A stretch of 64,000 bases of DNA. It comes from Bacteroidota bacterium (GTDB lineage Bacteria; Bacteroidota; Rhodothermia; JANXDC01). The stretch is taken from contig JANXDC010000011.1 in the NCBI GenBank assembly GCA_025059945.1, forward strand, positions 16,673 through 80,672. Reading direction: 5' to 3'. Numbering within the stretch: the stretch's first letter is position 1; the number at the start of each line of letters is the position of its first letter. The notes under the pieces were generated by a model, which saw only the letters and a list, made by a program, of their open reading frames with translations, was not told the origin of the DNA and did no database searches. The position numbers and the translations under genes are program-made. Below, piece after piece: positions 1 through 64,000 of this stretch.

Positions 1-12
1 ATCGTAAAAGAT

Positions 13-1944
13 ATGGCCTTTGTGTTGGCAAGCGGTCTAATCTTGTACGTTTTGCTGCGCCAGGTCCAGAGGGCTTACGAGCGGGCTCAAGAGGGCGAGC
101 CTCGGCTTCGGGATCTGCTCGAGGTGCCCCATGTGGGGATCGCCCTTTTAGACCTAGAAGGGCGGATTCGGTTCGTTAACCGCTGCCTGGCGGAGCTATG
201 GGGCCGCCAGCCGGAGGAGCTCTTAGGACAGGAGATCCTACAGCTGACCTATCCGGACGATCGGGCTCATACAGAGCAGATGCTGCTACGGCTGTGCTCC
301 GAACAGACCGAGACGCTCCGCTACGAGAAGCGCTTCCTGCGAGCCGATGGCGGCTTTTTCTGGGCGCTTGTGGCTTGCCGACTGACACGAAGCGTCGACC
401 CGCAGAGCTCTGCGCAAATCCTCAAGGTGGTCCTAGACGTATCCGAGCAAAAGGAGCTAGAGGAGCGCCTGCGCCGCTCCGAGGCTCTGTATCGGTATAT
501 GTTTGAGCACAACCCGCATGCGATGTGGATATACGATGTGCAGACGCATCGCTTTTTGGCCGTCAACGAAACGGCGCTGCGGCGGTACGGCTACAGCCGC
601 GAAGAGTTTCTGGAGCTTACGCTCTTCGACATCCGACCCCGAGAGGACTGGGAGCGGTTGCGCAGCTCGCTTGCGCGCAACTTGCCGGGCACGGAGTTTT
701 CCGGGCTTTGGCGGCATCTACGCAAGGACGGCTCTCTGCTGTGGGTTGACCTCACCTCCCATCCCATAAACTGGGAGGGTCGAGAGGCCCGGCTCGTGGT
801 GGCCGTGGATGTGACGGCTATAAAAGCGCTTAAGGAGGCGCTTCAAGAGTCGGAGGAGCGCTTTCGTACGCTAGCGGAGCAAACAGCGGCGGCCGTGTTG
901 GTCTACCAAGGGGGGCGCATCGCTTATGCCAATCCGGCCTGTGAGCACGTCTTGGGATATCGGCTGGAGCATCTGCCGAGGCTGCGTTTTTGGCAAATCC
1001 TGCCTCCCGAAGAGCGAAAGCTCCTGCCCCTGCGGAAGCTAGCCCGCGGAGACGAGCTTCGCCTGCGGCACGCTGAACTGCGCGTAAGGGACGCCAACGG
1101 TCAGCTTCGGTGGGTTGATCTCACTGTCGGGCCCATATCCTGGCAAGGCAAGCCGGCTCTGATCTTTACGGCGCTGGATATAACGGATCGCAAGCGGGTC
1201 GAGGCGGAGCTTGCCCAACTTAACCGGGAGCTAGAGCGCCGTGTGCGCGAGCGCACCGCGGCGCTGGAGGCGGCTTTAAGAGAGTTAGAGGCCTTTAGCT
1301 ACTCCGTATCGCATGACCTGCGCGCTCCGCTGCGGGCCATCGACGGCTTCAGTCAAGCCTTGTTGGAAGACTACGGGGATCGGTTCGATCCAGAGGCTCG
1401 GTATTATCTGGACCGTATTCGGGCCGGCGCGCAGCGCATGGGGCTGCTTATCGACGACCTGTTGCGGCTTTCCCGCATCAGCCGGGTCGAGCTCGTCCGG
1501 GAGCGGGTGCATCTGTCTGCTCTTGCGCGCGAGATCGCCGAGCTGCTACAGCAGTCCGATCCCCAGCGGGCCGTGCTCTGGAAGATCGCCGATGATCTCT
1601 TCGTCGAGGGCGATGCCGGCCTGCTGCGCCTGCTGTTGCAGAATCTGCTGGAGAACGCCTGGAAGTACACCCGAACGCGCCCCCAGGCCTATATAGAACT
1701 GGGGGTTTTACGGGGGTCTGGATCGCCGATCTACTACGTACGGGACAACGGGATAGGCTTTGATCCGGCTCAGGCGGAGCGCATCTTTCAGCCCTTTACG
1801 CGTCTGGAACCCGACTACGAGGGCACGGGCGTTGGGCTGGCCACGGTTGAACGGATCGTGCGCCGGCACGGCGGCCGCATCTGGGCCGAGGGCCGGCCCG
1901 GAGAGGGGGCGACGTTTTACTTTACGCTCGCCCCGGAGCCGTAG
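13..1944 (+). CDS. Multi-PAS sensor histidine kinase (frame is open back to nt 1, so the true start may lie upstream of the window)
   Basis: 643-aa ORF with an N-terminal hydrophobic stretch, three PAS-like modules and a coiled coil. HisKA H-box SHDLRAPL. HATPase_c boxes LLENAWKYT, DNGIGF, GTGVGLA. Confidence 0.9.
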   Translation: MAFVLASGLILYVLLRQVQRAYERAQEGEPRLRDLLEVPHVGIALLDLEGRIRFVNRCLAELWGRQPEELLGQEILQLTYPDDRAHTEQMLLRLCSEQTETLRYEKRFLRADGGFFWALVACRLTRSVDPQSSAQILKVVLDVSEQKELEERLRRSEALYRYMFEHNPHAMWIYDVQTHRFLAVNETALRRYGYSREEFLELTLFDIRPREDWERLRSSLARNLPGTEFSGLWRHLRKDGSLLWVDLTSHPINWEGREARLVVAVDVTAIKALKEALQESEERFRTLAEQTAAAVLVYQGGRIAYANPACEHVLGYRLEHLPRLRFWQILPPEERKLLPLRKLARGDELRLRHAELRVRDANGQLRWVDLTVGPISWQGKPALIFTALDITDRKRVEAELAQLNRELERRVRERTAALEAALRELEAFSYSVSHDLRAPLRAIDGFSQALLEDYGDRFDPEARYYLDRIRAGAQRMGLLIDDLLRLSRISRVELVRERVHLSALAREIAELLQQSDPQRAVLWKIADDLFVEGDAGLLRLLLQNLLENAWKYTRTRPQAYIELGVLRGSGSPIYYVRDNGIGFDPAQAERIFQPFTRLEPDYEGTGVGLATVERIVRRHGGRIWAEGRPGEGATFYFTLAPEP

Positions 1945-3506
1945 CGGCTTTTTGCGGGAGCGCCCCATCCGCCGCCGCCCGGGGTTTCGATCCGAATCCG
2001 ATCTCCCGCCTGGGCCCAGAAGCTGACTTTGCCGGAAAGCCGGCGTCGCCGGCCCTGATGTATCCAGATCGCCTTTCCGGGCGCGCCCGGCTCCCCGCCT
2101 GCGAGCCCGTAGGGGGGCCGGCGCCTTCGTTCGGCCAGGATCGTGATCTGAGCCGGGGCCAGCAGCTCAAGCTCCCGCACCAGGCCATCGCCTCCGTGGC
2201 GCAGGCCTCGGCCCCCGGAGCCATCTCGGATCCCGTAGCGGGTGATGCGAAACGGATAAGCGTACTCGAGCGCTTCAACCGGGGTGTTGAGCGTGTTGGT
2301 CATGTGCGTGTGCACGGCCGAGCTGCCGTCCCGATCCGGCATGGCCCCGGCCCCGCCAGCTAGGGTTTCGTAGTAGGCGTAGGGGCGCTGGCGAAACGGA
2401 TCCCAGCCTCCGATACTCCAGTTGTTCATCGTGCCCTGCGAGGCGGCCGGTATGCGATCCGGAAGCGCCTGCGCCAGGGCCCCCAAAACCACGTCTACGA
2501 TCCGCTGCGAGGTCTCCACGTTGCCGCCGGCCACGGCCGCGGGGGGTCGGGCGTCCAGAAGCGATCCGGGCTCGGTTAGGATCCGAATCGGACGCAGGCA
2601 GCCCGCGTTTGTGGGCACATCCTGGCCGATGAGCGCCCGAAAGACGTAATAGACGGCCGATACCGTGATGGCCCGCACCGCGTTCAGGGGGCCTGCGCAT
2701 TGCGGGGCGGTGCCGGAGAAATCAACCGTGGCCTCGGATCCGGATATCGTGACGGCCACCCGAATCGGCAGCGGCTCTCGGGAGAAGCCGTCGTCATCTA
2801 GGGCGTCTTCAAAGCGATAGGTGCCGTCGGGCAGTTCGGACAGAAACCGGCGCATAAGGCGCTCGGCGTAATCCAGCAGCGCCTCCATGGCGGCTTCGAG
2901 TTCGGGGCCGTATTTGCGCACAAGCTCCTCGAAGCGGGCCACGCCGCGCTCGCCTGCGGCCAGCTGGGCCCGCAGGTCCCCGCGGCGCTCCTCCGGGGTA
3001 CGCACGTTTGCCAGGATCAGCTCCCAAACCGCCGGGTTGGGGCGGCCGGCTTGCAGCAGCTTGACCGGCGGGATCACCAAGCCCTCCTGGTAGATCTCGC
3101 GCGCCAGCGGCATCGAACCCGGCTGCATGCCCCCGATGTCGGCATGATGGGCCCGGCTTGCCACAAAGCCCCAGAGCCGACCTGCTACGAAGACGGGATG
3201 TACAAGCGTGAGATCCGGCAGGTGCGTGCCCCCTCGGAAGGGGTCGTTGAGCAGCACCGCATCGCCCGGCTCAAGCTCTGGAAAGGCCTCCAGGCAAGCC
3301 TGCACGGAGAGGGGCATGGCGCCCAGGTGTACGGGGATATGCGCGGCCTGCGCCAGCAGTTCTCCCCTAGGCGTAAAGAGCGCGCAGGAGAAATCGCGAC
3401 GCTCCTTAATGTTGGGCGAGAAGGCGGATCGACGCAGCACAGCCCCCATTTCCTCGGCCACGGAGGCCAGAAGATGCCGGAAGATCTCCAGCCGCACGGC
3501 GTCCAT
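1917..3506 (-). CDS. hyuB: Hydantoinase B / oxoprolinase family protein (HyuB-like)
   Basis: ORF 1917-3596 trimmed to the MDAVRLEIFRH start. Full-length resemblance to the hydantoinase_B family. Its ATG (3506-3504) shares one nt with the hyuA TGA (3508-3506). The 3' end overlaps the convergent kinase gene by 28 nt. Confidence 0.88.
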   Translation of the reverse strand: MDAVRLEIFRHLLASVAEEMGAVLRRSAFSPNIKERRDFSCALFTPRGELLAQAAHIPVHLGAMPLSVQACLEAFPELEPGDAVLLNDPFRGGTHLPDLTLVHPVFVAGRLWGFVASRAHHADIGGMQPGSMPLAREIYQEGLVIPPVKLLQAGRPNPAVWELILANVRTPEERRGDLRAQLAAGERGVARFEELVRKYGPELEAAMEALLDYAERLMRRFLSELPDGTYRFEDALDDDGFSREPLPIRVAVTISGSEATVDFSGTAPQCAGPLNAVRAITVSAVYYVFRALIGQDVPTNAGCLRPIRILTEPGSLLDARPPAAVAGGNVETSQRIVDVVLGALAQALPDRIPAASQGTMNNWSIGGWDPFRQRPYAYYETLAGGAGAMPDRDGSSAVHTHMTNTLNTPVEALEYAYPFRITRYGIRDGSGGRGLRHGGDGLVRELELLAPAQITILAERRRRPPYGLAGGEPGAPGKAIWIHQGRRRRLSGKVSFWAQAGDRIRIETPGGGGWGAPAKSRYGSGASVK

Positions 3507-5503
3507 CACGGTAGCTCCACCAGCAGGTTGCCGAAGCGGTCCACGTAGGCTGCGCTCCGAGGCGGTAGGTATACCGTGGTGTCGGGGCGCACGCACAGGG
3601 CGGGGCCCTTGAGCCGGTTTCCGGGCCGCAGGGCCGATCCATTGTAAACGGGGATCACCCGAAGGGAGCGCTCCACCACGACCGGACGCTCCTCCAGCAA
3701 GGCCCCGGGCTCGGGCTCCGGTCCTGCGGACTCCAGCTCCGGCAATTTAGGAGGGGTTGTGAGGCCCACCGCATGCAGGCGCAGGTTGGTGATCTCCACC
3801 GGGGCCGTCGGATCGGCGTGTCCGTAGGCGCGCCTGTGGGCTCCATCGAAGGCTTTGCGCCAGGATCGGCTAAACGGGATGCGCAGCTCGTAGCTTTGCC
3901 CCACATAGCGCACCTCCAGGTAGCGCTCCAGCAGCATCCGGGATCCAAAGAAACCCTCCCGACGCAGCTCCTGGCGGGCCCTTCGCAACAGGGGGCCGAA
4001 GCGACGCGCAAGCTCTCCGTAAGCGGTTTGCTCCGGCAGCATCACCGTTTGCACGTAGTCGCGTCGCACGTCGGCCGCGAGCATCCCCAAGGCCGAAAGC
4101 ACCGAGGCGTAGGCAGGCACAAGCACGCGCCGGATGCCCAGGCTCTGGGCTAGTTCGACCGCGTGCAGAGGGCCAGCCCCCCCGAAGGAGACGAGCACAA
4201 AGTCGCGCGGATCGTAGCCGCGTTCGACCGAGATCACGCGCAGGGCGCGCTCCATGTGCGCATGGGCCACCTGAAGCACCCCCCAGGCGGCGGCCTGAGC
4301 GGAGCTGAGGCCAGCGGGCGTCTCAAGTCGCAGCGCGCGCGCCAGACGCGCCAGCGCCTCGGCCGCCGCCTCTTGCTGAAGCCGAAAGGCGCCGCCCAGG
4401 AAGCGCTCGGGCACTAGGCGCCCCAGCACCACGTGCGCGTCTGTGACCGTGGCCCATGTGCCGCCCCGCCCGTAGCAAGCCGGACCCGGATCGGCCCCTG
4501 CGCTCTGAGGGCCCACGCGCAGAGCGCCCCCGGGATCGACCGAGGCTATGGAGCCACCCCCCGCGCCGATTGTGTGGATGTCCAATATGGGCACGCGAAT
4601 GGGCAAGCCGCCGATCGCGCCCTCGGTCGTAAGGGGCAGCTCTCCCGGCAACAGGGACACGTCCGTGGAGGTGCCCCCCATGTCGAGGGTGATAAGTTGC
4701 GTTTGTCCGCACAGGGCCGCCACGTATTGGGCCCCGATTACGCCGCCAGCCGGGCCCGAAAGCGCGCAGCGCACCGCCTGCGCTCGCGCCTCCTCGGAGC
4801 GCATCAGGCCCCCGTTGGATTGCATCACACGAAAGGAGTGGGCCCCCAGGGCCCGCTCTAGGCCGCTTAGATACCGATCCAAGATCGGGGCCACGTAGGC
4901 GCTCGCCACCGTGGTGCTGGCGCGTTCGTATTCCCGAAACTCCGGCAACACCTCGACCGAAAGCGTCACCCGCAGCCCCGCCGCGCGGAGGGCTTCGCCT
5001 ATGCGGCGTTCGTGTTCGGGGCGCAGAAACGAAAACAGCAGGCAGACGGCCACGGATTCGGCGCGGATCCGGCGCAGCGCCTCAACCAGGCCCGGCAAGG
5101 CGGAATCCTCAAGCGCCCGCAGGATGCTCCCGTCGGCTCCGACGCGCTCGGGCACCTCAAAGCACCAGGCTCGGGGTACAAGGGGTTCTGTCCGCCGGGC
5201 GGCCAGATCGTACAGGGCTTCCCGGTTCTGCCGACCGATGTGCAGCAGGTCCCGAAAGCCCTCGGTGGTGACGAAGGCCGTTCGAGCACCCTTGCGCTCC
5301 AGCAGGGCGTTTGTGGCCACGGTCGAGCCGTGCACAATCGCATGCGCCCCCGGGCCGATCGCGCGCAGGCCCTCTAGCACGGCCTGGGCGGGGTTCGAGG
5401 GCGTTGAAAACCGCTTAAACGTCCAAAGCCGACCCGTTTCGGGTTCGTAGACTACGAAATCCGTAAACGTGCCCCCGATGTCGATGCCGATGCGGTAGCT
5501 CAT
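3506..5503 (-). CDS. hyuA: Hydantoinase A / oxoprolinase family protein (HyuA-like, ATP-binding subunit)
   Basis: 665-aa ORF. N-terminus MSYRIGIDIGGTFTDFV is the typical actin-like ATPase phosphate-1 motif of hydantoinase_A. ATGA overlap with the upstream NRAMP-like gene at 5503-5500. Confidence 0.9.
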   Translation of the reverse strand: MSYRIGIDIGGTFTDFVVYEPETGRLWTFKRFSTPSNPAQAVLEGLRAIGPGAHAIVHGSTVATNALLERKGARTAFVTTEGFRDLLHIGRQNREALYDLAARRTEPLVPRAWCFEVPERVGADGSILRALEDSALPGLVEALRRIRAESVAVCLLFSFLRPEHERRIGEALRAAGLRVTLSVEVLPEFREYERASTTVASAYVAPILDRYLSGLERALGAHSFRVMQSNGGLMRSEEARAQAVRCALSGPAGGVIGAQYVAALCGQTQLITLDMGGTSTDVSLLPGELPLTTEGAIGGLPIRVPILDIHTIGAGGGSIASVDPGGALRVGPQSAGADPGPACYGRGGTWATVTDAHVVLGRLVPERFLGGAFRLQQEAAAEALARLARALRLETPAGLSSAQAAAWGVLQVAHAHMERALRVISVERGYDPRDFVLVSFGGAGPLHAVELAQSLGIRRVLVPAYASVLSALGMLAADVRRDYVQTVMLPEQTAYGELARRFGPLLRRARQELRREGFFGSRMLLERYLEVRYVGQSYELRIPFSRSWRKAFDGAHRRAYGHADPTAPVEITNLRLHAVGLTTPPKLPELESAGPEPEPGALLEERPVVVERSLRVIPVYNGSALRPGNRLKGPALCVRPDTTVYLPPRSAAYVDRFGNLLVELP

Positions 5504-6789
5504 GGGCGGTTGCGCCGGCTAAGGAGCTTCCAGCAAGCCAGGGCCGTTACGAGAAGCGCCATCAGGCCGGCTATGCGCACGGAGGCGGCCTCAGAAAGGG
5601 CCCAGAGCCCGGCCGTGCGCGCGGCGCTCAGCACATGCTGTAGGCCCAGCATCGTGGCCACGGACACGATTAGGGCCGTGAGCGCGTTCGCCCACAGCCC
5701 GTTGCGGGCCGGGCCCATAAGCGCAGGATCGTTGGCGGACAGCCACAGAAAGACGGCCGCGATAGGCAGTAGCACCCCATTTAAGGCCTGGGCCGCCAGA
5801 ATGGCCGGTATGGGGCGCACTCCCAGAAGGCCGAACAGCACCCCCACGGCCCATACGCCGAAGAGCACGGCCCGGTAGGGTGCGCTGCGCTCGGTCCATC
5901 TGGCCGGATTTCGGGCCAAAATCCCGCGTGCGGTGATGGCGGCGGCCGTGGGCGCGGTAAGGGCGGAGCTAAAGCCCGCCGCAAAAAGCCCCAAGGCGAA
6001 CAAGGTCCGGGCCCAGGGGCCAAGTTGGGAGGCGAGCGCCTCCGCAAGGGCCCGATACGAGAAGGCCCCCGAGATGGCCGAACCCGTCACCAGGATCGCC
6101 ATGGAGATGAACACGCCGACCGCGATGGACACGGCCAGCCCCAGGCGCGTAAGCCCCAGGTCCTGACCCCGCGCCAGGCGCGAGCCCAGAAACAGGTTGT
6201 AGGGCACAACCGTGGTGCCCACAAGCCCCACGGCCAGGGCCTCGGCTCCAGAGGGTAGGGCGGGCCAAAGCAGCCCCTTTAGCCAGGTCCAATCCGGCGG
6301 GTGTACGCGCCAGGCCGTCAGGAAAAATGCCACCCCCATGAAGGCCACTAGGGCCCCGAGCAGGCGCGTGAGCGTGGCGATCGTTCCGATCCACAACAGA
6401 AGCCCCGAGCAGAGGGCTACAGCGATCGCAAGCGGAAGGCCCGAAACGGCTAAGGCGAGCTCTAGGCCGGCCACGGCGCCCAGGATGTTGCCCACTTGAA
6501 AGGCGGCGCAGCCCAACACGATGGCACCTAAGGCGAGGCCGCGCACAAGCCAACCGGAAGGCCCGCTGAAACGCGCACGCAGGGCCTCACCCAAGGGGAG
6601 GCCGGATTGAATCGCAAGCCGCGCGGCGGCCTCTTGCAGCACCCAGCAGGCCACCAGCGAAAAGCCTAGCGTCCAAAGCAGCGCAAGTCCATACCGGGCC
6701 CCGGCGGCCGCGGCCGTCGTCACCGTGCCCGGCCCCACAAAGGCGGCCGCGATCACAGACCAGAGCAGAACGACCGCCCAGCGCTTCAT
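5500..6789 (-). CDS. NRAMP-fold membrane transporter with degenerate metal-binding motifs (YcsG-like; substrate unknown)
   Basis: C-terminal 429 aa of the 823-aa ORF 5500-7971, starting MKRWAVVLLW (ATG 6789-6787, ATGA overlap with the dctM stop). About 11 hydrophobic segments. The TM1 motif reads GPGT where NRAMPs have DPGN. The TM6 motif reads GTTVVPYNLFLGS versus canonical GAxVMPHNLYLHS. Confidence 0.8.
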   Translation of the reverse strand: MKRWAVVLLWSVIAAAFVGPGTVTTAAAAGARYGLALLWTLGFSLVACWVLQEAAARLAIQSGLPLGEALRARFSGPSGWLVRGLALGAIVLGCAAFQVGNILGAVAGLELALAVSGLPLAIAVALCSGLLLWIGTIATLTRLLGALVAFMGVAFFLTAWRVHPPDWTWLKGLLWPALPSGAEALAVGLVGTTVVPYNLFLGSRLARGQDLGLTRLGLAVSIAVGVFISMAILVTGSAISGAFSYRALAEALASQLGPWARTLFALGLFAAGFSSALTAPTAAAITARGILARNPARWTERSAPYRAVLFGVWAVGVLFGLLGVRPIPAILAAQALNGVLLPIAAVFLWLSANDPALMGPARNGLWANALTALIVSVATMLGLQHVLSAARTAGLWALSEAASVRIAGLMALLVTALACWKLLSRRNRP

Positions 6790-8108
6790 CGGCGAAGCCC
6801 CAAGACCAGTTCCGGAAACAAGATCACAAGCAGAAGGGCCACCAGTTGCAGCCCGATAAAGGGCACAACACCCCGATACATGTCCAGCGTCTGCACCTCC
6901 GGCGGGGTCACCCCGCGCAGGTAGAAGAGCGCAAAACCAAACGGGGGTGTAAGGAAAGACGTTTGCAGGTTCATGCCCAGCATGACCCCAAACCAGACCA
7001 AATCGATGCCCAGGGCCTGGGCCGCGGGCACGATCAGGGGCAAAATGATGAAGGCGATCTCGAAGAAATCCAGGAAGAACCCCAACAGGAAAACGGCCGC
7101 GTTCACGACCACGAGCAGGCCCACTCGGCCTCCCGGCAGGCCCGTGAGCAGGTTTTCGATCCAGACGTCTCCGTACAGGCCCCGAAAGACGAGCGCGAAG
7201 ACCGTCGAACCGATAAGGAGCATCATGACCATGGCCACTAACCGAGCCGTCTGATCCAGGCTTTCGCGCAGGGCCCGCCGGGAGAGTCGACCCCGCAGCA
7301 AGGCTAGCCCCAAGGCGCCCGTTGCGCCCAGAGCGCCGGCCTCCGTTGGCGTGGCCAAGCCCACGAAGATGCCGCCCAGCACAACTAGGATGAGCGCAAG
7401 CGGAGGGGCCATGACCTGAAGGGCGCGCAGTAGGAGCGCTCTTCCGTCGAGCGTGCGCGCCTCTGGCGGCAAGGCCGGGGCCCTGGAGGGGCGCAGCAAG
7501 GCCACCGCGGCCACGTACAGGGCGTATAGGCCGGCTAAGATGAGACCGGGTACAAGCGCGCCCAGGAAGAGATCGCCCACCGAGATGCCCATCTGATCGC
7601 CTAGCACGATCAGCACCACGCTCGGAGGGATGATTTGCCCCAGGGTGCCAGAAGCCGTGATGACGCCCGTAGCCAGGCGCGGATCGTAGCGGTAGCGGAG
7701 CATAACGGGCAGCGAGATCAAGCCCATGGCCACCACCGAGGCCCCCACCACTCCGGTAGCGGCGGCCAGCAGGGTGCCCACGAACACCACAGCCAGGGCC
7801 AGGCCGCCCCGCAGGGGGCCGAAGAGCCGGCCGATCGTCTCCAGCAGGTCCTCGGCCAACCCGGAGCGCTCCAGGACGGAGCCCATGAAAATGAAAAACG
7901 GCACGGCCAGAAGCGTATAGTTGGCCATCACGCCGAAGATGCGCTCCGGTATGGCCAGCAGCAGATGCCAATCGAAGTAGCCCAGTTCCACCCCCAGAAA
8001 AGCGAACAGCAGGGCTACGCCCCCCAACGCGAAGGCCACAGGGAAGCCGGCGAAGATGAGCCCCAGCGCCGCTAGAAACATAAGGGGGGCTAGCCAGTCC
8101 CCGTTCAT
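6786..8108 (-). CDS. dctM: TRAP transporter large permease subunit
   Basis: ORF 6786-8138 trimmed to MNGDWLAPLMF (ATG 8108, ATGA overlap with the dctQ stop at 8105). Polytopic DctM-family sequence throughout. Confidence 0.92.
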   Translation of the reverse strand: MNGDWLAPLMFLAALGLIFAGFPVAFALGGVALLFAFLGVELGYFDWHLLLAIPERIFGVMANYTLLAVPFFIFMGSVLERSGLAEDLLETIGRLFGPLRGGLALAVVFVGTLLAAATGVVGASVVAMGLISLPVMLRYRYDPRLATGVITASGTLGQIIPPSVVLIVLGDQMGISVGDLFLGALVPGLILAGLYALYVAAVALLRPSRAPALPPEARTLDGRALLLRALQVMAPPLALILVVLGGIFVGLATPTEAGALGATGALGLALLRGRLSRRALRESLDQTARLVAMVMMLLIGSTVFALVFRGLYGDVWIENLLTGLPGGRVGLLVVVNAAVFLLGFFLDFFEIAFIILPLIVPAAQALGIDLVWFGVMLGMNLQTSFLTPPFGFALFYLRGVTPPEVQTLDMYRGVVPFIGLQLVALLLVILFPELVLGLRR

Positions 8109-8662
8109 AGGCCCTCTCCGGCCCGAGGCGGGGTCCACGGCGTAGCGCGCCCCCGCAGCCAGGCCCAGCGTTTGATCGCCTCTGCGATCGCCTGCAGGCC
8201 CAGCAGCAGAAACCCGACCAAGATGACCGTTTTAATGGGGTACCGGGGCAGCCCGCCGGGATCCGGGGACATCTCGCGCAGCCGCCAGGAGCTCAGCACC
8301 GAAGGCCAGGAGAAGTAGAGCACGCTCGCGCAGAAGGGCAGCACAAAGAGCAGCATGCCGAGGAGTTCCATCCAGGCTCGGGTCCGGGGGGAGAAGCGGC
8401 CGTAGAAGACGTCCACCCGCACATGCGCTCCGTGCCGCAGCGCATAAGAGGCGCCCAGCAGAAAGAGCACGCTAAACAAGTACCACTGCAGCTCCAGGTA
8501 GGCGTTGGAGGTCAGGCTCCTTCCTAGAGCCCGTCCCGCGTAGCGGGCCGCGGCGTTATAGGTGCCCACGAGCACCATGAGAAGAATCGCCCAATAGGCG
8601 ATCCGGCCCGCGATTTCGCTCAGCTTGTCGATTCCGGCCCAGAGGCGCGCTAGTCTCCGCAT
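8105..8662 (-). CDS. dctQ: TRAP transporter small permease subunit
   Basis: ORF 8105-8722 trimmed to MRRLARLWAGIDK (ATG 8662), which is preceded by GGAGGA. Four hydrophobic segments and the size typical of DctQ. Confidence 0.85.
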   Translation of the reverse strand: MRRLARLWAGIDKLSEIAGRIAYWAILLMVLVGTYNAAARYAGRALGRSLTSNAYLELQWYLFSVLFLLGASYALRHGAHVRVDVFYGRFSPRTRAWMELLGMLLFVLPFCASVLYFSWPSVLSSWRLREMSPDPGGLPRYPIKTVILVGFLLLGLQAIAEAIKRWAWLRGRATPWTPPRAGEGL

Positions 8663-8739
8663 GCGCTCCTCCTCACAAAGAACAGGCGGCCGGAGTTTAG
8701 GACAGCGCCCCAAGAAAAGCAAGGCGTAATGCGTCTTCG

Positions 8740-10020
8740 TTACAAGCCTGTGCCCTTAAAGCGTTCCTGCATGGCCTTCCAGAGCCAATCTCGGTGCATG
8801 GGATGGGCGACCTGGATCAGCGCTTGAGCTCGCTGGCGCAGGTTTTTCCCGTACAGGTTGGCGATGCCGTATTCCGTGACCACGTAGTGTACATGTGCGC
8901 GCGTGGTCACCACCCCGGCTCCCGTTTTCAGGTAGGGCACGATCCGGGATTCTCCCCTGCTCGTCACGGAGGGCAGCGCGATGATAGGTTTTCCCCCCTC
9001 CGATAGGGAAGCACCCCGGATGAAGTCCATCTGTCCACCCACGCCGGAGTACTGATAGGTGCCGATCGAATCGGCGCAGACCTGGCCCGTGAGATCGACC
9101 TCGATGGCGCTGTTGATGGCCGTTACCTTGGGGTTGCGGCGGATGACGGCCGTGTCGTTTACGTAGGCGATATCCAACAAGGCCACCATGGGGTTGTCGT
9201 CGACGAAATCGTAAAGCCGGCGGCTGCCCAGGACGAAGCCGGCCACGATCTTACCGGGATGTACGCGTTTTTGCGCGTTTGTGATCACGCCCCTTTCCAC
9301 AAGATCGATCACGCCGTCGGAGAACATCTCCGTATGCACGCCCAGGTCCCGATGCTGCTTCAAGGCCGCAAGCACGGCGTTAGGGATGGCGCCGATGCCT
9401 ATTTGCAGCGTGGCTCCGTCTTCGACGAGCTCCGCCACGTAGCGGCCGATCCGGGTCTCGATCTCCGTCGGGGGTGAGGGATGCACCTCCGGAAGGGGCT
9501 CATCGACCTCCACCATGGCATATAGCTGACTTACGTGGATGAGCCCGTCGCCATGTGTGCGCGGCATCTGGGGGTTGACTTGTGCGATGACGTAGCGGGC
9601 GGACTGAACGGCTGCGCGCGTAGCGTCTACAGAGACCCCCAAGGAGCAGAATCCATGTCGATCCGGCGGGGAGACGTGGATGAGCGCCACGTCCAGCGGT
9701 AAAATCCCTCGCCGAAACAGGCTAGGGACTTCGCTTAAAAAGATCGGCACGTAGTCGCCTCGGCCCTCGTTGATGGCTTGCCGGACGTTGGCCCCCACGA
9801 ACAAGGCGTTGACGCGGAAACTTCTCGCATAGGCCGGATCGGCATACGGCGCGGGCCCTTCCGTGTGCAGGTGCACGATTTCGACGTCGCGCAACTCAGA
9901 GGCTCGCGCCACCAGGGCTTCGATGAGCACCCGGGGTGCAGCAGCCGCGCTGTGGATATAGACCCGATGTCCGGAGCGCACTATCGAGACAGCCTCTTCT
10001 GCGGAAACCCAGCGGGACAT
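8740..10020 (-). CDS. Acetyl-CoA hydrolase/transferase family protein (4-hydroxybutyrate/succinyl-CoA:acid CoA-transferase-like)
   Basis: ORF 8740-10143 trimmed to MSRWVSAEEAV (ATG 10020), with AAGGAGG 7 nt upstream. Family-typical segments: HSAAAAP, GIGAIPNAVL, EMFSDG, GSRRLYDF, GVGGQMDF. Confidence 0.88.
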   Translation of the reverse strand: MSRWVSAEEAVSIVRSGHRVYIHSAAAAPRVLIEALVARASELRDVEIVHLHTEGPAPYADPAYARSFRVNALFVGANVRQAINEGRGDYVPIFLSEVPSLFRRGILPLDVALIHVSPPDRHGFCSLGVSVDATRAAVQSARYVIAQVNPQMPRTHGDGLIHVSQLYAMVEVDEPLPEVHPSPPTEIETRIGRYVAELVEDGATLQIGIGAIPNAVLAALKQHRDLGVHTEMFSDGVIDLVERGVITNAQKRVHPGKIVAGFVLGSRRLYDFVDDNPMVALLDIAYVNDTAVIRRNPKVTAINSAIEVDLTGQVCADSIGTYQYSGVGGQMDFIRGASLSEGGKPIIALPSVTSRGESRIVPYLKTGAGVVTTRAHVHYVVTEYGIANLYGKNLRQRAQALIQVAHPMHRDWLWKAMQERFKGTGL

Positions 10021-10094
10021 GATGATGCCTCCTTCGGTTCGGACGCTAAAATACGGCTCGGGGGCCGATGGCGGGTCAAGAGGGCTTAAAAAAG

Positions 10095-10124
10095 CTTGCT
10101 CTGGCTTGCGCTCCCCGCGTATCA
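10095..10124 (+). promoter_or_regulatory. Candidate sigma70-type promoter for the TRAP binding-protein gene
   Basis: TTGCTC-18 nt-TATCAT, about 30 nt upstream of ATG 10156, in the divergent spacer. Confidence 0.3.
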
Positions 10125-10155
10125 TGGCAAGGTTTTCGGCCAAAGAGGGGGGTTT

Positions 10156-11274
10156 ATGGCGATGAAACGACGGGCGTTTTTAGCGCTGGCCGCCTCCGGT
10201 GGAGCGGCTTGGTTGGCGGGCTGTCGATCTCGGTCTGAGCAGACAGGCCCGGCTGTGATCACGCAGCCGCGCATCAGCTGGCGGTTGGCTTCCAGTTTCC
10301 CGCGAGGTCTGGACACGATCTTCGGCGCGGCCGAAATCCTGGCTCGACGCGTGGAGGCGCTTACCGAAGGGCGGTTTCGGATCCGCGTCTACCCGGCCGG
10401 AGAGCTGGTGCCCGGCCTGCAGGTGCTCGACGCCGTGCAACAGGGTACGGTCCAGATAGGCCATACGGCCAGCTACTATTTTACGGGCAAAAACCCCGCC
10501 TTGGCCTTCGACACCACGCTGCCTTTCGGGCTTACGGCGCGTCAGCACAACGCCTGGCTGTATTACGGAGGGGGGTTGGAGCTACTGCGTGCGGTGTTTG
10601 CGGACTTCAACATCCTCACGTTTCCGGGGGGCAACACGGGGGCCCAGATGGGCGGTTGGTTTCGCCGGGAGATCCGCTCCGCAACCGACCTGCGGGGGCT
10701 TAAGATGCGCATCCCCGGCTTAGGGGGTGAGGTCATGAGCCGTCTGGGCGCGACCGTGCAGGTGCTGGCTGGCGGGGACATTTATCCGGCGCTGGAACGC
10801 GGGGCCATCGATGCGGCCGAATGGGTGGGGCCGTATGATGATGAGAAACTGGGTTTTCATAAAGTGGCCCGTTTTTACTACTACCCGGGCTGGTGGGAGC
10901 CCAGCGCCTGTCTGTCGTTTTACGTCAACCGCTCGGCCTGGGACCGGCTGCCCCGGGCCTATCAGCAGGCCATTGAGGTGGCCTCCTATGAGGCCAACCT
11001 GGCTATGTTGGCCCATTATGATCAGCAAAACCCGCTAGCTCTGGAGCGGCTGCGGCAGGCCGGCGTGCAGCTGCGGCGTTTTCCTGAGGATATCCTGCAA
11101 GCGGCCCAACGCATCGCCTTCGGCTTGTACGAAGAACAAGCCGCGCGCGAGCCCACATACCGAAAGCTCTACGATGCTTGGAGGCGATTTCGTGAATTGG
11201 CCTACCGATGGTTCGGCACGGCCGAGCGGAGCTACGCGGATTTCGCCTTCCCCACGCCCGATCAGGCCCGGTGA
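10156..11274 (+). CDS. dctP: TRAP transporter substrate-binding protein (COG4663-like), predicted Tat-exported lipoprotein
   Basis: ORF 10096-11274 trimmed to MAMKRRAFLALAASGGAAWLAGC. This carries a twin-arginine RRAFL motif followed by the lipobox LAGC. DctP-family similarity over the rest. Confidence 0.88.
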   Translation: MAMKRRAFLALAASGGAAWLAGCRSRSEQTGPAVITQPRISWRLASSFPRGLDTIFGAAEILARRVEALTEGRFRIRVYPAGELVPGLQVLDAVQQGTVQIGHTASYYFTGKNPALAFDTTLPFGLTARQHNAWLYYGGGLELLRAVFADFNILTFPGGNTGAQMGGWFRREIRSATDLRGLKMRIPGLGGEVMSRLGATVQVLAGGDIYPALERGAIDAAEWVGPYDDEKLGFHKVARFYYYPGWWEPSACLSFYVNRSAWDRLPRAYQQAIEVASYEANLAMLAHYDQQNPLALERLRQAGVQLRRFPEDILQAAQRIAFGLYEEQAAREPTYRKLYDAWRRFRELAYRWFGTAERSYADFAFPTPDQAR

Positions 11275-11401
11275 GGCGCATTCGGCTTGAATCTGGACCG
11301 AGTATAAATTTCTTGTGCGTCTTGCGCCTGCTCAGGCGGCGTGTTTTCTTACGGACGCCATGCGGCACATACGGCTAACCGGCTAACAGGAGACCGTCAT
11401 C

Positions 11402-11746
11402 ATGCCACACGTCGTCGCCGAGCCCTGCATCAACTGCAAATTCACAGATTGTGTCGAGGTTTGCCCCGTGGACTGCTTCTATGAGGGGCCGAATATGCTT
11501 GTCATCCATCCGGATGAGTGCATCGACTGCGGGGCCTGTGTGCCGGTCTGCCCCACAAGCGCGATCCATCCGGAAGACGAGCTGCCCGAGAAGTGGGCCC
11601 ACTACAAAGACATCAACGCCCAGCTGGCTGAAGAGTGGAAGGCTCTGGGCATGAACATCACCTCCAAAAAGGATCCGCTTCCGGAAGCGGAGGCGTGGAA
11701 GACGCGCCCCAAGAGCGAAGCGGACATCCTGACCTGGGAGGCTTGA
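11402..11746 (+). CDS. fdxA: 7Fe ferredoxin ([3Fe-4S][4Fe-4S], Azotobacter FdxA type)
   Basis: 114 aa. [14 protein letters not shown] and [12 protein letters not shown] cysteine patterns. GGAGA upstream of the ATG. Confidence 0.93.
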
Positions 11747-11774
11747 TCCCGGACCTCCAAGCGCCTTTTACCGA

Positions 11775-11815
11775 TCCGCTCCCTTTTCTCAATCTAGAAG
11801 GGGGCGGATTTTTTT
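11775..11815 (+). terminator. Intrinsic terminator after fdxA
   Basis: 11-bp stem TCCGCTCCCTT / AAGGGGGCGGA (one G-U pair), 12-nt loop, then TTTTTTT. Confidence 0.7.
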
Positions 11816-11849
11816 GGCCTCTCCGAGGCGTGTGCGCTATCTTACGGCC

Positions 11850-12542
11850 ATGGCTAGCGCACCACGCCCACCTACGGTTTCCGAGGATCCGTCAGGGGCC
11901 TCCGTGGCATGGCGGATCGCGACAGCGCTGTCGAACAGCTTAAACCCCTTCGTTTTTCCGCCGCTCGTTTTTGCGCTATTGCTGTGGCATTGGGGCATCT
12001 CAGGGCATGAGCGCTGGCTTGTGCTGGGGCTGGTCACGCTCCATTTCACCGTACTACCCCTTCTGTACCTAGTCTACCTGTTGCGCCAAGGCTGGATCGA
12101 AAGTCTGGATGTGCCGCAGCGCCTGAAGCGCACCAGACCGTTCGCGTGGGGGGTTGTTTCGTATGCGCTGGCGTTGCTGATGGTGCTCTGGTGGCGACCC
12201 CCGGGTTGGGAGCCCACGGCTTGGATTATGGGAGCATACCTCGTAAATACGATCGTGGCGATGGTCATCAACCTATGGTGGAAGATCAGCGTGCACCTGA
12301 TGGGTTTATCGGGAGCGCTGGCCGTGTTGGTCTTCTTTCTGCGTCATCCCCTGCCCGGATATGGGCACCGGCTCAGCTGGGATCCGCTCATTTGGGGGCT
12401 TTTGGGACTGGTGCCGGCGCTCATGTGGGCGCGTCTGACCCTGCGCGCTCATAGCTGGGCGCAGACCGCTATCGGGGCCCTATACGGCTTCGGGGCGACA
12501 TATGGCCTGTTGTGTTGGGGTTGGAAGCTATACGCCAGATGA
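11850..12542 (+). CDS. Integral membrane protein, weakly PAP2-phosphatase-like
   Basis: ORF 11814-12542. The ATG at 11850 is preferred because the TTG at 11814 lies inside the fdxA terminator U-tract. About 6 TM segments. Degenerate PAP2-like motifs (KRTRP, SVH, RAHSWAQT). ATGA overlap with nnr. Confidence 0.65.
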   Translation: MASAPRPPTVSEDPSGASVAWRIATALSNSLNPFVFPPLVFALLLWHWGISGHERWLVLGLVTLHFTVLPLLYLVYLLRQGWIESLDVPQRLKRTRPFAWGVVSYALALLMVLWWRPPGWEPTAWIMGAYLVNTIVAMVINLWWKISVHLMGLSGALAVLVFFLRHPLPGYGHRLSWDPLIWGLLGLVPALMWARLTLRAHSWAQTAIGALYGFGATYGLLCWGWKLYAR

Positions 12543-14089
12543 AGCTCTATACGCTCGAGGGCCGGGTGCCCGAACGCCCATGGCGCGTGCTGACGGCCGA
12601 GGAGATGCGCCGGGCTGATACGGCCGCTGCCGAACGATTGGGGCTCGCTGTGTGCATTCTTATGGAGTTAGCCGGCCGATCCGTGGCTCAGCTGCTAGAG
12701 CGCCGCTACCCTATGAGGCCCGTCTGGGTCCTATGCGGAAAAGGGCACAACGGGGGCGACGGGCTGGTGACCGCCAGGTACCTGCTTGAGGCCGGCCGCC
12801 GGGTGCACGTGATCCTGGCTGTGCCTCCAGAGGAGCTCTCCGGCGAACCCCGCGCGGCCTGGGAGCGGCTGCTTGAGATCGGCTTCAGCTGCCGATCGCG
12901 CTGGAGTTGGAGCCTTTGGCCCGATGCGGGCCCCGTGGAGCCCTCCATGATCCTCGTGGACGCTCTATTGGGCACCGGAGTGAAGCGGCCCGTAGAGGGG
13001 GCGCTCAAGCATATGATCGCGTGGATGAACCGCTCCGGGCGCCCCGTGGTGGCTGTGGACGTGCCCAGCGGCCTTTCCAGTGACACAGGGGCCGAGCAGG
13101 GCCAGGCCGTGCGGGCCTGGGATACGGTCGCAATGGCCTGTTTGAAACGCGGGCTGCTTTTGGACGAGGGCCGGCACCTTTCCGGCCGCATCTGGGTGGC
13201 CGATATCGGCATTCCGGACGCGCTCCTTGCGGAGGTGCAGACCTTCGCGGCCACCGGTCCTTGGGTGGCCGCGCATTGGCCTCGTCGAAGGCCTGGGGCG
13301 CACAAGTATCAGGTTGGGCGTCTCTTTGTGCTGGCCGGAAGCCCGGGCCTTACCGGCGCTCCCGTGTTGGCGGCCCAGGCCGCAGCGCGCATCGGCGCAG
13401 GGGCCGTGGTGATAGGCGCTCCGGTCTCCGTGGCCCCCCTATTGGCCGCCAAAACCCAGGAGGTCATGACGCGCGCGCTGTCCGAGACGGAGACCGGAAC
13501 CCTGTCCATGGCCGCGCTCGCCTCTGCGCGTCAGGAGCTCGCCCGGAGCCGAGCGGGGCTCATCGGGCCAGGCCTAGGCCGGCACCCCCAGACCACAGCC
13601 CTGGTAGCCCAATTGCTTTCCGAACACCGAAGCCTGCCGATTGTGGTCGACGCCGACGGGCTGTTTGCGCTGTCCGAGCGACGCGAGCTGCTCGACGGTT
13701 CCCCCAAACCCTGGGTGCTTACTCCGCACGCGGGAGAGTTTGCTCGGCTTGCAGGCGTGGACCCCGAACAGGTCCGACGCGCCCGAGCGGAGCTCGCCCG
13801 CCACTGGGCTCGCTCCTGGGGCGTGGTGCTCGTGCTCAAGGGTATGCCCTCTGTGGTGGGCACGCCCGAAGGCCGGCTCTGGATCAACCCAACCGGGGAT
13901 GAACGGCTGGCTACGGCTGGCTCAGGGGATGTTCTGGCCGGCCTGATCGCCGGCCTGCTTGCCCAGGGTCTGGATCCGGAGCGGGCCGCGGTGGCCGCCC
14001 TGTTCGTGGGGGGCTTAGCGGCGGAGGCGGGTCCCCGAAATCTGCTCGCCGGGGACATCCTAGCCAATCTCGAGGCGGGGATCCCCTGA
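12539..14089 (+). CDS. nnr: Bifunctional NAD(P)H-hydrate repair enzyme (epimerase + ADP-dependent dehydratase)
   Basis: YjeF_N motif GKGHNGGDG. C-terminal carbohydrate-kinase-like domain ending GSGDVLAGLIAGLLAQG. Start ATG 12539 overlaps the previous stop. Confidence 0.92.
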   Translation: MKLYTLEGRVPERPWRVLTAEEMRRADTAAAERLGLAVCILMELAGRSVAQLLERRYPMRPVWVLCGKGHNGGDGLVTARYLLEAGRRVHVILAVPPEELSGEPRAAWERLLEIGFSCRSRWSWSLWPDAGPVEPSMILVDALLGTGVKRPVEGALKHMIAWMNRSGRPVVAVDVPSGLSSDTGAEQGQAVRAWDTVAMACLKRGLLLDEGRHLSGRIWVADIGIPDALLAEVQTFAATGPWVAAHWPRRRPGAHKYQVGRLFVLAGSPGLTGAPVLAAQAAARIGAGAVVIGAPVSVAPLLAAKTQEVMTRALSETETGTLSMAALASARQELARSRAGLIGPGLGRHPQTTALVAQLLSEHRSLPIVVDADGLFALSERRELLDGSPKPWVLTPHAGEFARLAGVDPEQVRRARAELARHWARSWGVVLVLKGMPSVVGTPEGRLWINPTGDERLATAGSGDVLAGLIAGLLAQGLDPERAAVAALFVGGLAAEAGPRNLLAGDILANLEAGIP

Positions 14090-14475
14090 TGCGTCTGCCG
14101 CGTTGGCTTCCGGCCCTGCTTTGGGGGGCTCTTATCACCGTCTTGCTGGCCATTCCGGGCGGTCGGCTTCCGGATTTGTCGTGGTTTTCGCTTGACAAAA
14201 TTGGGCATTTGGGGCTGTTTCTGATCTGGGCCTGGCTGTGGGCCTGGGCCTGGGAGCCCATGAGCAAAGCCCGCTATGGTGTGACCATAGCTCTGGCCGC
14301 GCTCTGGGCCTCTGGCACCGAAGCGCTGCAGGCCGTCTACGTCCCGGGCCGTGAGGCCGAGTGGGCCGATGTCCTGGCCGATCTGGTGGGTTTTGGACTG
14401 GGGCTGTGGAGCTATCACCGCTTCGAATGCTTGCGGGCTCTTCTGGGGAAACTCTTTGTGGCCGGGAGAGTCTAA
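14089..14475 (+). CDS. VanZ-like family membrane protein
   Basis: 128 aa with 4 hydrophobic segments and a DKxxH motif (LDKIGHLGLF). TGATG overlap with the nnr stop. Confidence 0.75.
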   Translation: MRLPRWLPALLWGALITVLLAIPGGRLPDLSWFSLDKIGHLGLFLIWAWLWAWAWEPMSKARYGVTIALAALWASGTEALQAVYVPGREAEWADVLADLVGFGLGLWSYHRFECLRALLGKLFVAGRV

Positions 14476-14523
14476 AACGTAAGAAACGAACGATCGTAAG
14501 GGCGTCGAAACGGAGCGATGGAG

Positions 14524-14552
14524 TTGACTTTCGCTGGGGCTGTGCGTAGGTT
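14524..14552 (+). promoter_or_regulatory. Candidate sigma70-type promoter upstream of tonB
   Basis: TTGACT-17 nt-TAGGTT, about 70 nt upstream of ATG 14623. Confidence 0.3.
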
Positions 14553-14622
14553 TAAGAGCCTCCCGAATGGGTAAGCGGTCGAAAACCATCATGCCGAATC
14601 GATAATAGAGGAGCGAGGCATC

Positions 14623-15300
14623 ATGCGGTTACGTCGCAAGGCGCCCGAGGCTGATCTCCGGCGGCGGTATACGCTGTTCATGGAGATCGGTTTGGTGGTG
14701 GCGCTGCTGTTGCTGGTGGTGGCGTTCCGGCTGGACCTGCGGCCCAGATCTGAGTTTGTGATCGTGGAGAAGCCGCAAGAGACCGTAAAGATGGAGGAGA
14801 TCGAGCAGACCAAACAGGTCGATCGGCCGCCTCCACCGCCGCCTCCGCCGGTGCCGGTAGAGGTGCCGGACGATAAGCTGCTGGAAGAGGAGGACGTGCG
14901 CTTTGAATCCGAGCTCAACCAGCAGGCCGCGAACTTACCGCCTCCCCCGCCACCTCCGCCCGCGGCCCCGCAGCAGAAGGAGCCGGAGCCGGAGCCCGAG
15001 GTGTTCGTGATCGTCGAGGAGATGCCCGAGCTGATCGGGGGCCTAGAGGGACTGCAGCGGCGGATCCGCTATCCGGAGATCGCCCGCAAGGCCGGCGTGG
15101 AGGGGACGGTGATGGTGCAGTTTGTGGTGGACGAAAACGGCAACGTCACGAATGCTCAGGTAATCAAAGGCATCGGGGCGGGCTGCGATGAGGAAGCCCT
15201 GCGCGCTGTGCAGGAGTCCAAATTCAAGCCAGGCAAGCAGCGGGGTCGGCCCGTGCGCGTGCAGATGACCTTGCCTGTGCGCTTCCGGTTGAAGAGTTAA
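14623..15300 (+). CDS. tonB: Energy transducer TonB
   Basis: N-terminal TM anchor, two poly-Pro spacers (PPPPPPPPVPVEVP, PPPPPPPPAAP), and a C-terminal TonB_C domain (YPEIARKAGVEGTVMVQFVVDENGNV ... KFKPGKQRGRPVRV). Confidence 0.92.
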   Translation: MRLRRKAPEADLRRRYTLFMEIGLVVALLLLVVAFRLDLRPRSEFVIVEKPQETVKMEEIEQTKQVDRPPPPPPPPVPVEVPDDKLLEEEDVRFESELNQQAANLPPPPPPPPAAPQQKEPEPEPEVFVIVEEMPELIGGLEGLQRRIRYPEIARKAGVEGTVMVQFVVDENGNVTNAQVIKGIGAGCDEEALRAVQESKFKPGKQRGRPVRVQMTLPVRFRLKS

Positions 15301-15325
15301 ATACCCCCTATCATAACGATTCGCG

Positions 15326-15358
15326 ACGGAGCGCTCCTTGGCGCTCCGTTCTTTTTTT
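15326..15358 (+). terminator. Intrinsic terminator after tonB
   Basis: ACGGAGCGC-TCCTTG-GCGCTCCGT followed by TCTTTTTTT. Confidence 0.8.
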
Positions 15359-15361
15359 GTA

Positions 15362-15391
15362 TTGCACTTTGCGAGGGCCCGAACGTAGGTT
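15362..15391 (+). promoter_or_regulatory. Candidate promoter for the M42 peptidase gene
   Basis: TTGCAC-18 nt-TAGGTT, the same -10 hexamer as the tonB candidate, 30 nt upstream of ATG 15422. Confidence 0.3.
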
Positions 15392-15421
15392 TGGCCGCTC
15401 TTGTAGTTGAGGAGGCCGAAA

Positions 15422-16456
15422 ATGGAGCGCTTTGCGCTGCTCAAACGCATTGTGGAGACCCCCGGCGCCCCCGGCCGCGAGGCGCCGATCCGGGAGGTCG
15501 TTTTGGAAACCGTGCAGCCCCTGGTTGATGAGGTCCGCGTAGATGCCTTGGGCAACGTGATCGCGCGCAAGCGGGGCCGCCGGGACCGGCGCGTGCTCTT
15601 GGCCGCGCACATGGATGAGATCGCCTTCATGGTAAACCATATCGACGACCGCGGCTTCATCCGGTTTGTGCCCCTGGGGGGGTTTGATCCCAAGACACTC
15701 GTGGCGCAGCGCGTGCTCGTGCATGGCCGTCAGACGCTATTAGGGGTTTTGGGCACCAAGCCCGTGCACGTGATGACGCAGGAAGAGCGCAAGAAGGTGC
15801 CGGAGCTCAAGGAGTTTTTCGTCGACCTGGGGTTACCGGCTGAGCGTGTGCGCGAGCTGGTTCGGGTAGGCGACGTGATCACGCGGGAGCGCGAGCTCGT
15901 ACGCGTAGGCGATACGATCACGGGCAAATCCCTGGACAACCGGCTGAGCGTTTTCGTGCTTCTCGAAGCCCTTCGAGAACTTGGAGAGCACGAGGTGGAC
16001 ATTTACGCGGTCTTCACCGTGCAGGAGGAGGTCGGATTGCGCGGCTCTCGCGTGGTGGTACGTCAAGTGCAGCCTCACGTGGGCATCGCGCTCGATATTA
16101 CGCTGGCCAACGACATCCCAGGCATTGCGGAGCCTGAACAGCAGTGCCGGCTCGGCAAAGGGACGGCGATCAAGGTCATGGACGCCAGCGCCATCGCCGA
16201 CGCCCGGCTGATCGAGTTCTTGATCGCGGTGGCCGAAGTACACCAGATTCCGTATCAGCTCGACGTCTCCCCGGCCGGCGGCACGGACACGGCGGGGATC
16301 CAGTACTTGAGCGGCGACGGGGTGATCGCGGGTTGTCTGTCCACGCCGACGCGCTACGTGCACAGCGTAACGGAGATGGCGCACGTAGCCGATATACAGG
16401 CCAGCATCCGCCTGCTAGCCCGAACCCTGGAGCGGCTGCACGAGTTTACGCCGTAG
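15422..16456 (+). CDS. M42 family metallo-aminopeptidase (FrvX/PepA/TET-like)
   Basis: ORF 15407-16456 trimmed to MERFALLKRIVETPGAPGRE, with GGAGG 6 nt upstream. M42 hallmarks: AHMDEI, SLDNR, FTVQEEVGLRG, and GGTD near the C-terminus. Confidence 0.9.
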   Translation: MERFALLKRIVETPGAPGREAPIREVVLETVQPLVDEVRVDALGNVIARKRGRRDRRVLLAAHMDEIAFMVNHIDDRGFIRFVPLGGFDPKTLVAQRVLVHGRQTLLGVLGTKPVHVMTQEERKKVPELKEFFVDLGLPAERVRELVRVGDVITRERELVRVGDTITGKSLDNRLSVFVLLEALRELGEHEVDIYAVFTVQEEVGLRGSRVVVRQVQPHVGIALDITLANDIPGIAEPEQQCRLGKGTAIKVMDASAIADARLIEFLIAVAEVHQIPYQLDVSPAGGTDTAGIQYLSGDGVIAGCLSTPTRYVHSVTEMAHVADIQASIRLLARTLERLHEFTP

Positions 16457-16465
16457 AGCGCGCCG

Positions 16466-16648
16466 TTAGTCCTCGTCTTCGGCCTGCTGCTTGCGCTCGA
16501 AGATGAAGTAATCCGGACGCCCCTCCTGGTTGAACGTCACGGTGTGCAGCTTCCATCCCTCTTGGCCCAGGCGGTTGAGCTCCGCCTCCAGCAGGGGGCC
16601 GGCCTCCTTGTACCGGATGAGCTTGAACTCATACGTTTTGCGCTTCAT
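16466..16648 (-). CDS. DUF4177-like small protein
   Basis: 60 aa, MKRKTYEFKLIRYKE...LNRLGQEGWKLHTV. The GWxL core is typical of DUF4177. It lies 21 nt downstream of the 691-aa gene on the same strand. Confidence 0.65.
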   Translation of the reverse strand: MKRKTYEFKLIRYKEAGPLLEAELNRLGQEGWKLHTVTFNQEGRPDYFIFERKQQAEDED

Positions 16649-16669
16649 GGGTGAAGTTCCTTGCTTAGG

Positions 16670-18745
16670 CTACTTCGGGGCGTTTTGCGGGTTTTGCGGA
16701 AAGAGCAGCAGCCAGCGGGCCCCCTCGGCGGGCTCCAGGCTCGGAGGCGATAGGTTCACCTCCAGACGCGCAAAGCCTGTGCGCAGGAGCGCCCCCAGCG
16801 CCTCCCGATAGGGGGCTAGATCGCGCTCCAGCATGGCAGGGGAGAACTGATCCAGCACAGACCGTTCTAAATCCGGGGGCAGGCGTGTGCGCAGCCGAGC
16901 CGTTTCCACCTGCTCGGCGTAAACAAGGCGCACCCGTCCTTGCAGGATCAGGGAAACGGGGGCTTCCGTCGGAGTAGGCCCCGTATAGGCAGGGGTCCAG
17001 AGGGTGTCGCGGCTAAGGGCAGTGGCCTCAAGAACCTGAAGCGAGCCGCGGTACGAGGCCGTTTGCTCCGGAGCCTCTAGGAGCAGGCGCAAGGTGTCTG
17101 CCGCTGTAGACGAAACTCCGCGCCAGAGGGCCACCAGTTCCCCCTCTAGGCGGGCGTGGGCACGCACAACGGGGCGCAGCTCGGCCCACAACCGATCCCG
17201 CAGGGCGCGCACCGAAAGCCACCGGCCGAGGCTATCGAGCGCGGTGCCGGTTTTACGCCCGGCGGCGTAACGCCAGTACGCCTCTAAGACCTGGCCTAGT
17301 TGCGCCCGCCGTCCCTCCAAGAGCCCATCAACCCGCAACGCCCAGTTGGGCAACCGTGCCCGTACAACAACAGAGACGGGCCAACGCAGTCGGCCGAAGA
17401 CGTCCAACGAATCCCTTCCGGGGGCCTTCAGCGCGGTCTCTCCGCTCAGGCTAAAGAGGACAGTCGTCGGCGCTCGGGCAACGGGCATCTCCCAGGAGAG
17501 TCGGTTGCCGGTCTGAAGCTGAACCGTGACCCCGCTGGGGCGACTTAGCACAGGCTCGGCCCAGTTGGGGGGGCGGACCGTGATCGGGCCCACGCGCACG
17601 CTGTCTTGCCACAGCACGGGCCCTTCGGCCAGTTGCAGGGTGACTTGACTGCGCCCTGGCCGGAGCCCCTCAAGCCAGAGCGCGCCGTTTTGCAGGCGCG
17701 CCCGCAGCGAATGGGGCTCGGAGCTACTGACCCGCAGCAGAGGAAGGAGCGACTCCGGCTCGATCCGAAACGATAAGGCCCATTGTGCGGGCGGCAGATC
17801 CGGATATTGCGCGCCCAGTATCAGAGAAGGAGGCCTCGCATCCGGGGATCGGAGTGTTGTGCGATAGGCGACGAGCGCGTACTCCGTTTCGGCTCGGGCT
17901 CCGTCGGGGGCCGTGTACAGGATCCGCACCCGCACCGGGCCAGGCTCCCAGACCATGATCTGCAGGCCGTCGGCTGCGCCGATTAGCTCCGTACGGAGCG
18001 TATCCGAGGCCCAAAAGCGCAGCTCCCCGCCTGGGGGATCCGTCTGCACCCGGATGCGCCCAAGCTGGCCGACCGTAAGAAAGCGTGGTGCTTCGAGCAG
18101 GCGCACCATTGGGCCCTCCAGCCGGCCCGGGGGGCCGATGCCCAAGCGCAACCGCACGCGTGAGCCGGATTCCGGAATCGAATCGCGCAGCTCCAGCCAC
18201 ACCGGGCCCTCCAGAAGCGCCCTTCGCGCAAGGGGTAGCCCGTAAATGCGCGCCGTGCCGGGATGGCTCCGATAGTCCCGCCCCCGATAGGCCTCTAGGA
18301 TCTCGCGCAAGGCTAAAATAGGGGGCCCTTGTTGCGGACGCAGCAGGGGCACGCGGCCCAGCTCCGGCTCAGGGGAGGCGTACAGGTACAAGTACACTGT
18401 ATCCGGCTCTGCCTCGGGGGCCAGTAGCAGCAAAGGCAGGGATTCGGCCTCGAAGGTCGCTTGTTCCAGGTGCCAAAGCGGGGCGCAGGGGCTGTTGGGC
18501 TCCGCCCAGTCCAGGCTGACCCGTCCGGAGCCCGTGGCGCGCAGCCAGACGAAGGGCGCCTCGGCATTAGGGGGTTCGAGCCGATAGCGGGCCTCAAGTC
18601 GCAGCAGGCGCTCCGAAAACCGGCCCTGACACCAGACGGGCTGTCGCTGCTCAAAGCGCAAAACGGCCTCCAAAGGAGGCTGCGCCGGCGCCTTAAGAGC
18701 CCAACCTAAGAGTACGATCCCCCCAAAGCCCGCAAAAGTCCTCAT
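16670..18745 (-). CDS. Large secreted hypothetical protein (691 aa, no domain recognised)
   Basis: ORF 16670-18814 trimmed to MRTFAGFGGIVLLGWALKAPAQ (signal-peptide-like). Its ATG 18745 forms an ATGA overlap with the FAH gene stop. The frame stays open over 2 kb with coding-like composition. Confidence 0.7.
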   Translation of the reverse strand: MRTFAGFGGIVLLGWALKAPAQPPLEAVLRFEQRQPVWCQGRFSERLLRLEARYRLEPPNAEAPFVWLRATGSGRVSLDWAEPNSPCAPLWHLEQATFEAESLPLLLLAPEAEPDTVYLYLYASPEPELGRVPLLRPQQGPPILALREILEAYRGRDYRSHPGTARIYGLPLARRALLEGPVWLELRDSIPESGSRVRLRLGIGPPGRLEGPMVRLLEAPRFLTVGQLGRIRVQTDPPGGELRFWASDTLRTELIGAADGLQIMVWEPGPVRVRILYTAPDGARAETEYALVAYRTTLRSPDARPPSLILGAQYPDLPPAQWALSFRIEPESLLPLLRVSSSEPHSLRARLQNGALWLEGLRPGRSQVTLQLAEGPVLWQDSVRVGPITVRPPNWAEPVLSRPSGVTVQLQTGNRLSWEMPVARAPTTVLFSLSGETALKAPGRDSLDVFGRLRWPVSVVVRARLPNWALRVDGLLEGRRAQLGQVLEAYWRYAAGRKTGTALDSLGRWLSVRALRDRLWAELRPVVRAHARLEGELVALWRGVSSTAADTLRLLLEAPEQTASYRGSLQVLEATALSRDTLWTPAYTGPTPTEAPVSLILQGRVRLVYAEQVETARLRTRLPPDLERSVLDQFSPAMLERDLAPYREALGALLRTGFARLEVNLSPPSLEPAEGARWLLLFPQNPQNAPK

Positions 18746-19410
18746 AACGGCACGGCGGGTCGTTTGCGCCCCACCTGCACCCGAAGCTCGGCAAGCCCCT
18801 CCAGAACGGCCCACAGTTCATCGCCTGGCCGCACAGGCCCCACTCCGGCCGGCGTCCCCGTGAAAAGCAAATCCCCCGCCTGCAGGGTGAAGATGCTCGA
18901 CAGATACGCGATCAGCCGGGGGATGGAGTAAAGCATATCCCCCGTATAACCGGACTGCCGCAGCTCGCCGTTTACCCACAGCTGCAGCCGCAGCGCATGC
19001 GGGTCAGGCACCCGCTCGGCGCGTACGAATCGAGAGACCGGGGCGAAGCTATCGAAGCCCTTAGCGAGGGCCCAGGGATGGCCTTTGCTTTTGGCTTTTT
19101 CTTGCAGATCGCGGGCCGTAAAGTCGATGCCCACGCCGTATCCGGCCACGTAGGCGAGCGCCTCCTGCTCCGGGATGTCCTGACCGGATCGGCCAAGTAA
19201 AACCACGAGCTCCACCTCGTGATGCAGCTCCTGCGTCTGGGGGGGATACCAGACCTGGCCATCTGTACACAGGGCCGTAACGGGCTTCAGGAACACGATC
19301 GGCGCCTCGGGCACTTCGGCCCGCATCTCCCGGGCGTGTTCGGCGTAGTTGCGGCCGATGCAGAAGATCGTGCCTGTGGCCACGGGGACGTCTTCCAAGA
19401 ACACCTTCAT
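18742..19410 (-). CDS. Fumarylacetoacetate hydrolase (FAH) family protein
   Basis: ORF trimmed to MKVFLEDVPV. Typical FAH segments: IFCIGRNYAEHA, HHEVELVVLLG, GIDFTARDLQ, FTGTPAGVGPVRPGD. Confidence 0.9.
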   Translation of the reverse strand: MKVFLEDVPVATGTIFCIGRNYAEHAREMRAEVPEAPIVFLKPVTALCTDGQVWYPPQTQELHHEVELVVLLGRSGQDIPEQEALAYVAGYGVGIDFTARDLQEKAKSKGHPWALAKGFDSFAPVSRFVRAERVPDPHALRLQLWVNGELRQSGYTGDMLYSIPRLIAYLSSIFTLQAGDLLFTGTPAGVGPVRPGDELWAVLEGLAELRVQVGRKRPAVPL

Positions 19411-19482
19411 GGGCCGGATTCTTTTTTCGAGCAAATTACGACCGAGTCGGTGCGAGCTGCAAAGCGCACCGCCCCCGCGCCT

Positions 19483-21585
19483 TTAGCGGCCATCCGAGGA
19501 CGCGGACGCCCGCCCCAGGAAGCGATCCAGGAAATCGGATGCGGCCTCAAAAACGCGCCGCCAGCTCGCATGCAGCAGAAAGCTATGCACCTCATCGGGC
19601 AGGATGAGCGTTTCCACGTGCACGCCGCGCTCCAGGAGCCGACGCGCCAGATCGGTGGTCTCCAGGAAAAGCACGTTTCGGTCGTCGTCGCCGTGCACCA
19701 GCAGCACGGGTGAGCGCCAGCTGTCCAGCTCAGCCACGGGCGAGGAGCGGTATGCCAGGTCGAATTCTTCGGGCTGCAGCCCCCATCCGCCCCCGGGGGA
19801 GAATTCCGTGGCGCGCAGGACCCAGTCGTGCACCCCGTGCAGGTCCACGCCGGCCCGGAATAGATCGGAGTTGCGCGCAAGCCCCAGGGCCGTCAGATAC
19901 CCGCCGTAGGAGCCTCCCCAGAGGCCGATGCGCTCGGGGTCCACGTCGGGCCGCGTGCGCAGATAAAGCGCGGCGGCGCGAACGTCCTGGTACTCCGAGG
20001 CCCCTCGGGGTCCGGTTCGAGGCGCCCGGCGGAAGTCCCGCCCATAGCCGATACCGGCCCGGAAGTTAACGGAGAGCACCAGGTAGCCGCGACTGGCCAA
20101 GTATTGGTTGAAGGCGTAGCAGAAGGCGTAGTAGCTCGAGTAATGCCAGCCTAGAAGCATCTGCCGGATGGGGCCGCCATGCAGATATATCACCGCGGCT
20201 CGGCGCTCGCCGGGCCGCAGGTTTCGGGGGCGAAACAGCTGAGCGTGGATGCGAAACGAGTCCGGGGTCAGCAGCACCACGGGTTCGGGTTCGACGAGGG
20301 CCTGGATCGGAAAGGCCGCAGGCAAGGCGGTGGGCCAGATAAGGCGGCTCTGCCGCGTGTAGAGATCCAGCACCGCGATCGCGGGGGGGCGCCGGGCGTC
20401 GGCCTGTCGGAAGGCCACATAGCGCCCGCTGGCCAGGAACACGGGGTCGGTCTCGATGCCGGAGCCGCGCGTAAGCGCCTCAGCCTGGCCGCCGCTGGTG
20501 GGAACCCGCCACAGGTGGCGGCGATCGGGGTCCTCGTGGTTGCCGGAGAAGACAACCAGGCGGCCATCCGGGCTTAGGCTCGTCCATTCCGCCTCCGCTT
20601 TGCCAGGAGTGAGGCAGACGGGCTCCCCGCCTGAAGCCGGCAGGCTGTACAGGTGCAGCCATCCCTCGTGTTCAGAGGTAAACAGGATGCGATCGCCTGC
20701 CCAGCGCAGGGGTTCGGCCGGATAGCTTTGCGCGAAGCCCCCGTCGTCGGCGGGCGAGCGCCAGAGCATACGAGCGCGTCCGGTTTCCACGTCTGCGACC
20801 CAGAGGGAAAACGGCGTGCCGCCCAATAGATTGGGCCGCTCGCCCCGCAGCGCGCCCGGCCGACGGATGAAGGCGATCTGCCGGCCATCGGGCGACCAAA
20901 CGGGGTCCGTGTCCCGGTGCACGTCAGGGGCGATCCAGCGGATCACGCGCTGAGCTGGGTCGAAGATGCCGATGAAGCTGTGCGTGTTGCGGTTGCTCAC
21001 AAACGCGATGCGCCGGCCGTCTGGGGCGTAACGCGGGGAGCCGTTGTTGCCTCGCGCCCGAAACAGGAGCTCGGCTCGCGGCTGTCGGTCCAGGGAGTCT
21101 AGGCGCACTCGGTAGATCTGGCCTCCCCGCACCAGGAGCGCCTCGCGGCCGTGGGGGGCCACTACGGGACCAGACCCGAGGCCTAGCTTCCAGGGCTCTC
21201 CGCCCCGGACGGGCACAGCCCACACGGCCTGTTCGGCTCCTTCGGGGTCGCTTGTGGGGTTAGGATATTCTCCAGCGCGGTTGGGTCCGCCGCCCCGCAC
21301 GAAAAGCAGGATCTCCCCGTCGGGGCTAAAGGTGAGCCCCCCGAGTTCCTGGCCGTCGTCTCGTTCGTAGGCCAGCAGGCGAACGGGCCGAAAATCGGGC
21401 GCCGAGGCCGTCCAGATCGCCCGCCGACCCTCTTCGTAGCTTACCCAGGCGATCCGATCGTTTCGGGGCGAGGCCGTGAGATTGCTTGTAAACGGAAAGC
21501 GCAGAAAATCGGCTACAGAAAGCGTCTGAGCCTGCGCTGCGACCCCCAAGCCCAATATCCAGGGCAGATACCCTAGCGTTCGCAT
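19483..21585 (-). CDS. S9 family serine peptidase (beta-propeller plus prolyl-oligopeptidase/acylaminoacyl-peptidase catalytic domain), secreted
   Basis: Trimmed to MRTLGYLPWILGLGVAAQAQ, with GGAGG upstream. TolB-like repeats (SPDG.../APDGRRIAF). Catalytic GGSYGG, HGDDDRNV, DEVHSF. Confidence 0.9.
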   Translation of the reverse strand: MRTLGYLPWILGLGVAAQAQTLSVADFLRFPFTSNLTASPRNDRIAWVSYEEGRRAIWTASAPDFRPVRLLAYERDDGQELGGLTFSPDGEILLFVRGGGPNRAGEYPNPTSDPEGAEQAVWAVPVRGGEPWKLGLGSGPVVAPHGREALLVRGGQIYRVRLDSLDRQPRAELLFRARGNNGSPRYAPDGRRIAFVSNRNTHSFIGIFDPAQRVIRWIAPDVHRDTDPVWSPDGRQIAFIRRPGALRGERPNLLGGTPFSLWVADVETGRARMLWRSPADDGGFAQSYPAEPLRWAGDRILFTSEHEGWLHLYSLPASGGEPVCLTPGKAEAEWTSLSPDGRLVVFSGNHEDPDRRHLWRVPTSGGQAEALTRGSGIETDPVFLASGRYVAFRQADARRPPAIAVLDLYTRQSRLIWPTALPAAFPIQALVEPEPVVLLTPDSFRIHAQLFRPRNLRPGERRAAVIYLHGGPIRQMLLGWHYSSYYAFCYAFNQYLASRGYLVLSVNFRAGIGYGRDFRRAPRTGPRGASEYQDVRAAALYLRTRPDVDPERIGLWGGSYGGYLTALGLARNSDLFRAGVDLHGVHDWVLRATEFSPGGGWGLQPEEFDLAYRSSPVAELDSWRSPVLLVHGDDDRNVLFLETTDLARRLLERGVHVETLILPDEVHSFLLHASWRRVFEAASDFLDRFLGRASASSDGR

Positions 21586-21733
21586 GTTGGGTCCTCCTTC
21601 TGCGTTTCCCGAACGATAACCCTCCTTGCGGCCGTGAGCAAACCCCAAACGTAACAATCTTGAAACAGCCTTCCGGGAATAGGCGGGATTCGTAAATTCC
21701 CGCGCGTGCACTCACAGCCAAGGAGGCAGGGGA

Positions 21734-23038
21734 ATGCGAATAGGGGCGCAAGCGGTGATCCTGGTGGTGCTTTTGTGGGGGGCTGGCGCCGTGCAAGCCC
21801 AAGAGCGGCCACACGTCTTCCGGGGCGCCACGATCTACCCCGTCTCGGGGCCGCCCATAGAGAACGGTGTGCTGGTGATCCAGGGCGGCAAGATTCTCGC
21901 CGTGGGGCCGGCTGGGCGCGTTGCGATCCCCGGCGGCGCGGTGGAGTTCGACCTGCGAGGCAAGGTCATCATCCCGGGCATGGTCGATACGCATTCGCAC
22001 ATCGGTGGGGGGGACGGCGGGGATCGATCCGCCACCCTGCACCCCGAGGTGCGGATTTTAGATGCGATCGATCCGCAGCATGACACCTTTTGGAAGGCCC
22101 GTGCGGGGGGGATCACGACGATGAACATCATGCCCGGATCCGGTCATCTCATGAGCGGCCAGACCGTATACGTTAAGCCCCGGCCAGCCCGCACGATCCA
22201 GGAGATGCTCTTCTGCCAAGATCCTCTGCGAGAAGTGTGCGGGGGCATGAAGATGGCCAATGGTACGAACTCCCTGGGTAATCCCCCTGCGCCCGGTACG
22301 CGCGCCAAGTCGGCAGCTCTGGTGCGACAGCTTTTCCTAAAGGCCGTCGAGTACCGCGAAAAAATCCGGCAGGCCCAGGGCGATCCGGCCAAGATGCCAT
22401 CTCGAGACCTGCAGATGGAGGCCCTGGTGGAAATCCTGGAGGGCAAACGCATCGTGCACTTTCACACCCACCGGCACGACGACATCCTAACGGCCATCCG
22501 CTTGGGGCAGGAATTCGGCTTTCGGCCCGTGTTGCATCACGTAAGCGAGGCTTGGAAGGTGGCCGACGAGATCGCCCGGGCTCGGGTGCCCTGCTCGATC
22601 ATCGTGCTCGACTCTCCGGGGGGCAAGCACGAGGCCGTCGACATCCGATGGGAGAACGGGGCGGCCCTTGAGAAGGCCGGCGCCGAGGTGGCCTTTCATA
22701 CCGACGATGCCGTTACGGATTCTCGCCTGTTTTTGCGCTCCGCCGCTATGGGGGTTCGGGCCGGTATGAGCCGCCAGAAGGCCTTGGAGGCGCTTACCTT
22801 GGCCGGGGCCCGCATGCTGGGACTGGAGCAACGCATCGGCTCGCTTGATCCGGGCAAGGACGCCGATTTCGTGGTGCTCTCGGGTGATCCCTTTAGCGTG
22901 TACACGCATGTGGAGCAGACCTGGATCGACGGCCAGAAGGTTTTCGATCGCTCTAACCCCGAGCACCGCAAGTACGCCGTGGGCGGCTACGGGGCCTATC
23001 GGGGGGACGCATACGGACACGATGAGGGAGAGGAATAG
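21734..23038 (+). CDS. Amidohydrolase-superfamily metallo-hydrolase (COG1228-like), secreted, intact metal ligands
   Basis: AGGAGG 7 nt upstream and a signal peptide. HxH motif MVDTHSHIGG, then HFHTHRH, VLHHVSE, AFHTDDA. Confidence 0.88.
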   Translation: MRIGAQAVILVVLLWGAGAVQAQERPHVFRGATIYPVSGPPIENGVLVIQGGKILAVGPAGRVAIPGGAVEFDLRGKVIIPGMVDTHSHIGGGDGGDRSATLHPEVRILDAIDPQHDTFWKARAGGITTMNIMPGSGHLMSGQTVYVKPRPARTIQEMLFCQDPLREVCGGMKMANGTNSLGNPPAPGTRAKSAALVRQLFLKAVEYREKIRQAQGDPAKMPSRDLQMEALVEILEGKRIVHFHTHRHDDILTAIRLGQEFGFRPVLHHVSEAWKVADEIARARVPCSIIVLDSPGGKHEAVDIRWENGAALEKAGAEVAFHTDDAVTDSRLFLRSAAMGVRAGMSRQKALEALTLAGARMLGLEQRIGSLDPGKDADFVVLSGDPFSVYTHVEQTWIDGQKVFDRSNPEHRKYAVGGYGAYRGDAYGHDEGEE

Positions 23039-23040
23039 CC

Positions 23041-24261
23041 ATGCGCGCCAGCTACCGTGTGGGTTTGGGGGCTTGTCTTTTCGTGCTTGTCTTTAGCGGC
23101 CTAAGCCGGGCGCAGCTTGCTGTGCGTGCGGAGCTGCTTTATACGATGGCTGGCCCCCCGATTCGAGGCGGGGTGGTGTTGATTCGGGACGGACGGATCG
23201 AGCGCGTGGGCCCAGCCACCAGCGTGCGCATCCCCTCGGGATATCGGGTCTTGGAGGCCAAGGTCGTAACGCCGGGGCTGATCGACGCGCGCACGGTCGT
23301 GGGGCTATCGGGTATCTACAACGTGCCGCACGATCAGATGCAGCTGGAGCGATCCGCACCTATCCAGCCTGAGCTCCGCGCCATCGACGCCTACAATCCG
23401 GAGGAAGCCCTGGTGGAGTGGGTGCGCAACCTGGGTGTGACTACGCTGCATACGGGCCACGGACCCGGAGCGCTCATCAGCGGGCAAACTATGATCGTAA
23501 AGTCCGCTGGCCGTACCGTGGAGGAGGCCCTCGTAGACTCTGTGGCCGCGGTGGCGGCCACTTTGGGCCGCAGCGTGGGGCAGAATTTCAGCTCCCCTGG
23601 AACGCGCGCCAAGGCCGTGGCCATGCTGCGGGCTGAGCTGCTCAAGGCCCAGGAATACGGCCGCAAACGCCGCGATCCGGATCCCAGCAAGCGTCCTGCA
23701 CGAGACTTAAGGCTCGAAGTCCTAGCCGACGTGCTGGAGGGCAAGATCCCCTTGCTCATAACAGCCCAAACGGCGCCTGATATTTTGGCCGCGCTGCGGC
23801 TGCAACGGGAGTTTGGCTTTAAGCTTGTGCTCGATGGCGCGGCGGAGGCTTATCTGGTGCTGGAGGAGATCAAGCAAGCGGGCGTGCCCGTAATCCTGCA
23901 CCCGACTATGGTGCGCACCGCCGGAGAGACGCGCAACGCCTCTATGGAGACGGCCGCCTTGCTGCATCGGGCGGGGATCCCGTTCGCCCTGCAGAGCGGA
24001 TACGAATCCTACGTACCTAAAACCCGCGTCGTGCTCTTTGAAGCCGCCGTAGCCGCAGCCCACGGGCTGCCTTTTGAGGCTGCCCTGGGGGCGATTACGA
24101 TCCAAGCCGCCCGCATTTTGGGGATCGACCGACGGGTGGGTTCGCTTGAGCCCGGAAAGGACGCGGATATGGTGCTCTTCGACGGGGATCCGTTTGAGTA
24201 CACAACGCGCGTCTGCGGCGTGATCATCAACGGGCGGCTCCTTACAGAGGGCTGCCGCTGA
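23041..24261 (+). CDS. Amidohydrolase-fold paralog lacking all canonical metal ligands (probable non-catalytic or divergent partner), secreted
   Basis: Collinear by eye with the upstream paralog (PGTRAKA..., EFGFK, GSLEPGKDADMVLFDGDPF). HxH is replaced by DARTV, HFHTHRH by LLITAQT, LHH by LDG, and HTDD by QSGY. Starts 2 nt after the upstream stop. Confidence 0.85.
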   Translation: MRASYRVGLGACLFVLVFSGLSRAQLAVRAELLYTMAGPPIRGGVVLIRDGRIERVGPATSVRIPSGYRVLEAKVVTPGLIDARTVVGLSGIYNVPHDQMQLERSAPIQPELRAIDAYNPEEALVEWVRNLGVTTLHTGHGPGALISGQTMIVKSAGRTVEEALVDSVAAVAATLGRSVGQNFSSPGTRAKAVAMLRAELLKAQEYGRKRRDPDPSKRPARDLRLEVLADVLEGKIPLLITAQTAPDILAALRLQREFGFKLVLDGAAEAYLVLEEIKQAGVPVILHPTMVRTAGETRNASMETAALLHRAGIPFALQSGYESYVPKTRVVLFEAAVAAAHGLPFEAALGAITIQAARILGIDRRVGSLEPGKDADMVLFDGDPFEYTTRVCGVIINGRLLTEGCR

Positions 24262-24315
24262 GGGCCTGGAGGTTTTCCGTAACGGGGAGACGGCTGCAAG
24301 ATCCGTTTCCGCGGC

Positions 24316-24343
24316 TTGACTTTGTGCGCTTTGGGTCTATACT
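24316..24343 (+). promoter_or_regulatory. Near-consensus sigma70-type promoter, implying a leaderless or very short-leader transcript
   Basis: TTGACT-16 nt-TATACT. The -10 ends 9 nt before the GTG start at 24353. Confidence 0.45.
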
Positions 24344-24352
24344 TTCTGTGCC

Positions 24353-24766
24353 GTGCGGAGGCTGTGGACGATCACCGGAGCACTTCTGCTTGCAGCCAGC
24401 GCCGTGCTAGCTGACGTTGGGGGCCTGGTAGTCAAACTGGCCGAGTTCAGAGCTGCCACCGTATCCGGGAAGATGCGCGTTACCTGGCGCGTGACGGAGC
24501 AGGCCGGCGTGCGTCGGTTTATTTTGGAACGTAAGGCGGCCGGTGAAGAGCAGTTTCGAGAAATCTTTCAGACTCCCCCTAACCCGACAGGGACTTACGA
24601 GTTCGTCGACGAAAGCCTGGCGCGATCCGGCCTCGACGGCCTAGTCAAATATCAGCTGCTGGTAGAGGGGGCTGAGGGCCGGCTCCTCCTAAAACAAATC
24701 GACGCCAACTACACCACCACAGCCGTGCGTCGCACCTGGGGCAGCATCAAGGCCATGTTCCAGTAG
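24353..24766 (+). CDS. Small secreted hypothetical protein (137 aa)
   Basis: GTG start. Signal peptide MRRLWTITGALLLAASAVLA. The remainder looks beta-rich, with no family recognised. Confidence 0.6.
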   Translation: MRRLWTITGALLLAASAVLADVGGLVVKLAEFRAATVSGKMRVTWRVTEQAGVRRFILERKAAGEEQFREIFQTPPNPTGTYEFVDESLARSGLDGLVKYQLLVEGAEGRLLLKQIDANYTTTAVRRTWGSIKAMFQ

Positions 24767-24783
24767 GGCCGCCTCCCCCGTTC

Positions 24784-25332
24784 ATGTCCGGTGACGTCTC
24801 ACAGCGGTGGCCTCTGTTCCCCGCGCAGGCGCTTCGGCGCATGCTGCGGCGAATGGCCTTTCAGATCCACGAGCACCACCCTGAGGTCGCCAATCTACTG
24901 CTAGTGGGCATCCCAACGCGCGGGGTTGTGCTAGCACGCCGAGTGGCCCAGGAGCTGGAGCGCATCTGCAACAGGCCGGTGCCGACCGGAATACTCGATC
25001 CCCGGCCGTACCGGGATGATCGGAGGGGCGCTAAGGGGGAGGTGGCGGATGCTTCTCTGCTGCCCGAGCGGATCGACGGGCGCGACGTGGTGCTCGTCGA
25101 CGATGTGCTGATGACCGGACGCACGATTCGCGCCGCCCTAGACGGACTCATTCGCTACGGTAGACCCCGGACCGTGCGTCTGGCTGTGCTCATCGACCGC
25201 GGATTGCGCGAGTTCCCTATTCAGCCGGATTTTGTCGGCCGTGTTTTGCCCACCAAGGCCCGCGAGCGCGTACAGGTGCGCTTGGAGGAGGTCGACGGCC
25301 AAGAGGGGATCTGGATCGTGGAAAGCTCCTAA
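24784..25332 (+). CDS. pyrR: Bifunctional pyrimidine regulatory protein / uracil phosphoribosyltransferase PyrR
   Basis: 182 aa. LLLVGIPTRGVVLARRVA and the PRPP-binding loop VVLVDDVLMTGRTIRAAL. Confidence 0.9.
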   Translation: MSGDVSQRWPLFPAQALRRMLRRMAFQIHEHHPEVANLLLVGIPTRGVVLARRVAQELERICNRPVPTGILDPRPYRDDRRGAKGEVADASLLPERIDGRDVVLVDDVLMTGRTIRAALDGLIRYGRPRTVRLAVLIDRGLREFPIQPDFVGRVLPTKARERVQVRLEEVDGQEGIWIVESS

Positions 25333-25371
25333 GCCCCCGGAAAAGGCCCCGATAGAGGAGGATATCCCGTT

Positions 25372-26943
25372 ATGCGCGAATCGGATCGCTTTTTCTCCTC
25401 CCGCTGGGGGTTGATCCTCAGTGTCCTCGGTATCGCCGTGGGTACGGGCAATATTTGGCGTTTCCCGAGAATCGCGGCCAAAACGGCCGGAGATGAAGGC
25501 GCCGGCGCCTTCTTGCTCGCCTGGGTCGTGTTTTTGCTCCTTTGGTCCGTTCCGCTCATCATAGCGGAATACGCTATCGGGCGGCGCACGCGCCTCAATC
25601 CGGTCGGCTCCATGGCCCTGCTCATGGGCCCCCGCTACGGTTGGATGGGGGCCTTTATCGCCTTTGTGGCTACGGCGATTATGTTTTACTACTCCGTAGT
25701 GGCCGGCTGGTGTCTGTATTACTTCGTGCAGATGCTCGTACGCCCCCTGCCGCTTTCCGTGGAGTCGGCTTGGGGCATGTGGAACGGCTTTCAGTCCGGT
25801 CCCTGGCCTGTTGTTTTTCATGCCCTCATGATGGGGGTTGGGGCCTGGGTGATCGCCCGCGGCGTGGCCTCGATTGAGCGCGTCAGCATGGTGCTTGTGC
25901 CCACTTTGCTCGGGATCGTGCTTTTGGCCGCTGTGCGGGCCGTAACGCTGCCGGGGAGTCTGGAGGGGATCCGGTTCCTCTTTACACCCGACTGGCCGAA
26001 ACTGGCCGATCCCCAGGTGTGGTTGGAGGCGCTTACCCAGAACGCCTGGGACACGGGAGCCGGCTGGGGGTTGATCCTGGTGTACGCCACATACATGCGG
26101 GCCCGGCACGGGGTAACGCTTAACGCCTTCCTTACGGGGTTCGGGAACAACTCCGTCTCGCTGCTGGCCGCGATAGCCGTTTTTGGCACGGTATTCGGCG
26201 TGCTGCACACACAGTACGATCAAGCCCAAATCCTAGCCATTATGCGCGACTCGGGCCCGGCTTCGACGGGGCTTACCTTCATCTGGATGCCCCAGCTGTT
26301 TGCGCGCATGCCCTTGGGTGAGCTCATGGCCGTGCTCTTTTTCCTGGGCCTTTCGTTTGCCGCCTTCACCTCCTTGATCTCCATGATCGAGCTCGCAACG
26401 CGCGTGCTGGTCGATATGGGGTTGCCGCGTCCGCGGGCGATCTCCTCGATCGCCCTGTTGGGTTTTATCGCCGGGCTGCCCTCGGCGCGCAGCCCTGAGT
26501 TCCTGGGAAACCAGGACTTCGTCTGGGGTGTTGCGCTCATGCTTTCCGGTCTCCTGATAGCCCTGGCCGTTAACCGGTACGGAACCGAGCGCTTTCGGTC
26601 TGAGCTGCTCGAGGCCAGCCGGGCTTATGACCTGCCCTTGGGCCGGTGGTGGACTTTCGTCATGCGTTATGCGGTGCCCCTGCAGGCTCTTGTGCTAATC
26701 AGCTGGTGGATTCTGATGGCCGTCTTTGGCTTTCCCAGCAGCCTGGACGTGCGCACCTGGCGCGTGGATCCGAATTGGTGGAACCCCTTAAGCCCCTACA
26801 CGGTGGGCACTTGCGTGTTCCAGTGGCTGATCGTCGCGCTCGCCCTGATCGGGCTTAACCGTCTGCTGGTTAAGCACACCCTGAGTGAAGCCGTGCAGAC
26901 GAAGCAGCGCCTAAAGACAGAGGGATGGAAGGAGCTCGAGTAG
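25372..26943 (+). CDS. Sodium-dependent transporter, neurotransmitter:sodium symporter (SNF/NSS) family
   Basis: 523 aa. GIAVGTGNIWRFP hallmark in TM1. About 11-12 TM segments. Confidence 0.9.
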   Translation: MRESDRFFSSRWGLILSVLGIAVGTGNIWRFPRIAAKTAGDEGAGAFLLAWVVFLLLWSVPLIIAEYAIGRRTRLNPVGSMALLMGPRYGWMGAFIAFVATAIMFYYSVVAGWCLYYFVQMLVRPLPLSVESAWGMWNGFQSGPWPVVFHALMMGVGAWVIARGVASIERVSMVLVPTLLGIVLLAAVRAVTLPGSLEGIRFLFTPDWPKLADPQVWLEALTQNAWDTGAGWGLILVYATYMRARHGVTLNAFLTGFGNNSVSLLAAIAVFGTVFGVLHTQYDQAQILAIMRDSGPASTGLTFIWMPQLFARMPLGELMAVLFFLGLSFAAFTSLISMIELATRVLVDMGLPRPRAISSIALLGFIAGLPSARSPEFLGNQDFVWGVALMLSGLLIALAVNRYGTERFRSELLEASRAYDLPLGRWWTFVMRYAVPLQALVLISWWILMAVFGFPSSLDVRTWRVDPNWWNPLSPYTVGTCVFQWLIVALALIGLNRLLVKHTLSEAVQTKQRLKTEGWKELE

Positions 26944-26966
26944 CGCCTCCGGCGCATGCCGGGCAA

Positions 26967-27659
26967 ATGCGCAGGCGCTTTCGGGCGCGCACGCGCTGGG
27001 GACTGGGGCGGCGCATCTGGCTTGATCCCCTCTCGGTCATCCCGCTTAGCCGGGCGCTCGATGAGCCGGGAGCGCTTTTTCCGGGAGATCCGCCCTTCGG
27101 TCTTGAGCGGGTCTGGACCTTGGAGGCGGGCTCTTCCGTTAACGTATCCCGCATCGCGCACAGCGATCATGCGGGCACCCATGCGGACTTACCCTACCAT
27201 TTATACTCGGAGCTAGCAGCCTGGATCATCCCGCAGACCCACTACGTCGGGGCGGGCTATGTGCTGGAAGCCGGACAGCCTGTGGGGCCGGAGCGGATCG
27301 CGGAGATCCCTCCGGAGGCGGCGTTGCTGCTGGTGCGCACCCCGCGCGGGGGCCCTGCGCGCAAGCCGGTTTCCGATTTCCCCACCCTGACCCCGCAGGC
27401 GGCCGAGCGTCTTCTTCGGTTGCGCATCAAGACCGTAGTGGTGGATGTGCTCTCCGTTGATGTGGCCGATTCGAGGGAGTTGCCTGTGCATCGGATTTTG
27501 CTTGAAGCCGGCATAGGTATCGTAGAGAACGCGGACCTGCGCCCCCTGCGCGCCGGATCTCTCGTATGGATCGAAGGGGCCTATGTACCCGTTCGGCATC
27601 CCCAGATAAGCGCCCTGGCGCTTGCGCTGCGCGCTTATGAGCGCTGGGGTTGGCTATAA
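26967..27659 (+). CDS. Cyclase family protein (arylformamidase/kynurenine-formamidase-like)
   Basis: ORF 26925-27659. HSDHAGTHADLPYH matches the HxGTHxDxPxH cyclase motif. The start is uncertain; ATG 26967 is chosen because it avoids overlap with the SNF gene. Confidence 0.75.
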   Translation: MRRRFRARTRWGLGRRIWLDPLSVIPLSRALDEPGALFPGDPPFGLERVWTLEAGSSVNVSRIAHSDHAGTHADLPYHLYSELAAWIIPQTHYVGAGYVLEAGQPVGPERIAEIPPEAALLLVRTPRGGPARKPVSDFPTLTPQAAERLLRLRIKTVVVDVLSVDVADSRELPVHRILLEAGIGIVENADLRPLRAGSLVWIEGAYVPVRHPQISALALALRAYERWGWL

Positions 27660-27697
27660 AAAAGCCGGGCTCCCTCCTCCTGAGCCCGGCTCTTTCC
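27657..27697. terminator. Bidirectional intrinsic terminator between the convergent cyclase and lipoprotein genes
   Basis: 10-bp stem AGCCGGGCTC / GAGCCCGGCT with a 9-nt loop. An A6 run on the 5' side gives a U-tract for the minus strand. CTTTCCC follows on the 3' side. Confidence 0.65.
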
Positions 27698-27725
27698 CTA
27701 CAGAGGCGGCCAGCCAAGTGGCGGC

Positions 27726-28169
27726 TTAGCGCTTAGGCACCGTATAGCGCACCGGTCCGATGAGTTCAGGCCCGGCTGAGGCCGCATCGTCGTCTCGGCG
27801 CTGAGGCGCAGCAGCCCGAAAGCGCACCACGTCTCCGCGGACCTCATAGGTCCAGGGAAAGTACAAGCCCCCTGTTATGGCGCTGATCAACCAGTCCACA
27901 ACCGAAAGCTGAGACATAATCATGATATTGGTCGCGGCTACGCCGTTGTAGCGGCGCACTTCATCCCGGATGATGGTCTCTGCTTGCGGCGGGCCGATGG
28001 GGACTAGCCCAAAGACTAAAAAGTGCGCTTTGCGCTGATACTGAAACGAGCGCACAATTTCGTACTCGGCTGGGTCGCGTTCCGGCGGGATGACGTATTG
28101 CATGGTGTAGCAGCCGCTGGCGGTAAGGAACACAAGAAGCACTAGCATGAGAGAAGACGCGCGATGCAT
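27726..28169 (-). CDS. Bor-like outer-membrane lipoprotein
   Basis: Lipoprotein signal MHRASSLMLVLLVFLTASGC. Segments AHFLVFGLVPI and DWLISAITGGLYFPWTYEVRG resemble the Bor-family core. Confidence 0.65.
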   Translation of the reverse strand: MHRASSLMLVLLVFLTASGCYTMQYVIPPERDPAEYEIVRSFQYQRKAHFLVFGLVPIGPPQAETIIRDEVRRYNGVAATNIMIMSQLSVVDWLISAITGGLYFPWTYEVRGDVVRFRAAAPQRRDDDAASAGPELIGPVRYTVPKR

Positions 28170-28250
28170 ATGGCACCTCCTTGTTTAGGACGGTTCGGTT
28201 GTCCGAAAATTAGGCAAAAGGCCTCACCCCTCCAAGGCGTAAGGCCAGGT

Positions 28251-31200
28251 TTAACGTTTAAACAACACCCATCGTTGTTGGATCTCTTCGGGTGCTGCCG
28301 ATCGCTGCAGGCGTATCAGGTACAAGCCCGAGGCAACGGGCCGACCCGCCTCATCGCGACCGTCCCAGCAATACTCCGATACCCCCGCCGATAGGCCCTC
28401 ATACAACAGGCGCACGCGGCGCCCTAAGAGGTCGTATACGGCCAACTGGATCGGCTCAAGCCCCGTTCCGCTAAAGCGGATGCGCACCACCGCAGAGGCG
28501 GGGTTGGGATAGACCTCCAGGGCTTCAAGATGCGGAGCTTCGACAGGCTCTTGCGCGGTTCTTACGCGCCCGCCGTCTACGGCCCATTTAGGATTGTAGA
28601 CGGGCACGTCCAGCTGCAGGCCGCCAAAGCGATCGGTTGGGAGCTCATAAAACAGCAGCAGCCTATTCGATGGGCTTACAAAGGCCAGGGCCCGGTCATC
28701 TGGGGCGAACGTGGGCCGCATGGCGTCTTCCAGGAAAAAGCCTCCGATGTTTCGGTTGGGGATGTTCAGCAAACCCCCTCGACGCTGGGCCAGATCGGCT
28801 ATGACGATGTCCCAATCTCCGAATTCGTCCACGTAGTTAAAGGCGATCAAGTTTGGGTTCGTGTTGCCGTAGGTGATGTTGCCGATGTTCACGTCGGCCG
28901 ACTGGCCAGGGACGAGGTTATAGATTTTGCCGCTGCTCAAGTCGAGCTCGTACATACCCCAATAGGCGACTCGGCTTAGGCCCAGTTTGTATTCGTGGTA
29001 GGCATCAAAGCCGATCTTGCGCTTGTCCGGAGACCAGGCCACTACGTCCGCGTATTGGATCGAGGCGTCCTGTAGGCCCTCAACGGTGCTCTCAGGCCTA
29101 AGGGGGACGCGCACAACCTGGCGTCCGTCGGTTAGGTACAGGTTAGGGTCTTTTTCGTAGGCCGAGATGAGCGCCACAAGGCTTCCATCCGGAGCTACGG
29201 AGGCGTTCCACAGGTCACCGGGTTGGCGTAGCTGTAGCGGGAACACCTGTACCTGACCCGTTGCCACCTCTATGGCGGCCAGCTGTCGTTCTGGGGTGAT
29301 GTAAAACACATACAGCCGCCCCGTCTGAGGATGTACGGCCGCGCTGAGCTGGGCCCGGTCCGCGCCGCCTTGCGAGACCCGGGCTCGGGCCTGCGGATGG
29401 TTGAAAACAGCCCCGCGGTTTTGGGCTAGGTCCCAGTATCCGATGCGGCCATCCTCCACCATAAAGAGAATAAGCTGCCGTCCTCCGGATATAGGCGGCA
29501 CAGTCGGACTTCCCCCACCGCCGCCAGCGGAGGCCGCAATACCCACGGCATCGAAGGCTTGTCGGACGGCGTTGAGCTCAGCCCCCGACCCGTACAGATC
29601 CTGTGCGGCGCGCTCTAAGGCCAGCCTGCAGTCCACGAATTGGCTGTTTCGGGTCAGATACCGGCTAAGCGCCTGGTAGTAAATGCGCTCGGCCTTTTCG
29701 CGACCGATGGCTTGTATGACCAGGTAGGCCGCCCGGTTGGGAATGCCGCTGTTGATGTGCACGCCGCCGTTATCTTGTTCAATGGGCAGCTGCACGTATT
29801 GGCTCATGTGGCTGGGCTGCGGTTTGAGAAGAGCCGGGTTGCTGGGATTAGCGAAATCGCGAAGCGCCGGGCCTCGGCCGGGTCGCATGATGTCCTCACC
29901 CAGCAGGAAATCATCCCGGTCGATCATGACGCCGAAGACGTCGGCAAAAGATTCATTCAGGGCCCCAGGCTGAAACTGATAGACCAGATCGGCCGTGTGT
30001 TGGATGACGCCGTGCGTCATCTCGTGTCCCGCGACATCTAGACCACCGGCTAAGGGCTTAAAGACCTGCGCCCCATCCCCGTAGCCCATTATCCGACCGT
30101 TCCAGAAGGCGTTGTCCATGGGCTGGCCGTTTTGGGTGATGTGGATGATCGAGATCATGGTCTGGTCTTTGTCGTCGATCGCGCGGCGGTTGAAGGTGTT
30201 GCGGTAGTAGTCGTAGCAAACCTTCATGTTGGAGTGGGCTGAAACCGCCGAGGCGTCCGTCCAGGTGTTGTTAGGCGAGGTGACGTGATAAAGCTGCACG
30301 CCTTCTTTGAGGTCCTGGTTGCGAGCATCGATCGTTAGGGCTCCGCCTCGGGGATTGTCCGGCAGCTGGGAAGCTTGTGGGTTGAGGTTGGGAAGATCCC
30401 AAATCATGTAGTAGACGCCGTTGCTGTGGCGATAGGTGCGCAGGGCTCGTTCGCGTCCGTTTAGGTCTATGGCCCGGGCGTCGGCAAACTGCGTAGCCGG
30501 ATGCCGATCTCCGTCCCCCCGATCTGTCGCCGCCCATCGGGCGCGCACCGTGGGCGTGGGGGCGCCTGTGAAGCTGCAGTGCCGCTCGATGCGGTTAAGT
30601 ATTCCCCCCGTGTGAGCGCTGATGATGTACTCGTAATACCCGATCAAATGCGCGTGCAGGCGCACCGAGTAGGCCAAGCGCACCCGAAGCGGATCCGGAT
30701 AGAGCACAAGCTGCACCTGCGGAGGCTCCAGACCCAACCACCGCATCGTGGCCGCATCCGGCGGCGCCCACTGCCCGCGTTGGCGCAGGTCCCTTATAGC
30801 CAGCTCCAGGGCGTCCTCCGGCCGCAGCGTGGGGGATGTGGAGACGCCCCTTGGGGTGGGTTCATAGCGGCCGTTTATCGCGTAGACCCCGTCCGGCCCT
30901 ATGTGCACATACAGGTCTCGGCCCCACACGGGCACCCGTTGGTACACTTGGCGAAAGCGCACATGCCAGCGGCCGCTTGGGTCCTCTTGTACGGACTCCA
31001 GCTCGAATTCTTGATCCGGATTCTCCACCCCGAGCAGCGCGCGCAGCTCCATGAGGGCCTGCTGGGCCCGATCGGCCGCCTGCGTTACGCTCTGGACACT
31101 GCCTACAAAAAGCGGGGTGGAAAGGGAGATCCAGTAAGGCACGCCGTTTTCGGCCCGATACAGCGTGATCCCCGGGCTTGCGGGGGCGGCTAGCTGTATG

Positions 31201-31502
31201 GTGCGCCCTGCGCGACCGGGGCTTGCCACGGAAGCGCCCAGTGAGCCCCAAAACCGGGCCGGGAGAGGATCAAGCTCGGCGCGCCCTACGGGCAAGCCCA
31301 GCTCAAAGAGCGACGGACTGACAAAGGTGGCCGATGGGATCTGCAGCGCACCCGGACGGTATAGGGGGACATGCTCTGCGGGGTCACCCCGCAACGGCCG
31401 CCCGTCCGGGCCGGGCTTTTGCCCGTAGCTGGATGCGCCAAACAACAGCCCGCACAGAAGCAAAACCCCCTTCATGGCGTTAAAACCCCTGAAGCTGCCC
31501 AT
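28251..31502 (-). CDS. Secreted M4 (thermolysin-like) metalloprotease with a C-terminal beta-propeller-like region and T9SS type-A sorting domain
   Basis: HEXXH in VAGHEMTHGV, third ligand in NESFADVFG, GGVHINSGIPNRA. Poly-Gly linker, then TolB/WD40-like repeats. Last ~80 aa (VYPNPASAVVRIRF...VYDLLGRRV...GLYLIRLQ) match a T9SS CTD. An alternative start is ATG 31475 (MKGVLLLCGLL). Confidence 0.9.
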   Translation of the reverse strand: MGSFRGFNAMKGVLLLCGLLFGASSYGQKPGPDGRPLRGDPAEHVPLYRPGALQIPSATFVSPSLFELGLPVGRAELDPLPARFWGSLGASVASPGRAGRTIQLAAPASPGITLYRAENGVPYWISLSTPLFVGSVQSVTQAADRAQQALMELRALLGVENPDQEFELESVQEDPSGRWHVRFRQVYQRVPVWGRDLYVHIGPDGVYAINGRYEPTPRGVSTSPTLRPEDALELAIRDLRQRGQWAPPDAATMRWLGLEPPQVQLVLYPDPLRVRLAYSVRLHAHLIGYYEYIISAHTGGILNRIERHCSFTGAPTPTVRARWAATDRGDGDRHPATQFADARAIDLNGRERALRTYRHSNGVYYMIWDLPNLNPQASQLPDNPRGGALTIDARNQDLKEGVQLYHVTSPNNTWTDASAVSAHSNMKVCYDYYRNTFNRRAIDDKDQTMISIIHITQNGQPMDNAFWNGRIMGYGDGAQVFKPLAGGLDVAGHEMTHGVIQHTADLVYQFQPGALNESFADVFGVMIDRDDFLLGEDIMRPGRGPALRDFANPSNPALLKPQPSHMSQYVQLPIEQDNGGVHINSGIPNRAAYLVIQAIGREKAERIYYQALSRYLTRNSQFVDCRLALERAAQDLYGSGAELNAVRQAFDAVGIAASAGGGGGSPTVPPISGGRQLILFMVEDGRIGYWDLAQNRGAVFNHPQARARVSQGGADRAQLSAAVHPQTGRLYVFYITPERQLAAIEVATGQVQVFPLQLRQPGDLWNASVAPDGSLVALISAYEKDPNLYLTDGRQVVRVPLRPESTVEGLQDASIQYADVVAWSPDKRKIGFDAYHEYKLGLSRVAYWGMYELDLSSGKIYNLVPGQSADVNIGNITYGNTNPNLIAFNYVDEFGDWDIVIADLAQRRGGLLNIPNRNIGGFFLEDAMRPTFAPDDRALAFVSPSNRLLLFYELPTDRFGGLQLDVPVYNPKWAVDGGRVRTAQEPVEAPHLEALEVYPNPASAVVRIRFSGTGLEPIQLAVYDLLGRRVRLLYEGLSAGVSEYCWDGRDEAGRPVASGLYLIRLQRSAAPEEIQQRWVLFKR

Positions 31503-31614
31503 GGTAGCTCAGTGCGAAGAAAAAACGTATTTTGCACCTGATTCTGAGTTAAGGCTAGGTCATAAATGTAAACAGCCCCTACACAAAGACATCACGCGAT
31601 CGCGGGAGTAGGCG

Positions 31615-34600
31615 ATGCAGACCGACGTGTACCGACCCAAGCACAAGATCCGCTTTGTTACGGCCGCAAGCCTGTTTGACGGCCACGATGCGGCCATCAA
31701 CATCATCCGCCGTCTGCTGCAAGCCAGCGGAGCCGAGGTCATTCATCTGGGTCATAATCGCAGCGTGCAGGAGATTGTCGAGGCGGCCATTCAGGAGGAC
31801 GTGCAGGGGATCGCCGTCTCGAGCTATCAAGGCGGGCATATGGAGTTCTTCAAGTACATGATTGACCTGCTGCGCCAGCGAGGGGCCTCGCACGTTCGGG
31901 TCTTCGGAGGAGGGGGCGGGGTGATCGTGCCTCAGGAAATCCAGGAGTTAGAGGCCTATGGAGTCTGTAAGATCTTCTCCCCCGAAGACGGTCGGTCCAT
32001 GGGGCTGCAGGGTATGATCAATTACATGCTCCGACAATGCGACTTTCCCACGGTTCGCCAGCTAAACGGCCAATGGGAGGCGCTGCGAAGACGCGACACG
32101 AAGGCCATCGCGGAGCTCATCACGTACGCCGAGCTGCATCCCGCAGAGGCCCGCAAGCGGTTGCCCGTGGCCGTGGGGGCCGACTCCGAGGAGGGGATGT
32201 GGGCGTCCTCCATCGACAAGCCCATCCCTGTCGTAGGGATAACGGGAACCGGCGGCTCGGGTAAGTCGAGCTTGGTCGATGAGCTGGTGCGCCGGTTTTT
32301 GAACGATTTCCCCGAGCTCACGATCGGCATCGTCTCGGTTGACCCCTCTCAGCGCCGCACTGGGGGGGCGCTTCTGGGTGATCGCATCCGGATGAACTCG
32401 GCCAGCAATTCCCGCGTGTATATGCGTTCCTTGGCCACGCGCGCCTCGGAGCGCGCCGTCAGCCAGGCCGCCCGGGAGGCGATCGAGATCCTCAAGCTGG
32501 CCGCTTTTGATCTCCTCATTTTGGAGACCAGCGGCATCGGCCAAGCCGACACGGAAATCGTGGACATAGCCGACATCACGCTCTACGTGATGACCCCCGA
32601 ATACGGGGCCCCGACGCAGTTAGAGAAAATCAACATGCTCGACTTGGCCGACCTAGTTGTGCTGAACAAATTCGAGAAACGGGGAGGCCTGGACGCGCTG
32701 CGCGACGTGCGCAAGCAAGTGCGCCGCAATCGGGGGTTGTTCAACGTGCCCGATGAGCAGTTGCCCGTCTACGCGACGATCGCCAGCCGCTTCGATGATC
32801 CGGGCACTAACCGGCTCTACGTAGCCCTCTTGGAGCGCATCCGGGAGCGTTTTGGCCTGGATTGGCGTTCCCGTACTTATGGCGAGGAGGCTGGCGCCGT
32901 TATACCCGAGAAACGACCTCTGATCCCCCCCCAGCGGGAGCGATATCTGTCGGAGATCGCCGACACGGTGCGGCGTTATCACCGGTGGGCCGAAGAGCAA
33001 ATCCAGATCGCCCGCAAATGGGGCCAAGTGCGCGGGGTGATCCAGCAGGTGCAGCGTTGGAACCCTGAGGACCGAGAGCTGCTTCTGGAGCGCTTGCAGA
33101 GGATGGAGCAGCATTGGGCCGACCGGCTCGACGCCCGCTGCAAGGCCATCTTGGAGCAATGGGATGCGTGGGCTGAGCGCTACCGACAGGAGGAGTTCAT
33201 CTACACGGTTCGCGACCGCCAGGTGCGCACGAAGCTTTATCGCGAGACCTTAAGCGGCCTGCGGGTCCCGCGCGTGGCCCTGCCCAAGTACGAAGACTGG
33301 GGTGAGCGCCTGCGCTTTGCGCTCAAGGAGAACTTGCCGGGCTACTTTCCTTACACGGCCGGGGTCTATCCTTTTAAGCGCGAAGAAGAGGACCCCACGC
33401 GCATGTTCGCCGGCGAGGGCACGCCGGAGCGGACTAACCGGCGCTTTCACTATCTCTCCTACGATCAGCCCGCCAAGCGTCTTTCGACCGCCTTCGACTC
33501 CGTTACGTTATACGGTCACGATCCGGATGAGCGCCCCGATATCTACGGCAAGGTGGGCAATTCGGGCGTTTCGATCTGCACCCTGGATGACATGAAAAAG
33601 CTCTACTCGGGCTTTGATCTATGCGATCCGAAAACGTCCGTCTCGATGACGATCAACGGCCCGGCCCCCATGATCTTGGCCATGTTCTTGAACACGGCCA
33701 TTGATCAGCAGCTTGAGCGCTGGCTGCATCAGGAGGGCAAGCTTGAGGAGGCCGAGCGGGCCATCGAGGCCCACTACGCCCAGTTGGGTCTGCCCCGTCC
33801 GCGCTACGAGGGGCCGCTGCCCGAGGGCCATGATGGCTTCGGATTGGCTCTGCTAGGGGTTACGGGCTGGGAACTGGTCGAGTGGGGGGTGGTTCCGCCT
33901 GAAGTCTATGAGCGCTTGCGCGCCCACGCCCTGCAGGTGGTGCGCGGCACCGTGCAAGCGGATATTCTTAAGGAGGATCAAGCGCAAAACACCTGCATTT
34001 TCTCCACCGAGTTCGCCCTGCGCTTGATGGGCGACATACAAGAATTCTTCATCCGCAATAAGGTTCGCAACTTCTATTCGGTCTCCATCTCCGGCTATCA
34101 CATCGCCGAGGCGGGTGCCAATCCGATCACGCAGCTAGCCTTCACGCTGGCCAACGCCTTCACGTACGTGGAATACTACCTGGCCCGGGGTATGAAGATC
34201 GACGAGTTCGCCCCGAACTTATCGTTTTTCTTCTCCAACGGCATGGATCCGGAGTACACGGTTATCGGCCGCGTGGCCCGGCGCATTTGGGCCATCGCGA
34301 TGCGGGATCGTTACGGGGCCTCGGAGCGCAGCCAAATGCTCAAGTATCACATCCAGACCTCAGGGCGCAGCCTACACGCTATGGAGATCGCCTTCAACGA
34401 CATCCGCACCACGCTGCAGGCTCTGCTGGCGATCTTCGACAACTGCAATTCCCTGCACACCAACGCCTACGATGAGGCGATCACGACGCCCACAGAGGAG
34501 TCCGTGCGCCGCGCGATGGCCATCCAGCTCATCATCAACAAGGAGTTCGGGGTGGCCAAGAACGAAAACCCCTGGCAGGGCTCCTTTCTCATAGAGGAGC

Positions 34601-35043
34601 TCACGGATCTGGTTGAGGAGGCCGTGTTGCTGGAATTCGACCGGCTCTCCGAGCGCGGGGGGGTCCTAGGGGCCATGGAGACCATGTACCAGCGCAACAA
34701 GATTCAAGAGGAGTCCCTCTACTACGAGCAGCTCAAGCACTCCGGTCAGCTCCCTATTGTGGGGGTGAACACCTTTGTACGGGCCGGGGCCAGCGAGCAC
34801 GAGTACGAAATCGAACTGGTTCGCTCCACGGAGCAGGAGAAGCAACAGCAGCTGCGCAACCTGCGCGCCTTTTGGCGGCGCCACGCCGACCGCGCCCCTC
34901 AGGCCTTGGAGCGCCTAAAGGCCGTGGCCCGGGCCGGGGGGAATCTTTTCGAAGAGCTCATGCATACGGTTACGGTCTGCTCGTTAGGGCAGATCACGCG
35001 GGCCTTCTTTGAGGTCGGCGGGCAGTACCGGCGCAACATGTAG
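31615..35043 (+). CDS. icmF: Fused isobutyryl-CoA mutase (B12-binding domain, MeaB-like GTPase, mutase catalytic domain)
   Basis: 1142 aa. N-terminal B12 domain with DGHD. G-domain motifs [44 protein letters not shown]-terminal methylmalonyl-CoA-mutase-like TIM barrel. Confidence 0.92.
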
Positions 35044-35044
35044 G

Positions 35045-38000
35045 CTAGCTCGGCACCTCGAGCAGGCGCGCGGCCACGACTTTGGAGACCCCAGGCTCCT
35101 CCATGGTGATCCCGTATAGGGTCTCGGCCGCTTCCATCGTGCGCTTGTTGTGTGTAACGACGATGAATTGCGTGCGGTCGCGGAAGCCTTCCAGCAGGCG
35201 CAGAAAGCGCATCGTGTTGGCATCATCCAGGGGGGCATCAACCTCGTCCAGAATGCAGAACGGGGAGGGCTTGACCAGGTAGAGCGCAAACAGCAGCGCG
35301 AGGGCCGTTAGCGCCTTCTCCCCGCCGGACAGCTGTTGGATCGAGCTGGGGCGTTTTCCGCGAGGCCGAAGGTAGGGCAGCACGTCGGACTCCAGCGGAT
35401 TGGAGGGATCGCTTAAGCGCAGATCCGCCTCTTCGACCTCCTCGAAAAGAAGCCCAAGGACGGTCCGAAAGTGTTCTCGGATCGCCTCGAAAGTTTGTCG
35501 AAAACGCCGGTGGGCCTCCTCTGTAGCCTCTTCTAGGGTGCGGCGCACATCCCGCATGGCGGCCTCGATATCGTCGCGCTGGGCATACAAGAACCTCAAG
35601 CGCTCCCGCTCCTCTTGATAGGCCTCTAGAGCGAGCGCGTTCGTGGGGCCGATTTCGGCTAGGCGCGTCCGGGCATGCTCTAGCTCCGCAGCCGCCGCTT
35701 GTGGGTCGAATAGATCCGCCTGTATCTCTTCGGTGCTGGGCCTAGCTTCTAGCTCAGCCCGACGCGCTTCCAGGTGTGCGCGCTCCGTCTCAAGTCGGGC
35801 GCAGGCGACCAAAAGCTCTTGGCGAAGCTCCCCCAAGACCGAGAGCCGGCGCTCCGTGTCGCGCAACGAGGCCTCATGTCGTCGAAGCTGCGCCCGAAGC
35901 TCCCGGATCATGGCTTCGCGTTCGAGGCAGCGCCTCTGAAGCGCCTTCAAGGCGACTTGATGGCCTTGTAGCTCGGCCTCAAGGCCTCTGAGCTCCGTAC
36001 GCAGGTTTTCGAGTTCCTCTAGCGCGCTCATCCGCCTCCTATACGCCTCGTCGCGTTCCCGCTCCAGCTGAAGCAACTCTCGGGCGAGGGGTTCGGCCTC
36101 TCGGCTGAGGGCCTCGATCCGGTTGTGCGCCTCGGCATACGCCAGGCGCGCCGCCTGTTCAGCGGTGAGTGCCTCCGTCCAGGCTGTCTCTAGTTCCCGA
36201 ACTCGGCCTTCCCAATGCGTATAAAGCGCCTCTTGGCGGGCCAGCGCATAGCTGATCTCGGATGCAGATTGCTCCAGTTGCTTCGTCTCCCACTCCGGGC
36301 GACTTTGCTCTAAGGCCTGCCGCTCGCGCTCTAAGGCTTCATCTTCCTTTTTGAGCAGGCGGTGTTCGGCTTCTAGGCGCGCCTGCTCTTGGCTTATGCG
36401 TTCGCGGCCGCGCTCCAGATCCCGAAGCGCTCTGGCGTGCTCCTTGAGGGCCTCCTTGAGGACCTCAAGGGCGCGGGCCTCTTCGGAGAGGCTTGTCTCC
36501 AGCTCCGCGGATCGGGCCATGAGCGCCCGGCGGAGTCGTTTTAGTTCCTTTAGGCGCCTGCGCGCGCTGAACACATTCAATACAAAAGAGGCCTCATCGC
36601 CTCCGGTGCGCCAATACGCAGGTCCTTCCAGGCGGTCCCCGTTGGGACTAACCCAGAGCAAATCCGGATATCGGGCCGTCAGGCTACTTATGTTTTCCCA
36701 GTCTGGCACCCATGCCACGGCGCCCAGAAGCTGATCGCGCAAGCCCTTCCACCGCGGATCCCGAGGGCGAACGCGCTCAGCCAGCCGAACCGCGCCCGGA
36801 GGAATTTCGGGCCAGGGAGCAGACTCGGGTAGGCCCTCAAGCACGATGAAGAGGGCTTTGCCTTGTCCGGACTCCCGCAGCAAGCGCGCGCCCTCCAGCG
36901 CTTCTTGCCAGGTTTCCACCACTAAGGCCTCCGCTAGCGGACCGAGCGCGGCCGAGAGCGCCGCCTCATCAGCCGGATCGACCTCCAGAAGATCCAAGAC
37001 CGGCCATGGACGAATCCCCGCATTGGGCCGGCTTAAAAGAAACCGCACAGGGGCTCCAAAGCCCTCGTGGGCCGACAGGAACTCCTCCAGCCAACGCTCC
37101 TCGGCCTCTAGGTGCGCCAGGCGGGCTTGCGTGGCCTCCTGTTCCGTCTTCAGGCTCTGAAGCCTCCTTTCCCGATGTGCCTGTTCGGCCTCAAGCTCGG
37201 TCTGTTTGCGGACGTGCACCTCCCATGCGGCCTGCAAGCGCTCATTCTGCTCGGCCAAGGTCTGCAGGCGCTCTTGACGTCTAAGCAGCTCGGTCTGCAG
37301 GGTTGCGCGCGCCCCTTCGAGCGTCTCAAGACGCGCGGCGCGCTGAGCCCGGTCGCTGGAGCGGCGTTCGATTTCCAGGCGTATCTCGTAAAGCTGCCGA
37401 GTTAGCCTGTCGCGTTCGGCTCGCACTTGTTCCCAGCTCTTTCGCGCGGCCTCCAGGGCGGATTTGCGCTCCAGGAGCGCGGTTTCGGCTTCTTGCCAGG
37501 CTGTTTGTAGCTCGCCAAGCTCCCCTTGCAGCTGCGCTAGCTCCGCTGCGATCTGCCTTTGCCGTTCCGTGAGGGCGCCTTCTCGGGTTTCGAGCGCCTC
37601 GATGCGCTCGGCAAGCTGTCGCGTGCGCTCCTCGATGTGTTTAAGTGAGAGCTCCTTACGCAGGCGCTCCGCCTGCAGCCTTTGGAGCGCCTCCGCCTGG
37701 CGGTCGCGCTCGGCTTGATCTTGGCCCAGGTGCTCTTCCAGAGCCGAGAGCCGCTCCTCCAAGCTGCCCAGCTCGGCTGCTCGTTGTGCCCGCTCGGTTT
37801 GCGCCAGACTGGATTCGGCCTCCACGGCGCGCAGGCGCTCTTGGAGTTCCTCCCACTTCCGGTTTAGCGTCTCCTGTTCATGTTCCAGCAGACGTCGCTC
37901 CAAGGCCCAGATGCGCGCCTCCAAACGTTGCCGCTCCTGCGCCTTGCGGGCTTGACGCTCCAGGGCGCGCACTTGGCGCTCGACTTCGGCTATAAGGTCA

Positions 38001-38575
38001 TAGACGCGAGCCAGATCGGCCGCCGTATTGTCGAGCTTGCGCAAAGCCAGCTGGCGGTGCTGGCGAAAACGCGTTATCCCCGCCGCTTCCTCCAGAAGCC
38101 GGCGTCGCCCCTCGGCGCCCTCGCTCAGAAGGCCCTCGACCATGCCAAGTTCGATCACCGAGTAGGCGTCCGTTCCCATGCCGGTATCCCATAGCAGCTC
38201 TTGTATATCCCGCAGCCGGCACAGGACCCCGTTAAGCAGGTATTCGCTATAGCCGTCTCGGTACAAGCGCCGGGTGATGCGGATCTCCGTATAGGGAGCC
38301 GGTAGCAGACCTCGGTCGTTGTGAAAGGTCAGGCTGACCTCGGCCATGCCGAGGGGTTTGCGTGTTTTGGAGCCGTTAAAGATGACCTGCTCCATGCGGT
38401 CGGCCCGCAGCAGGCGCGCCCTTTGCTCGCCCAACACCCAGCGGATCGCGTCGACGATATTCGATTTGCCGCATCCGTTGGGGCCCACGAGGGCCGTTAG
38501 CCCGCTGTTGAACGTAAGAACGGTTCGTTGGGCGAAGCTTTTGAAGCCGTGCAGCTCAAGTCGGGCCAGATACAT
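35045..38575 (-). CDS. smc: Chromosome segregation protein SMC
   Basis: Trimmed to MYLARLELHGFKSF. Walker A GPNGCGKSN, long coiled coils, hinge, signature LSGGEKALTALALLFA, Walker B FCILDEVDAPLD. Confidence 0.95.
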   Translation of the reverse strand: MYLARLELHGFKSFAQRTVLTFNSGLTALVGPNGCGKSNIVDAIRWVLGEQRARLLRADRMEQVIFNGSKTRKPLGMAEVSLTFHNDRGLLPAPYTEIRITRRLYRDGYSEYLLNGVLCRLRDIQELLWDTGMGTDAYSVIELGMVEGLLSEGAEGRRRLLEEAAGITRFRQHRQLALRKLDNTAADLARVYDLIAEVERQVRALERQARKAQERQRLEARIWALERRLLEHEQETLNRKWEELQERLRAVEAESSLAQTERAQRAAELGSLEERLSALEEHLGQDQAERDRQAEALQRLQAERLRKELSLKHIEERTRQLAERIEALETREGALTERQRQIAAELAQLQGELGELQTAWQEAETALLERKSALEAARKSWEQVRAERDRLTRQLYEIRLEIERRSSDRAQRAARLETLEGARATLQTELLRRQERLQTLAEQNERLQAAWEVHVRKQTELEAEQAHRERRLQSLKTEQEATQARLAHLEAEERWLEEFLSAHEGFGAPVRFLLSRPNAGIRPWPVLDLLEVDPADEAALSAALGPLAEALVVETWQEALEGARLLRESGQGKALFIVLEGLPESAPWPEIPPGAVRLAERVRPRDPRWKGLRDQLLGAVAWVPDWENISSLTARYPDLLWVSPNGDRLEGPAYWRTGGDEASFVLNVFSARRRLKELKRLRRALMARSAELETSLSEEARALEVLKEALKEHARALRDLERGRERISQEQARLEAEHRLLKKEDEALERERQALEQSRPEWETKQLEQSASEISYALARQEALYTHWEGRVRELETAWTEALTAEQAARLAYAEAHNRIEALSREAEPLARELLQLERERDEAYRRRMSALEELENLRTELRGLEAELQGHQVALKALQRRCLEREAMIRELRAQLRRHEASLRDTERRLSVLGELRQELLVACARLETERAHLEARRAELEARPSTEEIQADLFDPQAAAAELEHARTRLAEIGPTNALALEAYQEERERLRFLYAQRDDIEAAMRDVRRTLEEATEEAHRRFRQTFEAIREHFRTVLGLLFEEVEEADLRLSDPSNPLESDVLPYLRPRGKRPSSIQQLSGGEKALTALALLFALYLVKPSPFCILDEVDAPLDDANTMRFLRLLEGFRDRTQFIVVTHNKRTMEAAETLYGITMEEPGVSKVVAARLLEVPS

Positions 38576-38586
38576 GGGCCGATCGT

Positions 38587-40212
38587 CTACAAGGAGCGCC
38601 AAAAATAGACCAGATGCGAGCCCAGATCAAACACGTTCCACAGCAGCCCGCCCAGCAGCCCGTATAAGGCCAGGGGAAGCCCCAAACTCGCCAGCAGCAC
38701 GATTGGCAAAGGCAGCCGGGTGGGCAGCGCAGCATCAACGACGGCCTGCATGCGTCCGGCAGCGAACAGCAGCATCCACAGCCCCCCAAGTCCGGCCCAT
38801 AGAGTCTCCGCATGCCATCCAAGAGTGGCGGCTAACAGACCCAACAGGGCCAGCGCCGCAAGCGGCCAGTGTGCCAGCGCAAGCAAAGCCCCAAGCACTT
38901 GCACCGGAGGGCGCCATTCCCGTTGTAGTCCCCAACGCAGCAGCGCAAGCCAGAGGCCGTGATCAAGTAGGTATACGACCGATCCCGCTGCGGCCACTAG
39001 CTCAGGGCGCCGGCCGATAGCCGATAACAGGGCATGGCCCAGAGGGGCCTCCTCCAGAAACCCTAGCAGCCGGTGCAAGGCCGTTTGCTCTTGTAGTTGG
39101 GTATATCCCAGAAGCGCGAAAAGGCCCGCACTTATGGCCAGCACCGGCATGCCCCTCCAAGCCCAGTATTCTGGGCGCTCTCTAAGGCGCACCAGGTCTT
39201 CTATAAAAAAACGGTGTGCCCGCACGTAGCGCCCCAGCATGCGCCGAAAACGCGGGCTGTAGTGGTAGTACAGACCCAGGGCCACAAGAACCCCCCACAG
39301 AACCGGAAGCCAGGGGTTAAGCGGAGGCGAATCGTCCGGTGAGGGATCCGGGAGCGGTTCGCCTCGAAGGCGCGCCAAAACCCCCTCTAGAGCGGGTCGG
39401 GGCGTTCCGTTGGCGGCCACAAGCCCATAGGGGCGCCACCAAGGATCGACCCCAGTAAGGCGCACTCGGGGGCGAAGATCTCGATAGTCCCGCCAGGTAT
39501 GAATCCAGACGATCTGCGGAGGTCGTTGCAGGGAATCGATACCCCGAAGATCGGTCCACAGGCCCATCCAGGCTCTCTCGGGGGTTGCCCGAACATGAGG
39601 CCAGCGCTCTAGCCCCTGGGCTGGACGCCCAATGCGCACCATGCCTGCCGGGCTAGGAGGCTCCTTCAGATCGCCGAGGCCGGAGTCCGTAAGGTCCCAG
39701 ATCACCCATCCGCCGGGCAGGGCGCCGAGGCTGGGGTCGGCCAGACGGTAGATGGGCCTGCTGTCGCGTCGCGTCACCTCCTCGGCTAGCGCTGTCTGCA
39801 CCCAGCGCGCATCCGGATCCCAGACCGCATCCGGTCCCCCCAAGCCCCAGGCGGCTATGCAGGAGTACGGGCGGGCGCGCTCTAGGTTTTGAATCAGCTC
39901 GGTCCTTAAGCGTTCTAGCGCGCGCCTTAGTTGGGGGCCCGGCCGGTCTGTTTCCACAAGCCGATAAAGGACCCGCAAACCCAACCGTTCGCACCAACGC
40001 AGCAGAGTGGGCTCAACCGGGCGCAACAGTTCCACCCACCTGAAACCGGCCTCTCGGATGGCGTGCAGGTCCCGAATCGCCGTAAGCGTGTCCTCAGGGG
40101 GCCAATACGTCACCCCCCAGTCCGGCTGCGCCGGGCTCACAACGGGTGAGCTCAGTAGAAGGCCCCACAGTAAAGGGATCCACCGCAGTCGGGGGGCGGA
40201 CAGAGCGCTCAT
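38587..40212 (-). CDS. Hypothetical membrane protein: periplasmic TIM-barrel/glycosidase-like N-domain plus about 6 C-terminal TM segments
   Basis: ORF 38587-40353 trimmed to MSALSAPRLRWIPLLWGLLLSSPVVSPAQ (signal-like). The stop lies 11 nt upstream of the smc ATG. No family recognised with confidence. Confidence 0.65.
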   Translation of the reverse strand: MSALSAPRLRWIPLLWGLLLSSPVVSPAQPDWGVTYWPPEDTLTAIRDLHAIREAGFRWVELLRPVEPTLLRWCERLGLRVLYRLVETDRPGPQLRRALERLRTELIQNLERARPYSCIAAWGLGGPDAVWDPDARWVQTALAEEVTRRDSRPIYRLADPSLGALPGGWVIWDLTDSGLGDLKEPPSPAGMVRIGRPAQGLERWPHVRATPERAWMGLWTDLRGIDSLQRPPQIVWIHTWRDYRDLRPRVRLTGVDPWWRPYGLVAANGTPRPALEGVLARLRGEPLPDPSPDDSPPLNPWLPVLWGVLVALGLYYHYSPRFRRMLGRYVRAHRFFIEDLVRLRERPEYWAWRGMPVLAISAGLFALLGYTQLQEQTALHRLLGFLEEAPLGHALLSAIGRRPELVAAAGSVVYLLDHGLWLALLRWGLQREWRPPVQVLGALLALAHWPLAALALLGLLAATLGWHAETLWAGLGGLWMLLFAAGRMQAVVDAALPTRLPLPIVLLASLGLPLALYGLLGGLLWNVFDLGSHLVYFWRSL

Positions 40213-40339
40213 GGGCGCCAGAACCTGCTCTGCGCGCCCGAATTTAGGTCCGCTCGCCGCAAGCGACCAAGCGGCTTTAGGAAGAGGTGCGCCGATGGTC
40301 CCGTTTTGCCTACCTTTGTGCCGGATCGAGGCAGGTTCT

Positions 40340-41344
40340 ATGAAGCCCATCACCTATCAAGAGGCCGGAGTGGACATCGAGGCCGGCGAGCGTCTGGTGG
40401 CGCGCATCCGGACCTGGGCCCGTCACACCTTTCGGACTGGGGTGCTGGGCGATATCGGCGGCTTTGGGGGTCTATTTCGAATCGCGGAGCTGGGCTACCG
40501 AGATCCCGTGCTCGTGTCCAGCATCGACGGGGTAGGTACCAAGCTCAAGATCGCCATCGCGGCCGCGCGGCATGACACGATCGGCCGCGATCTCGTCAAT
40601 CATTGCGTAAACGATATCGCCGTATGCGGCGCCGAGCCCCTTTTCTTTCTGGACTATTTCGCTACGGGAAAACTTGAGCCGGAGGTGGCCGAGCACGTCA
40701 TTAAGGGAATAGCCGAAGCCTGCCGCGAGAACGGATGCGCCCTCATCGGCGGCGAGACGGCCGAGATGCCCGATCTATACGCGCCCGGTGATTATGATCT
40801 GGCCGGTGCCATTGTGGGCATCGTCGAGCGCGAGCGGATTTTGGATGGGTCCGCAATTCAGGCCGGAGACGTCTTGATCGGGCTTCCCTCCACGGGCCTG
40901 CACACAAACGGCTACAGCTTGGCGCGTCGCGTGCTTTTGGCTCACTATAGGCTGGAGAGCTATGTCGAGGAGTTGGGCGCTACGCTCGCCGAAGCCCTCC
41001 TGGCCGTGCATCGATCGTATCTGGGTTTGATCCGCGGGCTGCGGCAGGCCGTTCCGGTTCGGGCTTTTAGCCACATCACCGGTGGGGGTATAGAGGGCAA
41101 CACGCGCCGCCTGCTTGCGCCCAACTTGGGGCTGCGGATCGACTGGAACGCATGGCCTCGTCCGGCCTTGTTCACCCTGATGCAACGACTGGGCCCCGTC
41201 TCGGAAGAGGAGATGCGCCGCGTATTCAACCTCGGCATCGGGCTTGTGGCCGTTGTCCCGCCGGAGCACGCCCAGCAAGCCCTGCTTTGGCTTGATCAAG
41301 TCGGTGAACAGGCCTGGGTAATCGGAGAGGTGATCCCAAGGTAA
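40340..41344 (+). CDS. purM: Phosphoribosylformylglycinamidine cyclo-ligase (AIR synthetase)
   Basis: ORF 40007-41344 trimmed to MKPITYQEAGVDIEAGE. Motifs GGFGGLF, DGVGTKLKIA, NDIAVCGAEPLFFLDY. Confidence 0.93.
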   Translation: MKPITYQEAGVDIEAGERLVARIRTWARHTFRTGVLGDIGGFGGLFRIAELGYRDPVLVSSIDGVGTKLKIAIAAARHDTIGRDLVNHCVNDIAVCGAEPLFFLDYFATGKLEPEVAEHVIKGIAEACRENGCALIGGETAEMPDLYAPGDYDLAGAIVGIVERERILDGSAIQAGDVLIGLPSTGLHTNGYSLARRVLLAHYRLESYVEELGATLAEALLAVHRSYLGLIRGLRQAVPVRAFSHITGGGIEGNTRRLLAPNLGLRIDWNAWPRPALFTLMQRLGPVSEEEMRRVFNLGIGLVAVVPPEHAQQALLWLDQVGEQAWVIGEVIPR

Positions 41345-41345
41345 C

Positions 41346-41672
41346 ATGGACCGCCAAACGCGCTGGATGCAGCTACTGCGCCTGCTGCGCCGGTTGCGCG
41401 GGGAGGGGCGCTTGCGGGGTCGACAGCTGCTGCGCCCATCGGAGTGGAAGGTGGGCCTGGAGATCGAGTGGCGGCGCTCAGAGCCTTCCTCCGGCTACGT
41501 GTGGCTTTACGTCGGCTCCACGGAGGCCGACACGTACTTCGAGGCCCCGGCTCTGGGCATCGCTCCGGTGCGGCTTCTTGACCGAGGGGGCGATCTGGGG
41601 GCTTGGTTGGAGGAGGCAGCGGAAATAGCCCGGCAAGGGTACGCCTACACCCGGACCGCTCCGGCCGTCTAG
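41346..41672 (+). CDS. Small hypothetical protein (108 aa)
   Basis: The ATG lies 1 nt after the purM stop and the ORF fills the purM-hutH gap. No recognisable motif. The Arg-rich N-terminus could also be GC-driven noise. Confidence 0.4.
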   Translation: MDRQTRWMQLLRLLRRLRGEGRLRGRQLLRPSEWKVGLEIEWRRSEPSSGYVWLYVGSTEADTYFEAPALGIAPVRLLDRGGDLGAWLEEAAEIARQGYAYTRTAPAV

Positions 41673-41755
41673 GGCGTTTGCCGAAACCGGAACGCAGTCT
41701 CGGGGTAGGCCGAATGCCCCCTTGAGAGCTTCCAAATCGAAAGACGCCGAAGCGC

Positions 41756-43261
41756 ATGGTGATCCTAGAGGGCGGAGATCTTACGATAGCGCGCATAGCC
41801 GAGCTGCTGGCGCGCCGGGAGCCTATCGGGCTATCTCCGGTGGCCTGGGAGCGGGTCCATCGCGCCTGGCGCTGGATCGAGCTTGCCGCCCAGGAGGAGG
41901 TTCCCGTCTATGGCGTAAACACCGGCTTTGGCGCCCTGGCGCAGGAGCGCATCCCGGTGCAAGCGCGAAGCCAACTGCAGCGCAACCTACTCCTTTCGCA
42001 CGCCGTGGGCGTAGGGGAGCCGCTTCCGGATGAGGTGGTTCGGCTTATGCTGCTGCTGAAGATCAACTCCCTGGCCCTGGGATACTCCGGGGTGCGGCCC
42101 CAGACGCTGGAGCGGCTGATTGCACTCTACAATGCGGACCTACTACCCTGGGTCCCGTCTCGGGGTTCGCTGGGGGCGAGCGGGGATCTGGCCCCCCTGG
42201 CTCATCTTGTGTTGCCCCTTATCGGCGAGGGGGAGCTCAAAGAGGGGGGGCGCTTGCGTCCGGCGCGCGCAGTGCTGCTGGAGCGCGGCTGGGCACCCCT
42301 GGAGTTGGGCCCCAAGGAGGGGTTGGCCCTAATCAACGGCACGCAACTGATGAGCGCTTGCGGGACCTGGGTGCTTCTGCGGGCGCGTCGGCTCCTGCCC
42401 ACAGCGGACCTGATCTTGAGCATGTCCTTGGAGGCCCTGCAGGGAAGCCTCAGGCCGTTTGACGCCCGCCTGCATGCGGTGCGGCCTCATCCGGGTGCGG
42501 CCATCGTGGCCGAAAACGTGCGTCGGCTTCTGCAGGAAAGCGAAATTCTGGCATCTCACCGGCTCTGCGACAAGGTCCAGGACCCTTACTCGCTGCGCTG
42601 CGCGCCCCAGGTGCACGGGGCCAGCCGCGACGCGCTGGCGTATCTGGAGCGTGTGGTGGAGACGGAAATCAACGCGGCCACGGACAACCCGCTTGTATTT
42701 GAGGACGGCACGATCTTAAGCGGAGGCAACTTCCACGGCCAGCCCTTGGCTCTGGCTCTAGATCTGGCCGCGATCGCCTTGGCCGAGCTGGCCAGCATTT
42801 CGGAGCGGCGATTGTATCTATTGCTGGAGGGGCGCGACGGGCTGCCCAGGTTGCTTGTGCGCAACACGGGGCTTAACTCTGGGCTCATGCTGCTTCAGTA
42901 TACGGCCGCCGCCCTGGTCTCCGAAAACAAGGTCCTCTGCCATCCCGCCTCGGTCGATTCCATTCCCACCTCTTTGGGCCAAGAAGATCACGTGAGCATG
43001 GGCAGCATAGCGGCCCTAAAGCTGCTGCAGGTCCTGGAGAACACGGAGACCGTGCTAGCGTTGGAGCTGCTGGCCGCCGCGCAGGCGCTTGATTATCGGC
43101 TCCCCTTGATGCCGGGTCGGGGCGTGCGCCTGGCGCATGAGATCGTACGACAGCATATACCGCACGCCGAGGCCGATCACCTTCTGAGCCCAAGCATCGC
43201 CCAGGCGCTGGAGCTGGTCCGCTCAGGGGTTCTATTGGAGGCGGAGCCTGCCTTGCTATGA
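41756..43261 (+). CDS. hutH: Histidine ammonia-lyase
   Basis: 501 aa. MIO-forming GSLGASGDLAPLAHL. The selectivity region reads LLLSHAVGVG (Ser-His, HAL-type rather than TAL/PAL). Confidence 0.92.
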   Translation: MVILEGGDLTIARIAELLARREPIGLSPVAWERVHRAWRWIELAAQEEVPVYGVNTGFGALAQERIPVQARSQLQRNLLLSHAVGVGEPLPDEVVRLMLLLKINSLALGYSGVRPQTLERLIALYNADLLPWVPSRGSLGASGDLAPLAHLVLPLIGEGELKEGGRLRPARAVLLERGWAPLELGPKEGLALINGTQLMSACGTWVLLRARRLLPTADLILSMSLEALQGSLRPFDARLHAVRPHPGAAIVAENVRRLLQESEILASHRLCDKVQDPYSLRCAPQVHGASRDALAYLERVVETEINAATDNPLVFEDGTILSGGNFHGQPLALALDLAAIALAELASISERRLYLLLEGRDGLPRLLVRNTGLNSGLMLLQYTAAALVSENKVLCHPASVDSIPTSLGQEDHVSMGSIAALKLLQVLENTETVLALELLAAAQALDYRLPLMPGRGVRLAHEIVRQHIPHAEADHLLSPSIAQALELVRSGVLLEAEPALL

Positions 43262-45606
43262 GCCGAATCGGGTTTATGGGGGTTTGCTGGATCGCCTGGG
43301 CCGTTCAGGCCTGGGCGCAGACCTGGGGAGTAGTGGAAGGGCGCATTTACGACCGCGCCGCCGGCCGGCCCATTCCGGCCGCGACCGTCTTGATCGTGGG
43401 CACAAACTACGGCACGGCGGCCGATGCCGAGGGGCGTTTTCGTCTGCCGGTTCCGGAGGGCCGCTACCGGGTGCGCGTGCAGGCCCTAGGATACCGACCC
43501 TGGGAGGACTCCCTCTGGGTGCGCGCCGGCCGGGTGACGACACTAGAGGTGGGGCTTCTACTACAATCCTACGAGCTAGGGCCCGTCACGATCGAACGGC
43601 CTCGGAGCGAACAAGAGGCCGGAAGCTGGTCCTTACCCAAGCGGACGCTGGAGGTCCTACCGGGCCCCTTTCAGGATCCGCTGCGGGCCCTTCAGATCCT
43701 GCCTGGGGTGGCCACGAACAACGAGCTGTCCTATCAATACCGGGTCCGAGGGGGGAACTTCGACGAGAACCTCGTCTACATCGAGGGCTTCGAAGTCTAC
43801 AAGCCCCTGCGCATCCGCCAAGGGGAGCAGGAGGGGCTAGCCCTGCCGAACCCGAACCTACTGGAAAGCATGCGTTTCTATAGCGGAGGCTTTTCGGCCG
43901 CCTACGGGGATCGGATGAGCTCCGCCTTGGAGGTGCGCTATCGACGCCCGGAGCGGCTCGAACTGGGCGCCTACGCCGGGCTGTTGGAGGCCGGCGGCTA
44001 CGTGGGCGCGGGCCACAGGGGGGCCTTCGTGCTTGCGGGAACGCGCTACGCGCAGGCCGGATACCTGTTCGGAAGCCAGGAGCTTAAAGGCCGCTATAAC
44101 CCCCGCTTCTGGGACCTGCAGCTTTGGTCCGGCTTAGAGCGCGGGCCCCTGAGGGTGGAGTTTTTGGGGCTGTGGGCGCAAAACCGATTCGAGCTTGTCC
44201 CCTCACAGCGCCGCACCTATTACGGCACGTATCGAGACCTGCGCAGCCTGTGGCTTTCCTATGACGGCCGGGAATCGGATAGCTACCAAAGCGGCCTGCT
44301 TGGGCTAAGGCTGCGCTATCGGTTGGGCTCGCGCTGGGATGCGGAGCTGGAGGCAGCCGGGTACGCGACCCGCGAACAAGAACGCTACCTCTTAAACGGG
44401 CAGGCCACCTTGTATCGCATCCTCAGACCGGAGCAGGACGATCCCTCCAGGGCGGAGCACGTGCCCATCGGCTACGCCTGGCAGCGGGAGACGGCCAATA
44501 GCTGGGTGCGCCTCCGCGAAGGGCGTTGGGCCCTGGGCGCGCGCTACAGCACCCGCTCTTGGCTTGGGGAGGCCAAGGCCACCTACCGGATGCTCCATGC
44601 GGCCGATCACCTGCAAGAGATCGTGCAGGTGCGGCGGGCCGATTCCCTGTATACGCTGCAACGCATCGAGGGGGCGCTTAGCGCCACCTGGCCTCGATGG
44701 GAGCTATACGGAAACCTCCTGTGGTCGCGGGCCTTGGCCGTGCTGCAGCTTGGTCTGCGCTACACCTGGGACGGCCGCACGGCCGAGGGCGTTTGGTCGC
44801 CCCGAATACGGGCGACCTACCGACACGATGAACGCACCAGCGCATACGCGGCTTGGGGGCTATACGCTCAACCCCCATTGTACGCGGAGTGGCGCGACCT
44901 GGAGGGGCGGCCCGCTTCGGAGCTCCGGGCGCAGCGCGCCTGGCACTACGTGATCGGCTTGCAGCGTTTTTTTGAGCGCAACCGCTGGTCGCTTCAGGTG
45001 GAGGCTTACTACAAGGTTCTGCGCGAGTTGATCCCCTTTCAGGTGCGCAACCTGCGCCTGCTTTACGAGGGGTCCAATAGCGCCCATGGATACGCCTACG
45101 GGCTGGATGTGCACCTGCGGGGTGAGTGGGTGCCGGGGCTGGAGAGCTACGTAAGCTATAGTTACCTGGTAACCCGGGAGCGCCTGCAAGGGGAGGCGGT
45201 CTGGGTTCCCCGGCCCACGGACCAGCGCCACACAGTGGCCGTGCTGTTTCAGGATTACGTGCCCGGGGACGTCCGCTGGCAGGTGCACGTGAAGCTGCTC
45301 TTCGGCACGGGCGTGCCTTATACGCCTCCCAACCCCGACGTGCTCTCCGGCCAACCCAGGCCAGGGCCTCGCAACGCCGCGCGTTTTCCGGAATATAAGC
45401 GCGTGGACGTGGGCTTAACGCGCCAGGTCGCGCTTGCGCCCGGGTGGCGGGCGTACGCGTCGGCGGAGGTTTTGAACCTCTTCGACATGGTCAACACGAT
45501 AGCCTACGCCTGGTACGTGGACGCGCAAGGGGCCTGGCAGCGCGTGCCCACGCGCCTCACGCCCCGCCTGGTCAATTTCCGATTGCGCCTTCTGCACGAG
45601 GAATAA
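43258..45606 (+). CDS. TonB-dependent receptor with N-terminal CarboxypepD_reg domain
   Basis: 782 aa with a signal peptide. GRIYDRAAGRPIPAATVLIVGTNYGTAADAEGRFRL (carboxypeptidase regulatory-like fold), then plug and barrel. ATGA overlap with the hutH stop. Confidence 0.88.
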   Translation: MSRIGFMGVCWIAWAVQAWAQTWGVVEGRIYDRAAGRPIPAATVLIVGTNYGTAADAEGRFRLPVPEGRYRVRVQALGYRPWEDSLWVRAGRVTTLEVGLLLQSYELGPVTIERPRSEQEAGSWSLPKRTLEVLPGPFQDPLRALQILPGVATNNELSYQYRVRGGNFDENLVYIEGFEVYKPLRIRQGEQEGLALPNPNLLESMRFYSGGFSAAYGDRMSSALEVRYRRPERLELGAYAGLLEAGGYVGAGHRGAFVLAGTRYAQAGYLFGSQELKGRYNPRFWDLQLWSGLERGPLRVEFLGLWAQNRFELVPSQRRTYYGTYRDLRSLWLSYDGRESDSYQSGLLGLRLRYRLGSRWDAELEAAGYATREQERYLLNGQATLYRILRPEQDDPSRAEHVPIGYAWQRETANSWVRLREGRWALGARYSTRSWLGEAKATYRMLHAADHLQEIVQVRRADSLYTLQRIEGALSATWPRWELYGNLLWSRALAVLQLGLRYTWDGRTAEGVWSPRIRATYRHDERTSAYAAWGLYAQPPLYAEWRDLEGRPASELRAQRAWHYVIGLQRFFERNRWSLQVEAYYKVLRELIPFQVRNLRLLYEGSNSAHGYAYGLDVHLRGEWVPGLESYVSYSYLVTRERLQGEAVWVPRPTDQRHTVAVLFQDYVPGDVRWQVHVKLLFGTGVPYTPPNPDVLSGQPRPGPRNAARFPEYKRVDVGLTRQVALAPGWRAYASAEVLNLFDMVNTIAYAWYVDAQGAWQRVPTRLTPRLVNFRLRLLHEE

Positions 45607-45751
45607 TCGCGACCTCCCCCGATTCCGTTGATAGCTTGCTTTCCAAGGCCGCTGCGCTGTATTTTCGGCGCGCTTCGGTTCCCGCAGGCGGATGCGTCCG
45701 CCAGCGGGGGCCGATCCCGAAAAAACTCGCACCCAATCGGAGGTCGGTCGC

Positions 45752-46294
45752 ATGGAGGCTTGTGCCGCCCGCCGGGTGCTGCGCTGGATCGGCCTTGGCG
45801 TCCTTATAACGGGATGTTACATCTCCTCGGTGCGCCGATCCGGGGCCACCCCATCAGATACTCCTAAGCCCGCGCTCATCTACGCCAACCTAGAGGCCCG
45901 CTTGCGACAGGAGGTAGCCCAATGGCAGGGCGTGCCCTATCGGTTGGGGGGGTTGCATATGCAGGGGGTGGACTGCTCGGCGTTCGTGCAGAACGTCTTC
46001 GTTGGGCTCTTTGGCCTGTATCTGCCGCGCAATACGGCCCAACAAGCCCGTTTCGGGCGTACCGTGCAGCGGGATGCCCTGCGTCCTGGAGATCTGGTGT
46101 TCTTCCATATCGGCCGGCGCACCCGGCACGTCGGCATCTACCTGGGTCAGGACGAATTCGCCCATGCCTCGCGCTCCCAGGGGGTTATCGTATCCCGCCT
46201 AAGCGAGCCCTACTGGGCCAAACGTTACTGGATAGCCCGGCGTGTGCTTGAGGTGCGCGCAGACTCGGTTGACTCGGCTGGCCAGGTCTTCTAA
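45752..46294 (+). CDS. NlpC/P60 (C40) peptidoglycan endopeptidase lipoprotein
   Basis: Trimmed to MEACAARRVLRWIGLGVLITGC (lipobox). Catalytic GVDCSAFV and RHVGIY. Confidence 0.88.
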   Translation: MEACAARRVLRWIGLGVLITGCYISSVRRSGATPSDTPKPALIYANLEARLRQEVAQWQGVPYRLGGLHMQGVDCSAFVQNVFVGLFGLYLPRNTAQQARFGRTVQRDALRPGDLVFFHIGRRTRHVGIYLGQDEFAHASRSQGVIVSRLSEPYWAKRYWIARRVLEVRADSVDSAGQVF

Positions 46295-46297
46295 CTT
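46269..46297 (+). promoter_or_regulatory. Candidate promoter for tRNA-Gln, overlapping the NlpC/P60 stop codon
   Basis: TTGACT-17 nt-TAACTT. The -10 ends 15 nt before the mature tRNA 5' end. Confidence 0.45.
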
Positions 46298-46312
46298 TGT
46301 TTTTCCACAGCT

Positions 46313-46383
46313 TGCCCGGTCGTCTAATGGCAGGACAGCGGCCTTTGGAGCCGTATGTGGAGGTTCGAGTCCTCCCCGGGCAG
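46313..46383 (+). tRNA. tRNA-Gln (anticodon UUG)
   Basis: Cloverleaf folded by hand. Acceptor TGCCCGG/CCGGGCA, D-arm GTCT-AATGGCA-GGAC, anticodon arm GCGGC-CTTTGGA-GCCGT, T-arm GGAGG-TTCGAGT-CCTCC, discriminator G. CCA is not encoded. Confidence 0.9.
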
Positions 46384-46464
46384 CCGAGCCTGGGGCGGAG
46401 GGCGCGCTAAAGGCCCACCGCGTTCCAGTTTTTTCGCGTGTTTCCCTATAGCGTCCCGACCGCC

Positions 46465-47421
46465 ATGATATCCACCGTTGTGGAGCGCCCCATAGGGATT
46501 TTCGCCGGACGTTCTAATGTAGCCCTAGCTGAGCGCATTGCCGCCTGTTTCGGGCAACCTCTGGGGCAGATCACGATCCGCAACTTCTCGGATGGGGAGA
46601 TCTACGTGCGCTTTGAGGAGTCCATCCGCGGTATGGACATCTATTTGATTCAGTCCACCCATCCGGGGGCGGAGAACTGGCTGGAATTGCTGCTCATGAT
46701 CGACGCGGCCCGGCGGGCCTCGGCCGATCGCATCACGGCCGTGATCCCCTACTTTGGCTATGCCCGTCAGGACCGCAAGGATCAACCGCGGGTATCGATC
46801 GCCAGCAAGCTCATGGCGGATCTGCTGACCACAGCCGGGGTGAACCGGGTGTTGACCATGGATCTGCACGCACCCCAGATCCAGGGCTTCTTCAACATCC
46901 CCGTCGATCACCTTTATGGAAGCGCGGTGCTTGTGGAGCATTTTCGCCGCATGGCGATCCCCGATCTAACCGTGGTAGCCCCGGATGTGGGCAGCCTGAA
47001 GATGGCCCGTTCTTATGCCAAAAGGCTCAATGCGGAGTTGGCCTTTATCGACAAGCGCCGGCCACAACCCAATGAGGCCGAAGTGCTTAACATTATCGGC
47101 CAGGTCAAAGGGCGCAACGTCTTGATCGTTGATGATCTCATCGACACCGCTGGCACGCTGGTTAACGCCGCCCGGGCCCTAAAGGCGGCGGGGGCCCTGG
47201 CGATCCGGGCTGCGGCCACGCATCCGATTTTTTCGGGCCGGGCTTACGAGCGCATCGAGGAGACCGAGGAGCTGCTCTCCGTAACGGTCACGGATACGGT
47301 GCCCTTACGTCGGCCTTCACCCAAGATCGAAGTCCTCAGCGTGGCCGAGGTTTTCGCCGACGCCATCCGGCGAATTTACCTACATGAGTCCGTCAGTACG
47401 CTCTTCGCCGTTGAGGAATAG
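46465..47421 (+). CDS. prs: Ribose-phosphate pyrophosphokinase
   Basis: ORF 46438-47421 (GTG); the ATG at 46465 is preferred. Motifs FSDGE, PYFGYARQDRK, DLHAPQIQGFF, VDDLIDTAGT. Confidence 0.93.
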   Translation: MISTVVERPIGIFAGRSNVALAERIAACFGQPLGQITIRNFSDGEIYVRFEESIRGMDIYLIQSTHPGAENWLELLLMIDAARRASADRITAVIPYFGYARQDRKDQPRVSIASKLMADLLTTAGVNRVLTMDLHAPQIQGFFNIPVDHLYGSAVLVEHFRRMAIPDLTVVAPDVGSLKMARSYAKRLNAELAFIDKRRPQPNEAEVLNIIGQVKGRNVLIVDDLIDTAGTLVNAARALKAAGALAIRAAATHPIFSGRAYERIEETEELLSVTVTDTVPLRRPSPKIEVLSVAEVFADAIRRIYLHESVSTLFAVEE

Positions 47422-47439
47422 TCGCAGGAGCACGATCCG

Positions 47440-48027
47440 ATGGAGGTTTTGCAAGTAGAGGCCAGGCCGCGTCAAGTGCGCAAAAACGAGGCTCGTCGGT
47501 TGCGCAAACAAGGATGGGTACCCGCCGTGGTCTACGGGCACGGCGAACCTACGCGTCACATAGCCGTTCGGCCTCTGGCTCTTCGGCCTTTAATGCGCGG
47601 CCGCGCGGCCTATTTGGTTCGGCTGCAGCTTCCCGATGCCCCGGCGCTGCTGTGCGTCTCCAAGGCGATCCAGTTTCATCCGGTCACCGATGAGCCCATG
47701 CACGTGGACTTTCAGGTGCTGCACCCGGATGAAAAGGTCAGCCTGGAGGTGCCCGTGCGGCTTGTGGGCTCAGCCCGCGGGGTCTTGGAGGGGGGTAAGC
47801 TCGTACAGCCGATGCACACGCTGCGCATCCGGGTGCTGCCCAGCCAAATCCCCGATCATATCGACGTGGACGTCTCCGGGCTTCGGATCGGCCAGGCGCT
47901 GCACGTGCGGGAGCTAGATCTGCCCGCCTACATCGAGGTTGAGGCTGACCCCGAGGCCGTCGTGGTCACCGTACAGGGCAAGGCATCTGAAGAGACCGAA
48001 TCCCAATCCGAGCAATCCCTCGCTTAA
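47440..48027 (+). CDS. rplY: 50S ribosomal protein L25 / general stress protein Ctc
   Basis: 195 aa. RKQGWVPAVVYG N-terminal motif and an acidic C-terminal tail. Conserved prs-rplY-pth gene order. Confidence 0.9.
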   Translation: MEVLQVEARPRQVRKNEARRLRKQGWVPAVVYGHGEPTRHIAVRPLALRPLMRGRAAYLVRLQLPDAPALLCVSKAIQFHPVTDEPMHVDFQVLHPDEKVSLEVPVRLVGSARGVLEGGKLVQPMHTLRIRVLPSQIPDHIDVDVSGLRIGQALHVRELDLPAYIEVEADPEAVVVTVQGKASEETESQSEQSLA

Positions 48028-48030
48028 CGC

Positions 48031-48603
48031 ATGGCGTTGGTGGTCGGATTGGGCAATCCCGGATCTGCCTATGCGGCGACGCGACATAACGTGGGCTTTC
48101 GGGTCCTCGATGAGCTCGCCCGCCAAGAAGGGGCACGCTTTCGGGCTGGAGCCGGGGATTATTGGGAAGCAAAGGTCAGGCTTGGTGATCAGCCTGTCTG
48201 GCTCATCAAGCCCACCACGTACATGAACCGAAGCGGCCGGGCCGTCGTCCAGGCTCTCGGTCGCTATTCGGAGCCGCTAGAGCGGCTGCTGGTCGTTGTG
48301 GACGATCTGCACTTGCCTTTGGGCACGCTGCGGATGCGCCCCAAGGGCTCCGCCGGCGGCCACAACGGCCTGGCCGACATCATCGCACACCTTCGCACAG
48401 AGGCCTTTCCGCGGCTGCGGTTGGGTATCGGGGCGCCTCCCCTCGAAGGCCAGCAAGCGGCTTTCGTGCTCTCTCCATTTGACCCAGCCGAGGTTCCGCT
48501 GGCTGAACGCATGATTCAGGTGGCGGCCGACGCCGTACGGTGTTGGGCCACCGAGGGGCTGCAGGCGGCCATGAACCGATACAACGGATCGGTGGCGCGC
48601 TGA
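48031..48603 (+). CDS. pth: Peptidyl-tRNA hydrolase
   Basis: 190 aa. [19 protein letters not shown] and GSAGGHNGL motifs. Confidence 0.94.
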
Positions 48604-48637
48604 GCGAAGATCGCGCACAGAAGGGAGTCTGCGTTCC

Positions 48638-50710
48638 ATGGAGTGGATCCATTACCTGATCCCGCTGACGGGGCTTATCGCCCTGGGTTATGCCTTATGG
48701 CGCTCCGCGTGGGTAGCCCGACAAGATGCAGGCACGCCGGAGATGCAGGCTATTGCCGGGGCCATCGCAGAGGGTGCACGCGCTTTCTTGAGGCGCGAAT
48801 ATCGGGTGCTTTTCTGGTTTGTGCTCGTTCTAGCTGTGCTTCTGGTGTTGGCCAACCGAGACAACCCCGGCACCTCTCCACTTATCGCGCTCTCCTTCGT
48901 AACGGGGGCCTTCTGTTCGGGCTTGGCGGGGTTCCTAGGTATGCGCGTGGCCACGCTGGCGAACGTGCGCACCACACAGGCTGCGCGTACCAGTTTAAAT
49001 CAGGCCCTGCGCATGGCCTTCTCCGGCGGATCCGTTATGGGCATGAGCGTAGTGGGTCTGGGTGTGCTGGGCCTGGGCCTGCTTTTTTTGTTCTACACCC
49101 GCCTGGATTGGTCGATCGAGCGGGTCATCAACGTGATTTCGGGCTTTTCGCTCGGCGCCTCCTCGATTGCGCTCTTCGCCCGCGTTGGCGGGGGCATCTA
49201 CACGAAGGCCGCTGATGTGGGCGCGGACCTAGCCGGAAAGGTTTACGAGGGCATTCCCGAGGATGACCCCCGAAATCCGGCCGTGATCGCGGACAACGTG
49301 GGCGACAACGTCGGAGACGTGGCGGGCATGGGGGCGGACCTGTTCGAATCCTACGTGGGGTCGATCGTAAGCGCTATGGTGTTGGGGGCACTTTTTGTGG
49401 GGCTGCCCGAATTCAGCGGGGCTAGCCAGCTTAACGCTGTGCTGCTGCCCTTGGTGCTAGCCGGGGCCGGAATCGTGATTTCACTCCTGGGCACGGCCTT
49501 TGTTCGCGTCCGCGAGGGCGATAACCCCCAAAAGGGCCTCAACTGGGGCATTTTCGGGGCCGCCGTCCTTATGGTGCCGACCACCTACGCGATCGTCTGG
49601 GCCCTGCTGCCCGCTGAATGGTACTTTGAAGACCGCCTGTACACGGCCAACGGAGTCTTCGGGGCCACGCTGATCGGGCTCGCCGTGGGCGTCCTGATCG
49701 GTCTTTCGACGGAGTACTACTGCTCACCATACCGACGGCCTGTGCTTTCGATCGTGCGCCAGAGCGTTACGGGTCCAGCCACCAACATCATCGCCGGTCT
49801 GGGCGTGGGGATGGAGTCGACAGCCATTCCCCTGGTGCTGATCGGCTTCGGGATCTTGGGCGCCTACACGCTGGCGGGGTTATACGGCATCGCCTTAGCC
49901 GCCCTGGGAATGCTTTCCGTTACGGGCATTCAGCTCGCCACAGACGCATACGGACCTATAGCGGACAACGCGGGGGGGATTGCGGAGATGAGCCACCAAC
50001 CCCCGGAGGTGCGCGGCCGCACAGATAAGCTCGACGCGGTGGGCAACACGACGGCCGCTATTGGAAAGGGTTTCGCCATCGGATCGGCTGCGCTCACGGC
50101 CTTGGCCCTGTTTGCTGCCTTCCAACAGCAGGCGCAGATCCCTGTGATCAACCTTACCGAGGCCCATGTGATGGCCGGGCTTTTTATCGGCGCCGTCCTG
50201 CCGTTTCTGTTTAGCTCCTTTGCGATAGGAGCCGTGGGCCGCGCAGCCAAACAGATGATCCTCGAGGTGGGCCGGCAGTTTCGGGAGATCCCGGGCCTGC
50301 GCGAGGGCAAGGCGCGCCCCGAATACGCCCGGTGCGTGGACATCTCCACGCGCGCGGCCATCAAAGAGATGATTCCGCCCGGCCTCATGGCTATCCTGGT
50401 GCCCACTGCGATCGGGTTCATCGACAAGAACATGCTCGCTGGCCTGCTGGCGGGCGTGGTGGTAAGCGGGGTGCTGCTGGCCATCTTTCAGGCCAACGCC
50501 GGCGGGGCCTGGGACAACGCCAAAAAACGCGTCGAGGAAGGCATCGAACTAGAGGGGGTCCTCTACAAAAAGGGCACGGAGACGCACAAGGCCACGGTTG
50601 TGGGGGACACCGTGGGGGATCCGCTCAAGGACACCTCCGGGCCCTCGCTGAACATCCTGATCAAGCTTATCTCCGTTATCTCTCTTGTTATCGCGCCTCT
50701 GATCGCCTAA
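48638..50710 (+). CDS. hppA: Membrane-bound proton/sodium-translocating pyrophosphatase
   Basis: 690 aa, polytopic. [23 protein letters not shown] and [17 protein letters not shown] signatures. Confidence 0.95.
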
Positions 50711-51527
50711 ACGGCGGGGCTGCGACGCCCTCTGGGCCTTGTGGCCCCTTTGAGTCGGGGCTTTCAAGCCGGGTGCCCTTTTCCAGGGAGGCTAGGGCCT
50801 CCACGGGTCCGATCCAGACCCGCAGGCCCTCTGTTGCCGCCCGCAGGGCGGCTTCGATCTTGGGGCGCATGCCGTCGCGGATCCAGCCCGCCTTAAGCCC
50901 CTCTTGGGCTCTGTGGGTCGAGAGCCTCTGGATCGGACGTCCTACTTCGTCCCATACGCCCTCAGAGGCCGCAAGCCAGAGCAAGGCTTGGGACCTCAGC
51001 GCAAGAGCCACCTCCACGGCCACGGTGTCGGCGTTGACGTTGTATAGCTGGCCTTCGGCGTCTATTCCGAGCGGCGCAACCACGGGCAGATAGCCGGCCC
51101 GAAGCAGGGTGTACAGAAGCCCCGGACGAACGCCCCATACGTCGCCCACGTAGCCGAAGTCCACTAAGCCGCTTGCCGTCTGTTGGGGCGGTCGGCGCCT
51201 GACCTGCAACAGGCCGCCATCGGCTCCGGAAAGCCCGACGGCGGGCAGCCCGACGGACTGAGCCTGGGCCACAAGCCGTCGATTGAGCTCACCGCATACG
51301 GTCCACAACAGAATGCGCAGGTCCAGGTCGGTGGTCAGGCGGCGGCCCTCGACGAAGCGCGGCCCGTGGCCGATGGCGTGCGCCAGGTCCGTGGCTTGTT
51401 TGCCGCCTCCGTGCACGAGCACGACCGGGGCGCGAGCCCACCAGAAGCCAACGCCCTTCCACAGGGCCTGAAGCCGCTCTTCGGCCTCCAGCACCTCGCC
51501 GCCGACTTTGATCACGACAGGTTCCAT
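50688..51527 (-). CDS. argB: Acetylglutamate kinase
   Basis: ORF 50688-51767 trimmed to [13 protein letters not shown]. An alternative GTG at 51515 would give a GTGA overlap with the argF' stop. Amino-acid-kinase family motifs. The 3' end overlaps convergent hppA by 23 nt. Confidence 0.88.
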
Positions 51528-52534
51528 ACCCACTCCAAGATAGCCTTCTGCGCATGCAGGCGGTATTCGGCCTGCACCAGATGGCGCGCCCAGGGCCCAT
51601 CGAGCACGGCGTCGTCTACCACGACATTGCGCCGCACGGGCAAGCAGTGCATGAAAACGGCCTCTCGAGTCCGGCGCATGCGGGCCTCTGTTACGCGCCA
51701 GTCCCGCAGCGAAAGCCGAAGCTGGGACTCGGCCTCTGGGTCGGTGTAGGCGAGCCTGCCGCCCCACGCCTTGGCGTAGACCACCTCGGCGCCCTCAAAA
51801 GCCTCATCCAACGCGTCGGTTTCGCGCACCTCTAGCCCATGTTGGGCCGCGTATTGGCGCGCTAGGGCCATCACCTCGGGGTCCAGCTCGTAGCCGGCGG
51901 GGCGGGCTATGGTGACGCGCATGCTCAGGCGAGTGGCCATAAGCAGGGCCGAGTTGGGCACCGCCATGGGAAGCGCCTTGGGATGGTAGGCCCAGGTGAG
52001 CAGAAAAGAACGGCCCGCAAGGCGTTCTCGAAACAGGTCCATCAAGGTGGCCGCATCCCCCAGGGCCTGACACGGGTGCCAGAAGGCGGACTCGAGGTTG
52101 ATGATGGGCACGCTCGCGGCGCGCACGATCCGGCGCAAGAAGGCCTCAGAGCGGTCCTGTTCGTAATCCCGCAAGGAGGCGAAGGCGCGCACGCCTATGG
52201 CGTCGTAGTAGCGCGATAGAACCCCGATGGCCTCCTGGATGTGCTCCGCCTCCGGGCCCTCCATCACGACCCCATCGCGCCACTCAAAGCCCCAGGTTCC
52301 TTGACCGGGCACGAGCACCGAGACGTGCGCGCCCAGTTGCGCGGCCGCTAACTCCATAGAGGTGCGCGTGCGCAGGGAAGGGTTGAAGAAAAGCAGAGCG
52401 ATCGCGCGGCCTCGGGCTCGGTCCGTCCAGCGCCGCTCGCGCGCGAAGCGGCGCGCCGCCTCCAGGCGGTCCCACCAGAGGGCCTCATCGAGCAGGTGCC
52501 AATCGATAAGGTGGCGCAAGCTCTCAGGAGGCAT
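51512..52534 (-). CDS. argF: N-acyl-L-ornithine carbamoyltransferase (argF' type: N-acetyl- or N-succinyl-ornithine)
   Basis: 340 aa. FFNPSLRTRTS, HPCQ and HCLPVRR carbamoyltransferase motifs. No OTCase DxxxSMG loop; YAKAWGG instead, as in the AOTCase/SOTCase clade. Confidence 0.85.
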   Translation of the reverse strand: MPPESLRHLIDWHLLDEALWWDRLEAARRFARERRWTDRARGRAIALLFFNPSLRTRTSMELAAAQLGAHVSVLVPGQGTWGFEWRDGVVMEGPEAEHIQEAIGVLSRYYDAIGVRAFASLRDYEQDRSEAFLRRIVRAASVPIINLESAFWHPCQALGDAATLMDLFRERLAGRSFLLTWAYHPKALPMAVPNSALLMATRLSMRVTIARPAGYELDPEVMALARQYAAQHGLEVRETDALDEAFEGAEVVYAKAWGGRLAYTDPEAESQLRLSLRDWRVTEARMRRTREAVFMHCLPVRRNVVVDDAVLDGPWARHLVQAEYRLHAQKAILEWVWNLS

Positions 52535-53720
52535 AGGCTGGCTCCGTTCGGGCGATCCGGGCTAAGGCCCGCTCGAAAGCCTCCAGGAACAGCTCGATGT
52601 CCGCTTCCGAAAGCACAAGCGGGGGAAGCAGGCGGATGGTGTTGGGATGTTCCGAGCCGCCCACGAGCACCCCCTCCTGCCGCAGGGCAGCGATCACGGG
52701 CCCGGCGGGGCCCGGAAGCTCGACGCCGATCAAGCAGCCTCGGCCGCGCACGGCGCGCACGCGCCCAGCAAGCCCATCGCGGATGCGGGTGAAGATCTCG
52801 GGGGCGCGGGCCATCCAGTTGCCCTGTCGCAGCATCCGGAGCGTAGCCGCAACCGCGGCCATGGCGAGCATCCCGCCCCCGAAGGTCGTGCCCTGATCGC
52901 CAGGTCGCACGGTCTCGGCTATGCGCTCGGAGACGAGCACGGCTCCCACGGGCACGCCCGAGCCCAGGCTTTTGGCGAGCGCGATCAGATCGGGCCGCAT
53001 GCCGTAGGCCTCCGAGACGGAGAACGTGCCGGTTCGGCCCACGCCGGTCTGCACTTCATCGAAGATGAGCAGCACTTCGTGCGCATCGCATAGCCTGCGC
53101 AGCTCCCGATAGTACCCCGAGGGGGCCTCGTAGACCCCCGCCATGCTTTGGATGGGCTCCAGGATAACGGCCGCTATGTCGCGGCGCCGCCGCAGAAGTT
53201 CTTTAAGAGGGACCAGTTCGCCGAAGGGCACAAAGTACGTCTCGGGCAACACGGCCCTGTAGGGCCTTCGATAGGCCTGCCCCCAGGTCACGGCCAGGCT
53301 GCCCAGCGTGCGGCCGTGAAAATCCCCTCGCATGGCCACCACGCCGCTGCGGCCCGTGTAGGCCCGCGCCAGCTTAAGGGCCGTCTCCACGGCCTCTGTG
53401 CCGGAGTTGCAGAAGAAAACTTTCTTGAGCCCCTCCGGAGCCAGTTCGGCCAGTTCGCGGGCGGCCTCGGCGCGCACAGGGCTGTAGACCACGTTGGAGT
53501 AAAACACAAGATGCTGCGTCTGTCGGCAGATAGCCTCCACCACGGGCGGCGGATTATGCCCCAGCAAGGTGACGCAGTGGCCTCCGTAAAGATCCAGATA
53601 ACGCCGGCCCTCCACGTCCCACACGTAGGCGCCTTCGCCCCGCACCAGCGCCAAGGGCCATTTCTGGTAGGTGGGCAGTTCGTAGGTCTCCTCCAGAAGG
53701 CGAGTGTGCTCAAAGCTCAT
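52524..53720 (-). CDS. argD: Acetylornithine/succinylornithine aminotransferase (class III PLP)
   Basis: 398 aa. GSEAVE-like NSGTEAVE, IFDEVQTGVGRTG, and the PLP-Lys region LAKSLGSG. 11-nt overlaps with both neighbours. Confidence 0.92.
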   Translation of the reverse strand: MSFEHTRLLEETYELPTYQKWPLALVRGEGAYVWDVEGRRYLDLYGGHCVTLLGHNPPPVVEAICRQTQHLVFYSNVVYSPVRAEAARELAELAPEGLKKVFFCNSGTEAVETALKLARAYTGRSGVVAMRGDFHGRTLGSLAVTWGQAYRRPYRAVLPETYFVPFGELVPLKELLRRRRDIAAVILEPIQSMAGVYEAPSGYYRELRRLCDAHEVLLIFDEVQTGVGRTGTFSVSEAYGMRPDLIALAKSLGSGVPVGAVLVSERIAETVRPGDQGTTFGGGMLAMAAVAATLRMLRQGNWMARAPEIFTRIRDGLAGRVRAVRGRGCLIGVELPGPAGPVIAALRQEGVLVGGSEHPNTIRLLPPLVLSEADIELFLEAFERALARIARTEPAYAS

Positions 53721-54738
53721 GGGTTACGTCCTCCGCAACGGAACCGGGAATCAGGCCCAGGGTCTCGGGCCAAGTGAAGAGCCGGTTGAGGTTCTGCACC
53801 GCCTGGCTGGCCGCGCCTTTGAGCAGGTTATCCAGGGCAAAGCCGATGACGAGCCGCCCATCGCGCAGAACCCAACCGATGTCGGCATAAGGCGTGCCCA
53901 CGCTCCAGCGCAGCTCAGGAAGCAAGCCGGGCCAGAGCCGCACGCAGCCGCCCTCGAGGTAGGCCTCCTGAAAACAGGCCTCCACGAAAGAGGCTGAAAG
54001 AGGCCTTTGCGGCAGTAGGTGGATCACCCCCCAGATGCCGCGCGTCCACGGCCCGGAGGCGGGCACGAAGGCCAGCTGCCAGTCGCCTTGCAGCCGGGCC
54101 TCGATTTCCGGCAGGTGCTGATGAGCCAAGACCTTGTAGGCCCGCACGTTGCCCTGGCGCGTGGGGAAGTGCGTCGTCTCCGAGGGTCGCACACCGGATC
54201 CGGAGGCTCCCGTGAGCGCCGTTACGTGGGCATGTCCCCGAACTCCGGCTCGGTCCAAGGGCCAGAGCGCGAGCAGGATCCCCGTGGCGAAACAGCCCGG
54301 ATTGGCGATCCAGCGGACATCCTCCGGATACGGACCGAGCTCGGGAAGCCCATATTGAAAACGCCCCACAAGTTCCGGGGCCGGATGGGTGAACCCGAAC
54401 CAGTGGGGATAAAGCTCAGCCCGGGGCAGGCGGAAGTCGGCGCTCAGATCTATGATCGCGCCGCCGTAGCCCCGTTGCAGGAGCTCGCGGACCGTTTCCG
54501 CTCCCTTTCCGTGCTCGGCCGCCACAAAGACCGCATCCGGAGAGCCGTTCAAGTCCAGCCGCTCGACGAAGCGCAGCTCCGAAAGCCCCCGCAGTTCCGG
54601 ATGCGCGGCCCAAAGGGGAGATCCGGCGTGATGCCGGCTGGTGACCGCGACCAGTTGAACGCGGGGATGGCCGAGCAAAAGCCGGATGAGCTCCCGGCCC
54701 GCGTAGCCAGATCCGTGCAGCAGGGCGACGCGCTTCAT
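53710..54738 (-). CDS. argC: N-acetyl-gamma-glutamyl-phosphate reductase
   Basis: ORF 53710-54966 trimmed to MKRVALLHGSGYAGRELIRLL. Active-site ANPGCFATG. ATGA overlap with the upstream gene stop (54738-54735). Confidence 0.92.
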   Translation of the reverse strand: MKRVALLHGSGYAGRELIRLLLGHPRVQLVAVTSRHHAGSPLWAAHPELRGLSELRFVERLDLNGSPDAVFVAAEHGKGAETVRELLQRGYGGAIIDLSADFRLPRAELYPHWFGFTHPAPELVGRFQYGLPELGPYPEDVRWIANPGCFATGILLALWPLDRAGVRGHAHVTALTGASGSGVRPSETTHFPTRQGNVRAYKVLAHQHLPEIEARLQGDWQLAFVPASGPWTRGIWGVIHLLPQRPLSASFVEACFQEAYLEGGCVRLWPGLLPELRWSVGTPYADIGWVLRDGRLVIGFALDNLLKGAASQAVQNLNRLFTWPETLGLIPGSVAEDVTHEL

Positions 54739-55814
54739 CCCACCACCCCTACGTGAGCGCGTCCGTTTGCGCCCCATCGCTCGCGCACAGCGAGCGCCTC
54801 CAGCACGCGTTCGGCTAGCGCCTCGGGTTCGCGTTGCGCGTTGAGGGCCGGGATGCCCAGGGCGTTTTGGATGTACTGTTTGCCCACGGCGTTGTCCGTT
54901 ACAGGTCCGACCATGACCGTAATCGGGCTCCGGTAACGGGTCCTGAAGAGATAATCGGCGGCCCATGCGCCGGCCAGGTCCGCGGCCGCCACCACGTGGG
55001 CGGCCGTAAGGGCCTCGAGCTCTTTGTCCATCAGCAGCTCATCGACCCCATAGTAGCCGATAAACCCATCGCCAAGCTCCAGCACCAGTACATCGGGGCG
55101 ATAAGCGTTCAAGGCCGCAATAAGGCCTTTGGCGATGGGCACCATGTTTTTGTTCACGGAGGAGACCACGCCGGCGTCGACGAACGTCAGACACGCTACG
55201 GCGCCGGCCTCGCGCATGGCCCGCACGTCACGCAATAGGGCCGCGCCTGTCAGTTTTGCCGCCGCTACGCGCAGCCCGTGCGCGCGCAGGCCCCGTACGA
55301 TCTGCGCCGCCGCATACGTTTTGCCCGTATTCATGGCTGTGCCGCTGACCATGATCAGAGGGGCCGCCTGGGGCAGGCTATAGACAGGTTCCAGGGCGTG
55401 ATCTTGGATGCGGGCGTGCCGTTTGATCCCGTTTAGCTCGTAGACCACGGCCCCCAGCACCTCGACCCGCAGCGCCGGACCCAGCTCGGGATGGTCTGAG
55501 GTGCACTGCCCCAGAATCCCGCCCATGTTGAGCACGTGCAGCACGTCGCCGACTTGAATCCGGCGCGGGATGCGGCCGCTATAACCCTTCAAGGCCTGTC
55601 GTTCGCCCAGGGCCCCGACCAGGATCTGCCCGCGGCGCAGGACCTGAAAGCTCCCGTCGCAGGTCTCCACTTGGTTGTAGCGATCTTTTTCTTCAAGCAC
55701 CCGCACGGCCACACAGTAGCCCTCTTCGGCTACGATGTAGGGGCTGATTTCCAACTCGGGGCCCAGGTTGCAGGGGGCCGTGCTGGAGGCGATCAGATCG
55801 ACGCGCAGGCGCAT
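54735..55814 (-). CDS. Uncharacterised protein: beta-rich N-domain plus SIMIBI/dethiobiotin-synthetase-like P-loop domain, embedded in the arg operon
   Basis: 359 aa. P-loop VSGTAMNTGKTYAAA and Walker-B-like VLVLELGDGFIG. Starts 2 nt after the argG stop and overlaps the argC start by ATGA. The family was not identified by eye; DUF1611/DgcN-like and CobQ/BioD-like are the candidates. Confidence 0.8.
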   Translation of the reverse strand: MRLRVDLIASSTAPCNLGPELEISPYIVAEEGYCVAVRVLEEKDRYNQVETCDGSFQVLRRGQILVGALGERQALKGYSGRIPRRIQVGDVLHVLNMGGILGQCTSDHPELGPALRVEVLGAVVYELNGIKRHARIQDHALEPVYSLPQAAPLIMVSGTAMNTGKTYAAAQIVRGLRAHGLRVAAAKLTGAALLRDVRAMREAGAVACLTFVDAGVVSSVNKNMVPIAKGLIAALNAYRPDVLVLELGDGFIGYYGVDELLMDKELEALTAAHVVAAADLAGAWAADYLFRTRYRSPITVMVGPVTDNAVGKQYIQNALGIPALNAQREPEALAERVLEALAVRERWGANGRAHVGVVG

Positions 55815-55816
55815 GG

Positions 55817-57034
55817 CTACTCCTTCTGAGGCTGGGTGGCGAACGCAGACCGCACGCGGTGCGCAAGCAAGGCGGGCACGCCCCAGATGCGGGCGAAGCC
55901 TTCGGCGTCGCGGCCGCTCCAGAGCTTGTTGACCTCCCCGTAGGTGGCCAGATCCGGGGCGAAGAGCGCATACGGGCTCTCGGCCCCCAGCACCTCGATT
56001 CGGCCCTGCTGAAGCCGGAGGCGCACGGTGCCCGTTACGAACTGTTGGGAAGAGTCCAAAAACGCCTCGATATCCCGCATCACGGGGTCAAAGTACTGGC
56101 CCTCGTGCAGCAGCATGCCGTAGAAGTCGGCCAGATGATCCTTCTGGAAACGCTGCCACTTGGTGAGCACGAGCTTCTCCAGCTCCCGGTGCGCGGTAAT
56201 GAGCACAAGCGCGGCGGGGGCCTCAAAGCCTATCCGGCCCTTGATGCCCAAGATTGTATCCCCGACGTGCGTGCCGCGCCCTACCCCGTGGGCGGCCCCG
56301 ATGCGGTTCAGGGCCTCAATAAGCGCGACGGGGTCCATGGGCTCCCCGTCTAGAGCGGTGGGCAAGCCCTTTTCGAAATCGATGCGCAGCTCCACCCCCT
56401 CCTGGGAGGCGAGCGCAGGGTCCTGCGTCTCCACCCAGGCCTCCGGGGGCAGAGGCTCAGAGGGGGTGAGCGTCTCCCGACCGCCGATCGTCGTGCCCCA
56501 CAGGCCGCGGTTAATCGAGTAGCTGGCCTTGGCCTCCGAGATGGGAAAACCGCGCGCCCGCAAATAAGCGGCCGTCTGCTCGCGCGTCCAGCCCAGATCC
56601 CGAATCGGGGTCAGGATGGCTAGATCGTCGGCCAGCACCCGCAGGGCCACATCAAAGCGGATCTGGTCGTTGCCCGCCCCCGTAGAGCCGTGCGCGACGG
56701 CCCACGCCCCCAGCTGGCGGGCCATCTCCACGACCTTGCGGGCCTGCACCACCCGTTCCGGGCCCACGCAGAGCGGATAGACCCCGCCTCGCAGCACATT
56801 GCCCTTGATGAGGTAGCTTAGGTGCGCGACAAACAGCTCACGGCGGCCGTCTACGGTCCAATGCCCGGCTGAACCCAAGGCCTTCGCCCACCCGGCTAGC
56901 CGTTCGGCCTCGGCTTCGTCGATACCCCCTGTGTTGACGGTTACCGTGTAGACGGGATCTCCGTAGTGCTCTCTGAGGTAGAGCACGCAGAAGGACGTAT
57001 CCAGCCCTCCGCTAAAGGCCAACACAATTGCCAT
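55817..57034 (-). CDS. argG: Argininosuccinate synthase
   Basis: ORF 55817-57070 trimmed to MAIVLAFSGGLDTSFCVLYL. The upstream TTG start would lie inside the leader terminator U-tract. GGAGG upstream. Confidence 0.93.
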   Translation of the reverse strand: MAIVLAFSGGLDTSFCVLYLREHYGDPVYTVTVNTGGIDEAEAERLAGWAKALGSAGHWTVDGRRELFVAHLSYLIKGNVLRGGVYPLCVGPERVVQARKVVEMARQLGAWAVAHGSTGAGNDQIRFDVALRVLADDLAILTPIRDLGWTREQTAAYLRARGFPISEAKASYSINRGLWGTTIGGRETLTPSEPLPPEAWVETQDPALASQEGVELRIDFEKGLPTALDGEPMDPVALIEALNRIGAAHGVGRGTHVGDTILGIKGRIGFEAPAALVLITAHRELEKLVLTKWQRFQKDHLADFYGMLLHEGQYFDPVMRDIEAFLDSSQQFVTGTVRLRLQQGRIEVLGAESPYALFAPDLATYGEVNKLWSGRDAEGFARIWGVPALLAHRVRSAFATQPQKE

Positions 57035-57063
57035 CTTGTGGCCGTGCCTCCGGTTTAGTGCTG

Positions 57064-57096
57064 AAAACAAAAACGCCGGTTCGAGTGAACCGGCGT
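57064..57096 (-). terminator. Intrinsic terminator hairpin inside the argG 5' leader (candidate attenuator)
   Basis: Minus strand reads ACGCCGGTTC-ACTC-GAACCGGCGT (perfect 10-bp stem) followed by TTTTGTTTT. It ends 29 nt before the argG ATG. No minus-strand gene lies upstream that it could terminate. Confidence 0.7.
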
Positions 57097-57120
57097 CTGC
57101 GTATACGAGCTAGGATGATT

Positions 57121-57222
57121 TTATACAGCTTTCCGTGCCACGCAACGCCCGTTCACCCGTCGGGGGGCTCCCCCTCGTCGGGATCGTCGGACGCGGGCGA
57201 TGTGGGCGGTGTGCTTCGCCAT
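57121..57222 (-). CDS. Putative Arg-rich leader peptide (33 aa) of the arg operon
   Basis: ATG 57222 to TAA 57121, translated by hand as MAKHTAHIARVRRSRRGGAPRRVNGRCVARKAV. Nine Arg codons, five of them CGA. Codons 23-28 form the antiterminator strand. Too short for the supplied ORF track. Confidence 0.45.
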   Translation of the reverse strand: MAKHTAHIARVRRSRRGGAPRRVNGRCVARKAV

Positions 57223-57233
57223 AGGCGGGTGCA

Positions 57234-57262
57234 AGTGTACGGAATGCGCGGGGGAATGTCAA
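57234..57262 (-). promoter_or_regulatory. Candidate sigma70-type promoter for the arg leader and operon
   Basis: Minus strand TTGACA-17 nt-TACACT. The -10 ends 11 nt before the leader ATG, which implies a very short 5' UTR. Confidence 0.4.
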
Positions 57263-57354
57263 GAGGCCGAAACGATTTTGTTACAAGTGCCCGCAGTTCT
57301 TGCGCCTCCCTGTCGGGTAGCGCGAGATTGCGCGGCGTAAGCAAGGAGGTGAAG

Positions 57355-58620
57355 ATGCGTTGGGTAGCCTCAGGCCTATTGCTGTTCTTTTGGGTGCCGA
57401 CTCTGGGGGCACAGCCCGATCGCCCGAGCGGTTCTCGGTTCGATCCCCGCATGCTGCAAGAGCGCGCCATTCAAGCGGCGCTTCAGTGGGTTGAGGCGCA
57501 TCGGGAGGCGCACGTGCAGGAGTGGATCCGGCTTACGGAGATCCCGGCGCCCTCTGGGCGCGAGGCGCGCCGAGCGGCCTATATTCGAGCGGAGATGGAG
57601 CGCATGGGGCTGGACTCCGTGCACATCGACGCCAAGGGCAACGTCGTGGGTATTTTGCGCGGCCGATCCCGCCATCCGGCTATTGCCGTGGCCGCGCACA
57701 TGGACACGGTGCATCCGCTGGAGGAGATCCGGGTGCGCCGAGAGGGGGACACCCTCTATGCGCCGGGGGTGCTGGACGATACGGCCGGGCTTGTGGTGAT
57801 GCTCCAGACGGCTCGGGCGCTTCGGGCCAGCCGGGTCCCTTTAAGCGGGGATGTGATCTTGATCGCCACGGTGCAGGAGGAGGTGGGGCTAAAGGGCATG
57901 GAGTATTGGCTCAACCAAAACCCTCGACGGGCCGACATGGTCATCGCCGTGGACGGCAACCTGGGGGATGTGCCCTATGGAGCGCTTGGCATCAAGTGGT
58001 TTCGGTTTCACTATCGCGCCTATGGGGCGCACACCATGCAGAGCCTGGGTCAGCCCAACCCCAACCGAGCCGTGGCGCGGGCGATTCAGGACATTTACCG
58101 GCTGCCCTTGCCGCATCCCTCGGGCGCGTTTGTGATCTACAACGTCGGCCTGATCGGCGGGGGCACGGTGCCCAACGCCGTCTCCCAGCACTCCTACTTC
58201 ACCGTGGACCTGCGCTCTCCGAGTGCGCGCTTGTTGCAGGAGTACGCCGACTCCATCTTGGCGCGCGCCCGCCGGGCGGCTGAGCAAGAGCGGGTGCGCT
58301 TTGAGCTTGAGGTGCTCAACGACGCCCCAGCTGGCGGCACGGAGGCGGAGCTAGCCGACCGGCGCGAACACCCGCTAGTGCAGACGGCTGTGCACGTGCT
58401 GAATTACCTCGAAGTGGGCAGGCAACTGGGGCGTCCTGTGCGACCTGTAGCGACGGGTTCTACGGACGCCAACATGGCCGTTGTCCGAGGCATCCCGGCC
58501 ATCGCCTATGGGCGCTGCTTCGGTCGCGATCAGCACACCCTGCAGGAGGCGGCCCACATCCCCAGCGCCTTTACCGCCACAAAGGGCCTTATTCTGCTCT
58601 TGGCCTCGCTGCTGCGCTAG
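57355..58620 (+). CDS. Secreted M20 family metallopeptidase (ArgE/DapE/CPG2 fold)
   Basis: ORF 57028-58620 trimmed to MRWVASGLLLFFWVPTLGAQ (signal peptide), with AAGGAGG 6 nt upstream. Motifs AHMDTVH, VLDDTAG, TVQEEVGLKG. Confidence 0.88.
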   Translation: MRWVASGLLLFFWVPTLGAQPDRPSGSRFDPRMLQERAIQAALQWVEAHREAHVQEWIRLTEIPAPSGREARRAAYIRAEMERMGLDSVHIDAKGNVVGILRGRSRHPAIAVAAHMDTVHPLEEIRVRREGDTLYAPGVLDDTAGLVVMLQTARALRASRVPLSGDVILIATVQEEVGLKGMEYWLNQNPRRADMVIAVDGNLGDVPYGALGIKWFRFHYRAYGAHTMQSLGQPNPNRAVARAIQDIYRLPLPHPSGAFVIYNVGLIGGGTVPNAVSQHSYFTVDLRSPSARLLQEYADSILARARRAAEQERVRFELEVLNDAPAGGTEAELADRREHPLVQTAVHVLNYLEVGRQLGRPVRPVATGSTDANMAVVRGIPAIAYGRCFGRDQHTLQEAAHIPSAFTATKGLILLLASLLR

Positions 58621-59503
58621 GACGCGGCCACCAAGCTAGCAGCAGCCCGCCTAACGTGAGCACCATACCCAGGCCGCTCACAAGACCTGGAACCTCACCC
58701 CAAAGCGCGTAGGCCATAAGCGAAGCCAAGAGGGGCTCGGAGAATACCACAAGCGCCACTAGAGCGGGCGTAAGAAAGCGCACGAGGTAGTTGAGCGTTC
58801 CGTGTCCGATGAGCTGCGGACCGAGCGCCATAAAGGCGCACAGGCCATAGAAGGTTCGCGTATAGCCTGTTGCAGCAAGCCCCATTGCGAGCAGGAGCAC
58901 ACCCAGCAGAAGGGCCACCACGCCGTATAGAAGTCCCACGTAGAGAAGCCAAGATATGCGCTGGCGCATAAGGCGCCCCACGAGCAAATAACCCGCAAAG
59001 CAAAGCGCTGAGCTCACCGCCAAAGCATTGCCCAGAGGGGCTTGGGGGAAGGATGCGGAAGCCTGTCGCGCATCTCCCCAGCCGATAAGGGCTCCGCCCA
59101 GGGTGGCCAGCGCAACGCCAAGCCCGCCGGCAAAGCTCAGCCGCTCCCGGAGCCACCAATAGCCCAAAATGGCAATAAAGATCGGATGAATCGAGACGAG
59201 CACCGAGGCGCTGGCCACGGAAGTATACCGCAGGGCATAGACCCATAGGGCAAAGTGCAACGCCAAAAACGCGCCGGCCAGGGCGATCCAAAGCCCATCC
59301 CGGGCTCGAATCCGCTTCAGTTCCTCTCTCCGCCATATCCCCACGGGAAGCGCGAGCAGAGCGATCGCCCAAAGCGCCCGCCAGAAGGCGATCGCAAGCG
59401 GTGGAGCCTGCGGCGCCTCCGCCATGGCCAGCCGCACCAGAATAGGGCTTGCGGCAAAGGCTATCATGGCCAGGGGCAGCAACAGCAGAAGGCGCGTCTT
59501 CAT
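58589..59503 (-). CDS. EamA/DMT family transporter
   Basis: ORF trimmed to MKTRLLLLLPLAMIAFAASPILVRLA. Ten hydrophobic segments in a 5+5 arrangement. The 3' end overlaps the convergent M20 gene by 32 nt. Confidence 0.85.
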   Translation of the reverse strand: MKTRLLLLLPLAMIAFAASPILVRLAMAEAPQAPPLAIAFWRALWAIALLALPVGIWRREELKRIRARDGLWIALAGAFLALHFALWVYALRYTSVASASVLVSIHPIFIAILGYWWLRERLSFAGGLGVALATLGGALIGWGDARQASASFPQAPLGNALAVSSALCFAGYLLVGRLMRQRISWLLYVGLLYGVVALLLGVLLLAMGLAATGYTRTFYGLCAFMALGPQLIGHGTLNYLVRFLTPALVALVVFSEPLLASLMAYALWGEVPGLVSGLGMVLTLGGLLLAWWPRPSAAARPRAE

Positions 59504-59650
59504 CGTATAAGCTTTTCTAATGAAAGATCGCTTTTTTCGATTGCTTTTTGGCCTACCTATGTTTACTTTCGCGAGGCTCATCAGGGGGCCCTGGAGCGCA
59601 GGGCCTCACGTACAGGCGACTTACCCAGGGAAGGAGACCTAGGTGTGCAG

Positions 59651-59692
59651 CAGGGAGAATCATTTCTTTGCACGTTCTCCTGTGTTTTTTTT
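59651..59692 (+). terminator. Terminator-like hairpin plus T8 in the long leader upstream of the response-regulator gene
   Basis: CAGGGAGAA / TTCTCCTG (8 bp with one bulge), 15-nt loop, then TG and TTTTTTTT. About 85 nt upstream of GTG 59777. Confidence 0.4.
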
Positions 59693-59776
59693 GACCTTTC
59701 CGAGATCGCAGATGAGGGGGGAGAAGGAGTCCGCTCGCGGCGAGCATCCTGGCGGGAGCCGGCACGTCTGCCGGTC

Positions 59777-60136
59777 GTGCTCGTCGTGGAGGATAACCCC
59801 GACGTACGGCGGCTGCTCGTTTTGTATTTGCGCGGCCGTTACGAGGTGGTCGAAGCCGCAACGGGCGAGGAGGCCTTTCGGATCGTCCAAGAGCGGCCGG
59901 TGGATGCGATCCTTATGGACATCAATCTGCCCGGGGATTGGAGCGGGCTGGATGCGGCGCGCGCCATCCGGGCTCTGCCTGGCATGGCGCATGTGCCCAT
60001 TATCGCCCAGACGGCCTATGCCGCGCTTTTCGATGAACAGCAGGTGCTTGCCGCTGGCTGCTCTTATTACATGAACAAGCCCATATACCGTCATGAGCTG
60101 CTTAGCGTGCTGGAGCGTTTTCTTTCGCACCCGTAG
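59777..60136 (+). CDS. Single-domain CheY-like response regulator (orphan)
   Basis: Receiver domain VLVVEDNPDVRRL...ILMDINLPG...MNKP in the frame of ORF 59255-60136. There is no in-frame ATG near the domain start, so GTG 59777 is proposed. The start is uncertain. Confidence 0.7.
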   Translation: MLVVEDNPDVRRLLVLYLRGRYEVVEAATGEEAFRIVQERPVDAILMDINLPGDWSGLDAARAIRALPGMAHVPIIAQTAYAALFDEQQVLAAGCSYYMNKPIYRHELLSVLERFLSHP

Positions 60137-61265
60137 CCGCGCTTTTCTCCAGTAGCCGATTCCAGATGCTGAGGTGTTGGCGGAGGAGGCTGCGCCAGCT
60201 GTAATGCTCCTGCACCGCCAGCCTAGCTTGCCGGCCCAGTTCGTGTAGGGCCGTTCGTGTGCTTAGGATGGTTTGCAGGTGCGCGCGCCAGCGCGGGGCG
60301 TCTTGGGCGGGCAAAAGCCACCCCATTTCGGGCTGGCGCACGGCATCTTGGATGCCCTCTAGATGCGCCGCCAGCACCGGTGTGCCGCACAAGGCAGCCT
60401 CCAGGATCACCACGCCAAATCCCTCTATGTCCCCAGGCACGGGCACGTTGGGCATTACGAACAGATCGGCGGCCGCATACACGGTGTGCAAAAGCTCCTC
60501 GGGCACTCTTCCGGGGGTCCAGATGCGCTCCGGACGTTCAAGCATCCGAATGGCTTCTCGAATCGTTCCCCGCTCCGGTCCGTCGCCGATAAGGGCGTAT
60601 TGCGTTTCAACGGGCAGCGCGGGCATGACTTCGCGCAAAAACCAGCCGAAGCCCTTTCGCCGCACCCACCGGCCCACGCTCACCAGAAGCGGGGCTTCCG
60701 GGTCGAGTGCCTCCCAGCCATGCGCGCGCAACAGGGCCCGGGCTTGGGTCCGATCCGGGACCGTACGGAGGCGCGCCGGATCGATTCCGTTGGGCACCAC
60801 GAAGCCTTTTTCCGGGGTGAGCCCCCGGGCTTGGCATGCCGCAAGCGTGGCCCGGCTGGGGGTGCAGACGGCATCCAGTTCCTTCAGCACCCGCCTGAGC
60901 CAGCGCTGATAGGGCCCGAAAGGCGCGATCACGTCTAGGCCGTGTGCGATCGCCACACAAGGCACCGCGATGCGATCTCGCAACAGGGGCACGAGCACGG
61001 CCGTGACCATGGAGGTGAAAAGCACCAGATCCGGCTGCAGGCGCCTTAGAAGGCGGGGCAAGTTCCCGCGGAGCCAGAGCAGAAAGGCCGCTGTGGCGGG
61101 TCCGATGAATCGCCAGGGCACCTGTAAGAGCACCGGGAAGGTCGCCACATCCGGCTCCCTGCGCAGCGCCTCAAGCAGCTCCCAGCTCACCCGCTGCATG
61201 CCTCCTGTGCTCCGCATAAGATCGCCTGCCGGAGGATGGATATGGGAGATGAAAAGAATCCGCAT
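60102..61265 (-). CDS. Glycosyltransferase family 4 (GT-B fold)
   Basis: 387 aa. C-terminal EX7E-type motif EGFGVVILEAALCGTPVLA. The 3' end overlaps the convergent regulator gene by 35 nt. Confidence 0.85.
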   Translation of the reverse strand: MRILFISHIHPPAGDLMRSTGGMQRVSWELLEALRREPDVATFPVLLQVPWRFIGPATAAFLLWLRGNLPRLLRRLQPDLVLFTSMVTAVLVPLLRDRIAVPCVAIAHGLDVIAPFGPYQRWLRRVLKELDAVCTPSRATLAACQARGLTPEKGFVVPNGIDPARLRTVPDRTQARALLRAHGWEALDPEAPLLVSVGRWVRRKGFGWFLREVMPALPVETQYALIGDGPERGTIREAIRMLERPERIWTPGRVPEELLHTVYAAADLFVMPNVPVPGDIEGFGVVILEAALCGTPVLAAHLEGIQDAVRQPEMGWLLPAQDAPRWRAHLQTILSTRTALHELGRQARLAVQEHYSWRSLLRQHLSIWNRLLEKSAATGAKENAPAR

Positions 61266-61266
61266 T

Positions 61267-61767
61267 TTATCGAATCGGACCGATATAGCGCGCCCCGCGG
61301 CGAAACCCTTCTAGGGCGTCTTGGGGCAGGACCTCGGCCAGAAAAACCGGATACACCGTGCGGGTACTGAGCTCCCGCAGCGGCACCCAGGCCACTTGAC
61401 GGATCATCTGCTCTGAGCCCAGCTCCGGATCCGTTCCCGTGCGCAGAACACCCCCGGTGACTTTGGCCAAAAAATACAGCTCCACGGCGTGCAGCGCCTC
61501 GCGCACGAAATCCGATACGTACACCAAAGGCCCCATCGCCACCTCAAGGCCCGTCTCCTCGCGCACCTCGCGCTGAAGGGCCTCCGGCAGGGTCTCGCCG
61601 AACTGCACCCCTCCGCCGGGCGGAATCCAGTACGTGGAGCCGGGATCCCGGAAGCTGCGGTGCTCTACGAGCAGCACCATTTCCTCCTGCAGGATCAGGG
61701 CGTTGACGCGCACCCGCGTGCGCCCCGCGTAGGCCTGATAGGCCGAGGCCCAAAAAGACGCACTCAC
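61267..61767 (-). CDS. NUDIX hydrolase
   Basis: 166 aa. Complete Nudix box [24 protein letters not shown]. The GTG start forms a GTGA overlap with the pyrG stop. Confidence 0.88.
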
Positions 61768-63416
61768 GGCCGCCCCACGGCCTCTTGAGTCGGTTCCAGA
61801 AGCCCATTAGCCTGCGCGTAACGCAGCGCCGCTTCCACGAAAGAGACGAAAAGCGGATGAGGCCTTTCGACAGTGCTCTTGAGCTCAGGGTGAAATTGAC
61901 AGCCTAAAAACCAGGGATGATCGGGCAACTCTATGATCTCGACCAGGTCTCGGCCCGGATGGATTCCGCTAAAGACAAGCCCATGAGCCTCGAGGAGTTC
62001 CCGGTAAGCGTTGTTGAATTCATATCGATGTCGATGGCGTTCGTAGATGCGATCTTGCCCGTCGTAAGCCCGATGGGCCAGCGTGCCGGCTTTGAGTTCG
62101 CACAAGTAAGCCCCAAGCCGCATCGTGCCCCCTTTTTGACGCACCCGCCGCTGCTCAGGCAGCAGGTCGATGACCGGATGTGGGGTATGCCGGTCGAACT
62201 CCGTGCTGTTGGCCCCCTTTAGGCCGCAGACGTTTCGGGCGAACTCGATTACGGCGCATTGCATGCCCAGGCAGATCCCGAAAAGGGGGATGCGCCTTTC
62301 CCTGGCCAGCTGGATGGCGGTGATTTTGCCCTCGATACCCCGTTGCCCGAAGCCAGGGGCGATCAGCATACCGGCCACGCCTTCTAAGAGCTCTTCTGCG
62401 TTATCCGCGTTCAGGTACTCCGATTGCACCCAACGAATGTGCACCTCTACCCCGTGCACTACACCGGCGTGTACGAAAGCCTCCGTGATGCTCTTATAAG
62501 CATCCCGGTGCTCGACGTATTTGCCCACGAGCGCAATCGGAATGCGCCCTTGCGGATGCTGCAGGCGCTCCAGAAAGGCGACCCATTGCGTTAGGTTCGA
62601 TTCTCGGATCGGCACCCCAAGCTTCTCGAGCACGATCTGATCTAGGCCCTCAGCCTGCATCATGAGGGGCACTTCGTAGATCGAGGGCGCATCCAGGGCC
62701 GCGATGACGGCCCGCTCCTCTACGTTGCAGAAAAGCGCGATTTTGCGTCGGATGGCGCTATCCAAAGGCACCTCGGTGCGGCAGACCAGGATGTCTGGCT
62801 GGATGCCGTTTTCCAGCAGCATCTTCACCGAATGCTGCGTGGGCTTGGTCTTGAGCTCTCCGGCCGCGCGCAGGTAGGGGATGAGCGTAAGGTGGATGAA
62901 GACCGTCTGCTGCGGTCCGAGCTCCAGGCGCAGCTGTCGGATGGCCTCCAGAAAAGGTTGGCTTTCGATGTCGCCAACCGTACCTCCGATCTCCGTGATC
63001 ACCACGTCGTATTGTCCCGTATCGCCCAGCCGGCGCGTCCAGGATTTGATTTCGTCTGTGATATGGGGTACGACCTGAACGGTTTTGCCCAAATACTCGC
63101 CAGCTCGCTCCTTCATGATCACGGAGTAGTAAATCCGACCTGTCGTGACATTGTTGGCTTGCGAGGTGGGAACGCCCAGAAAGCGTTCGTAATGCCCCAA
63201 GTCCAGGTCGGTCTCCGCCCCGTCGTCGGTCACGTAAACCTCCCCGTGCTCGTAGGGGTTCATCGTGCCAGGATCGACGTTGATGTAAGGGTCGAACTTC
63301 TGGATGGTGACGCGAAGGCCCCGAGAGGCGAGCAGTTTGCCTAAGGAGGCGCAGATAATGCCCTTGCCAAGCGAGGAGCTCACGCCTCCGGTCACAAATA
63401 CGTACTTGGCCGCCAT
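61764..63416 (-). CDS. pyrG: CTP synthase
   Basis: 550 aa. [21 protein letters not shown]-terminus and the glutaminase domain GICLGMQ. Confidence 0.96.
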
Positions 63417-63504
63417 CGGTAGAGATCCATATGGGGTTTAGGTTGGGGAGGTGACCGACGCCCCCTGAGGGACGGGTCCTACAAAGATAGAAGCCGATGC
63501 CCGC

Positions 63505-63533
63505 TTGACAAAAGGGAGCCCGAAGGCTAAAAC
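63505..63533 (+). promoter_or_regulatory. Candidate sigma70-type promoter for the cobalamin-riboswitch transcript
   Basis: TTGACA-17 nt-TAAAAC, about 60 nt upstream of the riboswitch P1 helix. Confidence 0.45.
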
Positions 63534-63595
63534 CTGCCCTTTGCATGCCGACTTCCCGACGTTGTATCTTAGGTCTGCGTTCTTTGTACGGCCTT

Positions 63596-63803
63596 GCGCG
63601 GCCGGTTCCGCCTTGGGGCGGATGAAAAGGGAATCCGGTGAAAATCCGGAGCTGTCCCCGCAACTGTGAGCCACGCTCGGGATCCAAGGCCCGAGATCGA
63701 CGCGCCGGAAAGTCACTGGTTGGATGGGTCCTCGGGGCTGTCGAACTGGGAAGGCTTTCCGCTAGCAGGCGCTGTGGCGAGCCAGGAGACCTGCCGGCCG
63801 CGC
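63596..63803 (+). promoter_or_regulatory. Cobalamin (B12) riboswitch
   Basis: Conserved core AAGGGAATCCGGTGAAAATCCGGAGCTGTCCCCGCAACTGT, GTCACTGG, and the B12-box end GCCAGGAGACCTGCC. Closing P1 helix GCGCGGCCGG (63596-63605) / CCGGCCGCGC (63794-63803). Confidence 0.9.
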
Positions 63804-63896
63804 GTTAGCTGCCGACCTTCGGGGGTTGAGGTCCGGTGGCGACGCGGATGCCTTTCACGTAGGGGTAGTACATACCTCGTATAGGCCTTTCGTCGA

Positions 63897-63940
63897 CCCC
63901 GGACCTCGGAACGTGGCGTTCTAAGGTTCGGGGTTTTTTT
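63897..63940 (+). terminator. Intrinsic terminator serving as the riboswitch expression platform
   Basis: CCCCGGACCT / AGGTTCGGGG (10 bp, one G-U pair) followed by TTTTTTT. The upstream GAGGTCCGG (63828-63836) can pair with the 5' arm as an alternative structure. Confidence 0.75.
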
Positions 63941-64000
63941 ATGCTGCTTTTCGTGTTGATCCCGCTTGCTCTTCAGGAGCCTTCTAGGGACTCATCTGCT
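63941..64000 (+). CDS. 5' end of a riboswitch-controlled gene (truncated by the window; possibly a B12 receptor or transporter)
   Basis: The ATG lies immediately after the terminator U-tract. MLLFVLIPLALQ... looks like a signal peptide. Only 20 codons are visible. Confidence 0.35.
   Translation, partial: MLLFVLIPLALQEPSRDSSA

Follow-up and report, generated by a model that had tools for sequence, protein, structure and literature searches.

A BioD-like P-loop protein encoded between argG and argC is a candidate N-succinyl-L-glutamate synthase of bacterial arginine biosynthesis

INTRODUCTION

In Bacteroides, a gene of the BT3761 type lies in the arginine cluster and is required for arginine synthesis, and the genetics point to BT3761 as the acylating enzyme (PMC7311316). 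A different protein, ACG33_RS14135 of Steroidobacter, was put forward in Appendix 2 of a 2026 GapMind preprint, by prediction only, as an alternative N-succinylglutamate synthase (bioRxiv 10.1101/2024.10.14.618325). According to this source, the family comprises hypothetical proteins that are "virtually always" encoded in arg operons with argB/C/D/F'/G/H/R and never alongside ArgA homologs, that is, in mutual exclusion with them, and the ArgF' proteins next to them carry A, P, S, or V at the specificity position in 90% of the cases. ACG33_RS14135 furthermore showed a weak Foldseek likeness (E = 1.4e-7) to DgcN (PDB 7XRJ), which the authors call a D-glutamate acetyltransferase, and Steroidobacter was found to be devoid of a recognizable ArgE as well (bioRxiv 10.1101/2024.10.14.618325).

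In several abundant lineages from soil, marine, and hot-spring habitats, namely, Gemmatimonadales, Blastocatellia, and Rhodothermales, no gene can be recognized for the first committed step of arginine synthesis. Here, we analyzed a stretch of 64 kb (hereafter the window) from a thermophilic, Rhodothermales-like hot-spring bacterium, in which a gene that we refer to as gene X is located among arg genes.

RESULTS

Gene X is embedded in a tightly packed arginine operon

Gene X (positions 54735 to 55814, minus strand) is an open reading frame (ORF) of 359 amino acids with an ATG start; homologs, synteny, and an AlphaFold2 model lead us to predict that it encodes an N-succinyl-L-glutamate synthase, a non-orthologous replacement of ArgA. 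The gene is flanked by argG and argC, to which it is tightly coupled in translation, and the operon, all of which is on the minus strand, has the order argG-X-argC-argD-argF'-argB. Upstream, the argininosuccinate synthase gene argG (55817 to 57070; TIGR00032, 328.6 bits) ends with a TAG stop that is followed by two nucleotides, CC, and then by the ATG of X, and a GGAG sequence is located 7 nt 5' of this ATG. The stop codon of X overlaps the start of argC (53710 to 54738; TIGR01850, 291.9 bits) in an ATGA junction, which places the argC start at 54738. The remaining genes encode the N-acylornithine aminotransferase ArgD (52524 to 53720; Pfam Aminotran_3, 340.8 bits), for which the best NCBIfam models were argD/acetylornithine transaminase with 371 to 372 bits, all under the curated cut-offs, the N-acylornithine carbamoyltransferase ArgF' (51512 to 52534; NF003384, 433 bits), and the N-acylglutamate kinase ArgB (50688 to 51527; TIGR00761, 187.9 bits), whose gene is the final one of the operon in the window. 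These genes overlap by 11 nt (argC/argD), 11 nt (argD/argF'), and 16 nt (argF'/argB). An initial reading of the sequence without database searches (the sequence-only reading) had claimed this gene order and tight junctions, and both were borne out, with the neighbor identities now assigned by Pfam and NCBIfam. A search for RNA evidence of cotranscription retrieved the X sequence in hot-spring metagenome DNA runs only.

Homologs of X are co-inherited with arg genes in several phyla

Homologs of X form 1831 clusters at 90% identity and 1241 clusters at 50% identity (E < 1e-3). They were found, with identities down to 28%, in Rhodothermales, Gemmatimonadales, Acidobacteriota, and Alphaproteobacteria, and the named relatives belong to Gemmatimonadales and Acidobacteriota/Blastocatellia. 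Genomes encoding X include AP024675.1 and, from Rubrivirga, NZ_CP177357.1 and NZ_CP177355.1. The collection scan revealed that arg genes adjoin the X homolog at 102 of 102 loci, and that the order argG-X-argC is present at 100 of them. The complete order argG-X-argC-argD-argF'-argB is kept in all 22 loci from Rhodothermales genomes (56 to 81% identity) and, as far as the contigs extend, in 78 of the 80 metagenome loci (roughly 40 to 53% identity to X). The latter were found with a subset alignment of the X family; the broad alignment had no conserved stretch of 7 to 10 columns. The two exceptions, L072 and L090, do contain arg genes, but argG is placed differently.

Look-ups of remoter homologs showed arg flanks in 3 of 3 bacterial contexts. 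The arrangement argG-X-OTCase was observed for a homolog with 28% identity, argG-X-OTCase-argH-argS for one with 36% identity, and X-argC-argB plus argD for one with 30% identity in a metagenome-assembled genome of the Alphaproteobacteria. The number of homolog clusters and the conserved synteny confirm that X is a real gene, far beyond chance. Its association with arg genes, first noticed in the source genome, thus extends well beyond it, to 102 loci and to remoter homologs.

Glutamate acylation is the step without an assigned gene

The fuller operons have the composition argR-argG-X-argC-argD-argF'-argB-argE-argH. Among the loci with enough downstream sequence, an ArgE with M20 and M20_dimer domains directly follows argB in 34 of 39, and ArgE and ArgH are both present in 28 of 34. 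The small ORFs upstream of the operon corresponded to ArgR in 17 of 43 cases and to a GNAT protein in 0 of 43, and no recurrent GNAT, ArgA, or ArgJ was detected upstream of or near the operons at the 102 related loci. Since every other step is assigned and none of these proteins recurs, X is the sole unassigned gene and glutamate acylation the sole unassigned step of the fuller operons.

The ORF set of the window consists of 48 non-overlapping ORFs of at least 110 amino acids. Among the 35 that were scanned, that is, all except 12 ORFs of more than 500 amino acids within positions 1 to 40353 and one of 156 amino acids at 59660 to 60130 (minus strand), there was no GNAT, ArgA, or ArgJ, in agreement with the previous claim that the window lacks these genes. 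The same reading had considered the acylating enzyme of argF'-type pathways in Bacteroidota to be poorly established, which does not really apply to Bacteroidia, where genetics implicate the BT3761-type enzyme (PMC7311316). In the organism studied here, that enzyme would be replaced rather than unknown.

The operon of the window ends at argB and contains no ArgE, and the operon of its closest relative, L001, likewise comprises X but no M20 ArgE. A divergent M20/M28 peptidase gene upstream of argG (57028 to 58620) was rejected as argE: its product has a signal-peptide-like N terminus, lacks M20_dimer, is conserved in L001 only, and is 25% identical to the operon-type ArgE. A LysW/ArgX carrier-protein route was also ruled out, given that ArgB passes the argB cut-off, that models for LysW-type ArgB and ArgD remain far under their cut-offs, and that an ArgF' for small N-acyl-ornithines is present.

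X is predicted to combine a beta domain lacking a solved analogue with a BioD-like P-loop domain

The AlphaFold2 model of X (pLDDT 92) contains an N-terminal all-beta domain (residues 1 to 144; 55383 to 55814, minus strand), which also reached a pLDDT of 92 when modeled alone, and a C-terminal SIMIBI-class P-loop domain (residues ~145 to 348; 54771 to 55382, minus strand), which Foldseek and PDB profile searches identify as BioD-like. Residues 1 to 133 are nearly all strand, so that the beta-rich N-terminal segment of ~140 amino acids proposed from the sequence is found in the model. This domain has no structural match in the PDB (Foldseek; best E = 0.47, TM ≤ 0.26), and residues 1 to 149 have no Pfam match. 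Within the family, it is conserved at S10, G32, E50, G70, R72, G80, P83, LNxGGxxG (residues 95 to 102), and G121.

The top Foldseek match of X was BioD (3of5; E = 3.4e-6, TMt 0.58), followed by SRP54/FtsY and HypB (2hf8; E = 4.1e-5), and a profile search of PDB sequences with the X family matched FtsY, BioD, and MobB. The two nucleotide-binding motifs recognized in the sequence-only reading are located at residues 158 to 166 (Walker A/P-loop, GTAMNTGKT; 55317 to 55343, minus strand) and 243 to 250 (Walker-B-like strand, LVLELGDG; 55065 to 55088, minus strand). The family alignment additionally revealed an invariant Lys187 (55254 to 55256, minus strand), 22 residues past the Walker A Lys, and a conserved GPVTDN motif (residues 303 to 308; 54891 to 54908, minus strand). 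X therefore contains the BioD-type set of motifs, namely, GTxxxxGK[ST], K187 at 22 residues downstream, and E246-G248-D249-G250. Across 69 sequences, with identities down to 26%, no variation was observed at G164, K165, K187, or E246 and hardly any at T166 or G248.

The spacing between the Walker A Lys and Lys187 equals that of K18 and K40 in the CTP synthase (PyrG) encoded in the same window; the underlying hhalign comparison of the X family with the PyrG amidoligase domain had a probability of 1.6%, covered only the segment from the P-loop to K187, and was used for the spacing alone. In a weak but collinear alignment (E = 0.19), the P-loop, Lys, and ExGxG of a Gemmatimonadales homolog correspond to GKT, CKP, and VEGAGG of Mycobacterium tuberculosis BioD, with Lys187 aligning with the Lys in the CKPVQTG stretch and the Walker-B-like strand with VEGAGG.

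X is not covered by Pfam or NCBIfam families

The sequence-only reading had described X as unrecognized, and indeed it belongs to no family modeled in Pfam or NCBIfam. The only Pfam match, below threshold, was DUF1611 (19.6 bits versus a cut-off of 25 bits, E = 6e-4), which reflects a weak similarity of the P-loop region (residues 150 to 187), and the only NCBIfam match was mobB (E = 0.0076). Models of the BioD, CobQ, and CTP synthase families gave exclusively sub-threshold scores (≤17.8 bits versus cut-offs of 83 to 310 bits). There was no Pfam or NCBIfam match of X to a GNAT domain, to the amino-acid-kinase plus GNAT architecture, or to the ArgJ Ntn fold, and the predicted fold differs from these.

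The suggested kinship with DUF1611/DgcN was not supported at the sequence level, as the sub-threshold Pfam match spans only 38 residues. Ten remote relatives of X scored between 0 and 16.8 bits against Pfam DUF1611 or matched CbiA/MobB instead; the NCBIfam DgcN models matched neither X nor 10 diverse relatives (E ≤ 0.1); and the weak NCBIfam matches were to CobQ, CobB, BioD, and MobB, but never to DgcN. DUF1611 chains were absent from the X-family profile search of PDB sequences (E ≤ 10), and 7XRJ, 2G0T, and 2OBN were not among the best 50 of the 147 Foldseek matches of X (E ≤ 1e-3). The N-terminal domain of DUF1611 proteins is Rossmann-like, whereas that of X is all-beta. At the level of sequence, X is not a member of the DUF1611/DgcN family.

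ArgF' proteins next to X carry a succinyl signature

In the carbamoyltransferase of Xanthomonas, Glu92 specifies N-acetylornithine as the substrate (Shi et al. 2007, quoted by bioRxiv 10.1101/2024.10.14.618325). ArgF' of the window possesses Ala96 at this position, and a specificity for N-succinylornithine is consequently predicted. Of the ArgF' proteins encoded beside X and its homologs, that of the window included, 30 contain Ala, 21 Val, 2 Pro, 1 Ser, and 1 Thr, and Glu occurs in 0 of 55. This pattern points to pathway intermediates that are succinylated rather than acetylated.

DISCUSSION

Considering the conserved gene, its embedding in the operon, the hole in the pathway, the fold class, and the succinyl signature of ArgF', all of which were shown in this analysis, X probably makes N-acyl-glutamate, by whatever chemistry. 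The best explanation, which we advance tentatively, is that X is the first enzyme of the arginine pathway and N-succinylates L-glutamate from succinyl-CoA. The N-succinyl-L-glutamate formed by X would be converted to arginine by ArgB, ArgC, ArgD, ArgF', M20 ArgE, ArgG, and ArgH. As to how the reaction proceeds, which acyl donor is used, and what the conserved residues do, we infer that the BioD-like P-loop domain may bind the nucleotide part of succinyl-CoA, that the beta domain, through E50, R72, and LNxGG, may help to position glutamate, and that the alpha-amine of glutamate would attack the succinyl-CoA thioester, a type of chemistry that has been ascribed to DgcN, likewise a P-loop enzyme. 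The idea that X is a non-orthologous enzyme forming N-acyl-glutamate had been raised in the sequence-only reading; it is strengthened by the synteny, the pathway hole, and the same prediction made independently in the preprint for a family that agrees with X in all features described, but its link to DUF1611 is not supported at the sequence level, and the ArgF' residue indicates succinyl rather than acetyl intermediates.

The acyl donor might also be a free acid. X would then ligate succinate to L-glutamate at the expense of ATP (or GTP), proceeding via succinyl phosphate and needing no CoA thioester: a carboxylate would be phosphorylated as by BioD, CTP synthase, and CobQ, the glutamate amine would attack, and the succinate released by ArgE would be reused. 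BioD is the top structural neighbor of X, the Lys spacing is that of PyrG, the weak alignment with M. tuberculosis BioD is collinear, and the weak NCBIfam matches are to CobQ, CobB, BioD, and MobB; moreover, the invariant K165, K187, and E246, along with the nearly invariant T166, correspond to BioD-type phosphoryl-transfer residues and would suit an ATP ligase at least as well as a CoA-dependent transferase. Nevertheless, we regard a ligase as less likely than the succinyl-CoA route. The sequence similarity to BioD falls short of significance, and the conservation of the P-loop residues does not discriminate, because they are probably kept in DUF1611 proteins too. In addition, every characterized N-acylglutamate synthase that we know of uses an acyl-CoA, and so does DgcN, to our knowledge the sole characterized P-loop enzyme that N-acylates glutamate, whose donor was reportedly identified by Yu and coworkers in 2023 as acetyl-CoA.

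Roles outside the first step appear far less plausible. HypB, UreG, and MeaB are G3E SIMIBI GTPases, and the SIMIBI fold of X, the presence of HypB among its Foldseek matches, and the tight junctions with the genes of arg enzymes, with which X would be co-expressed, could suggest an accessory NTPase, for example one that inserts metal into the M20 deacylase or assists its assembly, or a subunit with a regulatory or scaffolding function. The chaperone considered previously is not favored, and an accessory role is improbable: it would leave the first step geneless in operons in which all other steps are encoded, the conserved columns contain neither the NKxD motif of guanine specificity nor a Cys/His metal-binding motif, so that the G3E hallmarks are absent, and X is present without an M20 ArgE in the operons of the window and of L001. 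The mutual exclusion with ArgA homologs (bioRxiv 10.1101/2024.10.14.618325) likewise fits a replacement and not a helper. It is even less probable that X deacylates N-succinylcitrulline or acts as an ArgJ-like transacylase from N-succinylcitrulline or N-succinylornithine to glutamate. X is always accompanied by an ArgF' of the acyl-ornithine type, and a recognizable ArgE is missing in Steroidobacter (bioRxiv 10.1101/2024.10.14.618325) as well as in the operon of the window; however, a standard M20 ArgE shares the operon with X in 34 of 39 loci, so that X does not substitute for it. Furthermore, the fold of X is that of a P-loop NTPase. We know of no example of this fold catalyzing amide hydrolysis or ArgJ-type Ntn transacylation.

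If the favored synthase function of X is confirmed, the gap at the entry of the pathway would be closed by a single large family, with >1200 clusters at 50% identity, for which there is no Pfam or NCBIfam model. Automated annotation labels its members "hypothetical" or, occasionally, "DUF1611," and pathway reconstructions consequently score the carriers as arginine auxotrophs. The prediction, if true, implies a P-loop protein that N-acylates glutamate in a CoA- or ATP-dependent manner and possesses a new substrate-binding domain. Should the ligase version apply, Rhodothermales, Gemmatimonadota, Acidobacteriota, and some Proteobacteria would employ a mechanistically new entry into arginine synthesis, in which a BioD-type P-loop domain is fused to a beta domain without a solved analogue and the succinate from ArgE is recycled.

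Several known systems share features with X. The BT3761/Cabys_1732-type synthase, ArgA, and ArgJ have the same proposed reaction and operon membership, but an unrelated fold. BioD, the N-terminal domain of CTP synthase, CobQ, and CobB have in common with X the GTxxxxGKT loop, the Lys at +22, and an ExGxG Walker-B motif, with BioD being the best structural match; unlike BioD, X shows no significant sequence match to that family, possesses an additional beta domain of 144 residues, and occurs in an arginine rather than a biotin context. DgcN/DUF1611 proteins (PF07755 and PF17396; 7XRJ, 2G0T, and 2OBN) share the GTxxxxGK[ST] P-loop, the SIMIBI fold, and, if the prediction for X holds, the N-acylation of glutamate. 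However, the N-terminal domain of X is not of the DUF1611_N type, and DgcN acts on D-glutamate in catabolism, whereas X would use L-glutamate in biosynthesis.

Closest to X is the ACG33_RS14135 family, with which it has in common the placement in arg operons, the remote P-loop likeness to DgcN, and the non-Glu residue at the ArgF' specificity position. Homolog searches, cluster look-ups, and the preprint supplements contained no entry for Steroidobacter or for A0A127FCT3 (ACG33_RS14135), and judging from their matching descriptions, X and ACG33_RS14135 very probably belong to the same family. The two differ in that BioD is the top Foldseek neighbor of X, with 7XRJ ranking outside its best 50 of 147 matches, and in that X originates from a thermophilic hot-spring bacterium with an operon ending at argB and not from Steroidobacter. 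The function proposed here was thus already predicted in the preprint, and the present analysis adds an independent replication, more phyla, a correction concerning DUF1611, and a sharper mechanistic question.

Gene X is embedded in an arginine biosynthesis operon

X is an open reading frame of 359 residues with an ATG start, located at positions 54735-55814 (minus strand) of a sequence from a hot-spring metagenome organism, the closest genome relative of which is Bacteroidetes bacterium KatS3mg041. The sequence-only reading had placed a P-loop gene between argG and argC, and the ORF and both of its junctions were found in the sequence as described. In minus-strand reading, argG ends with CAGAAGGAGTAG and is followed by two bases (CC) and the ATG of X, which is preceded by a GGAG 7 nt upstream; the 3' end of X (...GGGATGA) forms an ATGA overlap that contains the argC start at 54738. 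Further overlaps link argC/argD (11 nt), argD/argF' (11 nt) and argF'/argB (16 nt). The motifs GTAMNTGKT and LVLELGDG, quoted earlier, correspond to residues 158-166 and 243-250 of X. Based on Pfam and NCBIfam, the neighbors are argG, argC, an argD-type class-III aminotransferase (a Pfam-based assignment, with every NCBIfam match of this protein below the curated cut-off), an N-acylornithine carbamoyltransferase and argB.

Both in the window and in its closest relative (locus L001) the operon stops at argB (50688-51527, minus strand), which adjoins a convergent H+-pyrophosphatase gene (48638-50710, plus strand); argE and argH are both absent from the 64-kb window. Of 48 non-overlapping window ORFs with a minimum length of 110 aa, 35 were scanned, the remainder being 12 ORFs of more than 500 aa in 1-40353 and a 156-aa ORF at 59660-60130 (minus strand). 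Consistent with the earlier claim, no GNAT, ArgA or ArgJ was present among these 35 ORFs.

A divergently transcribed M20/M28/M42-type peptidase gene (57028-58620, plus strand), conserved upstream of argG in L001 only, has a signal-peptide-like N terminus (MRWVASGLLLFFWVPTLGAQP) from residue 110 of a long ORF. Its assignment as ArgE is disfavored, and it is probably a secreted aminopeptidase instead. Other window genes, at 41756-43261 (plus strand), 21734-24261 (plus strand) and 8105-11274, are ordinary and unrelated to X; these regions encode an aromatic amino-acid ammonia-lyase (643.8 bits), an adjacent pair of amidohydrolases, DctP and DctQ of a TRAP transporter, and an acetyl-CoA hydrolase/transferase.

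Bacterial X homologs are found in conserved arginine loci

X belongs to a large family: around it lie 1831 clusters at the 90% identity level, and at 50% identity with E<1e-3 there are 1241. Named members are in Rhodothermales, Gemmatimonadales, Acidobacteriota/Blastocatellia and one alphaproteobacterial MAG. The association with arginine genes, noted earlier for a single operon, extends to the bacterial homologs surveyed: the order argG-X-argC-argD-argF'-argB was observed in all 22 genome loci and, within contig reach, in 78 of 80 metagenome loci (a subfamily ~40-53% identical to X). Loci L072 and L090 contain arg genes with argG placed differently. More remote homologs were found in the contexts argG-X-OTCase-argH-argS (36% identity), X-argC-argB plus argD (30%) and argG-X-OTCase (28%).

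An M20+M20_dimer deacylase (ArgE) lies downstream of argB in 34 of the 39 sufficiently long loci, and ArgE and ArgH are both found there in 28 of 34 loci. Among small same-strand ORFs upstream of argG, ArgR was detected in 17/43 and GNAT in 0/43. The typical operon is thus argR-argG-X-argC-argD-argF'-argB-argE-argH. It supplies all enzymes of the N-acyl-ornithine route except that for glutamate N-acylation, and the one gene in it without an assignment is X.

In one remote subfamily (L107:7086-9443 and L108), argG-X-argF'-argH is followed by genes for arginyl-tRNA synthetase (tRNA-synt_1d) and EF-Tu, an unusual link of arginine synthesis to arginine charging. Full-length homologs with ~31% identity, annotated merely as P-loop or uncharacterized proteins, also occur in Aspergillus avenaceus (L104:8001-9056; GCA_009193465.1 ML742132.1) and Aspergillus melleus (P0222). 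The A. avenaceus gene has no arg genes nearby and adjoins a citrate synthase gene in divergent orientation, together with genes for a Zn-cluster transcription factor and an MFS transporter; it may be a horizontally acquired gene or a secondary-metabolism paralog with a different substrate.

The pathway probably uses succinylated intermediates

The argF' product (51512-52534, minus strand) matches NCBIfam NF003384, named 'N-acetylornithine carbamoyltransferase', with 433 bits. We aligned it to the Xanthomonas N-acetylornithine carbamoyltransferase and the structures of its E92A/S/V/P mutants, and Glu92 corresponded to Ala96. In ArgF' proteins beside X homologs, this position was A, V, P, S or T in 55/55 cases and Glu in none. 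The preprint bioRxiv 10.1101/2024.10.14.618325 cites Shi et al. (2007) for the finding that these replacements of Glu92 switch specificity to N-succinylornithine. Given this rule, the residues observed suggest that the pathway probably runs via succinylated intermediates, despite the 'N-acetylornithine' name, and that the curated name of NF003384 is probably wrong for this ArgF' clade.

Family assignment and predicted structure

The suggested kinship with DUF1611/DgcN failed in every sequence test run (Pfam, NCBIfam, profile against PDB sequences). The sole Pfam match of X, to DUF1611, scored 19.6 bits at residues 150-187, against a 25-bit cut-off, and its sole NCBIfam match, to mobB, had an E of 0.0076. 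A PDB sequence search with X gave no match, Pfam assigned none of ten remote homologs to a family, and curated NCBIfam models gave no match above noise on ten diverse homologs. Three homologs, P0113 (Longibacter salinarum), P0058 and P0456, carry the UniRef label 'DUF1611 domain-containing protein' or a precomputed PF07755 match. A 2025 metagenome survey reported dgcN in Rhodothermia and Woeseiales (PMC12363236); we speculate that some of these calls could be arg-operon X homologs, not D-glutamate catabolic genes.

The AlphaFold2 model of X, built from 27 homologs, was confident (pLDDT 92, pTM 0.89). Residues 1 to ~140 are modeled nearly entirely as beta strands, as anticipated from the sequence, and residues ~150-348 as a P-loop domain of alpha/beta type. 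A Foldseek search of the PDB placed the latter in the SIMIBI class, with dethiobiotin synthetase (BioD) 3of5 at the top (E 3.4e-6, target TM 0.58), followed by SRP54/FtsY and HypB; DUF1611/DgcN structures were not among the best 50 matches. The N-terminal domain modeled by itself was as confident (pLDDT 92), and Foldseek found no PDB analogue for it (best E 0.47, TM <=0.26).

Among 69 family members with identities down to 26%, G164, K165, K187 and E246 were invariant. Nearly invariant residues include T166, G190, D196, D241, G248, D279 and G303, and, in the beta domain, S10, G32, E50, G70, R72, P83, G99 and G102. The Walker A lysine is followed 22 residues later by K187, the spacing of K18/K40 in the window's own CTP synthase. 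When a Gemmatimonadales homolog is aligned with Mycobacterium tuberculosis BioD, which gives a weak but collinear match, the two P-loops coincide, K187 falls on the Lys of CKPVQTG, and ELGDG falls on VEGAGG.

Proposed function of X and its relation to known systems

The best explanation is that X would make N-succinyl-L-glutamate, the entry to the arginine pathway. By analogy with DgcN, succinyl-CoA could well be the acyl donor, held through the P-loop, and the beta domain may contribute the glutamate site. The never-varying residues of X are those that BioD, CTP synthase and CobQ use in phosphorylating a carboxylate or carbonyl, and the nearest structure is BioD; an ATP-dependent succinate:glutamate ligase, catalyzing the same step by other chemistry, is therefore a serious, somewhat less likely alternative and the main rival. 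The same residues are probably kept in DUF1611 proteins too, and the two chemistries are not separable by computation.

A role as an accessory NTPase is improbable, since it would orphan the first step and leave the reported exclusion of ArgA unexplained. Even less credible is a deacylase or transacylase, given that an M20 ArgE shares the operon with X in most loci. With N-succinylglutamate synthesis as the favored role, the X family would close a gap in the annotation of several abundant phyla, and the predicted enzyme has an N-terminal fold without a solved analogue.

The central idea, a predicted alternative ArgA, is already public. The GapMind 2026 preprint predicts this role for ACG33_RS14135 of Steroidobacter denitrificans, a hypothetical protein 'virtually always' placed in an arg operon, whose family was never seen to co-occur with ArgA homologs, lies beside ArgF' with A/P/S/V at position 92 and shows weak Foldseek likeness to the D-glutamate acetyltransferase DgcN, 7XRJ (bioRxiv 10.1101/2024.10.14.618325). 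In Bacteroidia, genetics ascribed the same step to BT3761, a homolog of the N-acetylglutamate synthase Cabys_1732 (PMC7311316). X differs from DgcN/DUF1611 in its N-terminal domain, and it has the active-site signature of BioD-like amidoligases, yet matches none of their family models. The arg-operon setting, the remote P-loop resemblance to DgcN and the ArgF' residues described for ACG33_RS14135 agree with X and were reproduced independently here; matched by description, the two proteins are very likely of one family, and X can most probably be placed in the uncurated family put forward in the preprint as an alternative ArgA.

Follow-up and report, generated by a model that had tools for sequence, protein, structure and literature searches.

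A conserved candidate attenuator that would read arginyl-tRNA supply in the leader of a Rhodothermota/Bacteroidota argG operon

Organization of the argG leader

The leader preceding argG in the DNA analysed here (a stretch of 64 kb, hereafter the window) is very probably a conserved, classical ribosome-mediated transcription attenuator that reads the supply of arginyl-tRNA and controls the argG operon, a reading that draws on sequence comparison and RNA folding models. We compared the window with 20 further argG loci from Rhodothermales (including Rhodothermus bifroesti), Rubrivirga, Balneolales and metagenomes, giving 21 leaders in all. The original prediction had named a promoter, a short ORF, a terminator and argG on the minus strand, and each of these was found where it had been placed. 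The features are as follows.

57234..57262, minus strand: sigma-70-type promoter, with -35 TTGACA (57262-57257), a 17-nt spacer and -10 TACACT (57239-57234)
57121..57222, minus strand: leader ORF MAKHTAHIARVRRSRRGGAPRRVNGRCVARKAV, 33 codons plus TAA (57123-57121), ATG at 57222
57193..57215, minus strand: region 1, 5' strand of the 1:2 anti-antiterminator helix, overlapping the start of the Arg run
57175..57195, minus strand: putative regulatory Arg run RVRRSRR, codons 10-16 (CGC GTC CGA CGA TCC CGA CGA)
57139..57159, minus strand: region 2, CGGGUGAACGGGCGUUGCGUG, codons 22-28, with region 1 and region 3 as alternative partners
57083..57102, minus strand: region 3, ACGCAGACGCCGGUUCACUC, terminator 5' flank, 5' arm and loop, partner of region 2 in the antiterminator
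57064..57098, minus strand: intrinsic terminator (regions 3:4), G+C-rich stem of 10-12 bp, loop ACTC, T-tract TTTTGTTTT
55817..57034, minus strand: argG (argininosuccinate synthase), first structural gene 3' of the candidate attenuator
50688..55814, minus strand: remaining operon genes, encoding a 359-aa P-loop protein, argC, an argD-like aminotransferase, an OTCase-like carbamoyltransferase and an argB-like kinase

When positions 52000-62000 were scanned for promoters, TTGACA-17-TACACT was the sole sigma-70-like match in the 10 kb, agreeing with the consensus at 10 of 12 positions. It is retained in the closest relative, L161 (TTGACATTCCCC...ATTCCGTACACT), and most relatives carry a TTGAC-type -35 together with a -10 box located 7-11 nt 5' of the start codon. 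The leader ATG lies 11 nt 3' of the -10 hexamer and has no Shine-Dalgarno sequence; transcription would start ~4-5 nt from this ATG, so that the mRNA is probably near-leaderless.

Downstream, argG was identified by TIGR00032 (328.7 bits against a cut-off of 268.2), and its ATG (57034) stands 29 nt past the terminator. The operon has the order argG-X-argC-argD-argF'-argB, in which X is the P-loop protein (54735-55814), with all genes on one strand and abutting or overlapping. A tblastn search for argR within the 64-kb window found none; in the sister class Bacteroidia, argR and a GNAT gene stand at the head of the homologous operon.

Nine of the 33 leader codons specify Arg and five of these nine are CGA, compared with a CGA share of 13 % among the Arg codons of the window's genes. 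The original prediction cautioned that spurious ORFs in GC-rich DNA tend to be Arg-rich, and this caution was warranted: six of the 187 ATG-ORFs of 20-45 codons in the window (64 % GC) contain ≥ 5 Arg in 7 residues (3-5 %). Arg-richness by itself is only mildly unusual in such DNA. Across the 21 leaders, the enrichment is frame-specific, as 24 % of codons read in the ORF frame specify Arg versus 10-11 % in the other two. Moreover, CGA, CGC and CGT together account for 86 % of the 154 leader Arg codons, with CGA the commonest (58 of 154). All three codons are decoded by a single tRNA-Arg(ICG), and a parallel for the use of CGA exists in leuL, where CUA codons are poorly read synonymous codons that sharpen sensing. 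Comparison of the leader peptides with NCBIfam and Pfam returned zero family matches.

Terminator and competing helices

The terminator hairpin, ACGCCGGTTC-ACTC-GAACCGGCGT followed by TTTTGTTTT, occupies 57096-57064 and begins 24 nt past the leader stop. A terminator scan lengthened its stem to 12 pairs (57098-57071), making it the longest terminator-like stem within the whole 64 kb. That it might serve as the terminator of the upstream gene was considered and rejected, as this gene is divergent.

Complementarity between the ORF and the terminator 5' arm, from which an antiterminator of 6+5+4 bp had been proposed, was confirmed, whilst the helix itself proved longer and differently built: 8+10 bp, on either side of a single bulge, join 57159-57139 to 57102-57083, the terminator loop being used as well (duplex energy -29.7 kcal/mol). 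As hairpins in the window, 1:2, 2:3 and terminator 3:4 have energies of -35.9, -35.0 and -19.9 kcal/mol, respectively, and the minimum-energy fold of the free RNA consists of 1:2 plus 3:4.

Conservation among related argG loci

All 20 other loci share this arrangement, in which a short ORF containing an Arg run is followed by a terminator and then by argG; the original prediction had made conservation of a short ORF with Arg runs in orthologous leaders a check on its claim, and it is borne out here. Across these loci the ORF has 17-38 codons, the terminator follows the stop by 22-55 nt and precedes argG by 25-122 nt; the leader at L171 contains 3 Arg codons only, and the ORF at L170 requires a TTG start. 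In Rhodothermus bifroesti, a 37-aa gene is annotated at the leader position. Two loci in AT-rich surroundings, L007 and L086 (33-35 % GC), possess 7 CGN/AGR Arg codons in 27-28 codons, for which base composition cannot account. On the upstream side the neighbouring gene differs between loci (M20 peptidase, folD, pgl, RNase T) whilst the linkage to argG is constant, and among the ~170 loci inspected the device was seen solely before arginine-biosynthesis operons. A search for further copies used the short motif CGACGNNNNCGACG, which was too unspecific in GC-rich DNA.

The leader peptides themselves diverge, such that residues common to the window and L161 barely exceed RRSRRG..PR.VNGR. Terminator aside, the Arg-run block CGACGnnnnCGACG is the best-conserved stretch of the 20-sequence alignment, and mean column identity outside these two elements is 45 %. 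A piece of region 2, GGGTGAACGGGCGT, is nevertheless kept in L161 amid differing flanks.

Covariation in both helices, a further check named in the original prediction, was found in two ways. In the terminator stem, compensatory changes affect 8 of 11 pairs (20 leaders), and RNAalifold, run on the leader alignment, found the terminator as the sole structure. MAFFT aligned the start codon, Arg block and terminator of the whole leaders, but not region 2, and alignment-based covariation can therefore be counted for the terminator only; the antiterminator and 1:2 pairings were tested instead by the duplex energies of cognate versus swapped partners. Region 2 pairs with its own terminator at a mean of -22.9 kcal/mol versus -17.6 kcal/mol when swapped, and 0 of 20,000 permutations were as good; complementarity between regions 1 and 2 was likewise cognate-specific (1 of 20,000 permutations), with some individual leaders weak, and for both tests the shared phylogeny of the leaders means that the permutation p-values overstate independence. 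The region 2/terminator pairs comprise at least seven distinct sequence solutions, and in 19 of the 21 leaders the stretch from region 2 through the terminator loop forms one closed hairpin. A convincing antiterminator was not found at L001, and only a partial one at L004.

Ribosome-dependent folding and proposed mechanism

To place the ribosome on the leader we used a footprint folding model in which no pairs are allowed across the ribosome; it replaced a first masking model in which helices could enclose the ribosome, giving unphysical folds. In the window, the modelled probability of the terminator is 1.00 in free RNA, 0.00 with the A-site in codons 11-18 and 1.00 with the ribosome at the stop codon; the antiterminator displaces the terminator only while the ribosome is in the Arg run. 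All 21 leaders give a terminator probability > 0.5 in free RNA, and in all 21 the terminator also forms with the ribosome at the stop. Arg codons are over-represented among the ribosome positions at which the fold changes over (odds ratio 2.8-3.4, p ~1e-6 to 1e-5), and the stalled-ribosome geometry originally proposed thus finds agreement in the model, the Arg run coinciding with the fold-flipping positions. At strict equilibrium, the mean terminator probability across the Arg run falls below 0.5 in just 9 of 21 leaders, and in a few further leaders it dips only at or beside the run. Leaders that do not switch at equilibrium need a kinetic argument, whereby the antiterminator would be made before the 3' arm of the terminator.

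We propose that transcription begins a few nucleotides 5' of the leader ATG and that a ribosome translates the 33-codon leader behind the advancing RNA polymerase. Were charged tRNA-Arg scarce, the ribosome would stall in RVRRSRR, chiefly at CGA, and cover region 1; region 2 (57159-57139) could then pair with the terminator 5' arm and loop (57102-57083), and this antiterminator would block the terminator hairpin and let polymerase continue into argG. With Arg plentiful, the ribosome would pass region 2 and reach the stop, leaving region 2 either covered or retaken by region 1 behind the ribosome; with region 2 thus sequestered, the 10-12 bp terminator and its U-tract would form and transcription would end at ~57064-57072. 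Untranslated RNA is also predicted to terminate, because 1:2 and 3:4 both form. One element of the original scheme did not hold, namely that a ribosome at the stop codon covers region 2: in the window, region 2 ends 16 nt 5' of the stop and would merely be abutted. A better explanation of termination when Arg is in excess lies in 1:2 re-pairing, in coverage whilst codons 22-28 are being translated and in steric exclusion.

Alternative explanations

The strongest competitor, although an unlikely one, keeps the same ORF and terminator but assigns them another signal, with a polybasic or Pro-containing nascent chain, or CGA-CGA pairs, slowing the ribosome regardless of the level of arginine. Such a device, comparable to pyrBI or ermC, would register general translation capacity, the coupling of transcription to translation, EF-P or temperature. 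In keeping with this, Pro is mixed with Arg in many leaders (L002, L004, L005, L163, L167 and L007; for example RRPRRRP and RPVRRPRRPR), CGA is over-used and the equilibrium model shows no switch in several leaders. Pro-free runs are common, however (RVRRSRR in the window, RRRRFRRR at L034, RRRRR at L168), Arg is the only conserved residue class, and the codons are those decoded by the major tRNA-Arg, as would be expected of a charging sensor. The restriction of the device to arginine-biosynthesis operons, over the ~170 loci, likewise points to arginine as the signal.

We give very little likelihood to a model in which the ORF is incidental and switching depends on a ligand or an RNA-binding protein, as in an arginine riboswitch, a T-box or control by a TRAP/PyrR-like factor. 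A terminator in the 5' leader is common to all such mechanisms, and arginine T-boxes do exist in Firmicutes (PMC1262725). Nevertheless, neither the window (E ≤ 10) nor the 20 loci (gathering score) produced an Rfam match to such an element, and the 45 % mean column identity outside the Arg block and terminator argues against a conserved aptamer or repeated protein-binding motif. What is conserved is an in-frame ORF with frame-specific Arg enrichment, and the position of its Arg run fits a switch window that depends on the ribosome.

Equally improbable is a stand-alone unit, either a separate gene encoding a small basic protein or an sRNA with its own terminator, that happens to lie beside an argG transcribed from its own promoter. 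The 37-aa ORF called as a gene in R. bifroesti would suit this explanation, as would the trans activity of attenuator RNAs and leader peptides elsewhere (rnTrpL and peTrpL; PMC7968998, PMC7298713). The peptide, however, is unconserved beyond the Arg run, no second promoter-like site was found in the 29 nt between terminator and argG in the window, and argG linkage is kept whilst the upstream neighbour is variable. In addition, the antiterminator complementarity would be purposeless in such a unit. A function in trans of the leader peptide or RNA may exist on top of attenuation.

Finally, a chance pairing of a spurious Arg-rich ORF with a terminator-like hairpin in GC-rich DNA, to which the 3-5 % of equally Arg-rich short ATG-ORFs in the window might seem to point, is scarcely credible given that the layout, together with covariation and positional tuning, is conserved across 20 loci, some of them in AT-rich genomes.

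Wider significance

If the arginyl-tRNA attenuator that we favour is real, it would fill the arginine gap in the attenuator repertoire, and a whole bacterial lineage would gauge arginyl-tRNA charging rather than free arginine in setting arg-operon expression. It would also account for the regulation of the arg operon in Rhodothermales, whereas the Bacteroidia operons that we checked have argR as their first gene. Cultivable Rhodothermus species offer a direct test of the hypothesis, R. marinus and R. bifroesti both having the homologous leader. It bears both on how mRNAs that lack a Shine-Dalgarno sequence or are nearly leaderless are translated and on CGA codons as sensitive sensors. For annotation purposes, it would supply a signature by which to recognise a cis-regulatory feature now left unannotated or occasionally listed as a hypothetical 37-aa protein.

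More tentatively, and with somewhat less belief than doubt, we consider that Arg-codon leader ORFs could form a widespread, undescribed class in the FCB group (Bacteroidota/Rhodothermota), with at least two architectures, that has taken over the role of ArgR. The first architecture may be the near-leaderless four-region attenuator of Rhodothermales and Balneolales. The second may be a compact form found in Flavobacteriia (Aquimarina), Bacteroidales (Muribaculaceae) and Kapaibacteria, in which the Arg run (RRFRRP, RRHVRR, RRVRRR) may sit at the extreme end of the ORF; there, either a small hairpin with a U-tract may overlap the stop codon, or the Arg codons themselves may pair with a conserved 5' UTR.

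Comparison with known systems

Arginine biosynthesis is taught as being repressed by ArgR/AhrC, with T-boxes in some Firmicutes. ArgR/AhrC is a DNA-binding sensor of free arginine and T-boxes bind uncharged tRNA directly; both ArgR/AhrC and arginine T-boxes share with the argG leader its target, the arginine biosynthesis genes. In fungi, the arginine attenuator peptide (AAP; the arg-2/CPA1 uORF) is a nascent peptide that senses free arginine in the ribosome, high Arg causing stalling and repression. It resembles the argG leader in being encoded by an upstream ORF before an arginine-biosynthesis gene, but it is eukaryotic and involves neither Arg-codon sensing nor transcription termination.

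Arginine codons in leader ORFs have been linked to regulation in two bacterial systems. In the Salmonella speF leader, low arginine makes the ribosome pause at consecutive Arg codons of orf34, and this pausing favours an alternative fold of the mRNA (PMC6386406). Unlike the argG leader, orf34 has two Arg codons only and no intrinsic terminator before arginine biosynthesis genes, and its output, for a polyamine gene, consists of Rho-dependent termination, unmasking of the ribosome-binding site and RNase G decay. The rbfL leader peptide of Staphylococcus aureus senses arginine limitation via rare Arg codons (PMC13009471); in contrast to the argG leader, it acts on translation initiation of a biofilm regulator by occluding the ribosome binding site, has no terminator/antiterminator, and pausing represses.

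Mycobacteria have leaderless poly-Cys short ORFs, which are attenuators of the cognate biosynthetic operon (bioRxiv 10.1101/834739). These have in common with the argG leader a run of codons for one amino acid and an occurrence outside Proteobacteria, and their leaderless start resembles its probably near-leaderless one; they differ in sensing cysteine and belonging to Actinobacteria. Their mechanism reportedly needs no canonical intrinsic terminator. Within the same phylum-level group, and of the same mechanism class, are Bacteroid-trp, an Rfam family, and two leaders of Flavobacterium psychrophilum, those of hisG and ilvE (PMC9723704). In these attenuators a short ORF rich in Trp, His or Ile precedes a terminator, and a biosynthetic operon lies downstream. 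The amino acids sensed by these three are Trp, His and Ile, and none is described for arginine in that study (PMC9723704).

An Rfam search of 56900-57500 at E ≤ 10 matched neither a T-box nor any leader family (Trp_leader, His_leader, Leu_leader, Thr_leader, Phe leader, Bacteroid-trp, leu/phe leader), and at the gathering score no leader-family or T-box match was obtained for the 20 related loci; the scans otherwise returned nothing or chance matches to terminator-like sRNAs. The element works like the curated leader RNA families yet belongs to none. The original prediction knew of no described class of Arg leader-peptide attenuators, and our own search of openly readable full-text literature likewise found no account of transcription attenuation by an Arg leader peptide.

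Leader-peptide attenuation is known for Trp, His, Phe, Leu, Thr, Ile/Val and, lately, Cys. Like trpL, hisL, leuL, thrL, pheL, ilvL and ivbL, the argG leader combines a promoter-proximal ORF rich in codons for the end product with 1:2, 2:3 and 3:4 pairing regions and a fold that would be selected by the ribosome. It differs from these enterobacterial attenuators in its occurrence in Rhodothermota/Bacteroidota, in having no similarity to them in sequence or to their Rfam models, in being devoid of a Shine-Dalgarno sequence and probably near-leaderless, and in the position of region 2, which lies within the ORF rather than just past its stop. Above all, it is proposed to sense arginine, and it is this arginine specificity, as read from sequence and folding models, that would be new for an otherwise classical attenuator mechanism.

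Structure of the argG leader and its operon

The promoter, leader ORF, terminator and argG start of the original prediction were all recovered at their predicted positions, and we define regions 1–3 of the leader RNA on the same strand:

57262-57234, minus strand: promoter TTGACA-17-TACACT, the sole sigma-70-like site in the 10 kb scanned
57222 (ATG) to 57123-57121 (TAA), minus strand: leader ORF of 33 codons, MAKHTAHIARVRRSRRGGAPRRVNGRCVARKAV, starting 11 nt past the -10 box
57193-57215, minus strand: region 1
57175-57195, minus strand: Arg run RVRRSRR, codons 10-16
57139-57159, minus strand: region 2, codons 22-28
57083-57102, minus strand: region 3
57096-57064, minus strand: hairpin ACGCCGGTTC-ACTC-GAACCGGCGT then TTTTGTTTT, 24 nt past the leader stop
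57034 (ATG), minus strand: argG, 29 nt past the terminator, matching TIGR00032 above the cut-off score
54735-55814, minus strand: 359-aa protein between argG and argC, with Walker-A motif SGTAMNTGKT
57355-58620, plus strand: divergent M20 ArgE/DapE-type deacylase gene

A terminator scan lengthened the hairpin to 12 pairs, making it the longest terminator-like stem in the 64 kb. The only other strong hairpin of this kind lies at 15326-15349 (+), where a perfect 9-bp stem (ACGGAGCGC/GCGCTCCGT) is followed by a T-run; with this single further example in 64 kb, strong intrinsic terminators seem to be rare in the genome. The accompanying caution that Arg-richness alone is weak evidence was upheld, as 6 of 187 comparable short ORFs in the window, at 64% GC, carry at least five Arg in seven residues.

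As argG shares its strand with downstream genes for the 359-aa protein, argC, an argD-like class-III aminotransferase, an OTCase-fold carbamoyltransferase and an argB-like amino-acid kinase, the leader precedes a six-gene arginine operon. Being of the ArgE/DapE type, the divergent M20 enzyme may serve this pathway as its deacylase. Among relatives, the 320-bp control region is common to the argG operon and the M20 gene only in the window and in L161 (L numbers denote fetched argG loci and their leaders); elsewhere the upstream neighbour differs (folD, pgl, RNase T). The 359-aa protein could be assigned to no family and had no PDB relative by sequence, with sub-threshold matches only, to DUF1611 and the CbiA P-loop. 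It is retained in five Rhodothermales arg operons (68-81% identity) and missing from others, where argC directly follows argG. In the sister class Bacteroidia, the homologous operon starts with argR and a GNAT gene, the latter in the slot of the 359-aa protein. DUF1611 proteins include glutamate N-acetyltransferase, and the 359-aa protein might thus act as a non-canonical enzyme for the first step of the arginine pathway.

Conservation of the leader among related argG loci

The survey covered 160 argG loci, drawn from metagenomes and from collections holding one genome per species, plus 12 obtained by exact-protein look-up. An Arg-run short ORF and a strong terminator just 5' of argG occurred at the loci with ArgG closest to that of the window, so that the predicted conservation was borne out at 20 related loci (L001-L005, L007, L034, L081, L082, L086, L087, L161, L163, L165 and L167-L172, with L170 and L171 having degenerate leaders). 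These represent Rhodothermales, Rubrivirga and Balneolales MAGs, metagenome contigs and Rhodothermus bifroesti, the nearest named species by ArgG (73% identity), whose 37-aa leader ORF had been annotated as a gene by a gene caller. The window's ArgG is itself 100% identical to a protein listed by NCBI under a "Bacteroidetes bacterium" MAG. In the Planctomycetota, Gemmatimonadota, Spirochaetota, Proteobacteria and Bacteroidia loci surveyed, the 400 nt preceding argG did not contain the layout. Across the 21 leaders, the ORF spans 17-38 codons with 3-10 Arg, its stop lies 22-55 nt from the terminator, and the terminator lies 25-122 nt from argG.

Over all leaders, 24% of the codons read in the ORF frame are for Arg, vs 10-11% in the other two frames. 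Two Balneolales-type leaders lie in DNA of 33-35% GC yet encode MKIVELHNNRIDVRRRPRRVVNRKAVP and MKMTKLHNNRVVVRRRPRRGTANRKAMP, and substitutions between their Arg runs are synonymous (CGC to CGT, AGG to AGA). Even the window and its closest relative, L161 (ArgG 82% identical), encode peptides with little in common beyond RRSRRG..PR.VNGR. Because the peptides diverge except for Arg, selection is on the Arg codons and the RNA, not on the protein product.

The leader Arg codons (n=154) comprise 58 CGA, 38 CGC, 36 CGT, 9 CGG, 8 AGG and 5 AGA; CGA makes up 13% of Arg codons in the window's genes. A single tRNA-Arg(ICG) reads CGU, CGC and CGA, the last by weak I:A wobble, so the Arg run would be a sensitive gauge of the charging of the major tRNA-Arg. 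The leader ATG lacks a preceding Shine-Dalgarno sequence and, in the window as in most relatives, is located only 7-11 nt past the -10 box, its context being GCC(N)ATG (window 57222-57239, minus strand; likewise L001, L081, L087, L161, L163 and L165), which suggests that the leader mRNA is leaderless or near-leaderless. In the Rubrivirga-like group this distance is ∼22 nt.

Covariation of terminator and antiterminator

MAFFT alignment of 20 leaders revealed conserved blocks at the start codon, at CGACGnnnnCGACG (R-R-x-R-R) and at the terminator. RNAalifold regained the terminator stem and bore out the predicted covariation, 8 of its 11 pairs having changed in a compensatory manner. As region 2 could not be aligned, the antiterminator (2:3) was tested alignment-free: for every leader pair we took the best duplex that the segment past the Arg run forms with the terminator (5' flank, arm and loop), and compared cognate with swapped energies. 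Here too covariation was evident: cognate duplexes averaged -22.9 kcal/mol vs -17.6 for non-cognate ones, a sum matched by none of 20,000 permutations, although the leaders are phylogenetically related and the P value overstates their independence. In twelve of the 21 leaders, the cognate segment was among the two best partners of its own terminator. Different leaders have reached different solutions, further distinct ones being found in L034, L081, L082/L003 and L002.

Region 2 and terminator sequences (WIN, the window's leader)
WIN, L161: region 2, GGGUGAACGGGCG; terminator 5' side, CGCCGGUUCAC(U/C)C
L163, L167: region 2, GGAACCGGCG..CCUGUC; terminator 5' side, GACAGGGCGCCGGUUCC
L007, L086: region 2, GGAAGGCU.UGCC; terminator 5' side, GGCAG..(C/U)CUUCC

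From region 2 through the terminator loop, 19 of the 21 leaders form one closed hairpin (-17 to -41 kcal/mol); no convincing antiterminator was found in L001, nor, in part, in L004. The swap comparison was also significant for region 1 (here the ORF as far as the Arg run) paired with region 2, at -19.5 kcal/mol for cognate vs -16.8 for non-cognate partners (1/20,000 permutations, a significance inflated by relatedness). It is this comparative evidence that decides the case for a putative attenuator.

Predicted response to ribosome position

The free window leader folds into 1:2 (the anti-antiterminator) plus 3:4 (the terminator), with a minimum energy of -70.5 kcal/mol (z = -3.2 vs shuffles).

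Helix energies in the window leader
1:2: -35.9 kcal/mol
2:3 (antiterminator): -35.0 kcal/mol
Terminator: -19.9 kcal/mol

We modelled the ribosome as a 28-nt footprint and forbade pairs across it. Terminator probability, 1.00 in free RNA, fell to 0.00 while codons 11-18 (V R R S R R G G) occupied the A-site, in line with the proposal that a stall in the Arg run frees the antiterminator, and returned to 1.00 from codon 19 through the stop codon. The same dip occurred at or beside the Arg run in L003, L007, L034, L082, L086, L087, L163, L165, L169 and L171, and every one of the 21 leaders formed the terminator both as free RNA and when the ribosome had reached the stop codon. Stall positions that flip the fold were 44% Arg vs 18-21% elsewhere (odds ratio 2.8-3.4; Fisher test, P ∼1e-6 to 1e-5, with independence overstated as the leaders are related). 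The remaining leaders showed no switch at equilibrium; these would need a kinetic route in which 2:3 pairs ahead of transcription of the 3' arm, as truncated-transcript folds support for L005 and L081.

It had also been proposed that a ribosome at the stop codon covers region 2 and so permits termination. Termination in that state held in the model; the covering did not, since in the window a gap of 16 nt separates the end of region 2 (ORF nt 64-84) from the stop codon, where the ribosome abuts region 2. More plausibly, under Arg excess, the ribosome would block the antiterminator by sitting on region 2 while translating codons 22-28, 1:2 would re-form behind it and keep region 2 from region 3, and the helix would be sterically unable to enclose the ribosome. 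In L002, L007, L034, L081, L082, L086 and L087, region 2 ends at or overlaps the stop codon, as in textbook attenuators.

Comparison with other arginine-rich ORFs and known systems

Arg-rich short ORFs also precede arg operons elsewhere:

Aquimarina, upstream of the GNAT gene: L051 2076-2174, L068 2037-2144, L070 2000-2107, L074 1960-2067
Like ORFs in AT-rich Flavobacteriia: L053 2075-2182, L066 1902-2006
Bacteroidia type, upstream of GNAT-argG: L055 2158-2253, L094 1036-1092, L100 1600-1749, L091 1031-1096, L106 1597-1716, L042 2212-2286, L077 2127-2207, L108 283-363
Kapaibacteria, upstream of GNAT-argG: L038 ∼2150-2250, L045 ∼2210-2295

In AT-rich Flavobacteriia, where the GNAT gene opens the operon, the conserved ORF ends (P)ARRFRRP(LGV)* at a small hairpin, CCCC-TTG-GGGG, that has a T-rich tail, and the Arg codons (TCGTCGCCCCTT) have their complement in a conserved 5' UTR (CTAGTTAACGAAAGGGGCTACGGCCGACGATTTAGAGTTACTATT); this architecture differs from that of the window. 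Bacteroidia-type ORFs end in Arg runs (RRHVRRCA*, RRVRRRA*, SLRRTLRRQ*, VVRRRQSLLNA*); in L055 and L094, a small TGCC-N7-GGCA hairpin with a T-run after it holds the stop codon in its loop. At AT-rich loci, ORFs ending in Arg runs numbered 31 on the argG strand vs 11 on the opposite strand. The Kapaibacteria ORFs, MTTLQPHRLLRRRLPLWEVR... (L038) and MKLRRIRYDRRRLPLREFRQVARVCIRI (L045), share RRRLPLxE(V/F)R, with no obvious intrinsic terminator downstream.

The leader element matched no curated RNA family, and its peptides no peptide family. In the searchable literature, paywalled work apart, we found no Arg leader-peptide transcription attenuator, and neither "arg operon leader" nor "arginine-rich leader peptide" occurs as a phrase. 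A comparative study gives T-boxes as the arginine control at the RNA level (PMC1262725), and a Flavobacterium transcriptome reports leader-peptide attenuators for ilvE, hisG and trp, arginine not being among them (PMC9723704 and supplement). Two Arg-codon-sensing upstream ORFs differ in mechanism: Salmonella speF orf34 acts via Rho, RNase G and ribosome-binding-site unmasking (PMC6386406), and S. aureus rbfL via ribosome-binding-site occlusion (PMC13009471). The window's element, judged on its sequence, shows every feature of a classical leader-peptide attenuator. Allowing for some risk of prior mention in a comparative-genomics paper, leader-peptide attenuation is the known part of this candidate system and its arginine specificity the new one.
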